Source: Nitrospirota bacterium (lineage in GTDB: Bacteria > Nitrospirota > Thermodesulfovibrionia > Thermodesulfovibrionales > Dissulfurispiraceae). Taken from it: a DNA stretch of 64,000 nt. Positions within the stretch are counted from its first letter, which is position 1. Every line of letters starts with the position of its first letter. Below are positions 1 to 64,000 of this stretch, in pieces. The notes under the pieces are model-generated. The model did not search any database, was not told the DNA's origin, and worked only from the letters and a program-made list of their open reading frames with translations. The DNA lies in the NCBI GenBank assembly GCA_040754455.1, contig JBFMCP010000002.1:175639-239638 (forward strand), given 5' to 3'. Position numbers and translations under genes: made by a program.

Positions 1-584
1 CCGCCTTTAGAGAGGCGCTCATCGCAGAGCTCAAACGGTTTCATAAAGAGCATCCCCTGAAGCCGGGCATGACAAAAGAGGACCTGAGGACGCGCATCAG
101 GATCTATCAAAAGGATGCCGAGAGGGTCTTCAACAGTCTGGTCGATATGGTGAAGGAAGTGGTGGTCGAGAAGGAGACGGTACGTCTCAAGGACTTCACG
201 GTGGCCCTGACCAGCACGGATGAGGGAGTGAAGGGCAGGATCATCGCAACCCTCAACAAAGAGGGATTTCAGCCCTCATTCAAGCCCGAGCTCGCCCAGA
301 AGCTGTCCCTTGGTGAAAGGGAGCTCGGCGATCTGCTCAAGCTCCTGACTGCGGAGGGCGCGCTGGTGCGCATCAACGATTCCCTGTATATAACGAAAGA
401 GCAGTATGACAGGATCATCGCATTGCTGAAAGACTTCTCTTCGAAAAAGAGCGAGATGACCGTTGCGGAGTTCCGAGACCTCCTGGGCACTACCCGCAAG
501 TATGCCCTTCCGTTCCTCGAGTATTTCGATTCCCATCGGATGACGCTGAGGGTTGGGGATACGAGAAAATTAATGATAAAATAA
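1..584 (+). CDS. selB: Selenocysteine-specific elongation factor SelB, C-terminal winged-helix part (5' truncated by window edge)
   Basis: Frame is open from nt 3 (AFREALIAELKRFHKEHPLKPGMTKEDL); C-terminus MTVAEFRDLLGTTRKYALPFLEYFD..TLRVGDTR is the SelB SECIS-binding WH4 motif. Confidence 0.9.
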   Translation, partial: AFREALIAELKRFHKEHPLKPGMTKEDLRTRIRIYQKDAERVFNSLVDMVKEVVVEKETVRLKDFTVALTSTDEGVKGRIIATLNKEGFQPSFKPELAQKLSLGERELGDLLKLLTAEGALVRINDSLYITKEQYDRIIALLKDFSSKKSEMTVAEFRDLLGTTRKYALPFLEYFDSHRMTLRVGDTRKLMIK

Positions 585-587
585 AAA

Positions 588-678
588 AGAATTCAGAATT
601 CAGGAGCCGGAAGCCAGAGTAAAGAAAAAGATCTGAACTGATTTATTCTGACTCCTGGATTCTGGCTTCCGGCTCCAG
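588..678. repeat. Inverted array of degenerate 7-mers (AGAATTC/AGGAGCC/GGAAGCC type)
   Basis: ggagccggaagccaga (603-618) is the perfect reverse complement of tctggcttccggctcc (661-676); both arms show 7-nt periodicity; a T-run follows. Confidence 0.8.
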
Positions 679-721
679 TTTTTACTACTAACAACTACGA
701 AAGGGCAGTACAGCGAACACA

Positions 722-2176
722 ATGAAAAGACGGTTACTCTGGATTCCGGCCATTCTTCTGATCGGGTTCTTATTGGGCGGCATCACCTATTATTTCCTCA
801 GCAAGAGTATTGCGCCTACCTATATCCCGTTTACTCCACGGGTCCCTGGGTCGATCGTCGAGAGCTCGAGGGCCTTCTCCGAAATCGTGCGTGCGGTCTC
901 TCCCTCGGTCGTCAATATATCGAGTATCAAGACACTCAAGCGCCAGCCGACCCCCTTTGATGAATTCTTCGATTTCCTCTACCCGTTTCCTGACGGCAAT
1001 GCGAAGCGATGGAAAGAGCAGAGCCTCGGCTCCGGTGTCATCGTTTCTGCAGACGGCTATATTGTCACGAACAACCATGTCGTCGAGCAATCGGACGATA
1101 TCAAGGTGATCCTCTTCGACAAGCGGAGCTTCAGGGCGAAGATCATCGGAGCAGACCCCAAGACCGACCTTGCCATCATCAAGATCAATGCGAAGGACCT
1201 CCCCGTCGTCCCCTGGGGAGACTCGGAGCGGCTCCAGGTGGGTGAGTTTGTTCTCGCGATAGGTAATCCTTTCGGCTTGCGGCATACCGTTACCATGGGC
1301 ATCATCAGTGCCGTGGGCCGGGCGGATGTCGGCATTGCCGATTACGAAAATTTCATTCAGACCGATGCTGCCATTAACCCCGGCAACTCCGGCGGGCCGT
1401 TGGTCAATATCAAGGGAGAGCTGATCGGCATCAATACCGCCATATTCTCGAAGACCGGCGGCTATCAGGGGATCGGGTTTGCGGTGCCGAGCGGCATGGT
1501 CCGCGTCGTTATGGAGCAGCTGATCAGCAAAGGGAAAGTCACCAGAGGATGGATCGGCGTCACCATCCAGGAGCTCACCCCCGAGATCGCCCAGAAGTTC
1601 AACCTCAAGACCTCTGACGGCGCTCTGGTAAGCGATGTGGCAAAGGGGAGCCCAGCACACAAGGCAGGGATCATGAGAGGCGATATTATCCTCGAGTTTG
1701 ACGGGAAAAAAATCAGCGATGTTGGTGTGCTGCGGAATATGGTCGCCCAGAGCAGGGTCGGGTCACAGGTCCCGATACGGCTGCTGAGAGGGGGCAAGGA
1801 GCTGATAGTAACGGCAACCATTACCGAGCTGCCATCGGACGGGACCGAGCCGGCGCCGGGTGCGCCGCAAAGGCCGGAAGAGGAGGGAAGCGTTCTGTCC
1901 GGAATCGCTGCCGTCGACCTTAACCGTGCCATCGCAAAGCAGCTCGGCGTCGATAAGGACGAAAAGGGCGTTGTCATCATAAAGGTCGAACCGGGGTCTC
2001 CGGCGGATGAGTCGGGGATCAGGAAGGGCGATATCATCCAGGAGATCGACCGGCAGAAGATCAACAACCTGAACGACTTCAACAGGGTCATTTCCAAGAC
2101 AAAGGCCGATGATGCGGTCTTGCTGTTCATCAACCGCAACGGCAGGAAGTTCTATGTTGCGGTATCGCCGCAATAA
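722..2176 (+). CDS. degP: DegP/DegQ (HtrA) periplasmic serine endoprotease with two PDZ domains
   Basis: N-terminal TM; GSGVIV, TNNHVV, TDLA, IQTDAAINPGNSGGPL catalytic motifs; two PDZ repeats. Confidence 0.95.
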   Translation: MKRRLLWIPAILLIGFLLGGITYYFLSKSIAPTYIPFTPRVPGSIVESSRAFSEIVRAVSPSVVNISSIKTLKRQPTPFDEFFDFLYPFPDGNAKRWKEQSLGSGVIVSADGYIVTNNHVVEQSDDIKVILFDKRSFRAKIIGADPKTDLAIIKINAKDLPVVPWGDSERLQVGEFVLAIGNPFGLRHTVTMGIISAVGRADVGIADYENFIQTDAAINPGNSGGPLVNIKGELIGINTAIFSKTGGYQGIGFAVPSGMVRVVMEQLISKGKVTRGWIGVTIQELTPEIAQKFNLKTSDGALVSDVAKGSPAHKAGIMRGDIILEFDGKKISDVGVLRNMVAQSRVGSQVPIRLLRGGKELIVTATITELPSDGTEPAPGAPQRPEEEGSVLSGIAAVDLNRAIAKQLGVDKDEKGVVIIKVEPGSPADESGIRKGDIIQEIDRQKINNLNDFNRVISKTKADDAVLLFINRNGRKFYVAVSPQ

Positions 2177-2180
2177 AGGC

Positions 2181-2256
2181 AAATCCTAACCACGAAACTC
2201 TAAATCCTAAATTAAGGACTTTAGGTTCAGCGTTTAGATAGTAGATTTCGGATTTT
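2181..2256. repeat. Inverted array of degenerate 7-mers (AAATCCT type)
   Basis: aaatcct aaccacg aaactct aaatcct aaat ... ttt aggttcag cgttt agatagt agatttc ggatttt. Confidence 0.65.
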
Positions 2257-2278
2257 AACGAGAGGAGGTGATACAGAG

Positions 2279-3259
2279 GTGCATATACTTGCAAAGAGTG
2301 CTGTTGTCGCGATCTTTGTCATAGTAGGCTATTTTTACGGTTTCAGATACGGCTTTATTGTAGAAGGATTGGTTGCAGGACTTTTTCTCGGCCTTATCTC
2401 TCTCTTGGTCGAATCCCGCCTGCGGAGGGTCTCCTTTGGCTCTGTGCTCGGTGGCCTGGTCGGATTGGGGATGGGCCTGGTGTTCGCAGTGCTGCTGCTC
2501 TTCCCCCTTCGCTCCATTGTTACCGACGAAAACTGGGGAATCGCATCATTTGTGCTTACAGCGGTCCTTGGCTACGGCGGCCTGTTCGTCGGGCTGCAGA
2601 GGGGCAAGAATCTCACTATTCCCGCAATTATGCGGCTGTTCAAAGGACAGGAGCTCGAGCAGGACATTAAGATACTGGATACCAGCGTCATTATCGACGG
2701 CCGCATTGCAGATGTCATTGAGGCGGGATTTCTTGAAGGCACGTTCATTATTGCCCAGTTCATCCTGCAGGAGCTGCAGTACATCGCGGATTCGCCGGAC
2801 CCCATGAGAAGGGCGAAAGGAAGGCGGGGGCTCGATATCCTCCATCGCATTCAGAAGATGGCGAACATCAAGGTAAGGATTGTTGAAGAGGACTTTCCGA
2901 AGATCAAGGAGGTCGATGCGAAGCTCATCTCCCTTGCACGGCTGATGAACGGCAAGATCATCACCAATGATTTCAATCTGAACAAGGTGGCGCAGCTCCA
3001 GGGCGTCCCGGTACTCAACATCAATGAGCTGGCCAATGTTCTCAAGCCGGTGGTGCTGCCGGGCGAAGTGCTGAACCTTTTTATCGTCAAAGAGGGCAAG
3101 GAGCACAATCAGGGCGTCGCTTACCTCGATGATGGAACAATGGTAGTTGTGGAGAATGCGAGAAGACTGATAGGAAGGAATGCCGATCTGGTGGTCACCA
3201 GCGTCCTGCAGACAACGGCGGGAAGGATGATCTTTGCACGGCTGAAGGAAGAGGAGTAA
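2279..3259 (+). CDS. Membrane PIN/TRAM domain protein (YacL-like)
   Basis: N-terminal TM helices, ILDTSVIIDGRI PIN motif, TNDFNLNKVA, C-terminal TRAM (GKEHNQGVAYLDDGTMVVVE..SVLQTTAGRMIFA); sits upstream of ispD-ispF as in Bacillus; GTG start with GGAGG RBS. Confidence 0.92.
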   Translation: MHILAKSAVVAIFVIVGYFYGFRYGFIVEGLVAGLFLGLISLLVESRLRRVSFGSVLGGLVGLGMGLVFAVLLLFPLRSIVTDENWGIASFVLTAVLGYGGLFVGLQRGKNLTIPAIMRLFKGQELEQDIKILDTSVIIDGRIADVIEAGFLEGTFIIAQFILQELQYIADSPDPMRRAKGRRGLDILHRIQKMANIKVRIVEEDFPKIKEVDAKLISLARLMNGKIITNDFNLNKVAQLQGVPVLNINELANVLKPVVLPGEVLNLFIVKEGKEHNQGVAYLDDGTMVVVENARRLIGRNADLVVTSVLQTTAGRMIFARLKEEE

Positions 3260-3261
3260 GG

Positions 3262-3423
3262 AAGTGGCAGGAGTGGGTACGGAAAGGAGCTTTCTCATGC
3301 GCAATTTATTTGAATGGATATGCCTCTCTCAATTGTAAAGATAGATGCTATCGAGGATGTGAGATCTTAGTGGAAGCTAAGGAGGCGCTAGAAAGCTCCT
3401 TTCCGTACCCACTCCTGCCACTT
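3262..3423. mobile_element. MITE-like element with 34-bp perfect terminal inverted repeats
   Basis: aagtggcaggagtgggtacggaaaggagctttct (3262-3295) is the exact reverse complement of 3390-3423; 94-bp non-coding core; no target-site duplication recognised. Confidence 0.55.
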
Positions 3424-3449
3424 ATATAGTGGAAAGAGAATAAAAGAAT

Positions 3450-4178
3450 ATGGATCACAAGAAGGGAAAGATTGCCGCTATTGTTCCTGCTGCGGGGGTC
3501 GGGAAGCGGTTCGGCCAGGACAGGAACAAATCGCTCTATGAGCTTGCAGGAAAGCCGCTGCTGATCTGGGTGCTCGAAGCGCTCCAGGGCGTGGGGGAGA
3601 TTGACGAGATCGTCCCGGTGCTCAAGGGCGAGGATATCGCGCCAGGTGCTGCATTGATAGAGCAGTATGGTATTACGAAAGTGAAGCGTGTCATTCCCGG
3701 CGGCAGGGAGCGACAGGATTCGGTTTATAACGGTCTCAAAGCTCTGGACGGCAGGGCCTCTGTTGTTGCTATTCATGATGGAGCACGGCCGCTGGCGGAT
3801 GCGGAGTTGATCCGGAGGACCCTTAGGGGCCTCGGCGATTTTGATGGTGCTGTTGCAGCAGTGCCGGTGAAGGATACCATAAAAGAAGGTAAGCTCCACA
3901 GGGATGAGGAGGGGAGCGAAACTAATGAGATTGTCGTCAGGAGGACATTAGACCGTGCGGTCCTCTGGGCGATCCAGACGCCCCAGACCTTTTACTTGGA
4001 GAAGCTTAGGAATGCACACGAGAAAGCGCGTGCCGATGAATATTACGCTACCGATGATGCAGCCCTTGTCGAAAAATACGGAGGGTTGATAAGGATCGTC
4101 GAGGGCTCCTATAGGAATATCAAGGTAACCACGCCTGAAGATATCGCCATCGCGGAAGCCCTCTTGAAATGTAGATAG
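3450..4178 (+). CDS. ispD: 2-C-methyl-D-erythritol 4-phosphate cytidylyltransferase
   Basis: AIVPAAGVGKRFG, GGRERQDSVYNGL, IHDGARPL, IQTPQTF, TDDA, NIKVTTPED. Confidence 0.95.
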   Translation: MDHKKGKIAAIVPAAGVGKRFGQDRNKSLYELAGKPLLIWVLEALQGVGEIDEIVPVLKGEDIAPGAALIEQYGITKVKRVIPGGRERQDSVYNGLKALDGRASVVAIHDGARPLADAELIRRTLRGLGDFDGAVAAVPVKDTIKEGKLHRDEEGSETNEIVVRRTLDRAVLWAIQTPQTFYLEKLRNAHEKARADEYYATDDAALVEKYGGLIRIVEGSYRNIKVTTPEDIAIAEALLKCR

Positions 4179-4262
4179 CCCGTATCCGGCTCCTCACTAT
4201 GCCTTCCTGAATAGAGAATCAAAATGCTCAAATTTGTTGCATTTGTTTTATAATGTAAGCCT

Positions 4263-4733
4263 ATGCGTATAGGTATCGGCTACGATTCACATCGACTTGT
4301 TGAGGGCAGAAAGCTCATTATCGGCGGGGTGGATATCCCTTTTGAAAAGGGACTGCTCGGCCACTCCGATGGCGATGTGCTGTGCCACGCAATTATCGAT
4401 GCGCTCATCGGCGCGCTCGGTGAAGGGGATATAGGAAAGCATTTTCCTGATACCGACAACCGATGGAAAGATGCATCGAGCATTATGCTGCTCAGGCATA
4501 TTGTCAATATGGTGAAGTCAAAGGGCTTCGAAATCCAGTGGATCGATGCCGTCATCATCACTGAAAGACCCAAAATGGCCCCTCATATCGATTTCATGAA
4601 AGCTGCGATTGAACAGGCCGGCATTCTCCCCTCGGTGATCAACATCAAGGCAAAGACGAATGAAGGAATGGGGTTCATCGGCAAAGAGGAGGGTATTGTC
4701 TCGCAGGCGGTATGCCTTATAAAGCAGATATAA
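4263..4733 (+). CDS. ispF: 2-C-methyl-D-erythritol 2,4-cyclodiphosphate synthase
   Basis: MRIGIGYDSHRL, GHSDGDVLCHAIIDALIGA, GDIGKHFPDTD, KAKTNEGMG. Confidence 0.96.
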   Translation: MRIGIGYDSHRLVEGRKLIIGGVDIPFEKGLLGHSDGDVLCHAIIDALIGALGEGDIGKHFPDTDNRWKDASSIMLLRHIVNMVKSKGFEIQWIDAVIITERPKMAPHIDFMKAAIEQAGILPSVINIKAKTNEGMGFIGKEEGIVSQAVCLIKQI

Positions 4734-4856
4734 CCTAATCACGATCTCAACTTCAGACCAGCAATCCATCTTTATACAGAGCTGTCCTCTTCTCTCGTCT
4801 TTCACTACACTCACTTTTTCATTTCGGATAGTATCATGAAGAAAATTAGACAATAA

Positions 4857-4886
4857 AAAAGGGCGGGTCTTGCGACCCGCCCTTTT
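4857..4886. terminator. Intrinsic terminator between convergent ispF and porin (probably bidirectional)
   Basis: aaaagggcgggtc-ttgc-gacccgccctttt, GC stem with A/T runs on both sides. Confidence 0.85.
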
Positions 4887-4914
4887 ATGTTACGCGTTGC
4901 CGCGTGACTGGTAA

Positions 4915-6330
4915 TTAGAAGCTGAGCTCGATACCGTGCCTTACAGCATAGGCATCATCATCAGTTGTTCCGCCAGTGATTGCTTTGACAGCATCGCCGG
5001 CGAAGAGGTAACCGCCCTCAACCCAGTAAACGAGGTTGCGGTCGATCTTGTAGGTGATCTTTCCGTCAACTTCGATACCTAAATCCTTGTCATTGTTTGT
5101 TGCGGTGATATCTTCAGATGCTCTCAGGTAATAAACGTTCACGAGAGCATTGAGGTCCTTCATGATATCAGCGGAAGCACCAACTTTGATATACCAGGTA
5201 TTGGTAATACCGGAGTTGTTGGGGCCACCTGCAGTTGCTGTGCGGTAGTCATATACATAGGTGTACTTCTGGATACCGCTCTGAAGAGTCTGGAATCCAT
5301 CAATATCATCATCAGCATCAGCGTCAGGATCGTTACCGCTACCATAAGCATACTCGAGGGTGAGCTTTACCGGAGCAAGGGTGTAGTCAATGCCTACGAG
5401 GTAAGCATAGCCACTATAATCCCGATCCTGTGCTCCTGCTGCTTCACCTTCAAGCGTACCTCTCTGCAACTCAACATCGGCCCTGATGCCGAAGCCGGCA
5501 ATCTTGGTCTGGCCTCTCAGGCCAAAGTTCCAGAGATGGCTGTCATTCTGCTCAGCCGGATCTACTGTAGAAACGAGTGAGTTCTGCACATCGATGTAGG
5601 TAGCATCGAAGCCGATGCTGGTATCTTTGTTGAGGTTGTAGCTGAGCAGCAATGAATAGAGGTCGCCGTCGTTGCTTGATATCCTTCTGTTGTTTGTTAA
5701 TGTGCTACCAGTTAATCCAACCTGACCAGCACCCTCTGAGAGTTTTGCTGTCAGGAACTCGACATGGAGATCTTTCATAGGATCAATGAAGACGTTGATT
5801 GCATCATCACCGAACTTCGAGTGATCATAGAAGAGACCATAGCCGAGCTTGACCGGCATATGACCGACCTTGAAGCCTGCAGGCACGCCGAGGAGGCCTG
5901 CACCCTTGTGCTGGATCCATGCTTCGAGAATGAAGAGTTCATTCTGTTTGAGGTTGCCAATGTTGTTAAATGCATATGAACCTTTGCCTTCACCAGCCGT
6001 GGTGCCCCACTCAACATCACTGCTGTTAGTACCTGTGCCATGCTCGAGGTGGACAACGCCGGTGGTGTTTTTCGAAACATCAGCCTGGAGGCGGAGTCTT
6101 ACCCTCTGATCATAGTAAGAGAGACGATCGGTATCGTCATCGTCAAAATCAAGAGTATTGTCCTGAACCTCACCTCTTACTCTGATGCTACCGCCCAGGG
6201 TGAGCTGGGTGGTGCCTTTTGCTACGACTGCCTGGGTCTCTGACGGGATGTCAGCGTGGACCGCGAAGGCACTCGCCGCAAAGCCAAGAACCAACATCAT
6301 GCTTGCGACTACTGCTAAAATTTTTCTCAC
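4915..6330 (-). CDS. Major outer-membrane beta-barrel porin (alginate-export/OmpJ-like)
   Basis: Signal peptide (AFA-VHA), alternating amphipathic strands, acidic loops, C-terminal Phe (HGIELSF); GTG start with GGAGG RBS. Confidence 0.8.
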   Translation of the reverse strand: MRKILAVVASMMLVLGFAASAFAVHADIPSETQAVVAKGTTQLTLGGSIRVRGEVQDNTLDFDDDDTDRLSYYDQRVRLRLQADVSKNTTGVVHLEHGTGTNSSDVEWGTTAGEGKGSYAFNNIGNLKQNELFILEAWIQHKGAGLLGVPAGFKVGHMPVKLGYGLFYDHSKFGDDAINVFIDPMKDLHVEFLTAKLSEGAGQVGLTGSTLTNNRRISSNDGDLYSLLLSYNLNKDTSIGFDATYIDVQNSLVSTVDPAEQNDSHLWNFGLRGQTKIAGFGIRADVELQRGTLEGEAAGAQDRDYSGYAYLVGIDYTLAPVKLTLEYAYGSGNDPDADADDDIDGFQTLQSGIQKYTYVYDYRTATAGGPNNSGITNTWYIKVGASADIMKDLNALVNVYYLRASEDITATNNDKDLGIEVDGKITYKIDRNLVYWVEGGYLFAGDAVKAITGGTTDDDAYAVRHGIELSF

Positions 6331-6517
6331 TTCCTAACCCTCCTATGGTTAGTTCAGTATGGACCGCCAAAGGCGGTGTACAGCAAAATGAAGATCGTAA
6401 AAACTGAGTAGTCAGAATCTGAGAACCGGACTTTGTTTCCTTCACCTCCCATGGGTGATCATCCAGTTGCTAAAGACCGGGAAAGACAAGCTTGAAAGTT
6501 GAACGTACAATAGAAGG

Positions 6518-6548
6518 TTTATACCATTTCGTACACTATGCCTGTCAA
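6518..6548 (-). promoter_or_regulatory. Possible sigma70 promoter for the porin
   Basis: Minus strand TTGACA-N19-TATAAA with TG extended -10; spacer longer than optimal. Confidence 0.4.
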
Positions 6549-6557
6549 GCAAAAAAT

Positions 6558-6589
6558 AGCTTTCAGCTATCAGCGGTCAGCCGTCAGCT
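6558..6589. repeat. 7-mer array (AGCnnTC), 3' arm around the four-helix-bundle gene
   Basis: agctttc agctatc agcggtc agccgtc agct; encodes the C-terminal LTADR and the stop codon of the ORF. Confidence 0.85.
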
Positions 6590-6929
6590 TTTGAATAAAA
6601 GAAGTCAGCATACGTTTAACCTCGACGACCTCTCCAGCAAGCGTTTCATAATCAGACACTTGCAATAAGCCAAGATCATGTGAGAGTAATAAGTGATATT
6701 CAAGTTCGCTTGCCGAGCCGAATGCTATCTGGAGAAAGCGAGCGAATTCGATCTCACTGCTTCTTCCGCAACCTTCCGCAATATTGGCAGAAATAGAGCC
6801 GCTTGCTCGGCGGATCTGGCTTGTTAAGCCATACATTTCTTCCCTTGGGAATGTTACAGTGGCTTTGTAAACCGCCAATGTCAATTGATGGCTTTTTTGC
6901 CAGACTTTCAATTCTTTAAAATCTCTCAA
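6570..6929 (-). CDS. Four helix bundle protein (23S rRNA intervening-sequence / S23 / bAvd-like family)
   Basis: FKELKVWQKSH, FPREEMYGLTSQIRRASGSISANIAEG, FARFLQIAFGSASELEY; TTG start with AGGAG RBS. Confidence 0.93.
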   Translation of the reverse strand: MRDFKELKVWQKSHQLTLAVYKATVTFPREEMYGLTSQIRRASGSISANIAEGCGRSSEIEFARFLQIAFGSASELEYHLLLSHDLGLLQVSDYETLAGEVVEVKRMLTSFIQKLTADR

Positions 6930-6940
6930 ACAATGCTCCT

Positions 6941-6971
6941 GCTGATAGCTGATGGCTGAAAGCTGATTGCT
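6941..6971. repeat. 7-mer array (GCTGAnn), 5' arm around the four-helix-bundle gene, inverted relative to 6558-6589
   Basis: gctgata gctgatg gctgaaa gctgatt gct. Confidence 0.85.
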
Positions 6972-7010
6972 TGATTATTGTCAAAGAGCCGTATAGTAGA
7001 TACGGTACGT

Positions 7011-7026
7011 AGCAACTAGTATGCCA
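7011..7026 (-). promoter_or_regulatory. sigma54 (-24/-12) promoter upstream of the four-helix-bundle gene
   Basis: Minus strand TGGCATACTAGTTGCT = GG-N10-GC consensus; upstream candidate enhancer sites tgtgaattgcggaaaca (7113-7129, TGT-N11-ACA) and palindrome gtcaatatattgac (7132-7145). Confidence 0.7.
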
Positions 7027-7213
7027 TAGCCTCTGGTAGGCATAACTAATTGTAATTTTAGTGGTTATCTATCAAGTGGGTGTCAAAAATTTGTGGTTAT
7101 TCTGCAACAATCTGTGAATTGCGGAAACATAGTCAATATATTGACAGGAGAGCAGCTATCAGACTATATTTTGAAAAAGACTTTATAGAAAACGCTGTTT
7201 CTCTTTGTCCTTT

Positions 7214-7245
7214 GCTGATTGCTGACGGCTGATAGCTGATGGCTA
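7214..7245. repeat. Third GCTGAnn 7-mer array
   Basis: gctgatt gctgacg gctgata gctgatg gcta; short inverted partner cagctatcag at 7153-7162. Confidence 0.8.
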
Positions 7246-7289
7246 TTTGTATCTTCATTGACCATTCAGACCACACCGATTTATAGTAA

Positions 7290-7865
7290 ATGAGGAAAAC
7301 GCACATGGCGAAGGATTTCAAATATGATCAGGCGATCGCCAAATACACGAAGATCATAGAATCGAACCCGGAGCATTACAGCGCCTACAACAACCGTGGG
7401 CTCGCCTATTTTAAAAAGGGCCTTCACCAACGTGCATTTGCCGATTTCGATAAAGCCATCGAGCTCAATCCCGCCTTCATCCCTGCCTACATCAACCGCG
7501 GCAATGCCCACCAGGAGCTGGGGCACTACGATGTAGCAATCGCCGATTTCAACAAGGCTATTGAGCTGGACCCCGGCAACGATATGGCCTACAACAACCG
7601 CGGGTTTACCTTTCTTTTGACGGGTCGCTATGCAGAGGCTGAAAGGGATATCGCAAAGGCGCTCGAGCTTAACCCGGACAATGTCTATGCATTGAACAGC
7701 ATGGCTGAACTTTATGCCATGCGCAACGATGCGGCAGAGGCCTGCACGTGGTTGAAGCGGGCTTTGGAGAAAGGGTACACCAACTGGAGCTATATCAAAA
7801 CCTCGAAGACATACAACAATATCCGCAGCGCGCCCTGCTTTATGGAGATAGTGAAGGGGAAATAA
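7290..7865 (+). CDS. Tetratricopeptide repeat protein
   Basis: Repeated AYNNRG..Y..AIADFNKAIELDP units; true start may be ATG 7305. Confidence 0.9.
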   Translation: MRKTHMAKDFKYDQAIAKYTKIIESNPEHYSAYNNRGLAYFKKGLHQRAFADFDKAIELNPAFIPAYINRGNAHQELGHYDVAIADFNKAIELDPGNDMAYNNRGFTFLLTGRYAEAERDIAKALELNPDNVYALNSMAELYAMRNDAAEACTWLKRALEKGYTNWSYIKTSKTYNNIRSAPCFMEIVKGK

Positions 7866-7871
7866 TAGAGA

Positions 7872-7946
7872 TGGTGGGCGATGAGGGTATCGAACCCACG
7901 ACCTCTTCCGTGTGAAGGAAGCGCTCTCCCACTGAGCTAATCGCCC
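7872..7946 (-). tRNA. tRNA-Val (anticodon CAC)
   Basis: Reverse complement GGGCGATTAGCTCAGTGGGAGAGCGCTTCCTTCACACGGAAGAGGTCGTGGGTTCGATACCCTCATCGCCCACCA: cloverleaf, TTCGA T-loop, encoded CCA. Confidence 0.96.
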
Positions 7947-8045
7947 GTCTTTACTATTATAAACAAAATCGGCAGCGGATGGGGAAGTTTTGGTGCCCTT
8001 TCCGTTCGGCAAGAGATCACCGTGACCAAAAGGGAGATTAATTAA

Positions 8046-9905
8046 GTGCTGTCACACAAAGCAGATGAATTTCTGGGCGGGGCCATCGGAAGCGCCCTGG
8101 AGCACTACGAGCCCCGGCATTCGCAGCGGGCGATGATGAGCGCCTGTTCCCGGATTATTGAGGAAGGGGGCACCTTGCTGGCCGAGGCAGGCACTGGCAC
8201 CGGCAAGACCTTTGCGTATCTTGTCCCGATCATACGCTCCGGGCAGAAGGCGATTGTCTCGACCAGGACCATCAATCTCCAGGAGCAGATCGTTGCAAAG
8301 GACCTGAAGTTTCTTGCCGGCCTTACTCCCTTTGAGTATGTCATAGCAAAAGGCAGAGGCAACTATCTCTGCCTGAGAAGACTCAATGCCTTCAGACCCT
8401 CGAACGAGCAGGAGACAGAAGAGTACAAGAGCCTGCTCAGATGGGCATCGGCGACAAAGAGCGGCGACAGGGAGGACTACGGATTTATCCGATTGATGAT
8501 CTGGGATGAAGTCTGCTCGGATGCGGATGCCTGCAGTGCGTTGAAGTGCGGCTTTTTCAAGCAGTGCTTCTATTTCGGCGCGCGGCAGCAATGGGAAAAG
8601 GCCCGGATCATTGTGGCGAACCATGCGCTGGTCGGCATCAACGCCCTGCTGGAGCGTGATGTCCGCATGCTGCCCCAGGCCGAGGTGCTCGTCATCGATG
8701 AGGCCCATACACTCGACGGCGTGCTTTCGGAAATAGCCGGAGTGACCCTGACTGACAGGGGCTTTGACCGCATCTTCAACAAGCTGCTGAAGCTCGATGA
8801 GCGGGGAGTGTACAAGGGACTCCTCGGAAATTCTCCCCACCTCTTCCCAGCAGTTGAATCACTGAGGACCGAAATGGGAATTCTCTGGATTCATGCCAGA
8901 AATGAGCTGAAGCACCGGGAGACGATCAAAGGGGAGTGCGTTCTGAAGGAGCGTATGCAGGCGCTCATAACATCCATCAACGAACTGATTGAAAAGGCCA
9001 GGACGACGGTGACGGGCCTCTTCAAGGAGGATGACGAACTGGAGCTCTCGGCAGCCCTCGGCAAGCTCAAGGCCTATGCCGAGGGAATGGAGGCCTTTTC
9101 CGAAGGTATGGCCGACTACGTCAGATGGGCTGATATTGAAGAGCGGCGGATTTCCCTTCGCATGTCGCCCATCTACTCAAGGGAGCTCATGCGCAACAGC
9201 ATCGTGCCGGAGCACCGGTCGATCATCCTCACCTCGGCCACACTTTCCGTATCCGGAGATTTCAGCTTTATTACGAACGTCCTCGGGCTTGACGGCGCCG
9301 AAACGCTCACTATCCCTTCTCCCTTCGATTTCCGCAAGCAGGTTGTTGTCGATATCAGAAAGGGAATAAATCTTAAGGAGGAGCGCAGCGCAGAGAAACT
9401 GTCGGCGGTCATTCTCGAGGAGGCGGCAAGAAGAGACGGCGGGGTGCTGGTGCTGTTCACTTCGCGAGAGGTTATGAAGAGGACCTGGGAGCTTTCAGCC
9501 GAAGCGCTCGGTATCATGGGCCTCAACCCGATGATGCAGGGAGAGCTGCCAAACCGGTTGATGCTCGAAATTATGAGAGACAGCGATAACAGCGTCATCT
9601 TCGGTCTCGACTCTTTCTGGGAGGGCGTGGATGTCAAAGGCGATGCGCTCAAGTGCCTCATCATCACCAAGCTCCCCTTCGAGGTGCCGACGGAGCCGAT
9701 CGTAAAGGCGAGGAGCGAGGAGATTGAGAAGCGCGGTGAAAACCCCTTTTATGAATACGCGCTTCCCCGCGCAGTGCTCAAATTCAAGCAGGGGTTCGGG
9801 CGGCTGATCCGTTCGAAGCGGGACAGCGGAAGGGTCGTCATCTGCGATGAGCGGATAGAGACCAAAGCCTACGGGCGCAAATTCATGGAGAGCATCTATA
9901 AATAA
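8046..9905 (+). CDS. ATP-dependent DNA helicase, DinG/YoaA family
   Basis: AEAGTGTGKT Walker A, KGRGNYLC, Fe-S cysteines, IDEAH, TSATL, FWEGVDVKG, KLPF, QGFGRLIRS. Confidence 0.93.
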   Translation: MLSHKADEFLGGAIGSALEHYEPRHSQRAMMSACSRIIEEGGTLLAEAGTGTGKTFAYLVPIIRSGQKAIVSTRTINLQEQIVAKDLKFLAGLTPFEYVIAKGRGNYLCLRRLNAFRPSNEQETEEYKSLLRWASATKSGDREDYGFIRLMIWDEVCSDADACSALKCGFFKQCFYFGARQQWEKARIIVANHALVGINALLERDVRMLPQAEVLVIDEAHTLDGVLSEIAGVTLTDRGFDRIFNKLLKLDERGVYKGLLGNSPHLFPAVESLRTEMGILWIHARNELKHRETIKGECVLKERMQALITSINELIEKARTTVTGLFKEDDELELSAALGKLKAYAEGMEAFSEGMADYVRWADIEERRISLRMSPIYSRELMRNSIVPEHRSIILTSATLSVSGDFSFITNVLGLDGAETLTIPSPFDFRKQVVVDIRKGINLKEERSAEKLSAVILEEAARRDGGVLVLFTSREVMKRTWELSAEALGIMGLNPMMQGELPNRLMLEIMRDSDNSVIFGLDSFWEGVDVKGDALKCLIITKLPFEVPTEPIVKARSEEIEKRGENPFYEYALPRAVLKFKQGFGRLIRSKRDSGRVVICDERIETKAYGRKFMESIYK

Positions 9906-9937
9906 GCTCTCAGCAATCAGCTGATGGCTGAGAGCTT
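9904..9937 (+). terminator. Near-perfect palindrome of GCTGAnn 7-mers followed by a T-run; likely dinG terminator
   Basis: aagctctcagcaatcag-ctgatggctgagagctt then ttt. Confidence 0.7.
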
Positions 9938-10064
9938 TTTTGCGATTGCCAAGCCGTCCTTTTTGCGATAGTCTTTAGTTATATATCAGTCTGCTACGTA
10001 CTTTCCCGTGTAACGCTGGTACGACATGTCCTGATATCCCTGCTCTCATCAAGGAGGTGCCCCG

Positions 10065-12001
<1,937 letters not shown>

Positions 12002-12166
12002 CTCTGAGCATTATCAAGACCTGCGCTTTGAAATTTATGCAGTTGTTCTCCTCCTGCCTTTTTATTTCATTTCAAAATGTTTTGAAGTATACTTGATAAG
12101 GGAAACGGGACTGTTTCCCTGGAATGGCTGTTCAGGGAATGCTTACTATTCAAGGAGGAGAGAAGC

Positions 12167-13825
12167 GTGCTCGATACCATTAATCCTACACGGACACCGG
12201 CCTGGAAGAAGCTCAAAGAGCATTATGCAGTCATGAAGCGGAAACATATGAGAGACCTCTTTAAGAGGGATCCTGAGCGCTTTTCCCGCTTTTCGCTCAG
12301 CCTCAATGATATCACCGTCGATTATTCGAAAAATATCATCACCAGGGAGACCCTGCGCCTCCTGGTCGGGCTCGCCAGGGAATGCCGGGTGAAGCAGGCG
12401 ATCGAGAAGATGTTCACCGGCGATATCATCAATGAGACGGAGCACCGGGCGGTGCTCCATGTGGCGCTGAGGAACCGTTCGAACACTCCCATCTACGTCA
12501 ACGGCAGCGACGTGATGCCCGAAGTAAACGATGTACTGGCACAGATGGAACGCTTCTCAAAGAGCATTATCTCCGGCGAATGGAAAGGATATACAGGAAA
12601 GGCGATCACCGATATCGTCAATATCGGCATCGGCGGGTCGGACCTCGGCCCGCTCATGGTGACCGAGGCATTAAAGCCGTACTGGAAGCCGCATATAAAG
12701 GCGCACTTCGTCTCGAATGTGGACGGGACGCATATCGCGGAGACCCTGAAAAAGGTAGCACCTGAAACCACCCTGTTCATGATCGCCTCGAAGACCTTTA
12801 CCACCCAGGAGACCATGGCGAACGCCCATACGGCGCGGCAATGGTTCCTCGACGCGGCAAAGAGCGAGGCATTCATCAAGCGCCACTTCGTTGCGATATC
12901 GACCACTACGAAGGAGGTCGAGCGCTTCGGCATCGATCCGGAAAACATGTTCAGATTCTGGGACTGGGTCGGCGGCAGGTATTCCCTCTGGTCGGCGATC
13001 GGCCTCTCGATCGCCTGCACCATAGGGTTCGAGCATTTCGTCGAGCTTCTGGAGGGCGCGCATGATGCCGACCTCCATTTCAGGGAGTCGCCCTTCGAGA
13101 AAAATATTCCCGTACTCCTTGCGCTCATAGGAATATGGTATGTCGATTTCTTCGGCGCCGCCACCGAGGCGATACTTCCCTATGACCAGTATCTGCATAA
13201 ATTCCCCGCCTATTTTCAGCAGGGCAACATGGAGAGCAACGGGAAGAGCATCGACCGGAGCGGTCGCAAGGTGAGCTACCAGACCGGGCCGATCATCTGG
13301 GGAGAGTCGGGCACCAACGGGCAGCATGCCTTTTACCAACTCATCCATCAGGGGACGAGAATGGTCCCCTGCGATTTCCTGGCACCTGCGATAAGTCACA
13401 ACCCGATAGGCGAGCATCATGCCATGCTGCTGTCCAACTTCTTTGCGCAGACAGAGGCTTTGATGAAAGGAAAAACGAGAGAAGAAGTCGTCGCTGAGCT
13501 GAAAGAGTCCGGAGCAAGCGATCAGGAGATAAAGAAACTCGCCCCTTTTAAAACCTTCGAAGGCAACAGGCCGACGAATTCGATACTCTTTCGAAAGCTG
13601 ACGCCACGCACGCTCGGCAGCCTTATTGCCCTCTACGAGCACAAGATCTTCGTGCAGGGCGTGATCTGGAACATCTTCAGCTTCGATCAGTGGGGAGTGG
13701 AGCTCGGCAAGCAGCTCGCCAACAAGATTCTTCCCGAGCTCTCGGACAGCCGTCCGGTTGCCTCCCATGATGCGTCGACCAACGGCCTGATCAATACGTT
13801 CAAGAAATTAAGGTCATCATCATAA
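12167..13825 (+). CDS. pgi: Glucose-6-phosphate isomerase
   Basis: [47 protein letters not shown]. Confidence 0.97.
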
Positions 13826-13882
13826 ACAGCAACTCTACTAATGACCGCCGCGATAGCAAATTGCAGTCGTCGTTTTGTTGAA

Positions 13883-13913
13883 ATCCGCTGCGGGCTTCAT
13901 GCCCGCAGCGGAT
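13883..13913. terminator. 13-bp GC stem-loop between convergent genes
   Basis: atccgctgcgggc-ttcat-gcccgcagcggat. Confidence 0.75.
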
Positions 13914-13952
13914 AGTTCTGTTGTGTTCCTTTTGTAATCCGGCGTACTTGCC

Positions 13953-15806
13953 TCAGAATGCACTTTTCAGTTTGATCTCATCAACCATTCCGCTGCCGCG
14001 GATGAGGAAGCCGTTGACGCTCAGGATGGTCACTCCCGGCTGGGCGGCCTTCAGGTCAGCCTGGAGATCACGGGTGAAGGTTTGCCATACGCCGTTGCGG
14101 GCGCCGGTGCCGAGCCCGTAGTGTACGTATTCGCCGGTGCCGCGGTTGCTGTAGCTTACCGGTGTGTAGGTGAGATAGCGGTGCCCTGCCGTAGTCTCCA
14201 CATCAATGTAGATCGTAAAGTCCGACGAGTATTTCATGCTCCATTCGATGACAAACTGGCTGGTGTTGTTCCACGGAGCAGCAGCGTCGCTCCTGAGTCG
14301 ATAGCCGTTGGCCGTACCGCTGCCGCTCAACTGAATGACGCGGCTTTGACGTGCCGTATCGTAGACATTGGTGATTTTTGCTCCCGCGGGATCGTTGTCG
14401 TAAATGTCCCATCCCTTGATGGTACCGTCCTGGGCGTCTTCATATACCGTGGCCGCTTTCATCAGCTTAATACCGTCGAGCAAACCGCTGCCGCGGATGA
14501 GGAAGCCGTTGACGCTCAGGATGGTCACTCCCGGCTGGGCGGCCTTCAGGTCAGCCTGGAGATCACGGGTGAAGGTTTGCCATACGCCGTTGCGGGCGCC
14601 GGTGCCGAGCCCGTAGTGTACGTATTCGCCGGTGCCGCGGTTGCTGTAGCTTACCGGTGTGTAGGTGAGATAGCGGTGCCCTGCCGTAGTCTCCACATCA
14701 ATGTAGATCGTAAAGTCTTCCGCATACTTCATGCTCCATTCGATGACAGACTGGCTGGTGTTGTTCCACGGGGTGTAATCATCATTTCTCAGCCGGTAAC
14801 CGTTGGCCCGTCCCGCGCCGCTCAACTGAATGACGCGGCTTTGACGTGCCGTATCGTAGACATTGGTGATTTTTGCTCCCGCGGGATCGTTGTCGTAAAT
14901 GTCCCATCCCTTGATGGTACCGTCCTGGGCGTCTTCATACGCTGTGATGGTCGTGGCCTGGGGGGGGGCCGGAGGAGGGGGCGTCGTAGCAGCGAAGCTT
15001 GCTGCTATAGAGTGATGAGCTGTTACATTACTAAAGGTATAGGTATTGACGGCGCCGACCGAAACGCCATCGACCTTTACGTCGGCGATGAGGTACCCCG
15101 CATCGGGGGTAATGGTGAATGTTCCGCTTGCTCCCTGGGTAACCGATACTGTTCCTGAAGGGGTGATGGTCCCTCCGCTGCCTGCAGAAGCTGTTATCGA
15201 ATAGGTAGTTGCCGGAGTGATATTGAATGTTGCGGTAATTGTCGTTGCTGCATTCATGGTGACGGTGCATGTTCCGGTGCCAGTGCAGTTGCCTGACCAT
15301 CCTGCAAAGGTCGAGCCTGTCGCCGGTGCAGCGGAGAGTGTCACGACCGTACCCTGATTGTAGGGTTCGGTGCAGTCGGTACCGCAGTTTATTCCCGTAC
15401 CTGTTACGGTCCCTGTCCCTGTCCCGCTTTTGTTGACCGTAAGCGAATATTGCTGGGGAGCCGCAGGCGTTGTTTTTGCCACCATATTGGAATATCCGCT
15501 TTCGCCTCCTGCGGTGTTATAGGCAGTGGCGACGAAGTAATAGGTCGTTCCGGGGGCAAGGTTAGTGATCGTATATGTTGTTCTGTTGCCGACATCGACA
15601 TACTGCGGATAGCTGCCCGACACTGTACTATAGTAGATCCTGTAGCCGGCAAGATCGGTGATCGGTGTGCCGTCGCTATTGGTGGTCGGCGGGTTCCAGG
15701 CGAGCTGGATCTCGGCGGCGCTCGCTATGCCGGCAATAATAAACACGCACCAGAAGACTACTATTGAGATTGCCGCACATCTTCTATTGTTCCGGTTTTT
15801 GCTCAT
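13953..15806 (-). CDS. Secreted modular protein: FN3 domain, two InlB-B-repeat/Ig-like domains, Pro linker, two tandem ~165-aa carbohydrate-binding-like domains
   Basis: Signal peptide; LAWNPP..DLAGYRIYY..YYFVATAYN..ESGYSN FN3; YSLTVNKSGTGTGTV..GTVVTLSA; TPPPPAPP linker; duplicated YEDAQDGTIKGWDIYDNDP...GFLIRGSG unit. Confidence 0.8.
   Translation of the reverse strand: MSKNRNNRRCAAISIVVFWCVFIIAGIASAAEIQLAWNPPTTNSDGTPITDLAGYRIYYSTVSGSYPQYVDVGNRTTYTITNLAPGTTYYFVATAYNTAGGESGYSNMVAKTTPAAPQQYSLTVNKSGTGTGTVTGTGINCGTDCTEPYNQGTVVTLSAAPATGSTFAGWSGNCTGTGTCTVTMNAATTITATFNITPATTYSITASAGSGGTITPSGTVSVTQGASGTFTITPDAGYLIADVKVDGVSVGAVNTYTFSNVTAHHSIAASFAATTPPPPAPPQATTITAYEDAQDGTIKGWDIYDNDPAGAKITNVYDTARQSRVIQLSGAGRANGYRLRNDDYTPWNNTSQSVIEWSMKYAEDFTIYIDVETTAGHRYLTYTPVSYSNRGTGEYVHYGLGTGARNGVWQTFTRDLQADLKAAQPGVTILSVNGFLIRGSGLLDGIKLMKAATVYEDAQDGTIKGWDIYDNDPAGAKITNVYDTARQSRVIQLSGSGTANGYRLRSDAAAPWNNTSQFVIEWSMKYSSDFTIYIDVETTAGHRYLTYTPVSYSNRGTGEYVHYGLGTGARNGVWQTFTRDLQADLKAAQPGVTILSVNGFLIRGSGMVDEIKLKSAF
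13990..14939. repeat. Intragenic tandem duplication, 495-bp period
   Basis: 13990-14222 identical to 14485-14717 (233 bp) and 14322-14444 identical to 14817-14939 (123 bp), separated by divergent patches. Confidence 0.92.
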
Positions 15807-15886
15807 TACTCACTCCTCATCGTTTATTTAGCTCTGACGCAAGCGAAACTATGGGTGTATTTTGAAGAACATTCAACGGGAAAATC

Positions 15887-15902
15887 TGTGATTGCAATCA
15901 CG
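15887..15902. promoter_or_regulatory. CRP/FNR-type box
   Basis: TGTGA-TTGCAA-TCACG, one mismatch to TGTGA-N6-TCACA, 80 bp upstream of the FN3 gene. Confidence 0.55.
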
Positions 15903-15957
15903 GCGTCTGATTTCTGAATGCAGAGCCCGTCCGTCCCCCTGCATTTGACAGAGCAAC

Positions 15958-16080
15958 TGTTTACATTGGAAACAAACGGCGTTAAAAGCTTGAAAGGTAA
16001 GTACCCCGCAGTGTTTCCTTTGGATACACTTCAAGGAGAGAAACGCTTTTGCAAGGGTAAAGTGTTTCCTTTGGATACAC
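15958..16080. promoter_or_regulatory. Three TGT-N11-ACA candidate enhancer-binding-protein sites
   Basis: tgtttacattggaaaca (15958-15974) and tgtttcctttggataca (16012-16028, 16063-16079); the latter two lie in an exact 20-bp direct repeat. Confidence 0.75.
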
Positions 16081-16206
16081 CCCCGATGCTTTTATTCCGG
16101 AAAGTCTGACAATCCGTTCATGAGGGAGCGTCGAAAGAGTTTACAAAAATCTTTTTGTTTCAAGCTACTTACCTTGGGATTATTTTTCAATGCCTTGGTT
16201 CCCTTC

Positions 16207-16222
16207 TGGCATAGTGATTGCA
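16207..16222 (+). promoter_or_regulatory. sigma54 promoter of the EPS/PEP-CTERM operon
   Basis: TGGCATAGTGATTGCA = TGGCA-N6-TTGCA (GG-N10-GC). Confidence 0.8.
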
Positions 16223-16359
16223 AACTATCCCTCGTAAAAGCTGCATCGCTGCACCGACAGAGATGTTACTACATCGTGAATATCCAAAAGCAGTCGAGTG
16301 GTATCAGTTACCTGTGCCTGATGTGACTGAAAAGGCGGAGCTATGTGAAAGGGTGAACA

Positions 16360-16857
16360 ATGACGAATTGGTATGCTCTCTATGTAAGATCAAAACATGA
16401 GTTTGTCACAACAGGTGAGCTGTCGAAAAAAGGGATTGACGTCTATCTGCCCTCCGTACAAAGATGGCATCAATGGAGAGACAGGAAAAAGCTCGTCAAC
16501 TCCCCTCTCTTCCCGGGATATCTCTTTGTCAATATCCCTCCCGAGCCTGAGGCGTTCATTACCGTGCTCAAGACAAGGGGTGCGGTAACGTTCATAACGC
16601 TGGACCATATACAACCTACGCCGATCGCTGCCGCCGAAATAGAGACCTTGAAGCTCCTGACCCTGAGCGGCGAAGAGATCGATGTCTACCCGCACCTCAA
16701 AGAGGGCGGGAGGGTGAGAGTAAAACGAGGGCCTCTTGCAGGTGCCGTTGGAATAATAGCGAGAAAGGAAGAGCGCTATATGCTTCTGGTTAACGTAACA
16801 CTGCTGGGAAGGAGTGTCGGGGTCAGGCTCTATCCGGGTGATGTGGAGGTGGACTGA
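16360..16857 (+). CDS. NusG paralog transcription antiterminator (UpxY/RfaH/LoaP family)
   Basis: WYALYVRSKHE, WRDRKKLVNSPLFPGYLFV NGN domain; KOW GGRVRVKRGPLAGAVG; first gene of a polysaccharide operon. Confidence 0.9.
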   Translation: MTNWYALYVRSKHEFVTTGELSKKGIDVYLPSVQRWHQWRDRKKLVNSPLFPGYLFVNIPPEPEAFITVLKTRGAVTFITLDHIQPTPIAAAEIETLKLLTLSGEEIDVYPHLKEGGRVRVKRGPLAGAVGIIARKEERYMLLVNVTLLGRSVGVRLYPGDVEVD

Positions 16858-16952
16858 TCCAGGCAGGTGCTGCACTGCAGGCGGCCGTATCACTGTCGCG
16901 GGCGGTCCTGCCTGGAGCCGCTCATCGAAAAGCGATCGTAAAAGGAGGAGTT

Positions 16953-17777
16953 ATGAGAGAGAAGATGGCCATAATAGCATTTGCGTTCATCCTTGTCTTC
17001 GCCGCGAGCACTGCCTCGCGGGCGGAGGACTACGTCATCGGCGAGGAGGATGCACTCAATATCTCGGTGTGGGGCAGCCCTGAGCTGAGTGTCCATGTGC
17101 CGGTAAAGCCCGATGGTATGATATCGGTTCCTCTTGTTGGAGAAATCAAGGCTGCAGGCATGACCCCGTCGGAGCTCAAGGCCGTGCTGGAGCAGGAGTT
17201 TTCCCGGTTTGCTAAGGCCCCCACCGTAAGCGTGATCGTGACCGAGGTCAACAGTTTTAAAGTGTACCTGCTGGGCGAAGGTATAACAAGAACTGCGTCC
17301 ACCGGCGTAATGACCCTGAAAAGAAAGACCACGCTGCTCCAGCTGCTCGCACAGCTCGGCTCTTTAAAGGGAGCAAATCTCAACGCCGCTTTTATCTTGC
17401 GGGAGGGGAAAAAGCTTCCCATCAATTTTTCGACCCTTGTCAATACGGTTGACGTTGCGCAGGACATCGCGCTGCGGCCGAACGATATCATCGTCATACC
17501 CGAAACGGTCGAACAGCGCATAAAGGTCGTCGGCGAAGTCAAAACTCCCGGACTGGTCCCTTTTGCAGAAGGAATGACAGCGCTCGACGCTGTATTGAGC
17601 GCCGGCGGCTTTACCAACTTTGCAAGCCAGAACAGTGTAGTTATCGTTCGGAAAGAGGGGAAGGAAGTCAGAGAGATCGAGGCCCGGTTAAAGGATGTGA
17701 TGAAAGGCGGCGACTTGAGCAAGAACGTGCTGTTACGGCCCGGCGACCTTATCACCGTAAAGTCCAGCATTTTTTAG
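16953..17777 (+). CDS. Polysaccharide export protein (Wza/Poly_export + SLBB)
   Basis: DYVIGEEDALNISVWGSPELS..VKPDGMISVPLVGEI; two SLBB repeats; signal peptide. Confidence 0.9.
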   Translation: MREKMAIIAFAFILVFAASTASRAEDYVIGEEDALNISVWGSPELSVHVPVKPDGMISVPLVGEIKAAGMTPSELKAVLEQEFSRFAKAPTVSVIVTEVNSFKVYLLGEGITRTASTGVMTLKRKTTLLQLLAQLGSLKGANLNAAFILREGKKLPINFSTLVNTVDVAQDIALRPNDIIVIPETVEQRIKVVGEVKTPGLVPFAEGMTALDAVLSAGGFTNFASQNSVVIVRKEGKEVREIEARLKDVMKGGDLSKNVLLRPGDLITVKSSIF

Positions 17778-17786
17778 GAGCACCTT

Positions 17787-19364
17787 ATGAAAGAAAGCAG
17801 ACCATCGGATATCGACGTGCAGCGTTACTGGGGGATACTTCAAAGGAGACGGTATCTGGCACTTGCCGTCGCCCTCACGGTAATTTCGGTCTTTACGTGG
17901 GGGAGCGTGTTCTGGCCGAAGACCTATGAGGCGAGCTCTACCGTTTTCATTGAACGGGGCTCTCTTGTCAACCCCCTTGCCGGCAGGGAGGGTGCCGGGG
18001 CTGGCACGGAAGAGTGGCTCAGGACGCTCGAGGAGCGCATCACCAGCAGGAGCATCATAGAGCGTGTCATCAAGAAGCTCGGCCTCGATGCGCACGTCAC
18101 CACGAGAGAGCAGTTTGAAGGGCTTGTCGAGGGGATACGGAGTAAAATTACGGTTACCACCAAGGCGCCGCGCGGGAGGAGAGGTGAGGTGACCGACCTC
18201 TTTTCCATCTCCTACAGCGGTTCAGATCCCGCAACAGTCAGAGATATCGTGAACACTCTGGTGAGTGAGCATATAGAGCAGAATTTGAATCTGAGACGGT
18301 CGGATGCCTACGGAGCGCTTGAATTCATTCAGAGCCAGCTCATGGAGTACAAAGCCAAGCTCGAGCAGTCCGATAAGGCCATACGGGAGTTCAGAGAGAA
18401 AAATCCACAGATGATCCCCCAAAGCGAGACAGCGCTGCTCAACAGGGTAGAAGGATACCAGGCTGCCAGGATCGAGGCCGAAATAAAGCTGAAAGAGCTT
18501 TTGCGGAAAAGAGATACCCTCCAGAAGCAGCTTTCCGGAGAGAAGGAGCTCACCACTGCATTTGTGGCCAGGGAGGGATCACCGCAGTCGCGGTTGAGCT
18601 ATTTGAACAACCAGCTCGCTTTATTGATGCCCAAATTCACCGACCAGCACCCTGAGATCCGAAAAGTGAAGAGCGAGATCGAGGAGTTGAAAAAACAGAT
18701 TGATCAATCAAAGGATGCCCCCCAGGGGATCTCCGGGTCCGAGACCGCCTCCATTAATCCTCTCTACCAGCAACTGAAAGAGGAGTTGGCGAAGACGGAT
18801 GCTGAAATAGAATCTCTCAAGGCGCGGTCGTTGGAGCTCCTCAGACAGCAGCAGCAGGCGCAGGGCGTCCTGGGCCGCATGCCCAAGGAACAGGAGGAAT
18901 GGGCGAGACTGCAGCGGGACAGGAATGTCTACCAGCAGATCTATGATGAATTACTGCAAAAATACGAGAGTGCACGGGTCACGAAGAACCTCGAGTTGAC
19001 CGATAAGACGGTCATGTTCAACGTCGTCGATCCCGCCCCCCTCCCACAGTACCCCGTGAAGCCGAACAGGCTGATGCTGATCGTGGTGGGGATCGTGCTC
19101 GGCATCGTTTCGGGTGTCGCGGCGGCGATCGTGCTCGAAAATATAAACCATACGTATAAGGATGAAGAGTCCATCGAGAAGAGCCTCAAGATCCCTGTCC
19201 TGGCTTCGATCCCCCAAATCATCACCGAGTCGGACGTGCGTGCTGAACGGCAGCGTGACAGAAAGGTGTTTGCCTTTGCCGGCGCTTATCTCATTGTTAT
19301 AGGACTGGTATTGCTGGAAGAGCTGCTCTACCGGAGCACGGGAGCACGGGTTATCCATTTTTAG
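17787..19364 (+). CDS. Polysaccharide chain-length determinant / co-polymerase (Wzc N-terminal part, XrtA-system type)
   Basis: Two TM segments flanking a long coiled coil; FTDQHPEI; VVDPAPLPQYPVKPNR; IPVLASIP. Confidence 0.88.
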   Translation: MKESRPSDIDVQRYWGILQRRRYLALAVALTVISVFTWGSVFWPKTYEASSTVFIERGSLVNPLAGREGAGAGTEEWLRTLEERITSRSIIERVIKKLGLDAHVTTREQFEGLVEGIRSKITVTTKAPRGRRGEVTDLFSISYSGSDPATVRDIVNTLVSEHIEQNLNLRRSDAYGALEFIQSQLMEYKAKLEQSDKAIREFREKNPQMIPQSETALLNRVEGYQAARIEAEIKLKELLRKRDTLQKQLSGEKELTTAFVAREGSPQSRLSYLNNQLALLMPKFTDQHPEIRKVKSEIEELKKQIDQSKDAPQGISGSETASINPLYQQLKEELAKTDAEIESLKARSLELLRQQQQAQGVLGRMPKEQEEWARLQRDRNVYQQIYDELLQKYESARVTKNLELTDKTVMFNVVDPAPLPQYPVKPNRLMLIVVGIVLGIVSGVAAAIVLENINHTYKDEESIEKSLKIPVLASIPQIITESDVRAERQRDRKVFAFAGAYLIVIGLVLLEELLYRSTGARVIHF

Positions 19365-19376
19365 GAGGGCAATGAC

Positions 19377-20252
19377 ATGAGCAAGAGAGAGCTGGCATTG
19401 GAAGAGGCGGTAAAGCTGCGAAAGACAAAAGCGGTCGTTCCGAAGCCCTTCACCGGGGGCGCGGTCCGACAGGATGCCACGCATCGTTTTGCGCCAGGCG
19501 AGCCGGCAGTGGATCCCCTCGGCGTTGCCACGCACATTGTGTGTATCAAAGAGCCTGATTCTTTTATTGCCGAGCAGTATAAGCGTATCCGTGCGAGGAT
19601 CCTCAGGTCGCCTGCAAAGGAGATCCCCACTACTATTATGATCACCAGCCCGGATACGGGGGAAGGGAAAACGGTTACCGCGGTCAACCTCGCCGTGACC
19701 ATGGCGAAAGAGATCGATCATACCGTGCTCCTTGTCGATGCCGACCTGAGGAACCCTTCAATACATAAGTATCTCGGTATCAAACCCCGGTGCGGGCTCG
19801 GCGATTACCTCACCGGCAGCGTCGCGCTCTCCGATGCGTTGATCAAGACCGGCATCGGAAAGCTTACGGTGCTTCCCGCCGGAAATCCCCCTGAAAACCC
19901 GGCTGAGCTGCTCGCTTCGGGACGGATGAGAACGTTGATCCAGGAGATGAAGCAGAGATACAGGGATCGTTTTGTTCTCTTCGACCTGCCGCCGATCCTT
20001 ACCACTGCGGAGCCCCTCTCATTGGGAAACTGTGTTGACGGCGTTATTATGGTGACACAAGCGGCGCGCACCTCGCCGAAGGCTGCGGCAAAAGCGCTCT
20101 CTCTTATGAAGGGATTTAATATCCTCGGAGTGGTATTCAACAGCGTCCCGCCTTACCTCTCGGCGAGCACCTACCCCTACCGTCCCTATCCGTACACGCG
20201 GCAGAAAGGTGGTGCGGACAGCCCCAAAAAGGCGGGGAACGGAAAGAGTTAG
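19377..20252 (+). CDS. Tyrosine autokinase (CpsD/CapB, BY-kinase)
   Basis: AEQYKRIR, ITSPDTGEGKT Walker A, LLVDADLRNP, FDLPP, C-terminal Tyr cluster YPYRPYPY. Confidence 0.9.
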   Translation: MSKRELALEEAVKLRKTKAVVPKPFTGGAVRQDATHRFAPGEPAVDPLGVATHIVCIKEPDSFIAEQYKRIRARILRSPAKEIPTTIMITSPDTGEGKTVTAVNLAVTMAKEIDHTVLLVDADLRNPSIHKYLGIKPRCGLGDYLTGSVALSDALIKTGIGKLTVLPAGNPPENPAELLASGRMRTLIQEMKQRYRDRFVLFDLPPILTTAEPLSLGNCVDGVIMVTQAARTSPKAAAKALSLMKGFNILGVVFNSVPPYLSASTYPYRPYPYTRQKGGADSPKKAGNGKS

Positions 20253-20284
20253 ATCGCATCGTTATTCATCCGAAAGGCGGAGCC

Positions 20285-21490
20285 ATGTATACCACTTTTT
20301 TTAATCTTACCTGTAAGCCTTTTCAGCTCACCCCTGATCCCGAATTCCTCTTCATGAGCAAGGGGCATAAGAAGGCCCTCAACTATCTTACCTATGGCAT
20401 TAGCGACAGCAACACGGGATTCATTCTGGTTACCGGCGAGGTGGGGACCGGAAAAACCACCCTCCTCAGACAGTTGATCAATGAGGTGAGGGGAGAAGAG
20501 GTGAAGTTTGCACGTATCGACAATACGAAGGTGACTTCAGAGCAGCTGATGGCGATGATCAACGAAGACTTCGGTCTCGATGCGAAGGGAAAGAACAAAA
20601 CGCAGCTGCTCAGCGAGCTTACCGACTTCCTCATACAGGAGTTTGGAAGGGGGAAGCGGCCCATGATGATCATCGACGAGGCGCAGAATCTCTCACCCGA
20701 TATGCTTGAAGAGGTGCGGCTTCTGTCGAACCTCGAAACCGATAAGGCAAAGCTGCTCCAGATACTCCTCGTCGGGCAGCCTGAGCTGAGAAAAACCCTT
20801 GCGCTGCCGGAGCTCAGGCAGCTGCGGCAGCGCATCACCATAAGCTGCCATCTCCTGCCGCTGACCAGGGAAGAGACTGAGGCGTACATCTTCCACCGGC
20901 TGGAGGTCGCCGGCAACCGGCAGGCGCTCAGTTTCGATGAGGGGGTCATCGAGCGCATTCATGCCTTCAGCAAGGGAACACCCCGGCTCATCAATATTAT
21001 TTGCGATTTTATCATGCTCTCGGCCTTCATAGAGAAGACCACCACCGTCTCGACCAGCCTCGTGCAAGAGCTCATCGGACAGATCGAGTCTGAAAACCGG
21101 TATTGGCAGGATACGCCCTCCCCGGCGCATGCGCCGGGCAGTCCCGATGCTGCGCATGAGATACTGCACCGCCTCGATCGGCTTGAAGTAGTCCTGTACA
21201 AATGGGAGTCCCTTAAGGCCGAGCAGAAACAGATACTCGAAAAGCTTTCCGAAAAAGAAAAGCAGCTCAACGACAGAATCGATGCATGCAGGGCAGAGCT
21301 GTTGCATCTGAATGCGAACACCGGCGGCAACCGCTTGGACAGTATTTTTCAGGAGATCGAAATGCTCAAAGAGAGGATCGACGGGCTCGAGAATAAAGAA
21401 CCCCGCATTTCACAAGGGAACGGCAGGAAGAGGAATTGGTGGGAACGGGTGTTCGGCAGAGAGGCCGGCATCTCCATGAGGGTGTTCTAA
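20285..21490 (+). CDS. XrtA/PEP-CTERM system-associated AAA ATPase (ExeA-like)
   Basis: MYTTFFNLTCKPFQLTPDPEFLF, TGEVGTGKTT, IIDEAQNL, LVGQPEL, GTPRLINIICD. Confidence 0.88.
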   Translation: MYTTFFNLTCKPFQLTPDPEFLFMSKGHKKALNYLTYGISDSNTGFILVTGEVGTGKTTLLRQLINEVRGEEVKFARIDNTKVTSEQLMAMINEDFGLDAKGKNKTQLLSELTDFLIQEFGRGKRPMMIIDEAQNLSPDMLEEVRLLSNLETDKAKLLQILLVGQPELRKTLALPELRQLRQRITISCHLLPLTREETEAYIFHRLEVAGNRQALSFDEGVIERIHAFSKGTPRLINIICDFIMLSAFIEKTTTVSTSLVQELIGQIESENRYWQDTPSPAHAPGSPDAAHEILHRLDRLEVVLYKWESLKAEQKQILEKLSEKEKQLNDRIDACRAELLHLNANTGGNRLDSIFQEIEMLKERIDGLENKEPRISQGNGRKRNWWERVFGREAGISMRVF

Positions 21491-21526
21491 TGCCAACGTG
21501 GCGGTTTGTGTAGAGAGGACATCATC

Positions 21527-22693
21527 GTGATACTTCCGAAGGTACTGCGTAAATTGCACGCCCGAAAAAGCACGGAGCACCGGCGTGCTCCCCTGTACTC
21601 CCTTTACGGCAGCGAGGGGGGCCTTTACCGTGAAGAATACTTTAATGATGTGCTGTACTTTGAGCGGAAGAGGACGGAGCGGTCGGGGAAACCTTTTCTC
21701 CTTATGCTTGTACATATCGAAGATCTCGTGCGCCATGGTCAGCGTGAAGAGACGATGAAAAAAATAATCTCCGCGCTCTTCTCCTCAACCAGGGAAATCG
21801 ATATAAAAGGCTGGGTCAAATACGATGCGGTAATCGGGGTCATCTACCCGGAGATGTGCAGCATCCATAAGGAAACGGTACAGAAGAAGGTTGCCGCACA
21901 GCTCGAGGCGGCTTTCGGCGCGCCGCTGGTGCGGGCGGTGAAGATCGTCTGTTATCTTTTCCCTGAAGAGAACGGACGGCAATTGGACGAGGAGTGCGGG
22001 CATCTTTTCTATCCCGACCGGACCATGCCGGACCGTGCAGGAAAGAGGGCGCTCTATGTGAAGCGAATGCTCGACATCGCCGGCAGCGTGGTGATGCTCG
22101 TCATTGCCTCGCCCTTGCTGCTCATCATCGCGCTTGCGGTAAAATTCTCCTCCGAGGGGCCTGTGCTCTTCAAACAGCAGAGGGTCGGACAGTTCGGGAA
22201 GCCGTTTACCTTTCTGAAATTCAGGACCATGGTAGCCAATAACGACCCGACTGTTCATAAAGAGTATATAAAGAAGTTTATTCTCGAACAGAGGAGCTAC
22301 CGTACGGAAAGGGGAGGCGACGACGAGGAAGAGAAAATCTATAAAATCAAGGATGACCCAAGGGTGACGCCGCTGGGAAGATTCCTCAGGAAGACGAGCC
22401 TCGACGAGCTCCCCCAGTTTATAAATGTGTTGCGAGGGGAGATGTCCCTTGTCGGGCCGCGCCCGCCGATACCATATGAGCTGGAGAATTATGCTGTCTG
22501 GCATAAGCGGCGCATTATGGAGGTCAAGCCGGGCATCACCGGGCTCTGGCAGGTCAGGGGAAGGAGCAGGACCACGTTTGATGAAATGGTTCGCATGGAT
22601 CTCAAATACATTCGTGAATGGTCTTTTATGACGGATATCAAGCTGCTGCTGCAAACGCCCTGGGCTGTCCTGAGGGGCAAGGGTTCCTACTGA
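21527..22693 (+). CDS. Priming polyprenyl glycosylphosphotransferase (Bac_transf) with an N-terminal degenerate GGDEF-like domain
   Basis: C-terminal KRMLDI..KFRTM..DPRVTPLGRFLRKTSLDELPQFINVLRGEMSLVGPRP..KPGITGLWQV; N-terminal GLYREEYF..ERKRTERSGKPFLLMLVHI..TREID; GTG start after GAGAGG. Confidence 0.88.
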   Translation: MILPKVLRKLHARKSTEHRRAPLYSLYGSEGGLYREEYFNDVLYFERKRTERSGKPFLLMLVHIEDLVRHGQREETMKKIISALFSSTREIDIKGWVKYDAVIGVIYPEMCSIHKETVQKKVAAQLEAAFGAPLVRAVKIVCYLFPEENGRQLDEECGHLFYPDRTMPDRAGKRALYVKRMLDIAGSVVMLVIASPLLLIIALAVKFSSEGPVLFKQQRVGQFGKPFTFLKFRTMVANNDPTVHKEYIKKFILEQRSYRTERGGDDEEEKIYKIKDDPRVTPLGRFLRKTSLDELPQFINVLRGEMSLVGPRPPIPYELENYAVWHKRRIMEVKPGITGLWQVRGRSRTTFDEMVRMDLKYIREWSFMTDIKLLLQTPWAVLRGKGSY

Positions 22694-22701
22694 CCCGAGG
22701 C

Positions 22702-22785
22702 AAATTCGAAATCCTGATGTCTAAACCATCAACAAAGGAATTCTCTCCATCCATTTAAAATTTCGTGATTAGGATTTAGGATTTT
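22702..22785. repeat. Inverted array of degenerate 7-mers (AAATCCT type)
   Basis: aaattcg aaatcct gatgtct aaac ... attt aaaattt cgtgatt aggattt aggattt. Confidence 0.65.
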
Positions 22786-22838
22786 CACCTCTGTGATTAA
22801 CTTTTTAACACTACGGTCTGTACCGAAGGGGGCTCTAT

Positions 22839-23840
22839 ATGATTAACATCGGCGTTATCGGGTACGGGTATTGGGGGCCGAATATCGTGAGGAATTTCAA
22901 CGGCGTCGACAGCCTGAGGGTTGCCGCGATTTGTGATGTCAACCAGGACGCGCTCGCGCGCGCCCGGAAGAGCTATCCCGACATCGGCGTCACCACCGAC
23001 AGCGACGATATCGTGACCTCATCCGCTATTGATGCCGTTGCCATTGTCACGCCGGTATCGTACCACTTTGAGCTCGCCAAAAAAGCGCTGCAGCAGGGAA
23101 AGCACATATTCATCGAAAAACCCTTTACCGCCACGGTCGCCCAGGCCGAAGAGCTCATCGACATCGCCGAGAAAAAGAGCCTTACGATCATGGTCGATCA
23201 CACCTTTATCTTTACGGGTGCGGTGCGGAGAATGAAGCAGATCATCGATGACGGCGTACTCGGGAAGCTCTACTACTACGATTCGATCAGAGTGAATTTG
23301 GGACTCATTCAGGGTGACATCAATGTCGTCTGGGATCTTGCTCCTCATGATTTTGCGATCATGGACTACCTTATCAAGGATAAACCACTTGCCATCGCCT
23401 CATGCGGAAAGGCACATGTGAACGGTCATGAGGACGTGTCGTATATCACGGTCTATTTCGAGAACAATATGATCGGACATTTTAACGTGAATTGGCTTTC
23501 GCCGGTAAAGGTGAGGACCACGCTGGTGGGCGGCGAAAAGAAGATGCTCGTCTGGAACGATCTTGAGGCGGACGAGAAGATAAAGATTTACGACAAAGGA
23601 GTTGAAGTGAAGAATGCCGAAGGGCTCTACAGCCTGCTCGTGAGCTATCGGTCAGGTGATATGTGGTCCCCGAAGGTGGAGCAGACCGAGGCGTTGCGGT
23701 TGGAGTCGGAGTATTTCGCCCGCTGCATCGAAACGGGTGAGCGGCCGATCAACGACGGCTATGCTGGCCTGCGAGTCGTAAAAATGCTCGAGGCCTGTAA
23801 CCGGTCGCTCCACGACCACGGGAGGATGGTGAGCTTATGA
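22839..23840 (+). CDS. Gfo/Idh/MocA oxidoreductase (WlbA/WbpB-like sugar 3-dehydrogenase)
   Basis: GVIGYGYWGPN, HIFIEKP, WDLAPHD; followed by an acetyltransferase and an aminotransferase in wlbABC order. Confidence 0.85.
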   Translation: MINIGVIGYGYWGPNIVRNFNGVDSLRVAAICDVNQDALARARKSYPDIGVTTDSDDIVTSSAIDAVAIVTPVSYHFELAKKALQQGKHIFIEKPFTATVAQAEELIDIAEKKSLTIMVDHTFIFTGAVRRMKQIIDDGVLGKLYYYDSIRVNLGLIQGDINVVWDLAPHDFAIMDYLIKDKPLAIASCGKAHVNGHEDVSYITVYFENNMIGHFNVNWLSPVKVRTTLVGGEKKMLVWNDLEADEKIKIYDKGVEVKNAEGLYSLLVSYRSGDMWSPKVEQTEALRLESEYFARCIETGERPINDGYAGLRVVKMLEACNRSLHDHGRMVSL

Positions 23841-24319
23841 AGTATCAGTCCGTCGCCGAGAACGTCAGGCTCGGAAAGAATGTAAAACTCGGAGATTTCA
23901 TCAATCTCTACGGCTGCTCGATCGGCGACAATACCAAAATCGGAACATTTGTCGAGATCCAGAAAAACGCGTGCGTGGGGAGGAACTGTAAGATTCAGAG
24001 CCACACCTTTATTTGTGAAGGAGTGACGATTGAGGACGATGTATTTATAGGGCATAGTGTCACGTTCATCAACGATAAGTACCCGCGGGCGACCAATGCC
24101 GACGGCACACTGCAGACCGAAAAGGACTGGAAGGTGGAGCCGACGGTTGTTAAAAAAGGAGCATCGATCGGTTCGGGGGCGACTATTCTCTGTAATGTGA
24201 CAATAGGAGAGAATGCAATCATCGGCGCAGGCAGCGTGGTCACCAGGGATGTGCAGCCCAACGCTGTCGTGGCGGGCAACCCGGCAAAAACAATAAAGGA
24301 GAACAGCAATGACCGATAA
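23837..24319 (+). CDS. Hexapeptide-repeat N-acetyltransferase (WlbB/WbpD/QdtC-like)
   Basis: IGTFVEIQKNA, CKIQSHTFICEGV, FINDKYPRATN, IGAGSVVTRDV..GNPA. Confidence 0.88.
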   Translation: MKYQSVAENVRLGKNVKLGDFINLYGCSIGDNTKIGTFVEIQKNACVGRNCKIQSHTFICEGVTIEDDVFIGHSVTFINDKYPRATNADGTLQTEKDWKVEPTVVKKGASIGSGATILCNVTIGENAIIGAGSVVTRDVQPNAVVAGNPAKTIKENSNDR

Positions 24320-25535
24320 CGGCAAAATACCTTTTCTCGACCTTACCTTCCTTCATAAGAGACTCGAACAGGAACTCACCACGGTATTCAGGGATGCCTT
24401 GCAGTCGGGCATGTTCATCGGGGGGCCGATGGTCGAACAGTTTGAGCGTGAATTCGCCTCGTTTTGCGGAACGTCGTATTGCATCGGCGTGAACAGCGGC
24501 ACCGATGCACTGCGCTTCGCTCTGGTTGCAGCGGGGGTGAAGCAAGGAGACATCGTCATTACTGTGCCGAACACCTTCATTGCTACCACCGAGGCCATTT
24601 CCCAGGCCGGTGCGGTGATCGAATTCATTGATGTCGATGAACATACGTACAATCTTGATTGCGAAAAGCTCAGGGAATATCTGGAGACGCAGTGTTATCA
24701 GGACGACACCACCGGGAGGCCCGTACACATCACTTCAAAAAGAACGGTAAGCGCCATACTCCCCGTTCACTTGTACGGACAGATGGCGGACATGGACCCT
24801 ATCATGGAGCTTGCAGGCCGTTATCACCTCCCGGTCATCGAAGATGCCTGTCAGGCGCATGGGGCCGGCTATTTCTCCCGGAAGGAAGACTGCTGGAAGA
24901 AGGCGGGCTCGATAGGGCTTGCCGGCGCTTTCAGCTTCTATCCCGGGAAGAACCTGGGGGCGTGCGGTGAGGGCGGGGCGGTCACCACCAATAACGAAGA
25001 GATCGCCATTATCATAAGGATGCTCCGCGACCATGGGCAAAAGAAGAAGTACTATCATGAAATTGAAGGGTATAACGGAAGGCTTGACGCGATACAGGCC
25101 GGAATTCTCCAGGTCAAGCTCAGATATCTGGCCGAGTGGAATGAAAGTCGCCGGTTGTGCGCAGCCCGCTACCGGGAATATCTCGCGCCTGTCGAGGATC
25201 TGATTCTCCCCCTCGTCCCCGTATGGGCCCGGCACGTCTTCCACCTCTATATTATCCGTACTCCTCTGAGGGACGACTTGCGGGCGTTTCTCGCGGGACA
25301 TCAGATCGATACGGGACTCCATTATCCCGTCCCTCTCCACCTCCAGAAGGCCTATCAGCATCTGGGGTACAAAAAAGGCGATTACCCCGTCGCCGAACGG
25401 CTTGCGTCGGAAATCCTCTCGTTACCTATGTACCCGGGTCTTATGGACTATCAGCAGCGACGCGTCGCTGAAAAGATCGCCGAGGCCAAGAGTATTCAGC
25501 AACATGCTGCGAAGCAGCTTACTTCGGCAGCATAA
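24309..25535 (+). CDS. DegT/DnrJ/EryC1/StrS sugar aminotransferase (WlbC/WbpE/FdtB-like)
   Basis: NSGTDAL, PVHLYGQ, IEDACQAHGA, FSFYPGKNLGACGEGG, NGRLDAIQA. Confidence 0.92.
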   Translation: MTDNGKIPFLDLTFLHKRLEQELTTVFRDALQSGMFIGGPMVEQFEREFASFCGTSYCIGVNSGTDALRFALVAAGVKQGDIVITVPNTFIATTEAISQAGAVIEFIDVDEHTYNLDCEKLREYLETQCYQDDTTGRPVHITSKRTVSAILPVHLYGQMADMDPIMELAGRYHLPVIEDACQAHGAGYFSRKEDCWKKAGSIGLAGAFSFYPGKNLGACGEGGAVTTNNEEIAIIIRMLRDHGQKKKYYHEIEGYNGRLDAIQAGILQVKLRYLAEWNESRRLCAARYREYLAPVEDLILPLVPVWARHVFHLYIIRTPLRDDLRAFLAGHQIDTGLHYPVPLHLQKAYQHLGYKKGDYPVAERLASEILSLPMYPGLMDYQQRRVAEKIAEAKSIQQHAAKQLTSAA

Positions 25536-25554
25536 ACGCTGCACTCCCGGGAAT

Positions 25555-26589
25555 ATGTACACGGAGATTATCGATCCTGTGCAGTATCCCGCATGGGACG
25601 ATCTGCTGCTTTCCCATGACGGCTATTCGTTCTTTCATTCCTCCTACTGGGCGCGGGTGCTCCGGGAATCATACGGCTATACGCCGCTCTACTTCACTAC
25701 GTTCCGTCACGGTAGCGTGCTGACATTGATTCCCCTTATGGAGGTAAAGAGCCCTTTTACAGGGAGCAGGGGGGTATCTCTCCCTTTCACCGACTATTGC
25801 GACCCGATAGTTCCCGAAGGTCAGGATCTCCGGAGTGTGACGGACTGCTTGGCCGCGTACGGCAGAAAGAGAGGGTGGAAATATATAGAGCTCAGATCCA
25901 GGAACAACAGTAATGAGCAGGATATCTCCTCCTCATATTATTACGGACACGTTCTGACCCTGTCGCCGGACGAGGAAAAAATGAGATCGGGCCTGAGGGA
26001 CAGTACAAGAAGAAATATAGGAAAGGCGGAAAAAAGCGGCGTCGAGGTTATCATCGACAGATCTGCCCAGGCGCTCGCTGAGTTCACCCGATTGAATTGT
26101 GTTACGCGCAGGTCGCACGGGATCCCCCCGCAGCCCGGCCGTTTTTTCAAAAGCCTCTATGACCACATTATCGCAAAGGGGCACGGCTGTATCGCCCGGG
26201 CCGTGTTTCAAAAGAAGACCATAGCAGGCGCGCTTTACCTGCACATCGGCAAAAAGGCTGTTTATAAATATGGAGCATCGGACAAAGCCTACCAGTCCCT
26301 CCGGGCAAACAATCTCGTCATGTGGAAGGCAATCACATGGTATGCCCGGAACGGATTCAAAAGCCTCTGCTTCGGAAGGAGTGAGCCTGAAAACAGCGGC
26401 CTCCTTCAATTCAAATCGGGATGGGGAGCGGACGAGCACTGCATACGGTATTATCGGTACGATCTGCAAAAAGGAGAATTCATGAAAAGAGCCACCCACG
26501 TAAAGGGGTTGCACAACAATATCTTCAATAAGATGCCGGTCCCCTTATTGAGAATGGCCGGCTCGCTGCTTTATAAGCATATAGGATAG
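25555..26589 (+). CDS. FemAB-like / GNAT family protein
   Basis: SFFHSSYWARVL, GVSLPFTDYC, TRRNIGKA, YKYGASD..ANNLVMW, GLLQFKSGWGA; start taken as ATG 25555. Confidence 0.8.
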   Translation: MYTEIIDPVQYPAWDDLLLSHDGYSFFHSSYWARVLRESYGYTPLYFTTFRHGSVLTLIPLMEVKSPFTGSRGVSLPFTDYCDPIVPEGQDLRSVTDCLAAYGRKRGWKYIELRSRNNSNEQDISSSYYYGHVLTLSPDEEKMRSGLRDSTRRNIGKAEKSGVEVIIDRSAQALAEFTRLNCVTRRSHGIPPQPGRFFKSLYDHIIAKGHGCIARAVFQKKTIAGALYLHIGKKAVYKYGASDKAYQSLRANNLVMWKAITWYARNGFKSLCFGRSEPENSGLLQFKSGWGADEHCIRYYRYDLQKGEFMKRATHVKGLHNNIFNKMPVPLLRMAGSLLYKHIG

Positions 26590-26591
26590 CT

Positions 26592-27542
26592 ATGATCGAC
26601 AGGACGATTTACTATCATATAAAGCCCCTTATTCCACGACGCCTGCAGATTGCGGTGCGACAGCAGGTGGTGCTGTGGAAACGCAGGGTCCACACCGAAC
26701 GATGGCCCATTGACGAGCATGCGAAGACGCCTCCCCGCAACTGGCAGGGGTGGCCCGGCGGCAAACAGTTTGCCTTTGTGCTTACCCATGATGTGGATAC
26801 CATGAAAGGCCAGGACCGCTGCTATGACGTCATGCGGCTGGAAGAACAGCTGGGCTTCCGGTCCTCTTTTAACTTTGTCCCCCTGCGCTACCGGGTGTGT
26901 CCTGAATTGCGCGCCTGTCTCACCGGCGGTGGATTTGAAGTAGGTGTCCATGGATTGTATCATGACGGGAAGTACTATGCCTCGAGGGAAGTTTTCAGGA
27001 ATCGGGCGATTTTAATCAATCATTACCTCAGGGAATGGGGTGCCGTCGGCTTCCGTTCACCTTCCATGCAGCGAAACCTGGAATGGATCCACGATCTGCA
27101 TATCGAATATGATGCCTCAACGTTCGACACCGATCCCTTCGAGCCCCAGCCCGACGGCGCCGGCACCATCTTTCCTTTCTGGGTGCAGCAGGATGAAAAA
27201 AGTCAGAAAGGATATACGGAGCTTCCGTATACGCTCCCCCAGGATTTCACCCTGTTTGTTCTCATGAAGGAGCGCAGCATCGACATCTGGAAAAAGAAGT
27301 TGGATTGGATCGCTGAAAAAGGGGGTATGGCGCTCTTGATTACCCACCCTGACTATATGAATTGCAAAAACGACACCTTCGAGACGGATGGATATCCGCT
27401 GAGTTATTTCAAGAAATTCCTTGATTATGTGAAGTCCAGATATGAGGGCTGCTATTGGAACGCGTTGCCAATGGAGGTATCCCGCTTCTGGAAAGAAAAC
27501 ATGGTCACCGGCAGCAGGACGGAACAATGTTCAGAGCAATGA
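26592..27542 (+). CDS. Polysaccharide deacetylase-like protein
   Basis: FVLTHDVD, FEVGVHGLYH, GFRSP, YDAS, ITHPDY NodB-like motifs. Confidence 0.75.
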   Translation: MIDRTIYYHIKPLIPRRLQIAVRQQVVLWKRRVHTERWPIDEHAKTPPRNWQGWPGGKQFAFVLTHDVDTMKGQDRCYDVMRLEEQLGFRSSFNFVPLRYRVCPELRACLTGGGFEVGVHGLYHDGKYYASREVFRNRAILINHYLREWGAVGFRSPSMQRNLEWIHDLHIEYDASTFDTDPFEPQPDGAGTIFPFWVQQDEKSQKGYTELPYTLPQDFTLFVLMKERSIDIWKKKLDWIAEKGGMALLITHPDYMNCKNDTFETDGYPLSYFKKFLDYVKSRYEGCYWNALPMEVSRFWKENMVTGSRTEQCSEQ

Positions 27543-27545
27543 TGT

Positions 27546-28727
27546 ATGATAAGGCCCTTTGAGAAACCTGTATATGTGACGAGGCCCTTTTTGCCGCCGC
27601 TGGAGGAGTTCTGCCAGGGGCTCGAGGAAATATGGGAGAACCGCTGGTTGACGAACAACGGACCCGTCCTCCAGCGCTTCACGCAAGAAATGTGCAATCT
27701 CTTCAGGACCGACAATATCTGCCTTTTCAATAACGGGACACTGGCCCTTCAAATAGCCCTGCAGGGAATGGGGATATCAGGCGAGGTCATCACTACTCCT
27801 TTTACGTTTGTGGCAACGACCCATGCCCTGTTCTGGAACAAGATCAGACCCGTCTTCGTTGACATCGAACCGGAGTATTATACCCTTGATCCTGAAAAAG
27901 TCGAGGCGGCGATCACCCCCTGGACAACCGCTATCCTGGCGGTCCATGTCTACGGCCATCCCTGCAAGCTCGATGCGCTGGCCGACATCGCACGACGGCA
28001 CAATCTGAGACTCATTTATGACGCAGCGCACGCGTTTGGCGTAGAAGTCGGCAACACCCCGATCGCTCACTTCGGGGACCTGAGCATGTTCAGCTTCCAT
28101 TCCACCAAATTATTCCACTCCATAGAGGGAGGAATGCTCGTTTTCCGGGAGGCGGGACTGAAAGGCATGTTCGACTACCTGAAGAACTTCGGCTTCAAAA
28201 ACGAGGTCGAGGTCGTCATGCCCGGCACCAATGCCAAGATGAATGAAATGCAGGCCCTGATGGGCCTTCATGTTCTGAAATGCCTTGAAGAGATCATAGG
28301 GCAGCGTGCCAGGATTACCGACGTATATCGAGATGGGCTCGGGGATGTCCCCGGCATTCGCCTCACGCCGGCCCTGCCGCCCGAGGTGTACTACAACTAC
28401 GCGTATATGCCGATCGAGGTGGATGAAGAGGAATTCGGGATGAGCCGCGATGCATTGTATGAAAAACTCAAGGAATGGAACGTATACACCCGCCGTTATT
28501 TCTATCCGCTCATCTGCGATTATTCCTGTTATCGCAGCATTTCGGTGAATGACTCCCTGGCGGTCGCACGCCGGGTGTCTGAGCGCATATTGACATTGCC
28601 GATCTACGACGGACTGGAACTCTCCGATGTCGAGGCCATCTGCGAGATCATTACGTCTCTCCAGCAAGGAACCAAGCATAAGAGGAAGGTCGTTGCTGCG
28701 CCGAGAGAGCTGGCAGGAATAAGTTAA
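27546..28727 (+). CDS. vioA: dTDP-4-amino-4,6-dideoxyglucose aminotransferase (VioA-like DegT family)
   Basis: VYVTRPFLPPLEEF..IWENRWLTNNGP, TTPFTFVAT, IYDAAHAFG, SFHSTKLFHSIEGG, NAKMNE, RRYFYP. Confidence 0.8.
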   Translation: MIRPFEKPVYVTRPFLPPLEEFCQGLEEIWENRWLTNNGPVLQRFTQEMCNLFRTDNICLFNNGTLALQIALQGMGISGEVITTPFTFVATTHALFWNKIRPVFVDIEPEYYTLDPEKVEAAITPWTTAILAVHVYGHPCKLDALADIARRHNLRLIYDAAHAFGVEVGNTPIAHFGDLSMFSFHSTKLFHSIEGGMLVFREAGLKGMFDYLKNFGFKNEVEVVMPGTNAKMNEMQALMGLHVLKCLEEIIGQRARITDVYRDGLGDVPGIRLTPALPPEVYYNYAYMPIEVDEEEFGMSRDALYEKLKEWNVYTRRYFYPLICDYSCYRSISVNDSLAVARRVSERILTLPIYDGLELSDVEAICEIITSLQQGTKHKRKVVAAPRELAGIS

Positions 28728-28743
28728 GCTCGGGAGATCGAAC

Positions 28744-29457
28744 ATGGAAAAAATCGTTCTTTTCGGAAACAGTGTATTTGCTGAGCAAATCTATTTTCTT
28801 CTGACACACGATTCTCCGTACGAAGTGGCGGCGTTTACGGTGGATGGCAACTACATCAAGGATGATACGTTGTTCGGAGTGCCTGTTGTCCCTTTTGAAA
28901 CGGTGGAATCTTCTTTTCCACCTTCAGAGTACAAAATGTCTATCGCGATCAGTTTTCAAAAAATCAACAGATTACGAGAAGAGAAGTACCTGCAAGCGAA
29001 AGCCAAAGGGTATCAGTTCATTAATTATCTGAGCTCCAGGGCCACGTCGTATCCTGGTTTGACGGTCGGCGACAATTGCATTATATTGGAAAACTCCGTG
29101 ATTGCCCCCTATGTCGAGATCGGTAATGATGTCATCATAGCGTCCGGCGCGATGATCGGACATCATACAGTAATAAAAGACCATTGTTTCATTTCTCCCG
29201 GCGCTGTTGTTTTAGGGGGCGTTACCGTGGAAGAATACTGTCTTATCGGAGCGAACGCGACCATTAAAGAGGAGGTCAGAGTCGCAAGGGAGTGCCTTGT
29301 CGGAAGCGGCGTATCAATCACCAGAAATACCCGGGAAAGAGGGGTATATATTAACCCCCCGGCCGATTTGCATCCAAAGAGAAGCGACGAATTGAGAACA
29401 TGGCTGACGTGGCCCTCAAGGGCGCGCAAATTTTCACCGGACTGCGTGTCGAAATGA
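28744..29457 (+). CDS. NeuD/PglB/VioB-family sugar acyltransferase
   Basis: IVLFGNSVFAE, VAAFTVD, N..R, IGHHTVIKDHCFIS hexapeptide repeats. Confidence 0.82.
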   Translation: MEKIVLFGNSVFAEQIYFLLTHDSPYEVAAFTVDGNYIKDDTLFGVPVVPFETVESSFPPSEYKMSIAISFQKINRLREEKYLQAKAKGYQFINYLSSRATSYPGLTVGDNCIILENSVIAPYVEIGNDVIIASGAMIGHHTVIKDHCFISPGAVVLGGVTVEEYCLIGANATIKEEVRVARECLVGSGVSITRNTRERGVYINPPADLHPKRSDELRTWLTWPSRARKFSPDCVSK

Positions 29458-30365
29458 AAGGCAAAGAACGTAAGGTGAGGACCTGCATACGAAATATGAC
29501 GAAAACGGATGTGGAACGGGTGGGGGAGGTTCTCTTTGATGCGTTCAACGCTGGTGCATCGAAACACGGATATGCCCCGAGAATGCAGAGCGTGCAGGAA
29601 GGGACATCCTGGGCCTGGGCTATGCTTCGCCATGGTCCCAGTGAAAGACTGATTGCCGAGGTTGAAGAACGCCCTGTAGGAATATGCTGTCTGCATCCAA
29701 GGGGAGGTCATGGAGGCGTCGGGCCTGTTGCTGTTGCCCCGATGTTTCAGGGATATGGAATCGGACGGGAGTTGATGACCGCTCTACTCAAGAGGGCGGA
29801 GGGGTTACAGAGTGTAAGACTTTTCCAGGAAGCCTTCAATCCCGCTTCTTTTTCTTTGTATTACTCGCTCAATTTCAGGCCGGCAGCAGAGCTGTTGGAT
29901 TTATTTCTGGATGCAGGAGTGCGGGATGGAGTGGATCTGTGCAGCAATATCAGTGCCTTAACCTTGAATGATCTTGATGAGGTGCATGCATATGATACTC
30001 CAAGAAGCACCTTGGACCGCCGGGCGGACTTTGCATATTATGTCAAGTGGGGCAAGGTTTTTGTTTATCGCCGTCAATCGCGGGTTCGCGGGTTTCTGGC
30101 ATGTCTTCCCGGCTCACGGTCGGTGCAGCTTGGCCCCCTCGTCGCCGAAGGAGAAGAGGAGGCTCAGTGCCTGTTCCGCCACGCAGTCGGTGCCTTCAAT
30201 GAACGACCATGCCAAACGCGTGTTATGGCCAGAGATTATTCACTTGTCAGGACTCTTCAGGAATGGGGCTTTAAGCTCTATTGCCTGAACGTTCTCATGG
30301 TGAGAGGTGCATGGAGGCCCGGCCGATATATCGAAGCATTTGGCAGGTTCCCCGAAGGGACGTAA
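29454..30365 (+). CDS. Tandem GNAT-family acyltransferase
   Basis: VGPVAVAPMFQGYGIGRELM CoA-binding motif; second degenerate GNAT half (QLGPLVAE); ATGA overlap with upstream gene. Confidence 0.75.
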   Translation: MKGKERKVRTCIRNMTKTDVERVGEVLFDAFNAGASKHGYAPRMQSVQEGTSWAWAMLRHGPSERLIAEVEERPVGICCLHPRGGHGGVGPVAVAPMFQGYGIGRELMTALLKRAEGLQSVRLFQEAFNPASFSLYYSLNFRPAAELLDLFLDAGVRDGVDLCSNISALTLNDLDEVHAYDTPRSTLDRRADFAYYVKWGKVFVYRRQSRVRGFLACLPGSRSVQLGPLVAEGEEEAQCLFRHAVGAFNERPCQTRVMARDYSLVRTLQEWGFKLYCLNVLMVRGAWRPGRYIEAFGRFPEGT

Positions 30366-30427
30366 GCTGCAAAAAAACTCACCGCTGAAAACCTATATTA
30401 ATGATATCAACATGAGGAGGCGTTGCA

Positions 30428-30679
30428 ATGACGATTCTGAAAAACATTGAGAGATTTCTGCTTTCCGAAATCGCCCCTGATCTTGACAAGCAGTCCCTGG
30501 ATCCTGATGAAGATATTCTCGAGCAGCGGATTATCGACTCCCTCGGGGTGCTGAAGCTGGTAGTTTTTCTGGAGAAGGCTCACGGCATACAGGTGCGTGA
30601 TGAAGATATAGTCCCTGAGAACTTTCAAAGCCTCAACAGTATGGCCAACTTTGTCCAACAGAGGATGCAGAACGCGTAG
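30428..30679 (+). CDS. Stand-alone acyl/peptidyl carrier protein (PltL/AnaD/DltC-like)
   Basis: 83 aa acidic protein; IIDSLGVLKLVVFLE phosphopantetheine Ser motif; IVPENFQS; strong GAGGAGG RBS. Confidence 0.9.
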   Translation: MTILKNIERFLLSEIAPDLDKQSLDPDEDILEQRIIDSLGVLKLVVFLEKAHGIQVRDEDIVPENFQSLNSMANFVQQRMQNA

Positions 30680-30834
30680 TTTGCGTTTTCGGTATAAGCC
30701 GGTGCTCAATGGGAGAGAAAACCAGGAGCGGTAATCCTTTTCCCCAGCCGGGAATACTCTCAAAATCCAGGGCCGTATCAAGATAATATTGTCGATAATT
30801 CCTCTGCTGTAAGAAAGCAGAAGGAGGTAATACT

Positions 30835-31980
30835 GTGAATTTCGAATTCAGTGAAGAGCAATTGGAGTTCAAAAAAAGCGCAATCCTTTTCGCCCGGAAG
30901 ACGCTTAATCACGATATTATCGAAAGGGATAGAGGTGCCGTTTTCTCCCGTGAGCTCTGGAAAAAGTGCGCGAATTTCGGCATACAGGGCTCCGCTTTTC
31001 CTGAACGATACGGTGGGCTCGACGCCGATATATTCAGCACGATGCTCATGATGGAGGGCTTGGGATACGGGTGCAAAGACAGTGGCTTGATTTTCGCCAT
31101 CAACGGACAGATGTGGACGGTGCAGATGCCCATCCTGAGGTTCGGCACTGATGCACAAAAAGATAAGTATCTGCCCGGCCTTTGCAGTGGCGAGCTGATC
31201 GGGGCCAACGGTGTGACCGAGCCGGACTCAGGGTCGGATGTTTTCAGTCTTACCACTTCAGCGAGGCGGGAGGGCGACTACTATATTTTGAACGGCGTCA
31301 AAACATTTTGCACCATAGCGCCTGCGGCTGACGTGTTTATGGTATTTGCTACCGTTGATAAGCGCAAGGGCTTTATGGGGGTCACTGCGTTTATCGTCGA
31401 AAGGGACTTTCCGGGCTTCAGAGTCGGAAGGGATATCGAGAAAATGGGGTTGAGGACCGCTCCCATGGCTGAGCTGATCCTTGAGGATTGCAAAGTGCCG
31501 GCAGAGAACCGTCTCGGCAAGGAGGGGAATGGAGCGGCGATCTTTGAGGACACCGCGGAGTGGGAAAGGAGTTGTATTTTGGCCGGGCTGCTCGGCGCGA
31601 TGGAGAGACAGCTGGAACAATGCATTAAATATTCCAGAGAGCGGAAACAATTCGGCAAAGCGATCGGGAAGTATCAGTCCATTGCCAATAAGATTGTTGA
31701 TATGAAAGTGCGCTTGGATACGTCCAGGCTCCTTCTGTACAAAGTCGCCTGGGCGAAACAGGCCCACGGTAAAGCCGCCATGGATGCCGCTCTCGCAAAA
31801 TTATACATAAGCGAGTCCTGGGTGCGTTCCTGTCTCGATGCCGTCCAGATCCACGGAGGGTACGGCTATACGACGGAATACGAAGTGGAGCGCGATTTGC
31901 GTGATTCCGTCGGAAGTACACTCTATTCCGGGACCTCGGAGATTCAACGGAATATCATAGCCCGCTATCTGGGGCTTTGA
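30835..31980 (+). CDS. Acyl-CoA dehydrogenase family, resembling L-prolyl-[PCP] dehydrogenase (PltE/RedW/AnaB-like)
   Basis: [61 protein letters not shown]-terminus [16 protein letters not shown] and [12 protein letters not shown] resemble the prolyl-PCP subfamily. Confidence 0.8.
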
Positions 31981-32005
31981 TGCCTTCAGACCAACAGAGA
32001 GAAAA

Positions 32006-35000
32006 ATGAAATCCAAAGATACCTCATTACGGATTCAAAAAGCTCTCATCATTGCGCTTGCCGTTCTGTCAGCAATTATTGTGGCGGTGACCTCTGTCAG
32101 TGCGCAGGCCCCCGAACCGGTGGTTGCCATACATGTCTCCGAGCTGACACAGGCCTTGGAGACGATGCCAGCCGAGGCGCCTACCCCGACAGGATCGGGA
32201 GCTACTGGCTATGAGTGGTGGTATACTTCATGGCACTATTTTGTAATGCCTGAGTCATTGAAAGAAGTGCTGCGCTCGGACGGCACGCCGTTTGTTGAGG
32301 TGAGTGATGCCGATATTGCGGCCGGCCGTCTCCTTTATCCTGATGGAACTCCGAGATACCCTATTCTGATCAGCTTAGCCTCTGAGTCGATCGCCGATAA
32401 TGAAATCATACCGCTGCGCGACTACGTCGCTGCCGGCGGATTCCTGTTTATCGGCTCATCAGCGTTTACGCGCAACCCTGACGGCACAACACGGGGAGAT
32501 TTTGCCTTGGCCGATGAGATGGGGATGCATATGGTGTATCCTGCCCTTCAGAACTGGTATAAAAACCTCTACTTCTCCAAAGTTGCTGATCACCGTTTGG
32601 CGGCCGGTATCCCGGCTGGCACCATCGCCTGGCGCATGCCGCTCAGTTCACAGGAGATCCCTTTGGAGACATCGCCGGGGCACTCCGTTCATGGATACCA
32701 CTATGTGTTTCAGGTGTATGCCACCAGCGGCACTACCGTGATTGCCAATGGCGATGCAGGACCGCTGCTCGCAACCAGACAATACGGCAACGGGAATTTT
32801 ATCTACTATGGAGCTCTGCAGCCGCTTATCGGACACACTGTGTATGATCCGTCCATGTACGCATATCTTATTTACCGTCATGCAATCGAATGGGCTTTCG
32901 AGGCCGCCGACCTCCCTCTCATTAAGCTCAGTCCATGGCGCTACGAATACGATGCGGCTTTTATCGTCAGACATGATTTTGAGAACACTGCAGAGTTGAT
33001 ACGGTCCATCGAATCGAGCGCAGCATTCGAACATTCCGTCGGTGCAAAGGGCGATTATTATTTTTGCACGGGCACGCTCCGCGATGAAATGCCGGACAAA
33101 GACACCGTCATTGCCAGCCTGCGGAGAGCAGTCGCCGACTACGGGGCGACGATCGGATCACACAACGGCGGGCTGAAGAATCCGGTAAACACCTCTCTTG
33201 CTATCGGTGCCTTCGATTACTGGCATTGGGGACCTGACGAGGTCCTGAGCAAAGTTCCCCCGGGGTATTCCAGCGGTAAAGCATATGCCCAAGAGTCTCT
33301 TTCTTCGGCCTTCCAGGATATAGAAGGCTGGCTTGCCGGGATAGACAACGGCCGGACGGGGTGCGGTTCGGCGGGGAGCTGCCCACGGATCTGGGCTTCG
33401 CCTTATTTTAACTCGACGCGGGAAGATTCTTACGGCATCCTGCAAGATCTGAATGCCGCGAGCATGGGTGAACAGAAAATCGGCCCCTTTCCACACTGGA
33501 CTCTCTCGTACAATACACCTGACAAGCGGTTCTCTCATGTTTCGATACCAGCGAGCGACTGGTATGTCGGCGCTGAAGTCCCCGGCGCCCTTGAATGGGG
33601 CCATACTGCGGATTCGATGCGGGCGGCCGTCGATTTCTATTACAGCCTTGGCGCCATGATCAACCTGTACGGGCATATGCCCTCAAACGACACTAACCTG
33701 ATGGGGCAGTACGTAAAGTATTGCATCGCCAAACCCCGAATATGGGCAACCAATGCAGTGGAACTATCCGATTGGTGGCGCGTGCGATCCGCTACTGTTA
33801 TTACACCGACATATAGCATGATAGACAATACCTCCATCGCAGAGGCCACGATTAGAGGGGCCACCGACGAGGGCACTACTATTGAAGTGGCTCTGCCTGC
33901 CGGAATCGATCAAATTGATAGTAATCTCCAGGTCTTCATTAACGATGTGCCGGCTGACCCCGCTGATTACCGTATCATTGGGAACACGATAAAGGTTCGA
34001 ATCGGCCCTTCGACTTCCAATGTGAAAGTGCAGTACACGATCAGTGATTCTCCTGTCGGAACCTGGACACAAACCGATTGGATGGGCGGCGGCGGGCAGT
34101 CTGTCTGGAATGATGCAACGCGCTATGGTTCAGCCAGCGGCATTGATGACAGGCTCAGTGGAAACATCAGTCTTGCCGCCAGTAGCACCGTACTGTTTTC
34201 TGATGACTTCACCCGTCTGCCGGACAGCCCTGACCCACTCTCTCCATGGGTTGTTCCGATGGGAACGTGGTCAGTAGCAGAGGGAGTGATGAAAGGATCG
34301 GGTACTCGCCTGCAGTATTCCTATGCCTATATCTCCCCAACGCCTCAATGGACCGATTATACGGTGCAGGGGAGCATCCAGATGCCGGCCGGATCGTTCG
34401 GAGGCGGCATCGGCGGGCGTGTAGATCCTGTCACCGGCGCCCACTATGGCGCATGGGTCTATCCGGCAGGATCGCCGGGTGGGTCGAATGTGTTGAAGCT
34501 GTGGAAATTCCGGGGTTGGACAGACATTGGCGCCGGTGTGCCGATGCAGCAGGTCAGCCTGCCTGATGTCGGCACAGGTTGGCACACGCTCCAGCTGACG
34601 TTCATAGAGAATCGTATCCTCGTTTATTACGACGGCGTCCTGAAGATTGACGTGATGGATAATAATTATGACTCCCGTGCTCCGTATTTGAGTGGTGGTA
34701 TAAGTATGGATTGGGAGGCCTACAAAGCACCGTATACTATAACCGTCGATAACATATCAGTCGTCACCCTGCCGGAGTATGGCAGCAGCGGCGTAGTTGT
34801 ATCTTCGGCTTTTGATGGCGGCGACGGAGTGCAGTGGCAGACCGTATCGTGGGATGCAGCTACAGGGGACAGCACAAATGTTTGCATCAGAACCCGTACC
34901 GCTGATGTGGCCGACCAGCTTGCCGCTGCATCCTGGTCGGATTGCTACAGCACCAGCGGATCGGTGATAATGAGCGGGAACAAACGCTGGATCCAGTACC

Positions 35001-36151
35001 AGATGGAATTGACCACCAGCGATCCGTCAAGCTCGCCTGTTTTCGATGAAATCAGGATATCCTACCTGAAAGGGCCGGTTATCAACAGCTTGGCGCCAGC
35101 ATCAGTTACTGCCGGGAGTTCAGCGTTCACACTTTTCGTCAATGGCAGCGGATTCGCCACTGATTCTATAGTACGCTGGAATGGCTCGGATCGTCCCACA
35201 ACGTATGTCAATGCCACTCAGTTAGCAGTGTCGATACCGGCAACGGATATAGCGGCGGCTGGAACAGTCCAGGTGACGGTGGTCAATCCTTCCTTCGGAG
35301 GGATCATCTCCAATGCCCAAATCTTCACGATCAATAATCCCGTGCCGGCGATTTCGAGCCTGAATCCATCATCCAGGGCAGCCGGAGGCTCAACCTTCAC
35401 ACTTACCGTCAATGGTACCGGCTTCATCAGTGATTCCGTAGTCCAATGGAATGGAGTAGATCGTCCGACCACATTTGTTTCTGCAACACGGCTGACCGCT
35501 GCGATTCCTGCTTCGGACATAGCGACAGCAGGGATGGCCCAGGTGATGGTGGTCAATCCCGCACCGGGGGGCGGCACCTCTCAACCGCAAACCTTCACGA
35601 TCAATAATCCGGTGCCGGCGATTTCGAGCCTGAGCCCTGCGACGGTCTATTCCGGAGGACCGAATTTCACGCTGACTATAAGTGGCAGTGGCTTTGTCCC
35701 CAGCTCGGTGGTCCAATGGAATGGATCTGCTCGTACGACGACGTATATTGCTTCGACCAAGTTGACCGCTGCGATTCCTGCTTCGGACAGAGCGACAGCA
35801 GGGATGGCCCAGGTGATGGTGGTCAATCCCGCACCGGGGGGCGGCACCTCTCAACCGCAAACCTTCACGATCAATGATCCTCCGGTACCGGTAATTACGA
35901 GCCTGAGTCCGTCATCCGCGACAGCCGGAGGGTCGGCCTTCACACTGACCGTCTACGGCAGCGGCTTCGACATCGACTCGGTGGTCCAATGGAATGGAAC
36001 GAGCCGTACGACGACGTATCTTTCATCAACCAAGCTGAGAGCTACAATTACGGCAGCCGACAGAGCGTCGGCAGGAACTGCCCAGGTGACCGTGTTTACG
36101 CCTGCCCCTGGTGGCGGCATCTCCAATCCACTGATCTTTGTAACGTACTGA
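32006..36151 (+). CDS. Large secreted protein: putative deacetylase/hydrolase-like N-terminal region, LamG/ConA-like domain, four IPT/TIG repeats
   Basis: Signal peptide; FIVRHDFE / IGSHNGG / NLYGH NodB-like motifs; [28 protein letters not shown]; four PVISSLxP..FTLTVNGxGF..SVVQWNG repeats. Confidence 0.7.
35493..35875. repeat. Near-identical blocks within IPT/TIG repeats, 270-bp period
   Basis: 35493-35605 vs 35763-35875: 113 bp with one mismatch. Confidence 0.85.
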
Positions 36152-36209
36152 TCCGTCCACTCCGGTTACATCAACATATATCTAATCTGTTCAGCAACGG
36201 AGGTTGAGA

Positions 36210-37799
36210 ATGGCCTACTTACTCCATCACTTGTTATCCGAAAGTGCAGCGAAATACCCGGACAAAGAGGCAATCGTCTGGAAAGACGAGAAAATGACCT
36301 ATGCCGAATTGGAGCGGGAGAGCAACAAATTGGCGTATAGCCTTTCGGAAATCGGGATAAAAAGAGGAGACCGGGTCGGCATTTACATGGAGCGGTCTAT
36401 AACTTTAATGGTAGGGATTTTCGGGATCATGAAGACAGGAGCGATGTATGTTCCCATAGATCCCCTCTGTCCACCGGGCCGCCTCAGCTACATTGTGAAC
36501 AAATGCGAAATAAAATTCTTACTCGTTTTAAAAGAAAAGCTGACAACTATAACGCAAGCGCTTCCTGCATACTCTCCCTTGAAAACCATTCTGGTTATGA
36601 ATGGCCTGGATTCTGAGTCCGGACCGTTCGGATCTGCGAAATTGATCGATTGGCAAGAGATTCGCGGGGCCGCAAGAGAAGAAGCTCCATGCACGAATAC
36701 GATCGATTCGGATGTTGCGTATATCCTGTTTACTTCCGGCTCGACAGGTACTCCCAAGGGAGTTATGCTGTCGCACCTGAACGCTTTGACGTTTATAAAT
36801 TCGGCACACGACTTTTTCCGTATAACAATGCATGATCGGTTCTCCAACGTCTGTCCCCTGCACTTCGATATGTCCGTCTTCGACCTTTTCGTTGCATTCA
36901 AGGCAGGAGCTACTGTGGTCATCATCCCCGAGACCGCCGCCATGTTCCCGGTAAAATTGGTCGAAGTCATTGCGAAGAACAAGATATCGGTATGGAATTC
37001 GGTGCCCTCGGTACTTGCGCTTCTGGCTTCATATAAGAATTTGGAGAGCCACGATCTGTCAAGCCTGCGCCTGGTTCTTTTCGCTGGCGAGCTGTTTCCC
37101 CTGAAATATCTGCAGCGGCTCCGGGAGGCAGTTCCGGGAGCACGGTTTTGCAACATGTACGGGCAGACCGAAGCCAATTCTTCGACGTATTATTGGGTTG
37201 ACCAACTTCCCGCAGATGCGACGGCACCGCTTCCCATCGGCAGGCCGCTGCCGAACTTCGAAGTGTTCGCCATGGACGCTGGCGGCAGACAGGTTACCGA
37301 ACCCGGACAGGAAGGCGAGCTCTATGTGAGGGCGTCCACTGTTGCGCTCGGATATTGGGGTGAAGTTGAGAAAACAAAAAAGTCTTTTGTGAAAAACCCA
37401 CTGAGACCCGACCTGAATGAAAGGGTCTACAAGACCGGTGATTTGGTTCGCTTGGACGCCGATCGGAATTATGTATTCCTGGGCCGGAAGGACCACATGA
37501 TAAAGAGCCGGGGGTACAGGATCGAGATCGGAGAGATAGAAACGGTTTTGTGCAACCACCCGGAAATCCGGAACGCCGTCGTTATCCCCATTCCGGACGA
37601 GCTCATAGGGAACAGGATTTCGGTGATCGTCGTTCCAATGACACCGGGCGGAATCACGAGGGACGACGTTGTGAAATATTGCAGTGCACAACTTCCGAAA
37701 TACATGGTCCCTGAGATTGTTACGTTCCGTGATGCCCTGCCCGCAACTTCATCGGGAAAGGTCGATAGAAAAAAAATGAGTGCACCTGTAGTTGCCTAG
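36210..37799 (+). CDS. Stand-alone amino acid adenylation enzyme (PltF/AnaC/DltA-like)
   Basis: MTYAEL (A1), YILFTSGSTGTPKG (A3), HFDMS (A4), NMYGQTE (A5), YKTGD (A7), GRKDHMIKSRGYRIEIGEIE (A8), SGKVDR (A10). Confidence 0.92.
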   Translation: MAYLLHHLLSESAAKYPDKEAIVWKDEKMTYAELERESNKLAYSLSEIGIKRGDRVGIYMERSITLMVGIFGIMKTGAMYVPIDPLCPPGRLSYIVNKCEIKFLLVLKEKLTTITQALPAYSPLKTILVMNGLDSESGPFGSAKLIDWQEIRGAAREEAPCTNTIDSDVAYILFTSGSTGTPKGVMLSHLNALTFINSAHDFFRITMHDRFSNVCPLHFDMSVFDLFVAFKAGATVVIIPETAAMFPVKLVEVIAKNKISVWNSVPSVLALLASYKNLESHDLSSLRLVLFAGELFPLKYLQRLREAVPGARFCNMYGQTEANSSTYYWVDQLPADATAPLPIGRPLPNFEVFAMDAGGRQVTEPGQEGELYVRASTVALGYWGEVEKTKKSFVKNPLRPDLNERVYKTGDLVRLDADRNYVFLGRKDHMIKSRGYRIEIGEIETVLCNHPEIRNAVVIPIPDELIGNRISVIVVPMTPGGITRDDVVKYCSAQLPKYMVPEIVTFRDALPATSSGKVDRKKMSAPVVA

Positions 37800-37813
37800 A
37801 AGGGGCTGAGTCC

Positions 37814-38986
37814 ATGCAAAAGCTTATCAAAAACAGTTGGCGTCGCGAATCCGGAAAGCCGTTCGCTCAATCTAATATCCTGAGCCATGAAATTCACCCC
37901 GAAGGGCTGGATGTCGATAGAATCAGATTCTTCGAGGTGGGGGGCTTCGTACCGAAACCGGGTACGGGGCACATCATCAGTGTCCTTCGGGGGCGCGGGA
38001 GGCTTCATGTAGAGGGAGACGACAGACAATCCTTTCAGATAGAGGCGGGTGTCCACCTCTATCTCCCGCCCGGCCTGGAGAGTGTTGTTGACGCGGAACC
38101 GGGGACCGAACTCCTGCACGTATCGAGTGCATCGGCCGCACAGGCGCGCGGCACGCAGCTGCTGCTGCGTGACGAAACGTTTCTTGCGGCCTGTGCATCC
38201 GGATCTCAGTTGCTTCGGTGGATTATTACACCCCAGTACCTGAGTCGCCGGATCTTTCTGCACCACGACCCAACCATCCTTTCGAAGTCAGGGAATCCTG
38301 TTTCGTGGTTTCGGACCACGATGTTCGACGTTGCCGGACTTCCTGAAAACGAGGACGGTGAGCCGGTGTTCAAGATGTCCTACAATTCACGAACTGAGTT
38401 CAATGTCTGCTACGATGTGAAAGGGACTGCCCGCGTGCGTATGGCGCAGCACCCTTACAAAGAGAAGCGGCAGCTCTGGGGTCCGTGGTTCATGCTTGAT
38501 GGCGACTCGACCTATCACTTAAACGAGACGGCCGGGAGTCCTGAAGAAGAGTGCCGCATCGACGAGCTGACCGGGACCACGCAATTCCTTCGCAATAAAC
38601 ACGAGGTGTCGATCGTCGGCGGGTATGTGACGCTCTTTTGTCTGTTTGATCCGGCACCTACCGGCGCAGAATGCCACCGGCCCGGCGAGTACAGCGACTA
38701 CGAGCCCCTGGCACAGGTGCTCGGAACAGAGGCGTACGAAACCCTCCGGCGTGAGTTCGTGAAGTACGATGAAATGGTGGATCGGCTCTCTCTGGCTAAA
38801 GCGACGGGCACACTGAGCACGCTCTACGGAACTCCAAGCTGGGAACTGTACGTACAAGGCCGGGAGGCCCAGGCGGCTATCGAAGCCCGGCTTGAAAGGA
38901 CACTTTCTGTTGAGGGCAACGGCCGCTTGCGAATCCTCGCGCCCTGGATGCAGACCGTCGCTGCTTGCTGCGCGGTAACAGCCTGA
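37814..38986 (+). CDS. Hypothetical protein with cupin-like segment(s)
   Basis: 390 aa co-oriented ORF; GHIISVLRGRGRLHV..IEAGVHLYLPPG resembles a cupin barrel. Confidence 0.55.
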   Translation: MQKLIKNSWRRESGKPFAQSNILSHEIHPEGLDVDRIRFFEVGGFVPKPGTGHIISVLRGRGRLHVEGDDRQSFQIEAGVHLYLPPGLESVVDAEPGTELLHVSSASAAQARGTQLLLRDETFLAACASGSQLLRWIITPQYLSRRIFLHHDPTILSKSGNPVSWFRTTMFDVAGLPENEDGEPVFKMSYNSRTEFNVCYDVKGTARVRMAQHPYKEKRQLWGPWFMLDGDSTYHLNETAGSPEEECRIDELTGTTQFLRNKHEVSIVGGYVTLFCLFDPAPTGAECHRPGEYSDYEPLAQVLGTEAYETLRREFVKYDEMVDRLSLAKATGTLSTLYGTPSWELYVQGREAQAAIEARLERTLSVEGNGRLRILAPWMQTVAACCAVTA

Positions 38987-39042
38987 ATGAAGAGAACCTA
39001 TTTTTTAATCGAAGACGTATTCGGTCTCGAAGATGCACCTAT

Positions 39043-40020
39043 ATGAAAAATATTCTGGTTTCGGGCGCCAGTAGTATCCTCGGGTACGGCATTCTGCGTT
39101 CCCTCAGGAAAGCCGGGAAAAATGTAAGGCTTATTGGGACGACAATATATGCTGATTCGGTGGCCCAATATTTTTGCGATGTTTTCGAGAAGGCGCCACT
39201 GACTAATGATCCCGGCTATATTGACTGGCTCCTTAAAACTATTGCTAAGCATCATGTGGATCTTATCATCCCCGGCATAGAAGTGGATGTGTACAAATGG
39301 GTTGAACACCTTCCCGCTCTGGAAAAAAACGGCGTTAAGGCTCTGTTGAACAATCGGGATTTGATTTTGTTGTGCAAGGATAAATGGTCGTTCCATGAAA
39401 AATTAACCGAGATGAACACACCTTATGTAATCGATACGTCGCTGAAATCTGATTTTGATGCATTGGTGGATAAATTCGGTTTGCCTTTTCTTTTAAAGCC
39501 GCGCCGGGGATTCGGTTCGAAAGGTATTGTCATCATAGATAGTAATGAAACTTTTTCAAAGCATCAGCACGCCATCGGGCCCCTCCTGATGGCGCAGCCT
39601 CTCATTGGAAATGAAGATGAAGAATTCACAACATCGGCCTTTTGCGACGGCCACGGGAGCTATTTCGCAAGTATGACCCTGAAGAGAAGACTCTCGAAAA
39701 GTGGTTTTACTGAAAAAGCGGAAGTCGTCACTATGGATGAAATACAGAGGGCATTAGTGATGCTGTGTGCATATTTTAAACCGATAGGACCTACTAATTT
39801 TCAATTCAGAAAGCATGACGGAGCTCTGAAGCTGTTGGAGATCAATCCGAGGATTTCTTCTTCTACATCGATCAGGACGGCGTTTGGATACAATGAATGC
39901 AACATGGCACTTGAATATTATCTGGAGGGCAAAAAACCAACGCAGCCTCTGATACAAAAGGGAAGGGCGGTCCGTTATATCGAGGATCTCATTTTTTATG
40001 AAAATAGGAATCATCTCTGA
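39043..40020 (+). CDS. ATP-grasp domain protein
   Basis: NILVSGA, LCKDKW, LPFLLKPRRGFGSKG, EEFT, LLEINPRISS. Confidence 0.85.
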   Translation: MKNILVSGASSILGYGILRSLRKAGKNVRLIGTTIYADSVAQYFCDVFEKAPLTNDPGYIDWLLKTIAKHHVDLIIPGIEVDVYKWVEHLPALEKNGVKALLNNRDLILLCKDKWSFHEKLTEMNTPYVIDTSLKSDFDALVDKFGLPFLLKPRRGFGSKGIVIIDSNETFSKHQHAIGPLLMAQPLIGNEDEEFTTSAFCDGHGSYFASMTLKRRLSKSGFTEKAEVVTMDEIQRALVMLCAYFKPIGPTNFQFRKHDGALKLLEINPRISSSTSIRTAFGYNECNMALEYYLEGKKPTQPLIQKGRAVRYIEDLIFYENRNHL

Positions 40021-40666
40021 TATCCACGGTAATTATGAAGCTTTAAAGGCGGTTCTTACAGAGTTGGACAGGTTGGGCATCTCTGAAATCTACTGTCTCG
40101 GCGATGTCGTCGGATACTATTCTCAAGTCAATGAATGTTGTGATGAACTGAGATCACGACGCGTCGTCTGCGTGATGGGGAATCATGACTGGTATATGGC
40201 CGCCGGTAGTTGTTGTCCGAGATCCAAAAGCGTTAATGAATGTCTCGCTTATCAGAGAGAAGTAATAACTGCGGGGAATGTACATTGGTTAAGCAACTTC
40301 CCCGTCCATATCCGGATTGACAATATGCATTTGCTCCATGGAGGCTGGTCGGATCCGATAGACGAGTATGTGCGGCCGACTGAAGAATATTTTTCGCGGT
40401 TGAGCGGAGACATATTTGTATCCGGGCATACCCATGTGCAAACGTTGTGTACATATAATGAAAAGACGTATTGCAATCCGGGTTCCGTAGGGCAGCCGCG
40501 TGACAGTGATCCGAGGGCCGCTTTTGCCGTTTATGACGGAGAGTTTTCACTGCACCGTGTGGACTATGATGTGCAGAAAGTCTTTGAACTCATGCAGAAG
40601 GCAGGATTCAGCGACTATTATTACGGTTGTTTAAAAACAGGAGCTAGAAATCTTTGCAGACTCTGA
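39998..40666 (+). CDS. Metallophosphoesterase (calcineurin-like)
   Basis: ISDIHGN, CLGDVVGY, GNHD, GHTH, NPGSVGQPRD. Confidence 0.9.
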   Translation: MKIGIISDIHGNYEALKAVLTELDRLGISEIYCLGDVVGYYSQVNECCDELRSRRVVCVMGNHDWYMAAGSCCPRSKSVNECLAYQREVITAGNVHWLSNFPVHIRIDNMHLLHGGWSDPIDEYVRPTEEYFSRLSGDIFVSGHTHVQTLCTYNEKTYCNPGSVGQPRDSDPRAAFAVYDGEFSLHRVDYDVQKVFELMQKAGFSDYYYGCLKTGARNLCRL

Positions 40667-40830
40667 GTTAACACGAAACCGCTCATAATCGGGAGGTGCG
40701 GCATCCGGCTGCCGGAAAATAGGTTGTGGCCTTCCTGGTCGCAGGTTCCTCGCGGCCTCGCCGCGGGGGAATTCTCGAAGCGCCCGATCCGAACATTACT
40801 GCTCTCCGTTTCTGACGTCATCAACGTGAA

Positions 40831-41796
40831 ATGCACTGCAGGGAAATAAACGAAGCGACCATAGGCTATGCTCATCCACGCTATGCCGATTCTCTGCGCG
40901 AATTCGGTGAGCCACGTGAGTTGCCGCGCTGTGGCGGTTGGATTCTCGTGCGGCCGATTCCCAGTACGCCGTATAAGGACGCCATGGGGTGTTACCCCTT
41001 GTTTTCCTGCCGGGACTGGAGGAAGCTCCACGAAGATATGGAACAGATCAGTTCCGATCTCGTATCACTAACCCTTGTTCCTGATCCGCTCCTCGGAGTC
41101 GACCCCGATTATCTGGTACAAAATTTTGATCTCGTCAAACCATTCAAGACGCATTACGTGGTCGATCTAAGTCAACCCTTAGAGAAGTTCGTCGGTAAGA
41201 CGCATCGTAAAAACGCACGTAAAGCACTCGAGGCAATGGATGTTGAGATCTGCAGTCAACCGATACAATATCTTGACGACTGGGTAAGGTTGTATGACAA
41301 CTTGATTAAAAAGCACGATATCAAAGGAATCAGCGCTTTCTCTCCTCAATGCTTTGAGTCTCAACTTAATGTGCCGGGAATGACCGCCTTCATCGGCAGG
41401 CGGGAGGGAGAGATCGTCGGGGCGACGCTGGTCCTGAGGAGCGATCAAACAGCCTATTTTCATTTATCCGCCTATACCACGGAAGGGTACAAGATACGGG
41501 CTTCGTACGGAACTCACTGGAAGGCGCTTGTCTGCGGATACGAACAGGGCATCCGGTACTTTCACCTCGGTGGAATCGCTGGCACAAAAGAAGACCCGAA
41601 AAACGGCTTGGCCGAATTCAAAAGAGGGTGGTCCAACGATCAGCGCATAGTCTATTTTTGCGGACGTGTGTTCGACAGGGAAAAGTACGAATCTCTTTGT
41701 CAGAGAAGGCATGGCTATTTCCCCGGCTATAGGAGAGGAGAACTGCGTGCTCACGATTTCTATAGCCACGATCGGACTATTATGACAGCGCAGTAA
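40831..41796 (+). CDS. GNAT/FemAB-like protein
   Basis: HRKNARKA, AYFHLSAY, LGGIAG, GLAEFKRGWS; start uncertain. Confidence 0.7.
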   Translation: MHCREINEATIGYAHPRYADSLREFGEPRELPRCGGWILVRPIPSTPYKDAMGCYPLFSCRDWRKLHEDMEQISSDLVSLTLVPDPLLGVDPDYLVQNFDLVKPFKTHYVVDLSQPLEKFVGKTHRKNARKALEAMDVEICSQPIQYLDDWVRLYDNLIKKHDIKGISAFSPQCFESQLNVPGMTAFIGRREGEIVGATLVLRSDQTAYFHLSAYTTEGYKIRASYGTHWKALVCGYEQGIRYFHLGGIAGTKEDPKNGLAEFKRGWSNDQRIVYFCGRVFDREKYESLCQRRHGYFPGYRRGELRAHDFYSHDRTIMTAQ

Positions 41797-41907
41797 TTAA
41801 GGCGGTTTCTGGAGCACAAACCTCTTTGACGCAAACATTTTGTTTTGTGGATACAAGGCCTGAAGTGAGACAACTATGATGCTCCGGATGCATGGAGTAA
41901 CCAAAAG

Positions 41908-42609
41908 GTGAGGGTTTTGGTCTTATTCGGCGTTGGTAACATGCTCAGCGATATCTATGACTGTGTCACGGTGCTGGGGAAAGAGGTCACCAGGATTGTC
42001 ATAAACGCACCGGAGCAGAGGCGCGAGCGGACAAAAGACTTCGAAACAAGGCTCCGGGAACTCGGTGAGCGGCCACTGATCACGCCACTGAAAGATTTTG
42101 CTCCTGAAGAAGGCGAAGAGTACTTCGTCGTGCCGACGACGCTTAAAAAAAACGTTCTTATCGAGTTCCTCAAAAGCAGATACCGCATGCGGTTTGCGCA
42201 GCTCATTCATCCTACGGCATACATTTCTCCCTATGCAAAGATCGGACAGGGCGTTTTCATCGGCGCAAGGAGTGTGATCGGACCGGGATCTGTTCTTAAA
42301 GACCACGTCTTCGTGAACCGCGGGGTGACTGTGGGGCACGATACTGTCCTCCATGAATACGTTCGATTGAATCCCGGCAGCAATGTTGCAGGCCATGTCG
42401 AGATATGTGCCGGTGCGATGATCGGTCTGGGCGCCAGCGTTATCGAGGAGCTTGTTGTCGGAAGGGAGGCCGTCGTTGCAGCAGGCGCGGTGGTGATCAA
42501 AGACGTACAGGAAAGGACCATGGTAGCCGGCGTCCCGGCGGTTGTCAAGAAAGTGTTTGAGAACGAGACCGGCCGCAGCGCCGTGGACGGCTCGAAAGTG
42601 GAGAAATGA
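41908..42609 (+). CDS. NeuD/PglB-family hexapeptide acyltransferase
   Basis: LIHPTAYIS, VNRGVTVGHD, VAAGAVVIKDV..VAGVPA. Confidence 0.85.
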   Translation: MRVLVLFGVGNMLSDIYDCVTVLGKEVTRIVINAPEQRRERTKDFETRLRELGERPLITPLKDFAPEEGEEYFVVPTTLKKNVLIEFLKSRYRMRFAQLIHPTAYISPYAKIGQGVFIGARSVIGPGSVLKDHVFVNRGVTVGHDTVLHEYVRLNPGSNVAGHVEICAGAMIGLGASVIEELVVGREAVVAAGAVVIKDVQERTMVAGVPAVVKKVFENETGRSAVDGSKVEK

Positions 42610-43566
42610 ATGAATAACAAGCTCATCATCAATTTTGCACCGACCGGCATGATCCCGACCAAGCAGATGACGCCGTATGTACCGATCAGTGTTTCCGAGA
42701 TTGTCGAAGACGTTCACGAAGCCTGTGAACTCGGCATCTCGATGGTTCACCTGCATGCCAGAGACCCCCTCTCAGGCAAGCCAACGTACAAGGCGGAAAT
42801 TTACGGCAGGATTATCGATGGAATCCGCAAGTATGCACCGGATTTGATTGTTTGCGTCTCATTGAGCGGCCGGGATTTTGGAGAGTTTGAAAAAAGGGCG
42901 GAACCATTGGAGTTGGATGGAAGCCTGAAGCCGGATATGGGAAGCCTGACCTTGAGCTCGGTCAACTTCAACAAACAGGCATCAGTGAACGAACCGGGCA
43001 TGATACAGGCACTGGCCTTACGGATGAAAGAGCGAGGCATCATCCCTGAGCTCGAAGCGTTCGACATCGGCATGATCAATTACGCGCGCTATCTGGAAAA
43101 GAAAGATTTGATATCACCGCCGTATTATTTCAATCTCTTGCTGGGCAATATCTCCTGTGCGCAGGCCGACCTCCTGCATGCCGGCATTATGATCAGGGAT
43201 CTGCCCGAAAGGTCGTTATGGAGCCTGGCCGGTATAGGAGACAGTCAATTGCCCATGAACAGTGTAGCCATCGCCATGGGCGGAGGAGTCCGTGTCGGTC
43301 TTGAAGATACGATCTTCTTCGACGGTCGAAGAGACAGGTTGGCGCGCAATATCGATTTATTGAAGCGCGTTCATAACATTGCGAATGACCATGAGCGGCC
43401 GATTATGCCGGCACAGGAATTACGGCGGCTCTTAGATTTGAAGGATGGATACGGCCGGTACGGCCGGAAAATGGAATCAACGGATTCTGGTTACAAACCG
43501 GCCCAGAAAGTATATGGGCGAACAGCCCATCTGAAGAGAGTGGCTTTGCAGCGGCAGCTGCACTGA
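42610..43566 (+). CDS. 3-keto-5-aminohexanoate cleavage enzyme family (DUF849/BKACE)
   Basis: IINFAPTG, VHLHARD, PDMGSLTLSSVNF, PELEAFD, GVRVGLED. Confidence 0.9.
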   Translation: MNNKLIINFAPTGMIPTKQMTPYVPISVSEIVEDVHEACELGISMVHLHARDPLSGKPTYKAEIYGRIIDGIRKYAPDLIVCVSLSGRDFGEFEKRAEPLELDGSLKPDMGSLTLSSVNFNKQASVNEPGMIQALALRMKERGIIPELEAFDIGMINYARYLEKKDLISPPYYFNLLLGNISCAQADLLHAGIMIRDLPERSLWSLAGIGDSQLPMNSVAIAMGGGVRVGLEDTIFFDGRRDRLARNIDLLKRVHNIANDHERPIMPAQELRRLLDLKDGYGRYGRKMESTDSGYKPAQKVYGRTAHLKRVALQRQLH

Positions 43567-43578
43567 ACGGCAGATACT

Positions 43579-45045
43579 ATGGCGAACAGTCTTCAGCATA
43601 CAACAGTTTACGCACTCTTATGGAGCTTTCTCGATGCTGTTGCACAGCGGGGTGTGCAATTCATCATCAGCATTGTTTTGGCGCGGCTGCTGTTCCCCGA
43701 GCAGTTCGGATTGATCGGGATGCTGACGATCTTTATGGCTGTCACGCGGACGTTTCTCGACAGCGGATTTGGCGCAGCCCTGATTCAGAAACAGGAGGTC
43801 ACGCAAACCGACATCTGCTCTATTTTTTATTTCAATATAGCGGTAGGACTCGCGGCTGCCGGCCTCTTGAGTCTTGCTGCTCCCTGGATCGCCGCTTTCT
43901 ACAGGCAACCTATCCTCACGCCGCTGACGCGGGCGCTGTCGCTGACCATCGTGATCAATTCATTCGGCATGATTCAGAAAACAGTCCTAACCAAACACAT
44001 CAATTTCAAAGTCCAGACGAAAGTGAGCCTCATTGCCGGTGTGCTGTCGGGTGCAGCCGGCATTACGCTGGCCGCCCATGGCTTCGGCGTGTGGAGTTTG
44101 GTTGTCCAGCAAATATCCGCTTCGCTTTTCGCAACCGTTAGTCTCTGGGCGTTCAGTTCATGGAGACCGGCGCTGATCTTCAGCTTCACGGCATTGAGGG
44201 AAATGTTCGGGTTCGGGTCGCGGCTATTGGCTTCGAGTGTCCTTAACCAATTTTTTGATAACATCTATTTTGTAGTTATCGGCAAGCTGTTTTCAGCGAC
44301 CGATTTGGGATTTTTCACGCGCGCCAAAACGATGAATGACCTGCCTTCACAAACATTGTCGGGAATCGTCGCACGGGTAACGTTCCCCGTGTTTTCTACT
44401 ATCCAGGGCGATCGTGCCCGATTGAAAAGAGGGTTGAAAAAGGCCTTGGCTATTCTGGTTCTGGTGAATTTCCCGCTGATGATCGGCCTCGCGGTTATCG
44501 CCCGTCCATTGGTGCTGGCACTGTTGACGGAAAAGTGGGCTGCATGCGTTCCATATTTCCAGTTGCTCTGTGTGGTCGGCATGCTGTTTCCGTTGCAGGC
44601 GATGAACTTGAACGTATTGCAGGCCCTAGGACGGTCCGACCTGTTTTTGCGTCTGGAGATCATAAAAAAGATTATGATCGTGATCAACATTGCGGTCACC
44701 TGGCGATGGGGGATATCCGCGATGATCTACGGCATGATCATCAACTCGGTAATATCCTACTATTTAAACAGTTATTACAACGGCGTACTGGTCGATTACC
44801 CGCTCAGAGAGCAGGTGCTTGACCTGCTCCCGTATCTCATTGTGGCCATTGTGATGGGTAGTGCGGTATATGCCGCCGGGTTGCCGCAGTTCCTTACCCA
44901 TTGGTCCAGACTTCTGGTACAAATCACGGCGGGATGTGTTCTCTATGTCGGTCTGTGCCGCATGCTTCGCCTGAAGGCTTTTATGGAGATCTGGCAGGCA
45001 ATGTGGAATAGAATGCCATTGACGAGCGCCGGAACCGCACGATAA
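43579..45045 (+). CDS. wzx: Wzx flippase (WzxC/TuaB-like, MOP family)
   Basis: LARLLFPEQFGLIGML, DSGFGAALIQK, many TM helices, FPVFSTIQ. Confidence 0.88.
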   Translation: MANSLQHTTVYALLWSFLDAVAQRGVQFIISIVLARLLFPEQFGLIGMLTIFMAVTRTFLDSGFGAALIQKQEVTQTDICSIFYFNIAVGLAAAGLLSLAAPWIAAFYRQPILTPLTRALSLTIVINSFGMIQKTVLTKHINFKVQTKVSLIAGVLSGAAGITLAAHGFGVWSLVVQQISASLFATVSLWAFSSWRPALIFSFTALREMFGFGSRLLASSVLNQFFDNIYFVVIGKLFSATDLGFFTRAKTMNDLPSQTLSGIVARVTFPVFSTIQGDRARLKRGLKKALAILVLVNFPLMIGLAVIARPLVLALLTEKWAACVPYFQLLCVVGMLFPLQAMNLNVLQALGRSDLFLRLEIIKKIMIVINIAVTWRWGISAMIYGMIINSVISYYLNSYYNGVLVDYPLREQVLDLLPYLIVAIVMGSAVYAAGLPQFLTHWSRLLVQITAGCVLYVGLCRMLRLKAFMEIWQAMWNRMPLTSAGTAR

Positions 45046-45073
45046 ACAGTGTGTGCCGCAGGAACTTCTTGAG

Positions 45074-46066
45074 ATGACCGAGCCTCTGGTAAGCGTCAAG
45101 ATGATCACCTACAACCATGCGCCTTTTATTACACAGGCGATCGAGGGTGTGTTGCAACAGAAAACGGACTTTCCCTTCGAGCTGGTCATCGGAGAGGACT
45201 GCTCGACGGACGGCACACGTGAGATTGTTTTTGAATACCAAAAAAAGTACCCGGATATCATTCGGGTGATCACATCGGATAAAAATGTCGGAATGAAGAA
45301 AAACGGCTTGCGGACTGTAAAAGCCTGCACGGGAACGTACATCGCCTTTTGCGAGGGCGACGATTACTGGCATCACCCCGGCAAATTGCAGAAGCAGGTG
45401 GACTACCTTGAGCGCCACCCAGAATGCGGGCTGGTCTTTACTGATTACGATTTCTATTATGACAGTTCAAGGCAATTAGTTAGAAGCGTTAATTGCAGCA
45501 AAGGGCTCCAATCTCCTGAGAGTGTAACTATCGAACAAATTATAAGGGGAAAAGGGCCGATCATACGGACTTGTACTGTTATGATGAGGAGAGAATTACT
45601 TGAACAGGTAGTCGAAGGAGACCCTTATCTGCATCAGAATGAGAAGTTCTTGATGGGTGATACGCAGCTTTTTGCAGAGCTAGCATTAATATCAGATGTC
45701 TCATATTACCCGGAAAGTTTGGCGACGTATCGCATCCATGGCGAATCCGCCACGAGAAGTAAAGATCCGAAAAAGGAAGCGCGGTTTTGGAGTTCGGCAT
45801 GTGAAATGAGATTGTATTTGTGTGATAAACATAACCTCTCAGAACATATCCGGAGAAAAGCAGAATGGGATTGGTGCAATAGCTCTCTGCGACTGGCGTT
45901 TCATTCCGGTAATGCAGAATTGGCGGATGAGGTGCGGAGAAGGAAAAAGACTTTTACGGGTAAAGAATGGCTTCAATATTACGGCGCCAAGAATCCGGTG
46001 CTGGGATATCCTCTTCGCCTTGCGGCTTCATTCAGCAACGCAGTGGGAAAATACATAGTCAGATGA
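45074..46066 (+). CDS. Glycosyltransferase family 2
   Basis: PLVSVKMITYNH, EDCSTDGT, YIAFCEGDDYW. Confidence 0.9.
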   Translation: MTEPLVSVKMITYNHAPFITQAIEGVLQQKTDFPFELVIGEDCSTDGTREIVFEYQKKYPDIIRVITSDKNVGMKKNGLRTVKACTGTYIAFCEGDDYWHHPGKLQKQVDYLERHPECGLVFTDYDFYYDSSRQLVRSVNCSKGLQSPESVTIEQIIRGKGPIIRTCTVMMRRELLEQVVEGDPYLHQNEKFLMGDTQLFAELALISDVSYYPESLATYRIHGESATRSKDPKKEARFWSSACEMRLYLCDKHNLSEHIRRKAEWDWCNSSLRLAFHSGNAELADEVRRRKKTFTGKEWLQYYGAKNPVLGYPLRLAASFSNAVGKYIVR

Positions 46067-47103
46067 ATAAGAAAATCTGGATAGACCTGGACAATTCGCC
46101 CCACATCCCGTTCTTCAAACCGATTATCGAGCGGCTTGAGCAGCGTGGGTACAAGGTTGTCTTGACCGCACGTGATTGTTTTCAGACTTGCGAGCTTGCC
46201 GACCTGGCAGGCCTCCGCTATCAGCGGATCGGACGTCATTACGGAAAGAACACGGTTCTGAAACTGGCCGGACTGGTCATCCGCTCTTTGCAGATGGTAC
46301 CGTTCGTATGGAGGGAGAAACCGGACCTCGCGGTATCCCATGGATCGAGATCGCAACACCTGACCTCTTTCATGTGGCGATTACCGGTTATCAACATATT
46401 GGACTACGAACACGCGAAGATAATGCCCCTCGTGGATTTCGTGCTCACGATAGTTCCCGATGCTATTCCGGTAGAGGCAATCCCCATAGCGCCGGAACGG
46501 ATACTCAAATATCAGGGCATCAAGGAAGATGTCTATGTACCCGGCTTCGTGCCTGATCCGGCGCTGCTCAGTGAACTCGGCATTGCACAAGACAAAATCG
46601 TGATATCCATCCGGCCGCCTGCCACGGAGGCGCATTATCGCAGCGCTGAAAGTGACGTGCTTTTCATCGAGACAGTCGAGTTTTTGGCAGAAAAGGATGA
46701 TACCTGCCTCGTCATCCTCCCCCGAAACGAAAGTCAGAAGGGATGGATAGCGGATCGGTGGTCCCGGTTGTGTCGTGATGGGAAGATATTATTTCCTCAA
46801 AAGGCTGTGGACGGGCTGAATCTTATCTGGTGCTCCGACTTGGTGATCAGCGGCGGTGGAACCATGAATCGGGAGGCTGCGGCGTTGGGAGTACCTGTTT
46901 ACAGCATCTTCAAAGGAAAAACCGGCGCCGTGGACCGATATCTGGCAGCGAGCGGAAGATTGTTCCTCATTGAGAATCCTGCTGACGTGCGGAGCAAGAT
47001 TAAGGTGCAGCGCAGACAGCGTTCCGGATATCCGCGACACACCAATGCCAAAGCACTCGATACCATTGTTCACGGTATAGTATCCGTTCTGGAAACAAAG
47101 TAA
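46063..47103 (+). CDS. DUF354 family GT-B-fold protein
   Basis: IWIDLDNSPHIPFF, VSHGS, DLVISGGGTMNREAAALGVP. Confidence 0.8.
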   Translation: MNKKIWIDLDNSPHIPFFKPIIERLEQRGYKVVLTARDCFQTCELADLAGLRYQRIGRHYGKNTVLKLAGLVIRSLQMVPFVWREKPDLAVSHGSRSQHLTSFMWRLPVINILDYEHAKIMPLVDFVLTIVPDAIPVEAIPIAPERILKYQGIKEDVYVPGFVPDPALLSELGIAQDKIVISIRPPATEAHYRSAESDVLFIETVEFLAEKDDTCLVILPRNESQKGWIADRWSRLCRDGKILFPQKAVDGLNLIWCSDLVISGGGTMNREAAALGVPVYSIFKGKTGAVDRYLAASGRLFLIENPADVRSKIKVQRRQRSGYPRHTNAKALDTIVHGIVSVLETK

Positions 47104-47127
47104 TCTGACCGGAGTATCGACAAGGCA

Positions 47128-48249
47128 ATGATTATTCATCTCGTTTGTGCGGCTCGGCCGAATTTCATGAAAATCGCTCCCCTGTATCACGCACTCAGAC
47201 AAGAGCACTGGGCTCATCCGGTCATTGTTCATACCGGTCAGCACTACGATCCTAATATGTCCGATGCTTTTTTTGAAGACCTTGGGCTGCCGAGGCCCGA
47301 CATTTATCTCGGTGTGAAGAGCGGAAGCCATGCCGAGCAGACCGGCAAGGTGATGATGTCGTATGAAAAAATCATGTGTGATCAAAGGCCTGACCTCGTG
47401 GTAGTGGTCGGAGATGTGAACTCAACCATGGCAGCGACCATAGCTGCATCGAAAATCGGTATCAAGGTGGCGCATTTGGAAGCCGGCCTGCGATCCCGCG
47501 ACAGAAGCATGCCCGAAGAGATCAACAGACTCGTGACCGACGTGCTCGCGGACATGCTCTGGACGCCTTCGAAAGATGCATCTGAAAATTTGATCAATGA
47601 AGGGATCCCCGCCGACAAGATCCACCTGGTGGGCAACATTATGATTGATTCCCTCGAAATGTTACGGACGAAGATCGAGCGTCAGGGGACATATCGCACC
47701 TTTGGTCTCGAAGCAGGCGGTTATGGCATAGTCACCTTGCATCGTCCTTCGAACGTGGACGACCCGATTGTTTTAAGGGAGATTTGTGATATTCTCGTTG
47801 AAATCGCGGAGAAGACGCCTCTTGTTTTTCCCATCCATCCCAGGACCAGGAAAAATATGGAAGAGCATCGTCTGCTGCTTCGGATGGAACGCTCCGGGAG
47901 ACTGCTACTGCCCGAACCTCTCAACTATATCAGTTTCATGAATCTGGTCTTTCACTGCTGTTTCGTCATAACCGACTCCGGCGGCATCCAGGAGGAAACA
48001 AGCTATCTCGATATCCCCTGCTTGACAGTAAGAAAAAATACCGAAAGGCCGGTTACCATCACCCATGGCACCAATCAGCTCTGCGGATTATCCCAATTAA
48101 AGCAGAAAATCGTGGAGGTTTTGCAGGGCCGTGTGAAGAGGCGGAAGCATATCGAGCTCTGGGACGGGAAAACGGCTGAAAGAATCGTGAGTATCTTGCG
48201 GAACATCAGAGTGCCGCGCCAGCGTTCGATGGATTGCAGGTGCGTATAA
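47128..48249 (+). CDS. wecB: Non-hydrolysing UDP-GlcNAc 2-epimerase (WecB/WbpI-like)
   Basis: AARPNFMK, VHTGQHYD, GDVNST, HLEAGLRS, MPEEINR, TDSGGIQEE, TERP. Confidence 0.92.
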   Translation: MIIHLVCAARPNFMKIAPLYHALRQEHWAHPVIVHTGQHYDPNMSDAFFEDLGLPRPDIYLGVKSGSHAEQTGKVMMSYEKIMCDQRPDLVVVVGDVNSTMAATIAASKIGIKVAHLEAGLRSRDRSMPEEINRLVTDVLADMLWTPSKDASENLINEGIPADKIHLVGNIMIDSLEMLRTKIERQGTYRTFGLEAGGYGIVTLHRPSNVDDPIVLREICDILVEIAEKTPLVFPIHPRTRKNMEEHRLLLRMERSGRLLLPEPLNYISFMNLVFHCCFVITDSGGIQEETSYLDIPCLTVRKNTERPVTITHGTNQLCGLSQLKQKIVEVLQGRVKRRKHIELWDGKTAERIVSILRNIRVPRQRSMDCRCV

Positions 48250-48265
48250 GTAGCTGAAGATACGT

Positions 48266-49159
48266 ATGGCCCACGCCCACTACGTTTTAATAACCCCCGC
48301 CCGTAATGAAGAAGCATATATAGAAAAAACGCTCCGTTCTGTTATCGCACAGACGGTTTTGCCTTCCAAGTGGGTGATTGTCAGCGATGGGTCAACGGAT
48401 GGAACTGACGAGATCGTTCAGAAGTATGCTGCACACTATAGCTTCATTCGTCTGGTGAAGGCACAAGAGCAGGGCCAGCGAAATTTCGGCTCGAAAGTAA
48501 GTGCGTTCAAGGCTGGTTATGATTCCCTGGGAGATGTAAACTATGAGTTCTTAGGGAATTTGGATGCCGATGTTTCATTCAAGCCTGATTATTATGAAAA
48601 CATACTCGGAAGGCTCCAGCGGGATGCACGGCTGGGTATCGCGGGCGGCATTATCGTAGAGTTGATCAATAATCGGTTTGTGCCGCAAAAAAACAGCACC
48701 AACAGCGTTGCCGGCGCCATTCAATTGTTTCGACGGGCATGCTATGAGGAGATAGGCGGGTATATCTCTATCGAATCCGGAGGCATCGATTCAGCCGCAG
48801 AGATCATGGCCAGAAGCCTTGGCTGGAAGGTGCAAACCTTCTGTGAATTGGAAGTCTTTCATCACCGGCGTGTGGCAAGCGTAGGAACGCACATTCTGAA
48901 GGCCCGCTATCGTCAGGGGATTACGCACTATCTGCTCGGGTATCATCCTCTTTTTCATCTGATAAAGTGCGCGTATCGGTCGACAGAAAAACCATATGTG
49001 CTCGGCAGTCTATTTGTATTATGCGGGTATTTCCGGTCGTCTTTGTTGAGATTGCAAAGGCCGATGCCTGCGTATGCCATACGATATTTCAGACAAGAGC
49101 AGATGGAACGAGTGCGCTCCGTATTCCGAGTATTGAAAGTAAGAGCTAAAAAAGCCTGA
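48266..49159 (+). CDS. Glycosyltransferase family 2
   Basis: LITPARNEE, VSDGSTDGT, NLDAD. Confidence 0.88.
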   Translation: MAHAHYVLITPARNEEAYIEKTLRSVIAQTVLPSKWVIVSDGSTDGTDEIVQKYAAHYSFIRLVKAQEQGQRNFGSKVSAFKAGYDSLGDVNYEFLGNLDADVSFKPDYYENILGRLQRDARLGIAGGIIVELINNRFVPQKNSTNSVAGAIQLFRRACYEEIGGYISIESGGIDSAAEIMARSLGWKVQTFCELEVFHHRRVASVGTHILKARYRQGITHYLLGYHPLFHLIKCAYRSTEKPYVLGSLFVLCGYFRSSLLRLQRPMPAYAIRYFRQEQMERVRSVFRVLKVRAKKA

Positions 49160-49286
49160 GATGTCGAAAATGATATTAAGTGGCAAGAGAGATAAGACAA
49201 AGGACTGCGCAGCTCTCTTGAGCTGTGCATAAAGTGCCTCGCCCCTGGGGGAGCTTTAAAATTAATTAATTTAAGAAGGGGGGACA

Positions 49287-49907
49287 ATGAAAAGAAGGTT
49301 ATTGCTTGTTTTTATCTCCATTGTTTTAGTCGCTGCGAGCATGGCTGAAGTCAACGCTGCCGTTCAGTATCAATGGGAGCAAATGTTTGTCTGGTCAATG
49401 AGTGATAATGGTGTTGTGAATTTACCTATCACGTCGAGTGGCTCTATTTTTGTTTCAGAACCATACCGCTGGCAGCCTTGGCCTGAGGGGGATCCTGATT
49501 GGTATTCATGGGCTGCTGACGTTTACAGGTTTCAGTTTTCCTTTACGGATGCCGTGGGAGACGTCTACTCATGGGATATCGCGGGTCCAAGATTTCTCGA
49601 CTTAGAGTTTTACGTGATCGATGGATTTGGGCTTGATTTCCATCTGGGACTTCCTGATCCTAACGATGTGTATCTTGGCGTATCAGCGCCCGAGCACGAC
49701 GGTTATAGTCATGTTGGTGATTGTGGAATACCAAATGTAGAGAGGCCGTATGTTTACCCTTACGGCATCAACTTCCAAGGAACATGGGAAAGGGTTCCCG
49801 ACACCGTTCCCGTTCCGGAGCCCGCTACATTACTGCTCGTGGGGGCAGGGGGTGCGTGGTTCTTACTGATGAGAAGAAGTAGTGGCCAGTGCAGACCGAG
49901 TGCATAG
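49287..49907 (+). CDS. PEP-CTERM sorting domain protein
   Basis: Signal peptide; C-terminal PVPEPATLLLVGAGGAWFLLMRR. Confidence 0.88.
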   Translation: MKRRLLLVFISIVLVAASMAEVNAAVQYQWEQMFVWSMSDNGVVNLPITSSGSIFVSEPYRWQPWPEGDPDWYSWAADVYRFQFSFTDAVGDVYSWDIAGPRFLDLEFYVIDGFGLDFHLGLPDPNDVYLGVSAPEHDGYSHVGDCGIPNVERPYVYPYGINFQGTWERVPDTVPVPEPATLLLVGAGGAWFLLMRRSSGQCRPSA

Positions 49908-50028
49908 TAAAAAGAAGTAATCCTTCAGTATATGGTGAGCTGTACAGGCCCTTTCTCTACAAAGATTTCTAGGCTTCCGTCAATAATACGGATACACAAG
50001 CAATGAAAATGAAAAGGATGAAGAGATA

Positions 50029-51906
50029 ATGTGCGGCATATGCGGTTCGTATAGTCTCCTGGGAGAATATGTCGCCAAGCAGGATGTGGAGAAGATGACT
50101 GCCGCCATGAGACATCGGGGCCCAGACGGGTCCGGCGTATATATCAAGGGTCCCCTGGGGTTGGGGCACCGGCGCTTGAGTATCATTGATATCGGGGGCG
50201 GCTCTCAGCCCATGGCAAACGAGACGAATGAAATATATCTGGTATTCAACGGAGAAATATATAATTACATCGAGCTTAGAGATATTCTTGAGAAAAAAGG
50301 TCATGTCTTCAAAACTAATTCCGATACCGAGGTGATTATTCATGGCTATGAGGAATGGGGCATCGACACTGTTAAGAAATTCAATGGGATATTCGCCTTT
50401 GCACTCTGGGATTCGCGACTAAATCAGCTGCTTCTCGCACGCGATCATCTGGGAGTCAAACCGCTCTATTATATTTTTCTTAAGGGTAAGCTGCTGTTTG
50501 CATCCGAGATCAAGGCGTTGCTGACCGATATGAATTGTCCCCGCGAGGTCGATATCGAATCCCTGGAGCAATTATTCACGTTCAGGTATGTGCCTTCGCC
50601 TCGTACTCTGTTTAAATCCATCAAGAAACTCTCTCCTGGACACATTATGACGGTGGACGAGCGCGGGTACGATATCCGTCAGTACTGGGACTGGACTCCC
50701 AGGATCAATAACGAGTGCACGATAGACGATCTGATCGAGAAATATCAGTATCTGCTGGAAGACGCCATTAAGCTACAAATGCGGAGTGATGTGCCGATAG
50801 GATTATTCTTAAGTTCAGGAGTCGATTCCAGCACAATCCTGGCCCTCATGAGTCGGATGTCAGTGAAACCCGTGTATACGTTCACTATCGGCTTTGAAGG
50901 AGGAGAAAAAACAAACGAACTCGACGACGCCAGGGAAATTGCAAGGATGTTCGGGGCAGACTACTCTGAAATGATCCTCGGTCCTACGGATTACGAGAAG
51001 TATTATGACCGCTATCTCATGGACTTGGAAGAGCCGGTGGGCCATGAATCCGCCGCAGCCTTTTATTTTGTCAGTAAAAAAGCAAGTGAGAAAGTCAAGG
51101 TCGCGATGTGCGGGCAGGGGGCTGATGAAGCATGGGCCGGATACAATAGATATATCGGGGTGAAGCTGTCGGACATCTACTGCAAATTGCCGGCTTTTTT
51201 GACCGATGACATTGTGAAGCCTTTTGTGTTCAGTCTTCCGAAAAATGAACTTTTGAAACGCGGCGTCGTGTCGCTCGGTGAACGGGACATATTGACGCGT
51301 TTTGCCAAGATGTACTCATTTTATCGTGATGACATGAAGGCCAGGCTTTTCAGAGGTTGGGTAAAGGAAAAGCTGTCCGGCTTGTCGTGTGAAGCGAAAT
51401 ACGCCTTGCGTCACCTGCAGACGCCTGTGCAGCATCTCGATACTCTCAGCCAAATGCTCTACATAGATACCAGGGCCAGCCTGCCTGATGACCTGCTCAT
51501 GGTAGCTGATAAGACCTCCATGGCAAATTCGCTGGAGGCAAGAGTCCCTTTCTTGGATTATCGTCTGATAGAGTTCATCGAGACCGTTCCGCCCCAGTAC
51601 AAGCTCAGGGGGATCAGCCGCAAATATTTACATAAAAAGGCTGTGGGAAAATGGCTTCCGAAGAAAATCATATACAGAAAGAAAAAGGGCTTTACGAACC
51701 CTATGGAAATATGGCTACGAGACAAAATGCAGGAATGCATCAATAGCCGTCTTCTGAGCGCAGACTCTGCGTCGAAACGGTACTTCGATGACGGTTATAT
51801 AAGAGAAATGATCAATCTGCATAATCAGCAAAAGGAAAACTATACAAGACACATTAATCTCCTGCTGTCGTTCGAAATGTGGCACCGGCAGTTTATCGGC
51901 AATTGA
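50029..51906 (+). CDS. asnB: Asparagine synthase-like amidotransferase (glutamine-hydrolysing)
   Basis: MCGICG, HRGPD, HRRLSIID, FNGEIYN, LSSGVDSS, GQGADE, SLEARVPFLD, KKKGF. Confidence 0.93.
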   Translation: MCGICGSYSLLGEYVAKQDVEKMTAAMRHRGPDGSGVYIKGPLGLGHRRLSIIDIGGGSQPMANETNEIYLVFNGEIYNYIELRDILEKKGHVFKTNSDTEVIIHGYEEWGIDTVKKFNGIFAFALWDSRLNQLLLARDHLGVKPLYYIFLKGKLLFASEIKALLTDMNCPREVDIESLEQLFTFRYVPSPRTLFKSIKKLSPGHIMTVDERGYDIRQYWDWTPRINNECTIDDLIEKYQYLLEDAIKLQMRSDVPIGLFLSSGVDSSTILALMSRMSVKPVYTFTIGFEGGEKTNELDDAREIARMFGADYSEMILGPTDYEKYYDRYLMDLEEPVGHESAAAFYFVSKKASEKVKVAMCGQGADEAWAGYNRYIGVKLSDIYCKLPAFLTDDIVKPFVFSLPKNELLKRGVVSLGERDILTRFAKMYSFYRDDMKARLFRGWVKEKLSGLSCEAKYALRHLQTPVQHLDTLSQMLYIDTRASLPDDLLMVADKTSMANSLEARVPFLDYRLIEFIETVPPQYKLRGISRKYLHKKAVGKWLPKKIIYRKKKGFTNPMEIWLRDKMQECINSRLLSADSASKRYFDDGYIREMINLHNQQKENYTRHINLLLSFEMWHRQFIGN

Positions 51907-51918
51907 AGCCACCAGAAT

Positions 51919-52887
51919 GTGTATTCTATGGATCTGTCAATTATCATCGTAAACTGGAACTCCAAGGAGTACCTCCGTAAGTGCCTTGCCTCTATTATGA
52001 CAGGGATGCACAGAATTGAATATGAAATTATCGTCATCGATAATGCATCGTTCGACGGCTGCGAGGAGATGCTGCGCCGGCACTTCCCACAGATTCGATT
52101 TATTCAGAGCAACGAAAACCTTGGCTTTGCAAGAGCGAATAATGCTGCCTTCAAGGTGTCAAAAGGCAGGAATATCCTGTTCTTGAATCCGGATACCGAA
52201 ATTGAAGACGCTGCGATTGAAACCCTGAGCCGTTCGCTGGACGCATTGCCGGATGCCGGTATTGTGGGTGCGAGTCTTCTTAACAGTGACCGGTCGGTCC
52301 AGACAAGCTGCATCCGGGCGTTTCCGACTATCTTGAATCAGCTCCTCGAGTCCGATGCCCTCCGTCATGCTTTCCCGAAAGCCGGCATGTGGGGTACAGG
52401 TCCTTTGTTTACAGAAGATAGGACTCCTGCTGAAGTGGACGCAGTGTCGGGAGCATCATTAATGATAAAAAGGTCAGTGTTCGAGGCCGTCGGAATGTTC
52501 AGCACCGACTACTTCATGTATTCGGAGGACATCGATCTTTGCTTAAAGGTGCGGGAGGCGGGCTGGAAAACCTATTATGTTCCGTCATCGGTCATCATCC
52601 ATCATGGCGGAACAAGCAGTTCGCAAAGCAGCGTGAGCGTTTTTTCCAGTGTTATGTTGCTGGAATCACGCTGGCGTTTTTTCAGGAAGACACGGTCCCC
52701 CTGGTATTGCTGGTCCTACCGGCTGGCACTGTGCGGCGCGAGTATCGTACGGATCGGCTTGGTAGTGCTCATGTGGTTGGTTTATGGTCTGCGTGGACGA
52801 GGGCACCCGATACGGAACACAGTTAAAAGGTGGTTGGCACGGCTCCGCTGGACCTTGGGTGGAGAAGGCTGGGTCAAAAGGTACTAA
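51919..52887 (+). CDS. Glycosyltransferase family 2 (rhamnosyltransferase-like)
   Basis: SIIIVNWN, IDNAS, NLGFARANN, FLNPD, FMYSEDIDLC. Confidence 0.9.
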   Translation: MYSMDLSIIIVNWNSKEYLRKCLASIMTGMHRIEYEIIVIDNASFDGCEEMLRRHFPQIRFIQSNENLGFARANNAAFKVSKGRNILFLNPDTEIEDAAIETLSRSLDALPDAGIVGASLLNSDRSVQTSCIRAFPTILNQLLESDALRHAFPKAGMWGTGPLFTEDRTPAEVDAVSGASLMIKRSVFEAVGMFSTDYFMYSEDIDLCLKVREAGWKTYYVPSSVIIHHGGTSSSQSSVSVFSSVMLLESRWRFFRKTRSPWYCWSYRLALCGASIVRIGLVVLMWLVYGLRGRGHPIRNTVKRWLARLRWTLGGEGWVKRY

Positions 52888-53100
52888 GGGCCTGCGGAAA
52901 CCTGCCCCCGATAAGCTCTGTGATTGGAATCACAGATACCCTGAGAAGGCTTACGCTATTCTATAGCTTACAGGAATGCTTTCAGCACTCCCCCGCCGTA
53001 GAACGGCGCACTATCCAGAAGAATGGGACGTAACCCCTTAGGCTCTGTTTCCGGTCGCAATGGAGCAGGCGGGTTGCCAAGCAGCAAGGAGGGATGGGTT

Positions 53101-54513
53101 ATGAAGTACAATTTGAGAACGACGGCAAACACCTCGCCTTTGAGAGAACAAACGAGGTGCTCATCAATACACATGAAAGTCTTTTTATTTACAGCTTTAT
53201 TTGTAATAGTGCTGTTTCTCGGGATATCGGGCGCCGAGGCTGCACCGATCTATTACGTGCGCGCAGGGGCTGTAGGCAACGGCTCTGGCTCTGATTGGAC
53301 GAATGCTTACACTTCTTTACCCGCCAGCCTGGTAAGGGGGGCGACGTACTACATAGCTGACGGGTCTTATGCAGGGTATACATTTGACGATGCTCAAAAC
53401 GGCTCGACGTATATTTACATCAAGAAGGCAACTGCTTCAGACCACGGCACGGACACCGGCTGGAGCAGTTCTTACGGTGACGGGCAGGCAGAATTCGGTC
53501 CGGTCTCTTTTTCAAGCGGCTACTATGAAATCGACGGTCAGACCGGTGGAGGAAACGGAAGCTGGGACTCAGGCTACGGCATCAGAATACGGACGACATC
53601 GAACGCTACTGCGAAGCTGGTTAAGTTCAATACGGCTGTTACTAATATTACGTTTCGGCACATTGATTTCTCGTTCGACTACAACGACGGCTTAACATTC
53701 CCAGCCGGTTCACAGGTAGCTGTCAGCCAGGATGCAATTTATGGCACCAATAGTGCTTCCAACATGACGTTCAGCTATTGCCGCTTTAATAGGGCAGGGC
53801 GGACTGCATTTCTTACCAGGGCCACATGGAACAATATCATAATCGAGCATACCTATTTCAGAGATTGCACAATCGGGACGACTTCATCTAATCACGGTGA
53901 GATATGGTCAGCCAATCACGGCGTCAATGGCCTTACCAATGTTACATTCCGTTATAATTACGTGAGGAACTTCACCTCCACCGGAGGGCTTATATTGTCC
54001 GGAGGCAATGGCATTGATATCTACGGCAACATTTTCCAGTCGACGGTTATCGGAAGTAAAGCTAACGGCGTGATTGCCAACTGGACCGCCGAACCGGTGA
54101 CCGTCAACGTAAGAATTTACAACAATACGTTCGTAGATACAGATGCCCGGATAGGCTTTGGAAACACTTCCGGCTGGGTTGCTTACAACAATCTCTTTTA
54201 TTCCAACACTTATATAGGGTTTACCAATACCACGCATGATTATAACCGCTCGGATGTCAACCTCTCCGAACCCAACGGTGAGGTGAACGTCGCTGACCCC
54301 TTTACCAATAGAGCCGGTAACAATTTTACGCTCTCTGCTGCTACGAAGCCAGGCACAAATCTTTCGAATGTCTTCACAAAAGACATGAATAACAACACAA
54401 TGGGCGCCGATGGAACATGGGACAGGGGCGCTTTTGAATTTACTTCTGGAGCAAATCCCAAACGGCCTTCTCCGCCTCTTCATCTGAGTGCAACAGCCCA
54501 GGCTGCACTTTAA
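53101..54513 (+). CDS. Secreted right-handed beta-helix (pectin-lyase-like) protein
   Basis: Hydrophobic signal ending AEA; GNGSGSDWTNA; Asn-rich repeats (IYGNIF, IYNNTF, AYNNLF); WDRGAFEF C-terminal motif; start 53101 or 53173. Confidence 0.7.
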   Translation: MKYNLRTTANTSPLREQTRCSSIHMKVFLFTALFVIVLFLGISGAEAAPIYYVRAGAVGNGSGSDWTNAYTSLPASLVRGATYYIADGSYAGYTFDDAQNGSTYIYIKKATASDHGTDTGWSSSYGDGQAEFGPVSFSSGYYEIDGQTGGGNGSWDSGYGIRIRTTSNATAKLVKFNTAVTNITFRHIDFSFDYNDGLTFPAGSQVAVSQDAIYGTNSASNMTFSYCRFNRAGRTAFLTRATWNNIIIEHTYFRDCTIGTTSSNHGEIWSANHGVNGLTNVTFRYNYVRNFTSTGGLILSGGNGIDIYGNIFQSTVIGSKANGVIANWTAEPVTVNVRIYNNTFVDTDARIGFGNTSGWVAYNNLFYSNTYIGFTNTTHDYNRSDVNLSEPNGEVNVADPFTNRAGNNFTLSAATKPGTNLSNVFTKDMNNNTMGADGTWDRGAFEFTSGANPKRPSPPLHLSATAQAAL

Positions 54514-54542
54514 CAAATCCAGACAATTAGAGTAAAGCACGC

Positions 54543-54564
54543 GCGGCTGGTTTTAACCAGCCGC
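54543..54564 (+). terminator. Intra-operon terminator-like hairpin
   Basis: gcggctggtt-tt-aaccagccgc after the beta-helix gene; T-rich tract shortly downstream. Confidence 0.55.
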
Positions 54565-54793
54565 CGTGGCTATATCTTTTCATCTCTGCAGCCTTGTATC
54601 AATCCGAACGATAAGAAGCCTACAAGCCGTACTCCTTAATTGGCTATGCGCAGGAAACAACTCCTTGACGGCAATCCTGCCGTACAAGCGACAATGTCGA
54701 ACCAAGATATCTGCGGGCGGCATTTCAACGGACCTCTATTTTTAAAGAGGAATACAGTAATCTTGTAACTCGATAATAAACGGGGGCTGTCCG

Positions 54794-56104
54794 ATGAACG
54801 TGAATAGTATCGCTGTAATATTTCTCATGTTAAATGCGGCCTTGCTGCTGCTTTTACCGCGGCGATGGGCCCCTTTGCCGTTACTCGTCGGGGCCTGTTA
54901 CATGCCCCTGGCCCAGGGAATTGAGATAGGGCCGTTCACCTTCACCGTGATCCGAATATTGGTGGCAGCAGGAGTAGTGCGGATGATTATACGAGGTGAG
55001 CGCTTGACCGGTGGAATGAATGCTATGGACTGGCTTATGCTGGTATGGTCCGCATGGGCACTGACAAGCAGCGTTTTTCATCATGACCACTCTGATGCAC
55101 TCATCCTCCGGCTCGGCCTCGTTTACAATGCGTGTGGCATCTATTTCCTGCTTCGTGTGTTCTGCCAATCACTCGACGATGTAGTGGGACTGTGTCGCAT
55201 CATGGCGATCCTGCTGGTTCCCGTGGCAGTAGAGATGCTCTATGAGAAGCTGACGTTGCACAATCTTTTCTCTGCATTAGGGGCAGCGGAGTGGCCGGCC
55301 ATCCGGGAAGGCAAAATTCGTGCTCAGGGCCCCTTTTCCCATTCCATTTTAGCCGGGACCATAGGTGCAGTGAGTATTCCTCTTATGATCGGATTATGGC
55401 ATCGATACCGCAGAGAGGCAATGGCAGGAATTTTCGCGTGTCTGGTAATGGTCTTTACCTCTGCATCGAGCGGGCCGATTATTAGCACTACAGTGGGAAT
55501 CGGAGCTCTGATGATGTGGCGTTTCCGACACAGAATGAGGCTTATCCGGTGGCTTGCAGTCTTTGGAATTACCAGCCTCGATTTGATTATGAAAGCGCCG
55601 GTGTACTATCTTATAGCGCGTATTGATCTGACCGGCGGGAGCACAGGATGGCACCGTGCCAGGCTCATTGAATCTGCTTTTCAACATCTCTCTGAATGGT
55701 GGCTGGCCGGGACTGATTACACCCGGCACTGGATGCCAACGGGCGTAAGTTGGAATCCGGACCACACCGACATAACTAACTACTATCTCAAAACGGGGGT
55801 CATAGGAGGGTTGCCGCTCATGTTGTTGCTCATTGCTGTCCTGGCCATGGGGTTTGTATTTGTGGGGCAGGCGCTGCGGCAAACGGCTGATTTAACCCAC
55901 CGGTCTCAGTTTATGATCTGGGCTCTTGGGGCTTCGCTCTTTGCTCATGCGGCAACCTTTGTTTCCGTTTCCTACTTCGACCAGTCGTTTTTATTCATTT
56001 ATCTGACGCTTGCACTCATCGGATCCGCTTGGTCTAGCACCGTCATGTTTCGAGAAGAGGCGGAAGACATAGAACCGGCAGAAATGCAGCAGATACAGTC
56101 CTAA
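54794..56104 (+). CDS. Wzy polymerase / O-antigen ligase-like membrane protein
   Basis: About 11-12 TM helices; RAQGPFSHSILAG, SASSGP, DITNYY motifs; locus context. Confidence 0.72.
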   Translation: MNVNSIAVIFLMLNAALLLLLPRRWAPLPLLVGACYMPLAQGIEIGPFTFTVIRILVAAGVVRMIIRGERLTGGMNAMDWLMLVWSAWALTSSVFHHDHSDALILRLGLVYNACGIYFLLRVFCQSLDDVVGLCRIMAILLVPVAVEMLYEKLTLHNLFSALGAAEWPAIREGKIRAQGPFSHSILAGTIGAVSIPLMIGLWHRYRREAMAGIFACLVMVFTSASSGPIISTTVGIGALMMWRFRHRMRLIRWLAVFGITSLDLIMKAPVYYLIARIDLTGGSTGWHRARLIESAFQHLSEWWLAGTDYTRHWMPTGVSWNPDHTDITNYYLKTGVIGGLPLMLLLIAVLAMGFVFVGQALRQTADLTHRSQFMIWALGASLFAHAATFVSVSYFDQSFLFIYLTLALIGSAWSSTVMFREEAEDIEPAEMQQIQS

Positions 56105-56146
56105 TAGAGTTGAACAGAAGACATGGTAAACGGAGGTAAAGATTCA

Positions 56147-56986
56147 ATGCTCATAAAAGTCCTGATGATCACCTACAACCGCCCTGAGTACACGAGGTTA
56201 TCTCTTGAGCGCTTATGCGGCACAGCACCAAAAAACCTTCGCGTGACGATCTGGGACAATGCTTCGGATGCCGCTACCAGAGAGGTGGTCGAAAAATTCA
56301 AAAATCACTGGTGTGTGGAGCGCGTTATTTTCAACGAGACCAATGAGAAGCTCAGAAGACCCACTAATTGGTTTTGGGAAAATAGTCTCGATGCGGATCT
56401 GCTCGGCAAGGTCGATGACGACTGCCTCGTCCCTGAAGATTGGTGCCAGATCCTTGCGCAGGCCCACAAAGATATCCCTGAGGCCGGAATCCTGGCCTGT
56501 TGCCGTTTTCTGCCGGAGGATTTCAACTATGAGAGAGCTTCAAAGAAGATCTCGACCTTCGGAATCCACCAGGTGCTGAGAAACTGCTGGGTACAGGGAT
56601 CGGGGTATCTCATGAAACGTGAGGTGATTCGGAGAATCGGATTTCTGGAGCCGGAGGAAACCTTTACCACATTCTGCATCAGAGCTGCTGCCAAAGGATT
56701 TATGAACGGTTGGTATTACCCTTTCCTTTTCGAAGAGCATATGGACGACCCGCGGGTGCCCCATACCGGTATCCGGAGCGAAGAGGACTTCCAACGATTG
56801 ATTCCACTCAGCGCCAGGACATTCGGCATCAGGACGAGAGAGCAATGGATTCAGCGTTTAGTAACCTCGAATCAGAGACTTCAGGAGTACTCCATCAACC
56901 CGTATGATTTTATCGGCTATAGAGCCAGGTTAAATAGAAAGATCGCTGAGATCCGCGGCAAAGAATATTTTCCGAAAGTCAAATAA
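56147..56986 (+). CDS. Glycosyltransferase family 2
   Basis: LMITYNRPEY, WDNASD, KVDDD. Confidence 0.82.
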   Translation: MLIKVLMITYNRPEYTRLSLERLCGTAPKNLRVTIWDNASDAATREVVEKFKNHWCVERVIFNETNEKLRRPTNWFWENSLDADLLGKVDDDCLVPEDWCQILAQAHKDIPEAGILACCRFLPEDFNYERASKKISTFGIHQVLRNCWVQGSGYLMKREVIRRIGFLEPEETFTTFCIRAAAKGFMNGWYYPFLFEEHMDDPRVPHTGIRSEEDFQRLIPLSARTFGIRTREQWIQRLVTSNQRLQEYSINPYDFIGYRARLNRKIAEIRGKEYFPKVK

Positions 56987-56994
56987 ACGCAAGC

Positions 56995-58332
56995 TTGATT
57001 CGGCTTTTTCGAAGACGAGTGGAGAAACAAAGCCCCAAAATTTGCCTGCTCGGCGCATCGTTTGGTACGAGCAATATGGGAGTGAATGCACTCACCGCAG
57101 GTACTCTCAAAGCTTTTTTTGAACAATATCCCTCTGGAGAGCTGTTTTTGCTCGATTACGGGAAAGAAGCGGTTACCTACAACTTTCAGGCAGGTGACAG
57201 GATAATTCCCGTTCAACTCGTCAATATCAGGTTCTCGAAGAAGTTCTATCTTAAGAACAATATCGCATTGCTCATTATGTTTGCTATGCTCGCAAGGTGC
57301 ATCCCTCTTCGCCGGCTACGGAGGAAAGTGATTTCCAAAAACTTCTGGTTGAGCCGGATAGCGGAGGCGGACAGCATAGTGTCGATGGCGGGTGGAGACA
57401 GTTTCAGTGACATATACGGCATAGGCAGGTTCATGTATGTCTCGCTGCCGCAACTCCTCGCGCTTTTTCTCGGAAAGAGACTGGTCTTTTTGCCACAGAC
57501 CATCGGTCCGTTTGACAGTGCCCTCGCAAAAAAGATTGCGAAATTCATTATGTACAGGGCTTCAGCGATTTATTCGAGAGACCACACGGGACTAAAGGAA
57601 ACGGAAGATTTGCTCGGCTCGGAAAATAGCAGAGGAAAGGTCAGGTTTTGTTATGATGTGGGCTTTGTTCTCGATCCGCTGAAACCCCTTCATATGGACC
57701 TCGATGGCCTTCCGGAGCTGGGGGGCGGGAATTCCCCGATTGTCGGTTTGAACATCAGCGGACTCCTCTTCATGGGCGGATACTCGCGGAATAACATGTT
57801 CGGATTGAAAATCGACTACCGGCAGCTCGTCTACGATGTTATTGAGCATCTCATACTCAGAAAAGGAGCTCACGTGCTGCTGGTGCCTCATGTCTTCGGG
57901 GCTGAAGGGCACCCCGAAAGTGATTCGGCCGTTTGCAAGCGAATTTACGCAGAGTTGAAGCAGACGTATCAAAACAGTCTTTATTATGCCCGTGGAAACT
58001 ATAATCAAAGCGAGATTAAATATATTATCGGGCTCTGCGATTTCTTTGTCGGTTCCCGCATGCATGCCTGTATCGCGGCCCTTTCCCAGCATGTGCCTGT
58101 TGTGTCTATCGCGTACAGCAAAAAATTTATCGGCGTCCTGGAGACGGTCGGGATGGAAGACTGTGTGGCTGACCCGAGAGTCATGGAAGAACATGAGATT
58201 ATCAGGAGAATCGATGAGGTGTTTGAGAAACGGGCAGTCGTAAAGAAAAGGCTTGAGCAGACAATGCCCGAGGTGAAAGCGCGCGTACAGAATCTGTTTA
58301 ACGATATATGCGGTACTGCCCGTGAGATTTAA
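56995..58332 (+). CDS. Polysaccharide pyruvyl transferase family (WcaK-like)
   Basis: NMGVNAL, GGDSFSDIYG, PQTIGPF, SRD, GSRMHACIAAL, IAYSKK. Confidence 0.88.
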   Translation: MIRLFRRRVEKQSPKICLLGASFGTSNMGVNALTAGTLKAFFEQYPSGELFLLDYGKEAVTYNFQAGDRIIPVQLVNIRFSKKFYLKNNIALLIMFAMLARCIPLRRLRRKVISKNFWLSRIAEADSIVSMAGGDSFSDIYGIGRFMYVSLPQLLALFLGKRLVFLPQTIGPFDSALAKKIAKFIMYRASAIYSRDHTGLKETEDLLGSENSRGKVRFCYDVGFVLDPLKPLHMDLDGLPELGGGNSPIVGLNISGLLFMGGYSRNNMFGLKIDYRQLVYDVIEHLILRKGAHVLLVPHVFGAEGHPESDSAVCKRIYAELKQTYQNSLYYARGNYNQSEIKYIIGLCDFFVGSRMHACIAALSQHVPVVSIAYSKKFIGVLETVGMEDCVADPRVMEEHEIIRRIDEVFEKRAVVKKRLEQTMPEVKARVQNLFNDICGTAREI

Positions 58333-59563
58333 AAATGCACAGCATATAGCGCAGTGGCGGCTCTGTGTCGGCTGCGGCGCCTGTGCGTATATATGCCCGG
58401 AAAACAGGATAGTGCTCACCGACAGGGTTGCTGACGGCATTAGACCTGCTCTTAAAGCGCCCGACTGTGATGGATGTGACCACTGCGTCAAGGTCTGTCC
58501 GGGGTACACGACCGCCCATCAGCGACATGCGGGCTCTTCCGGAATCATGGATGAGCTCAGGGAAAGCTGGGGTCCGATCCTGGAGATATGGGAAGGCCAT
58601 GCTGTTGATCCGGATATCCGGTACCGCGGATCTTCGGGCGGCGTTGCCAGTGCCCTGGCCCTCTACTGCATTGAAAGGGAGAATATGCACGGGCTGCTCC
58701 ATATCGCAGCTGACCCGGCAATACCCTACAGTAATAAGACGGTTTTGAGCCGGACCCGTGCGGAAATCCTCTCAAGGACAGGCTCCCGGTACGCTCCGGC
58801 ATCTCCCTGCGACAGCCTTTCCCATATCGAAGCTGCGCCGAATGTCTGTGCATTCATCGGAAAGCCCTGTGATGTCGTTGCTCTGCAGAAAGCCCGTTCG
58901 CTGCGGAGCGGGTTGGACAAAAAAATCGGTATAGCTATAGGAATATTTTGTGCCGGCACTCCCTCTACAACGGGCACACTGGAGTTGTTGAAGAAGCAAG
59001 GGGTGCACCCGGACGATGTCCAGATGGTCAGGTACCGGGGTGAGGGCTGGCCGGGAACGTTTAAGGCAAAGATAAAGGGTAAGTATTCCAGAGAACTGTC
59101 GTATTCCGTAGCCTGGGGGTTTCTGCAGAAATACCGGCCGTACCGATGCCATCTCTGTCCTGATGGGACCAGTGAGTTCGCGGATATTTCATGTGGTGAC
59201 CCGTGGTATAGGAACATCGAAGAGGGTGAGCAGGGTCTTTCGCTTGTTCTCGTGAGAACCGAAAAGGGGAGAGAAATTCTAAGTGGTGCACTCGAAGCGG
59301 GCTATGTTGCCCTTGAGAGGGCTCATCCGGAAAAGCTTTTTGACTCTCAAAGGAATCTCTTTCTGAAAAGAAGCGCTGTTTGGGGAAGATTGCTTGCTAT
59401 GAAAACGTTCGGGATACCGACGCCTCGCCTCGAAGGATTCTCGCTCTTCAGAAACTGGATGAAACTGTCCCTACGAGATAAGCTCCGCTCGACGGCCGGC
59501 ACCGCCCGGAGGATCATCCGGCGGAAGTATTACAAGCCGGTTAGATCAGAAGTATCCCACTGA
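58322..59563 (+). CDS. Coenzyme F420 hydrogenase/dehydrogenase beta-subunit (FrhB)-like protein with ferredoxin domain
   Basis: CVGCGACAYICP and CDGCDHCVKVCP; SSGGVAS; GSRY; FIGKPC; FCAG; CHLCPD; ADISCGDPW. Confidence 0.87.
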   Translation: MRFKNAQHIAQWRLCVGCGACAYICPENRIVLTDRVADGIRPALKAPDCDGCDHCVKVCPGYTTAHQRHAGSSGIMDELRESWGPILEIWEGHAVDPDIRYRGSSGGVASALALYCIERENMHGLLHIAADPAIPYSNKTVLSRTRAEILSRTGSRYAPASPCDSLSHIEAAPNVCAFIGKPCDVVALQKARSLRSGLDKKIGIAIGIFCAGTPSTTGTLELLKKQGVHPDDVQMVRYRGEGWPGTFKAKIKGKYSRELSYSVAWGFLQKYRPYRCHLCPDGTSEFADISCGDPWYRNIEEGEQGLSLVLVRTEKGREILSGALEAGYVALERAHPEKLFDSQRNLFLKRSAVWGRLLAMKTFGIPTPRLEGFSLFRNWMKLSLRDKLRSTAGTARRIIRRKYYKPVRSEVSH

Positions 59564-59641
59564 AGAAAGCACCACCTTCTGTCAAAGCTCTGCTCCTTTT
59601 GCAAACCGAACGAATACTTCACGATAAATGAGGAGAGCAGA

Positions 59642-60949
59642 ATGAAGCTACTCGAAAAGATCAGATTGAGAAGTGCACGCGTAGGGATTATCGGGCTCGG
59701 TTATGTAGGACTTCCGCTGGTGATCGAATTCTGCAAGGCGGGTTTCGAGGTAACCGGCTTTGACGTGGATGACGCAAAAGTGGCCATGCTGAAAGAGGGA
59801 AAGAGTTATATCAAGCACATCGACAGCTCGCGTATTACCGCCAACGGTTCACATTTCTCGCCGACAACCGATTTTTCCAGATTGTCGGATATGGACTGCA
59901 TTATCATCTGCGTACCTACCCCCCTGAACAAATATCGGGAGCCGGATATGTCCTATGTGCTGAATACGACAAAGACCGTCACCCGCTATCTCTGCAGGGG
60001 GCAGCTCATCGTTCTCGAATCGACCACCTATCCCGGAACTACCGATGGCGACATGAGGGCAATACTCGAGGGAAAAGGGTTGAAGGCAGGCAAGGACTTT
60101 TATCTGGCATTCTCGCCGGAACGGGAAGACCCGAACAACAAGGACTTCTCTACCGGCACTATCCCGAAAGTCGTCGGCGGCTTTACCCCGGAATGCCTCG
60201 AAGTCGCCAAAGCCCTTTACGATTCGATCGTGGTCAAGACCGTGCCGGTCTCTTCGACAAAAGTCGCTGAGGCAGCAAAGCTCCTCGAGAACATCTACAG
60301 GGCCGTCAATATTGCGCTCGTCAATGAGCTTAAAATGCTGTTCGACAGGATGGGTATCGATATATGGGAGGTCATTAACGCGGCGAAGACGAAGCCTTTC
60401 GGGTTCCAGGCGTTTTTTCCGGGTCCGGGGCTTGGCGGCCACTGCATCCCCATCGACCCTTTTTATCTTACCTGGAAGGCACGAGAGTATGAATTTGCAA
60501 CCCGCTTTATCGAACTTGCCGGCGAGATCAACACGCAAATGCCCTATTACGTGGTGGAGAAGGTCAGCAGGATTCTGAACAGGTCGGGAAGGTCGCTGCA
60601 GGGGGCCAACGTCCTCATCCTGGGCATGGCGTACAAGAAAGACATTGACGATCAGAGAGAATCCCCCTCATTGAGAATCGCGCATCTCCTGGGTCAGTCC
60701 GGCGCCGCGGTAACGTATAACGACCCACATGTGCCGGTCTGTAGGGGACACCGGCACTACCCGGACATCGATATGAGGTCATGCGAGCTTACTGCCGAAT
60801 GCCTGCAGAAAGCTGACGTCGTGCTCTTACTGACGGACCACTCTGCGTATGACTACACCTTTATTGAGAAACACGCATGCTGTATTGTGGACACCAGAAA
60901 CGCCTTCGAAAGGGCCGGAGTAAAGAGCGGCAAAATATACAAGGCCTAA
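59642..60949 (+). CDS. Nucleotide sugar dehydrogenase (UDP-GlcNAc 6-dehydrogenase, WbpA-like)
   Basis: IGLGYVGLPL, ICVPTP, ESTTYPGTT, SPEREDP, KLLENIYRAVNIA, GPGLGGHCIPIDP, YKKDIDDQRESP. Confidence 0.92.
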   Translation: MKLLEKIRLRSARVGIIGLGYVGLPLVIEFCKAGFEVTGFDVDDAKVAMLKEGKSYIKHIDSSRITANGSHFSPTTDFSRLSDMDCIIICVPTPLNKYREPDMSYVLNTTKTVTRYLCRGQLIVLESTTYPGTTDGDMRAILEGKGLKAGKDFYLAFSPEREDPNNKDFSTGTIPKVVGGFTPECLEVAKALYDSIVVKTVPVSSTKVAEAAKLLENIYRAVNIALVNELKMLFDRMGIDIWEVINAAKTKPFGFQAFFPGPGLGGHCIPIDPFYLTWKAREYEFATRFIELAGEINTQMPYYVVEKVSRILNRSGRSLQGANVLILGMAYKKDIDDQRESPSLRIAHLLGQSGAAVTYNDPHVPVCRGHRHYPDIDMRSCELTAECLQKADVVLLLTDHSAYDYTFIEKHACCIVDTRNAFERAGVKSGKIYKA

Positions 60950-61040
60950 AGCATCGAATGGACATCGAACCATGAGCGGGAATGAACATAACAGTACGAT
61001 GCCATATCATAAGAGGCCGGCAGTGAGGGGTACTATACAG

Positions 61041-61946
61041 ATGACGAGACAATCGTTCCGGAGACTTATGCTGTTTTTATGTTTCAATATCGCACTTGCC
61101 ATGTTGTTCCGTGAACCTTTGTACAGGCTGGCCGCCCTGTCGCGTACGAGCGAGCTTTACTCCCATATCCCGCTCGTCCCGCTCATAAGCGGATATCTCG
61201 TGTATTTGAGGAGGAAGGAGATATTTTCGCACGTGGACTATTCTCCGGCGGCCGGAGGAGTCCCGACAGCCATTGCAAGTGTACTTTACATCATATGCTT
61301 TGCATACGGGGATCAAGAGAATGCACTCTGTTTTCACTATTCATTATCGCTCGCTGTCTTTGCCTTCATCGTGCTCTGGATCGGCGGATTCATAACTATC
61401 TATGGAAAACAGGCTTTCAAAGGCGCGGCGTTCCCGCTGTTGTTTTTGCTGAACGCCGTTCCGCTGCCTTACGCGGTGCTCGAGCATATCATCAGCTTTT
61501 TGCAGGCTGGTTCCGCCGAGACCGTTGCCGTTTTCTTTAAGGTTATGGGGATACCTTTCGACCGCGCCGGGTTCGTCTTCCATCTCCCGGGGATCAGCAT
61601 CGAAATCGCCGAACAGTGCAGCGGCATCCGCTCGAGCATCGTGCTCTTCATGGTGGGGACCATTATAAGCATGCTCCTTCTGAAAACCGCCTGGAGGAGG
61701 GGTGTGCTCATCGGCATGATCATTCCCCTCGTCATCATCAAAAATAGCATTCGCATTGTAACGCTCTCCTTTCTTGCCGTGTATGTCGATACGGCCATCC
61801 TGACCGATAGCATACTACACCGGAGCGGCGGCATCCTTTTTTTCTTGATCGCCCTTTTCCTGCTGACGCCGGTTCTCAGGATCCTGAGACGATCGGAGCG
61901 AAACTGTCACCAAACACATCAGAGAGAGCTGTCTCATAGCGGGTGA
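61041..61946 (+). CDS. Exosortase (EpsH-type transpeptidase, no fused EpsI domain)
   Basis: YSHIPLVP; catalytic triad motifs IAEQCSGIRS, KNSIRI, ILHRSGG; about 8 TM helices. Confidence 0.9.
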   Translation: MTRQSFRRLMLFLCFNIALAMLFREPLYRLAALSRTSELYSHIPLVPLISGYLVYLRRKEIFSHVDYSPAAGGVPTAIASVLYIICFAYGDQENALCFHYSLSLAVFAFIVLWIGGFITIYGKQAFKGAAFPLLFLLNAVPLPYAVLEHIISFLQAGSAETVAVFFKVMGIPFDRAGFVFHLPGISIEIAEQCSGIRSSIVLFMVGTIISMLLLKTAWRRGVLIGMIIPLVIIKNSIRIVTLSFLAVYVDTAILTDSILHRSGGILFFLIALFLLTPVLRILRRSERNCHQTHQRELSHSG

Positions 61947-61970
61947 GACCTTTTGCAATCAGGATCGGAA

Positions 61971-62315
61971 ATGCTGAGAGCGCTGTTTTACGGGGCGTTG
62001 CTGACGATCTTTGCACTTGCGGTGGCTCCCGAAACCATTGAGGCGCCGGATGTGATGGTCATCTGCGATAAGTTTAATCATCTCGCAGCTTTTGTGCTGT
62101 TGGCTGTACTCTGCGGTGCGGCGTATCCGAACAGGAGTGTACGATGGCAATGCTCCTTTCTGATCTCGTACGGAATGCTCATAGAATGCGTGCAGCTTTT
62201 TCTTTCCTACAGGAATTTCTCTCTCTTTGATATAGCGGCGGACGCCTCCGGAATACTCGTGTATGTTTCCTTTAAACGGACCGGACGCTTCAATTCCCTC
62301 GTGAATAAGAAATAG
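61971..62315 (+). CDS. VanZ-like membrane protein
   Basis: DKFNHLAAF, YGMLIECVQ, RNFSLFDIAAD. Confidence 0.85.
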   Translation: MLRALFYGALLTIFALAVAPETIEAPDVMVICDKFNHLAAFVLLAVLCGAAYPNRSVRWQCSFLISYGMLIECVQLFLSYRNFSLFDIAADASGILVYVSFKRTGRFNSLVNKK

Positions 62316-62428
62316 CGTCTCAAGAGCACGGCTGTACACGTTGAGCATAGATACGGAGGGGATGTGTATTTGTTTGACGCATGCCGCTGCGCGCAGACAG
62401 CGGCAGCCGGCGCGCTCATGAGCCACTG

Positions 62429-63148
62429 ATGACGGTGAAAGAGAAAAAGAGGGAAAGGGGATCTGACGAGGGGATTGTCTCACTGAAAGATATAGAGCTG
62501 TTTTCATCCCTCGGAGCTAAAGAGCTGCGACACATTGCCAAGAGCATCACATTGCAGCAGTACAAGAGGGGGCAGATTATTCTCCACGAAGAGGAGACCA
62601 ATGAGTTCATGTACATAATTTTAGGGGGCGAAGTGAAAGTCGTTCAGAATCTGGAGGGGAAGGAGATTGTCCTCGCCATTCATCATTCAGGTGAATTCTT
62701 CGGTGAAATGAGTCTGATCGACAAAAAGACCATACCGGCAGCCGTCATTGCAAAAACGGACTGCATTGTCGCTCTCATTTCGAAAGAAGCGTTTTATTCG
62801 GTGCTGCTTAAACAGAGCAAGGTTCTTGAAAAACTCCTCACCATACTTATTACACGCTTTCGGGAATCATTACGAACCATTCAGATACTGAGCTTCAAGA
62901 ATGCAGCGCAGCGTGTCAAGATGCTTTTGATCCTGCTCTCGAGGAAATACGGCAGGAAAGAAGATGACAACATAGAATTGAAAATGCGGCTGACGCACCA
63001 GGATATAGCAGAAATGACGGGGCTTACTCGTGAAAGCGTAACGAGAGTCCTCGATAGCTGGCAGAAGAGAGGGGAGATCGCTATCCTCAAGGATAAAAGA
63101 ATATGTCTTACCCCCGCCTTTTTTAAAGATTATGGATATGAGCCGTGA
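62429..63148 (+). CDS. Crp/Fnr family transcriptional regulator
   Basis: LFSSL, YIILGGEVKV, FFGEMSL cNMP-binding domain; LTHQDIAEMTGLTRESVTR HTH; start could be 62381. Confidence 0.92.
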   Translation: MTVKEKKRERGSDEGIVSLKDIELFSSLGAKELRHIAKSITLQQYKRGQIILHEEETNEFMYIILGGEVKVVQNLEGKEIVLAIHHSGEFFGEMSLIDKKTIPAAVIAKTDCIVALISKEAFYSVLLKQSKVLEKLLTILITRFRESLRTIQILSFKNAAQRVKMLLILLSRKYGRKEDDNIELKMRLTHQDIAEMTGLTRESVTRVLDSWQKRGEIAILKDKRICLTPAFFKDYGYEP

Positions 63149-63242
63149 CGGGCGGCCTTTCGCGACAGGTCCGTACACAACGTTTGAGAGGCGGGATATG
63201 ATGGAGCGGAAAAAGTGCTCTGCGCGGTGGGAGGTATCGTTT

Positions 63243-63280
63243 TGTCGGGATTTGTTACATAGATGTTTCGAAATTCGACA
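63243..63280. promoter_or_regulatory. Two TGT-N11-ACA enhancer-like sites, 21 bp apart
   Basis: tgtcgggatttgttaca (63243-63259) and tgtttcgaaattcgaca (63264-63280). Confidence 0.65.
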
Positions 63281-63332
63281 CTACTGCGTTCAAATCCCTC
63301 CTGACGCCCTGCGAAATCAGATGTTTGGATTC

Positions 63333-63348
63333 CGGCATCAAACTTGCT
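63333..63348 (+). promoter_or_regulatory. sigma54 promoter of the small PEP-CTERM gene
   Basis: CGGCATCAAACTTGCT, GG-N10-GC. Confidence 0.7.
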
Positions 63349-63386
63349 TGCGCAAGCAAAAAACTAAAAAAAGGAGGAGTTTCTTT

Positions 63387-63686
63387 ATGCGACGGCTAAT
63401 AGCAATCTGTTTGGTGTTGTTCCTCATGGCATATGCGGTTCCAAGCTTTGCAATGGGGGGAGGCGGGAAGAACAGGCATAGGAGCGCAGCGAGTGCGCAG
63501 CAGGTTTCAAACACTGGCGGGGGAAGCGTCGAAACAGCGATCGTGAATGACGGTCAGAACAATAATGGCGGTCGGGGCAATGTGAACCATAGGGTGCCTG
63601 AACCTGAAATGAGTGCATTAATCGGCAGTCTCATCCTGGGAGGGCTTCTGTTTAACGGTGTGAGAAAGATACGATCGAAGCGGTAA
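63387..63686 (+). CDS. Small PEP-CTERM protein (99 aa)
   Basis: AGGAGG RBS; signal peptide MRRLIAICLVLFLMAYAVPSFA; C-terminal VPEPEMSALIGSLILGGLLFNGVRKIRSKR. Confidence 0.82.
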   Translation: MRRLIAICLVLFLMAYAVPSFAMGGGGKNRHRSAASAQQVSNTGGGSVETAIVNDGQNNNGGRGNVNHRVPEPEMSALIGSLILGGLLFNGVRKIRSKR

Positions 63687-63699
63687 ATCACACAATACG

Positions 63700-63746
63700 G
63701 CCGGAGGCAGAACGGTTATGAAACTTGCTTCGCCTCCGGCTGTTTT
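63700..63746 (+). terminator. Terminator-like hairpin after the PEP-CTERM gene
   Basis: gccggaggc ... gcctccggc followed by tgtttt. Confidence 0.55.
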
Positions 63747-63800
63747 GTGGGGTTTTGGGGATGCGGACAAAGCGGAAAGAATAGAAGAGAGTTTTTTACC

Positions 63801-64000
63801 ATGAAGAACATACTCGTCACAGGCGGCTGCGGGTTTATCGGCTCCAACTTCATCAGGCTGGCGTTACAGCGTTTGCCGGAGTGCCGTCTTGTCAATCTGG
63901 ACAAGCTCACCTATGCGGGCAATCTTAACAACCTGACCGATATCGAAAATGATACACGCTATCGTTTTATAAAGGGCGACATCTGCGACCGTGCCGTAGT
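63801..64000 (+). CDS. rfbB: dTDP-glucose 4,6-dehydratase (3' truncated by window edge)
   Basis: Manual translation [38 protein letters not shown]; not in the ORF track. Confidence 0.92.

Follow-up and report, generated by a model that had tools for sequence, protein, structure and literature searches.

Carrier-dependent acylation in natural products and surface polymers

Type II NRPS proline cassettes, such as PltF/PltL/PltE, PigI/PigG/PigA, RedM/RedO/RedW, and AnaC/AnaD/AnaB, are built from a stand-alone adenylating (A) enzyme, a small carrier protein, and a dehydrogenase of the acyl-CoA dehydrogenase (ACAD) fold. Carrier-dependent aminoacylation is also established for envelope polymers (DltABCD, AlmEFG): in DltA/DltC and AlmE/AlmF/AlmG, an A enzyme works with a small carrier to supply an amino acid to a surface glycopolymer or lipid A, with the MBOAT protein DltB or AlmG as the transferase and with no known dehydrogenase or bicupin. 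An AMP-forming ligase and a carrier also occur together in PEP-CTERM/exosortase polysaccharide loci, as the exosortase A-associated acyl-CoA ligase/ACP set (TIGR03098). The N-acyl groups that amino sugars carry influence antigenicity, recognition by phages and predators, and the physical properties of the biofilm matrix. In Flavobacterium psychrophilum, whose O-polysaccharide was shown by NMR to carry an N-acyl group, the published account of the wfpC-wfpG genes describes a locus-specific carrier protein to which the acyl group is attached and a PglD-family acyltransferase predicted to acylate a 4-amino-6-deoxy sugar at its 4-amino group (PMC6519341).

Here we analyzed a stretch of 64,000 nucleotides (the window) from an uncultured, anaerobic Nitrospirota bacterium (contig JBFMCP010000002.1, positions 175,639 to 239,638). 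An initial annotation of this DNA had proposed that an A enzyme, a carrier, and a dehydrogenase decorate a glycan with an oxidized aminoacyl group, possibly pyrrolyl. The window resembles the type II NRPS proline cassettes in that its dehydrogenase belongs to the same clade and its A enzyme has PltF as the best solved pocket match; it differs from them in a non-proline specificity code, a bicupin as fourth partner, dehydrogenase scores below the equivalog cut-offs, the lack of a downstream ketosynthase (KS), condensation domain, or halogenase, and its setting in the polysaccharide operon of an anaerobe. In the open literature, to which the search was confined (subscription journals lay outside its scope), no polysaccharide locus with such a cassette was found to be described.

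The exopolysaccharide locus and its four-gene cassette

All of the genes named in the initial annotation are present, and profile searches of the window confirmed them and their positions by strong family matches on the + strand. The surrounding genes form an XrtA/PEP-CTERM exopolysaccharide locus, with an export protein, a chain-length determinant, an ATPase, an exosortase, and a PEP-CTERM protein. The models TIGR03027 (225 bits; cut-off 180), TIGR03007 (418.9; 278.85), TIGR03015 (391.1; 324.5), and TIGR02595 (26.4; 16) all scored above their cut-offs; the exosortase matched the TIGR02602 subfamily (113.8 bits; cut-off 105.55) and scored 131 bits with the XrtA-specific TIGR03109, below its cut-off of 208. 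The locus also encodes the flippase Wzx (43579-45045, + strand), a weak Wzy_C match (54794-56104), and a 2,3-diamino-sugar route (22839-25535), which could supply another amine. This locus type had been passed over in the initial annotation, as had a 1381-aa repeat protein and a 390-aa ORF at 37814-38986.

The conserved unit is not the trio that had been postulated but a set of four genes, which encode the carrier (30428), the dehydrogenase (30835), the A enzyme (36204), and the bicupin (37814-38986). In the window this unit is split, between the dehydrogenase and A-enzyme genes, by the gene of the 1381-aa secreted repeat protein (32006-36151, + strand; NF058597, 444.3 bits; four TIG stretches), whose N-terminus is signal-peptide-like and which has no PEP-CTERM tail. 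The insertion is not a conserved member of the cassette, and the same arrangement was seen only in loci L013 and L123.

Cassettes were found inside glycan loci across many phyla, including 7/7 close genome loci and 8/10 long metagenome loci, and in 15 of the 17 annotated loci the cassette lies mid-operon, with sugar aminotransferase/acyltransferase genes on one side and a flippase gene on the other. Two of the 10 long metagenome loci have no glycan gene within 7 kb, and at L120 there are genes for LuxC/LuxE, reductases, and a decarboxylase. The long, mostly + strand ORFs scanned in the window include no member of the condensation, KS, FabH, or thioesterase families, as had been read from the sequence at the outset; beyond the window, the organism's own genome (rated 100% complete) gave 0 matches to condensation domains, and its KS frames are of stand-alone size only, with no multidomain PKS. 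Three of the four observations that the initial annotation had named as able to overturn it thus came out in its favor, namely the clade of the dehydrogenase (see below), the recurrence of the cassette with sugar genes elsewhere, and the lack of an NRPS/PKS partner outside the window.

Specificity code of the adenylating enzyme

The stand-alone A enzyme (36204-37799, + strand) scored 388.3 bits with TIGR01733 (cut-off 317.4) and retains the positions matching Asp235 and Lys517 (the D of its HFDMS motif and the K of its SSGKVDR motif), which on sequence criteria makes it a genuine NRPS-type amino-acid adenylation enzyme. TIGR03098 was the top NCBIfam row (391.6 bits), below its cut-off of 592.35, and the DltA models likewise stayed below theirs (290.5 bits; cut-off 476). 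The decarboxylase and hydrolase partners of the TIGR03098 set are presumably missing from the window. The 83-aa carrier protein of the cassette (30428-30679, + strand; PF00550, 26.6 bits) has an Asp-Ser attachment site, D37-S38, that is invariant in 19/19 aligned relatives.

The best solved match of the A-enzyme pocket stretch is PltF (6o6e, 109.3 bits), while the code in the window, DMFNLAMSSK, differs from that of PltF, DLLYLALVCK, at 6/10 positions. The window and 12 genome loci share the new code D-M-[FVI]-N-L-A-[MLI]-[ST]-S-K, and 22 relatives have the proline-type code DL[FLQH]Y..V[CI]K. Among the bicupin-linked A enzymes from metagenomes, N278 is found in 40/40, S331 in 42/42, and S or T at 330 in 42/42. 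In our phylogenetic analysis the new-code A enzymes formed a single clade, set apart by a long stem branch (SH-aLRT 100; length 0.54). According to the PltF paper (PMC7723355), A domains that process Pro share a conserved L-Pro pocket. Judging from the code, proline is an unlikely substrate, and the proline loading assumed in the initial annotation was not supported; the L-proline-specific partner A enzyme that a prolyl-carrier dehydrogenase system requires is not what this code indicates.

Phylogenetic position of the dehydrogenase

The FAD enzyme at 30835-31980 (+ strand) has the three-domain architecture of acyl-CoA dehydrogenases (PF02771, PF02770, and PF00441, all above their cut-offs). 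Its best solved relative is AnaB (4irn, 473.6 bits), followed by a chain at 340.6 bits, whereas solved chains named butyryl-CoA dehydrogenase or generic ACAD reached about 291 bits or less; the PigA model scored 459.9 bits against 313.9 for the best catabolic model. In a quick tree that included four catabolic ACADs, the enzyme joined a PigA orthologue from a pig cluster and was split from the catabolic enzymes (SH-aLRT 100). We assign it from these comparisons to the prolyl-carrier-protein dehydrogenase clade (AnaB, PigA) and not to the catabolic acyl-CoA dehydrogenases; a kinship of the PltE/RedW/AnaB type had been anticipated in the initial annotation. The equivalog cut-offs were not reached (PigA NF053553, 459.9 bits, cut-off 500; RedW NF045652, 406.6 bits, cut-off 650), and relatives with proline-code partners also scored below them (PigA, 446-462 bits; RedW, 398-416 bits). 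Proximity to AnaB is not diagnostic of a prolyl oxidation product (pyrroline or pyrrole), since AnaB is the nearest match for a halogenase-linked relative as well.

The dehydrogenases that partner new-code A enzymes form one clade (support 99) nested among the proline-code ones, with a single fixed change, A91G (19/19 vs 24/24). The ACAD is the most conserved member of the cassette (79-89% identity in the best 120 clusters) and, of the loci in which both genes were found, most have them side by side, the carrier gene typically preceding the ACAD start by 0.3-0.5 kb. Relatives are encoded in at least 558 stretches of the species-genome collection, in glycan and natural-product settings alike, and occur together with halogenases or NRPS parts in L032, L063, and L076. 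Genes for ETF lie near the dehydrogenase or cassette of relatives in L020, L025, and L164, and the organism's own genome has one ETF locus.

A bicupin linked to the code change

The 390-aa protein (37814-38986, + strand) belongs to a small unnamed family, of which 82 representatives were found among 1.84 billion; no Pfam or NCBIfam family reached its cut-off (best Pfam E 0.036). Its predicted structure (pLDDT 93.8, pTM 0.92) contains two jelly-roll cupin barrels, which in the model make up a bicupin fold, and a C-terminal helical bundle. Foldseek with this model gave a best E of 3.9e-12 (TM about 0.43-0.46), and structural alignment gave Z 18.0 over 226 residues (rmsd 3.0). The fold is shared with BacB (Z 15.7) and AerE (Z 15.0), bicupin isomerases of non-proteinogenic amino-acid pathways, and other bicupins compared were an IolB-like protein (Z 18.0), ureidoglycine aminohydrolase (Z 17.1), and quercetinase; identity to these chains is 5-13%, and the helical bundle is extra in the window protein. 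The fold is generic (Z 15-18 for many unrelated bicupins), and since the structural matches lie within about 3 Z units of one another, no function follows from them.

The code change and the bicupin are always paired (40/40 metagenome loci, plus L027), and the bicupin adjoins the A enzyme in 30/35 metagenome loci with at least 3.2 kb on one side; no A enzyme is seen at the other 5. Three bicupins stand alone within wide flanks, and two of them (flanks of 7 kb and 2.4 kb, and of 5.4 kb and 3.1 kb) have as neighbors genes for an amino-acid dehydrogenase, a 2-oxoacid:ferredoxin oxidoreductase, and a Liv-type amino-acid transporter.

Proposed acceptor sugar and candidate transferases

A DegT-family sugar aminotransferase of the DesI/VioA-like type (27546-28727, + strand; PF01041, 314.5 bits) is the proposed maker of a 4-amino-4,6-dideoxyhexose acceptor. 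Its score with the DesI model TIGR04427 (310.2 bits) is below the cut-off of 650, which makes the acceptor sugar a guess. The evidence for a dTDP-viosamine route (RfbB plus VioA/DesI) consists of this score and of the N-terminal 84 aa of an rfbB-like NAD-dependent sugar 4,6-dehydratase/epimerase, an open-ended ORF cut by the contig end (63747-63998, + strand; PF16363, 41.4 bits; PF01370, 34 bits). A relative of the aminotransferase lies near the cassette in 9/79 loci (at 50% coverage).

Two neighboring genes have the best precedent, by analogy, as candidates for the transfer step. The left-handed beta-helix (hexapeptide) N-acyltransferase of the PglD/NeuD type, encoded beside the aminotransferase (28744-29457, + strand), belongs to the NeuD/PglB/VioB family (TIGR03570, 162.2 bits; cut-off 160.8), and in 9/30 loci a member of its type (cluster 5) directly precedes the region of the carrier gene. 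The adjacent two-domain GNAT (29400-30365, + strand; PF00583, 49.3 bits; PF18014, 38.4 bits), for which the start at 29454 given earlier is plausible, has no solved sequence relatives at E 0.01 and groups only with unnamed GNAT clusters; its type (cluster 6) was seen in 9 loci and, wherever the carrier gene had been called, directly precedes it, except in L055, where two small uncalled ORFs intervene. Each type is absent from some cassette loci, and in L004, L014, L017, and L030 a second accessory set (an FkbH-domain protein, a second ACP, and a VOC protein) takes the place of the GNAT. The FemAB-type proteins appear to have less support as the transferase: the one at 25402-26589 (+ strand) was found in 3/79 related loci (50% coverage; one only 21% identical) and in 2/30 loci in neighbor clustering, and the FemAB-like GNAT-fold protein at 40831-41796 (+ strand; PF13480, 33.5 bits; PF02388, 24.8 bits; cluster 8) is present in 5 of the roughly 19 cassette loci.

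A route from ACP to PglD homologue to 4-amino sugar would be common to the window and F. psychrophilum, where the acyl group is a 3,5-dihydroxyhexanoyl group from ketosynthases and a ketoreductase (PMC6519341), whereas in the window it would be an adenylated amino acid oxidized by a flavoenzyme.

Proposed pathway and alternatives

Gene content, family placements, the conserved code change, and the genetic linkage were observed directly; we infer the substrate, product, and acceptor. Our preferred reading, which we hold with about even confidence, is that the four-gene carrier-protein module decorates an amino sugar with an oxidized amino acid that is proline-like and not proline. The bicupin would make or reshape the free amino or oxo acid, which the A enzyme would activate and load onto the phosphopantetheine arm of the carrier; the AnaB/PigA-clade flavoenzyme would desaturate the aminoacyl group on the carrier, with ETF as electron acceptor in this anaerobic host. 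The rfbB-like dehydratase and aminotransferase 27546 would provide a dTDP-4-amino-4,6-dideoxyhexose, whose 4-amino group would then receive the acyl group through acyltransferase 28744 or GNAT 29400, and the decorated sugar would enter a Wzx/Wzy, exosortase-type exopolysaccharide. The module itself would be mobile, moving between surface-glycan loci. More tentatively, and with rather more doubt than belief, we suggest that the bicupin founds an O2-independent route to a new non-proteinogenic amino acid, cyclic or proline-like in some other way, that a retuned PltF-type enzyme loads it, and that a retuned prolyl-carrier dehydrogenase makes an acyl group that is unsaturated or heteroaromatic (and in some relatives O-methylated) and is amide-linked to the 4-amino sugar, an undescribed class of decoration that gene transfer would have spread among many lineages of uncultured anaerobes. 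If this reading of the module holds, glycan decoration has taken over the thiotemplate chemistry of natural products, and one branch has changed its amino acid along with a new enzyme family; this would offer a concrete target in the search for a new sugar substituent, a bicupin of a new kind that modifies amino acids, and a case from nature of how PltF-type specificity can be retuned.

The strongest competitor is the scheme of the initial annotation, in which the A enzyme loads L-proline, a pyrrolyl- or pyrrolinyl-carrier is formed, a GNAT or FemAB protein transfers the group to viosamine, and the bicupin is a passenger. The single fixed difference in the dehydrogenase, the pocket match to PltF, and the proline-code cassettes that do occur in glycan loci (L019, L020, L035) speak for it; we nevertheless regard it as unlikely, given that the new code differs from that of PltF at six positions and is conserved to the same degree as the proline code, that the L-Pro pocket is conserved among A domains that do process Pro, and that the bicupin accompanies every code change. 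In another scheme the module produces a small molecule, either free or bound to lipid (such as an N-acyl amino acid, a signal, or the precursor of a pigment), and has no more than an island in common with the glycan genes. This would suit the relatives with halogenases or NRPS parts, the two metagenome loci without nearby glycan genes, L120, and a reported link of PEP-CTERM loci to N-acyl amino acid synthases. The mid-operon position among sugar genes argues against it, as does the lack of thioesterase, condensation, and ketosynthase partners among the window ORFs scanned and of condensation domains in the genome, and we consider it improbable.

An unoxidized amino acid could be esterified or amidated onto the polymer directly from the carrier, with the ACAD acting elsewhere. 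Such Dlt/Alm-like aminoacylation is established for envelope polymers and the A enzyme does match the DltA models below their cut-off, but no DltB/MBOAT or AlmG-type partner was found among the + strand ORFs between 16 and 53 kb, the range scanned, and the ACAD is the most conserved member and in most loci adjoins the carrier gene; we find this reading very improbable. We give the least credence of all to acylation of a secreted protein (the 1381-aa repeat protein or PEP-CTERM proteins) in place of a sugar. Genes for large secreted proteins do lie within or beside the cassette in the window, L013, L123, L008, L012, and L135; these proteins, however, are non-homologous between loci and missing from most cassettes, and the constant neighbors are sugar-modifying genes.

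Gene content and order of the polysaccharide locus

A cassette of carrier protein, ACAD-fold dehydrogenase, adenylating (A) enzyme and bicupin lies in a polysaccharide locus of the Nitrospirota contig, and a full-text literature search found no paper describing such a cassette in this setting. New here are a branch of A enzymes with a changed specificity code, the strict association of that branch with a bicupin family that has no name, and hints of a free-acid substrate. According to the gene and family calls, about 16.3-62 kb of the + strand form a single long locus of the exosortase/PEP-CTERM type. Its export protein, chain-length determinant and system ATPase each score above the curated cut-off and its tyrosine kinase just below; a priming sugar-phosphate transferase, Wzx, a weak Wzy match, several GT2 enzymes, an AsnB-type amidotransferase, a PEP-CTERM protein and the exosortase are also encoded. 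The window ends with the contig, where an 84-aa open frame starts an rfbB-like NAD dehydratase.

The cassette region encodes, in order and on the + strand, a DegT aminotransferase (27546), a NeuD/PglB/VioB-type acyltransferase (28744), a two-domain GNAT (29400), the carrier (83 aa, 30428), the dehydrogenase (30835), a 1381-aa secreted protein (32006-36151), the stand-alone A enzyme (36204), and an unannotated 390-aa ORF, the bicupin (37814-38986). This order confirms the earlier observation of a carrier/ACAD/A-enzyme locus; the genes named in the initial annotation exist as claimed, with start codons slightly shifted and two omissions. The 1381-aa protein carries a signal peptide, choice-of-anchor Z repeats and four TIG domains. 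Among the related loci compared (L numbers; from a species-genome collection [79 loci] or metagenomes), its homologue occupies the same spot in L013 and L123, and unrelated large surface-protein genes lie at or near this spot in L008, L012 and L135. An ATP-grasp ligase gene (38965-40666 stretch; NF009402 223.5 bits, cut-off 218), which overlaps a metallophosphoesterase gene (39998), was ruled out as a cassette member together with the latter, relatives being found in 0/79 loci.

The dehydrogenase and its possible electron route

The closest solved structure to the dehydrogenase is the prolyl-ACP dehydrogenase AnaB (473.6 bits), followed by 6cxt (340.6 bits) and PigA (325.8 bits), while solved chains named butyryl-CoA dehydrogenase or generic ACAD reach about 291 bits or less. 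Among NCBIfam models, PigA (459.9 bits) and RedW (406.6), both below their equivalog cut-offs, score higher than the best catabolic model (313.9 bits). The 86 rows of a quick maximum-likelihood tree were 78 of the 79 genome loci (L016, a frameshifted match, was omitted), one PigA orthologue identified from the pig cluster around it, three further ACADs of secondary metabolism and four of catabolism; a named prolyl-carrier dehydrogenase was not found in the plasmid records, which did yield this PigA orthologue. The four catabolic ACADs separated from all other rows (SH-aLRT 100), so that the proposed kinship with prolyl-carrier dehydrogenases, AnaB being the nearest solved relative, withstood the phylogenetic check. 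The enzyme is highly conserved (79-89% identity in the best 120 clusters), and at least 558 relatives were confirmed in those stretches of the species-genome collection that matched.

The nearness to AnaB had been considered as a sign of two-electron chemistry, and was dropped after a control: a halogenase-linked relative with a proline-type code is also closest to AnaB (501.6 bits, vs. 326.3 for PigA), and for this reason two- and four-electron oxidation are not told apart by sequence. AnaB and PigA use oxygen in vitro. The genome has one ETF locus of its own, and in L020, L025 and L164 ETF genes occur close to the dehydrogenase or cassette of the relatives, which fits an anaerobic electron route. 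In L132 (4201-5343) and L144 (3307-4449), a window-type A enzyme and bicupin stand beside a dehydrogenase merely 47% identical to that of the window, and the flavoenzyme may therefore have been exchanged there.

A changed specificity code in the adenylating enzyme

The A enzyme scores 388.3 bits on the amino-acid adenylation model, above the cut-off of 317.4, and PltF, the proline reference, is the best solved match to its pocket stretch (109.3 bits). The ten specificity positions, numbered as in GrsA-PheA, were read from the PltF alignment as DLLYLALVCK in PltF and DMFNLAMSSK in the window. Of 37 partner A enzymes surveyed from related loci, 12 have the window's code, D-M-[FVI]-N-L-A-[MLI]-[ST]-S-K, 22 have a proline-type code, DL[FLQH]Y..V[CI]K, and three an odd or broken one. 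The window-type enzymes form a single clade on a long stem (SH-aLRT 100; branch length 0.54). Likewise, their dehydrogenases form one clade (SH-aLRT 99) nested inside those of the proline-code cassettes, the sole fixed difference between the two classes being A91G (19/19 vs. 24/24). Among readable bicupin-linked A enzymes of metagenome loci, N278 is present in 40/40 and S331 in 42/42.

The initial annotation proposed a proline-type trio, a reading that agrees with the AnaB and PltF matches. The code, however, departs from that of PltF, and the PltF structure paper describes the L-Pro pocket as conserved across proline-processing A domains (PMC7723355); proline therefore seems an unlikely substrate of the window's A enzyme. 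From the two code classes, the matching clades and this conserved pocket, we conclude that the substrate probably switched once, to something still proline-like. Y278N, V330S and C331S, together with A91G in the dehydrogenase, are smaller and more polar, and would suit a substrate with either a larger ring or some polar substituent.

The bicupin

No Pfam or NCBIfam family matched the ORF at 37814-38986. Its relatives numbered only 82 in a profile search of 1.84 billion representatives, with 44 at E up to 1e-30. Modelled with a 34-row alignment (pLDDT 93.8), which replaced an earlier fold from 13 close sequences (pLDDT 52.7), the protein has two cupin barrels and a helical bundle. Foldseek and VIA return many bicupins of unrelated functions (Z 15-18), and because these matches are generic we assign no function from the fold; the Protein Atlas leads (cupin/AraC_binding, HgmA_N) gave nothing specific.

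In 13-14 of the genome loci nearest to the window, the gene comes before or after that of the A enzyme. An independent metagenome scan for the bicupin kept 80 loci, 35 of them with 3.2 kb or more of flank on one side; in 30 of these 35 the A enzyme adjoins the bicupin, and a dehydrogenase occurs at 50% identity or more in 24 and at 47% in two more. Three wide-flanked bicupins stand alone, one amid transposase debris. The lone bicupins of L143 (2001-9640) and L145 (5386-8944), 66-67% identical to that of the window, neighbour genes for a Glu/Leu/Phe/Val-type dehydrogenase, 2-oxoacid:ferredoxin oxidoreductase subunits, DUF362 and a Liv-type amino-acid transporter. The amino-acid and oxo-acid genes at these two loci suggest that the bicupin acts on an amino or oxo acid in free form, and hence that it may help to supply the unusual amino acid. 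Its distribution is patchy: 5/201 sampled genomes of the phylum, own genome counted, and 0/13 genomes of its own family.

Glycan context and the proposed acyl transfer

Glycan genes (Wzt/ABC-2 exporters, GT1/GT2, pyruvyl transferases, DegT, FdtA and hexapeptide acyltransferases) surround the cassette in 7/7 close genome loci scanned with Pfam, and such genes occur in 8/10 long metagenome loci, so the predicted association with sugar genes recurs elsewhere. The remaining two long loci have LuxC/LuxE, reductases and a decarboxylase in one, and FkbH-like and radical SAM genes in the other. Proline-code cassettes also occur in glycan loci (L019, L020, L035, with polysaccharide deacetylases, PIG-L, GNAT, FemAB-like and MurJ-like genes), and others carry halogenases or NRPS parts (L032, L063, L076).

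The genome, rated 100% complete, has three stand-alone KS-sized frames, and four PP-binding matches: the window carrier, two beside KS genes, and an AMP-binding/carrier/PlsC-type acyltransferase fusion. No condensation domain was matched in it, so that the absence of an NRPS partner noted for the window holds genome-wide, and a partner elsewhere was ruled out.

The carrier gene is immediately preceded by either of two accessory sets. One is a GNAT (9 loci), often with a hexapeptide acyltransferase (9 loci). The other, seen at L004 (6396-9251) and in L014, L017, L030 and L157, comprises an FkbH-domain protein (TIGR01686 300.4 bits, cut-off 146.65), a second small ACP, a methylmalonyl-CoA-epimerase-like VOC protein and an uncharacterised 220-aa protein, and suggests that the amino-acid unit is joined to one derived from glycerate. 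The window's GNAT (29400) has no solved relative by sequence search and does not resemble the FkbH-domain protein that takes its place in other loci, and the Protein Atlas gave unnamed GNAT clusters, nothing specific. Several cassettes (L008, L009, L012, L016, L123, L149 and further metagenome loci) have a small-molecule-type O-methyltransferase nearby. The proposed acyl transfer, which would N-link the carrier-bound unit to a 4-amino-6-deoxyhexose, leans on Flavobacterium psychrophilum, where a PglD homologue is predicted to move carrier-bound 3,5-dihydroxyhexanoyl to UDP-Qui2NAc4NH2 and the N-acyl group was observed in the polymer (PMC6519341).

Other genes of the window

At 22839-25535, 47128-48249 and 59642-60949 are a GFO-type oxidoreductase, a hexapeptide acetyltransferase, a DegT aminotransferase, a WecB epimerase and an NDP-sugar dehydrogenase, which look like a 2,3-diamino-uronic-acid route resembling WbpB/D/E. 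A second NeuD-type acyltransferase adjoins a beta-keto acid cleavage enzyme (BKACE; PF05853 264.5 bits) at 41908-43566; the latter, found again in L027 (71% identity), may be the source of an unusual acyl-CoA used in a further N-acylation. At 56995-59563, a polysaccharide pyruvyl transferase precedes a protein that resembles the beta subunit of coenzyme F420-hydrogenase. The 184-aa protein at 63132-63686 has a PEP-CTERM-like tail, composed of VPEP, a hydrophobic segment and basic residues, which the HMMs did not detect. Just upstream of the locus, the - strand encodes a secreted protein (13953-15806) that combines fn3, InlB-B-repeat-like and glucuronyl-C5-epimerase beta-sandwich domains, and the only RNA gene found in the window is a tRNA-Val (CAC) at 7872-7946, - strand.
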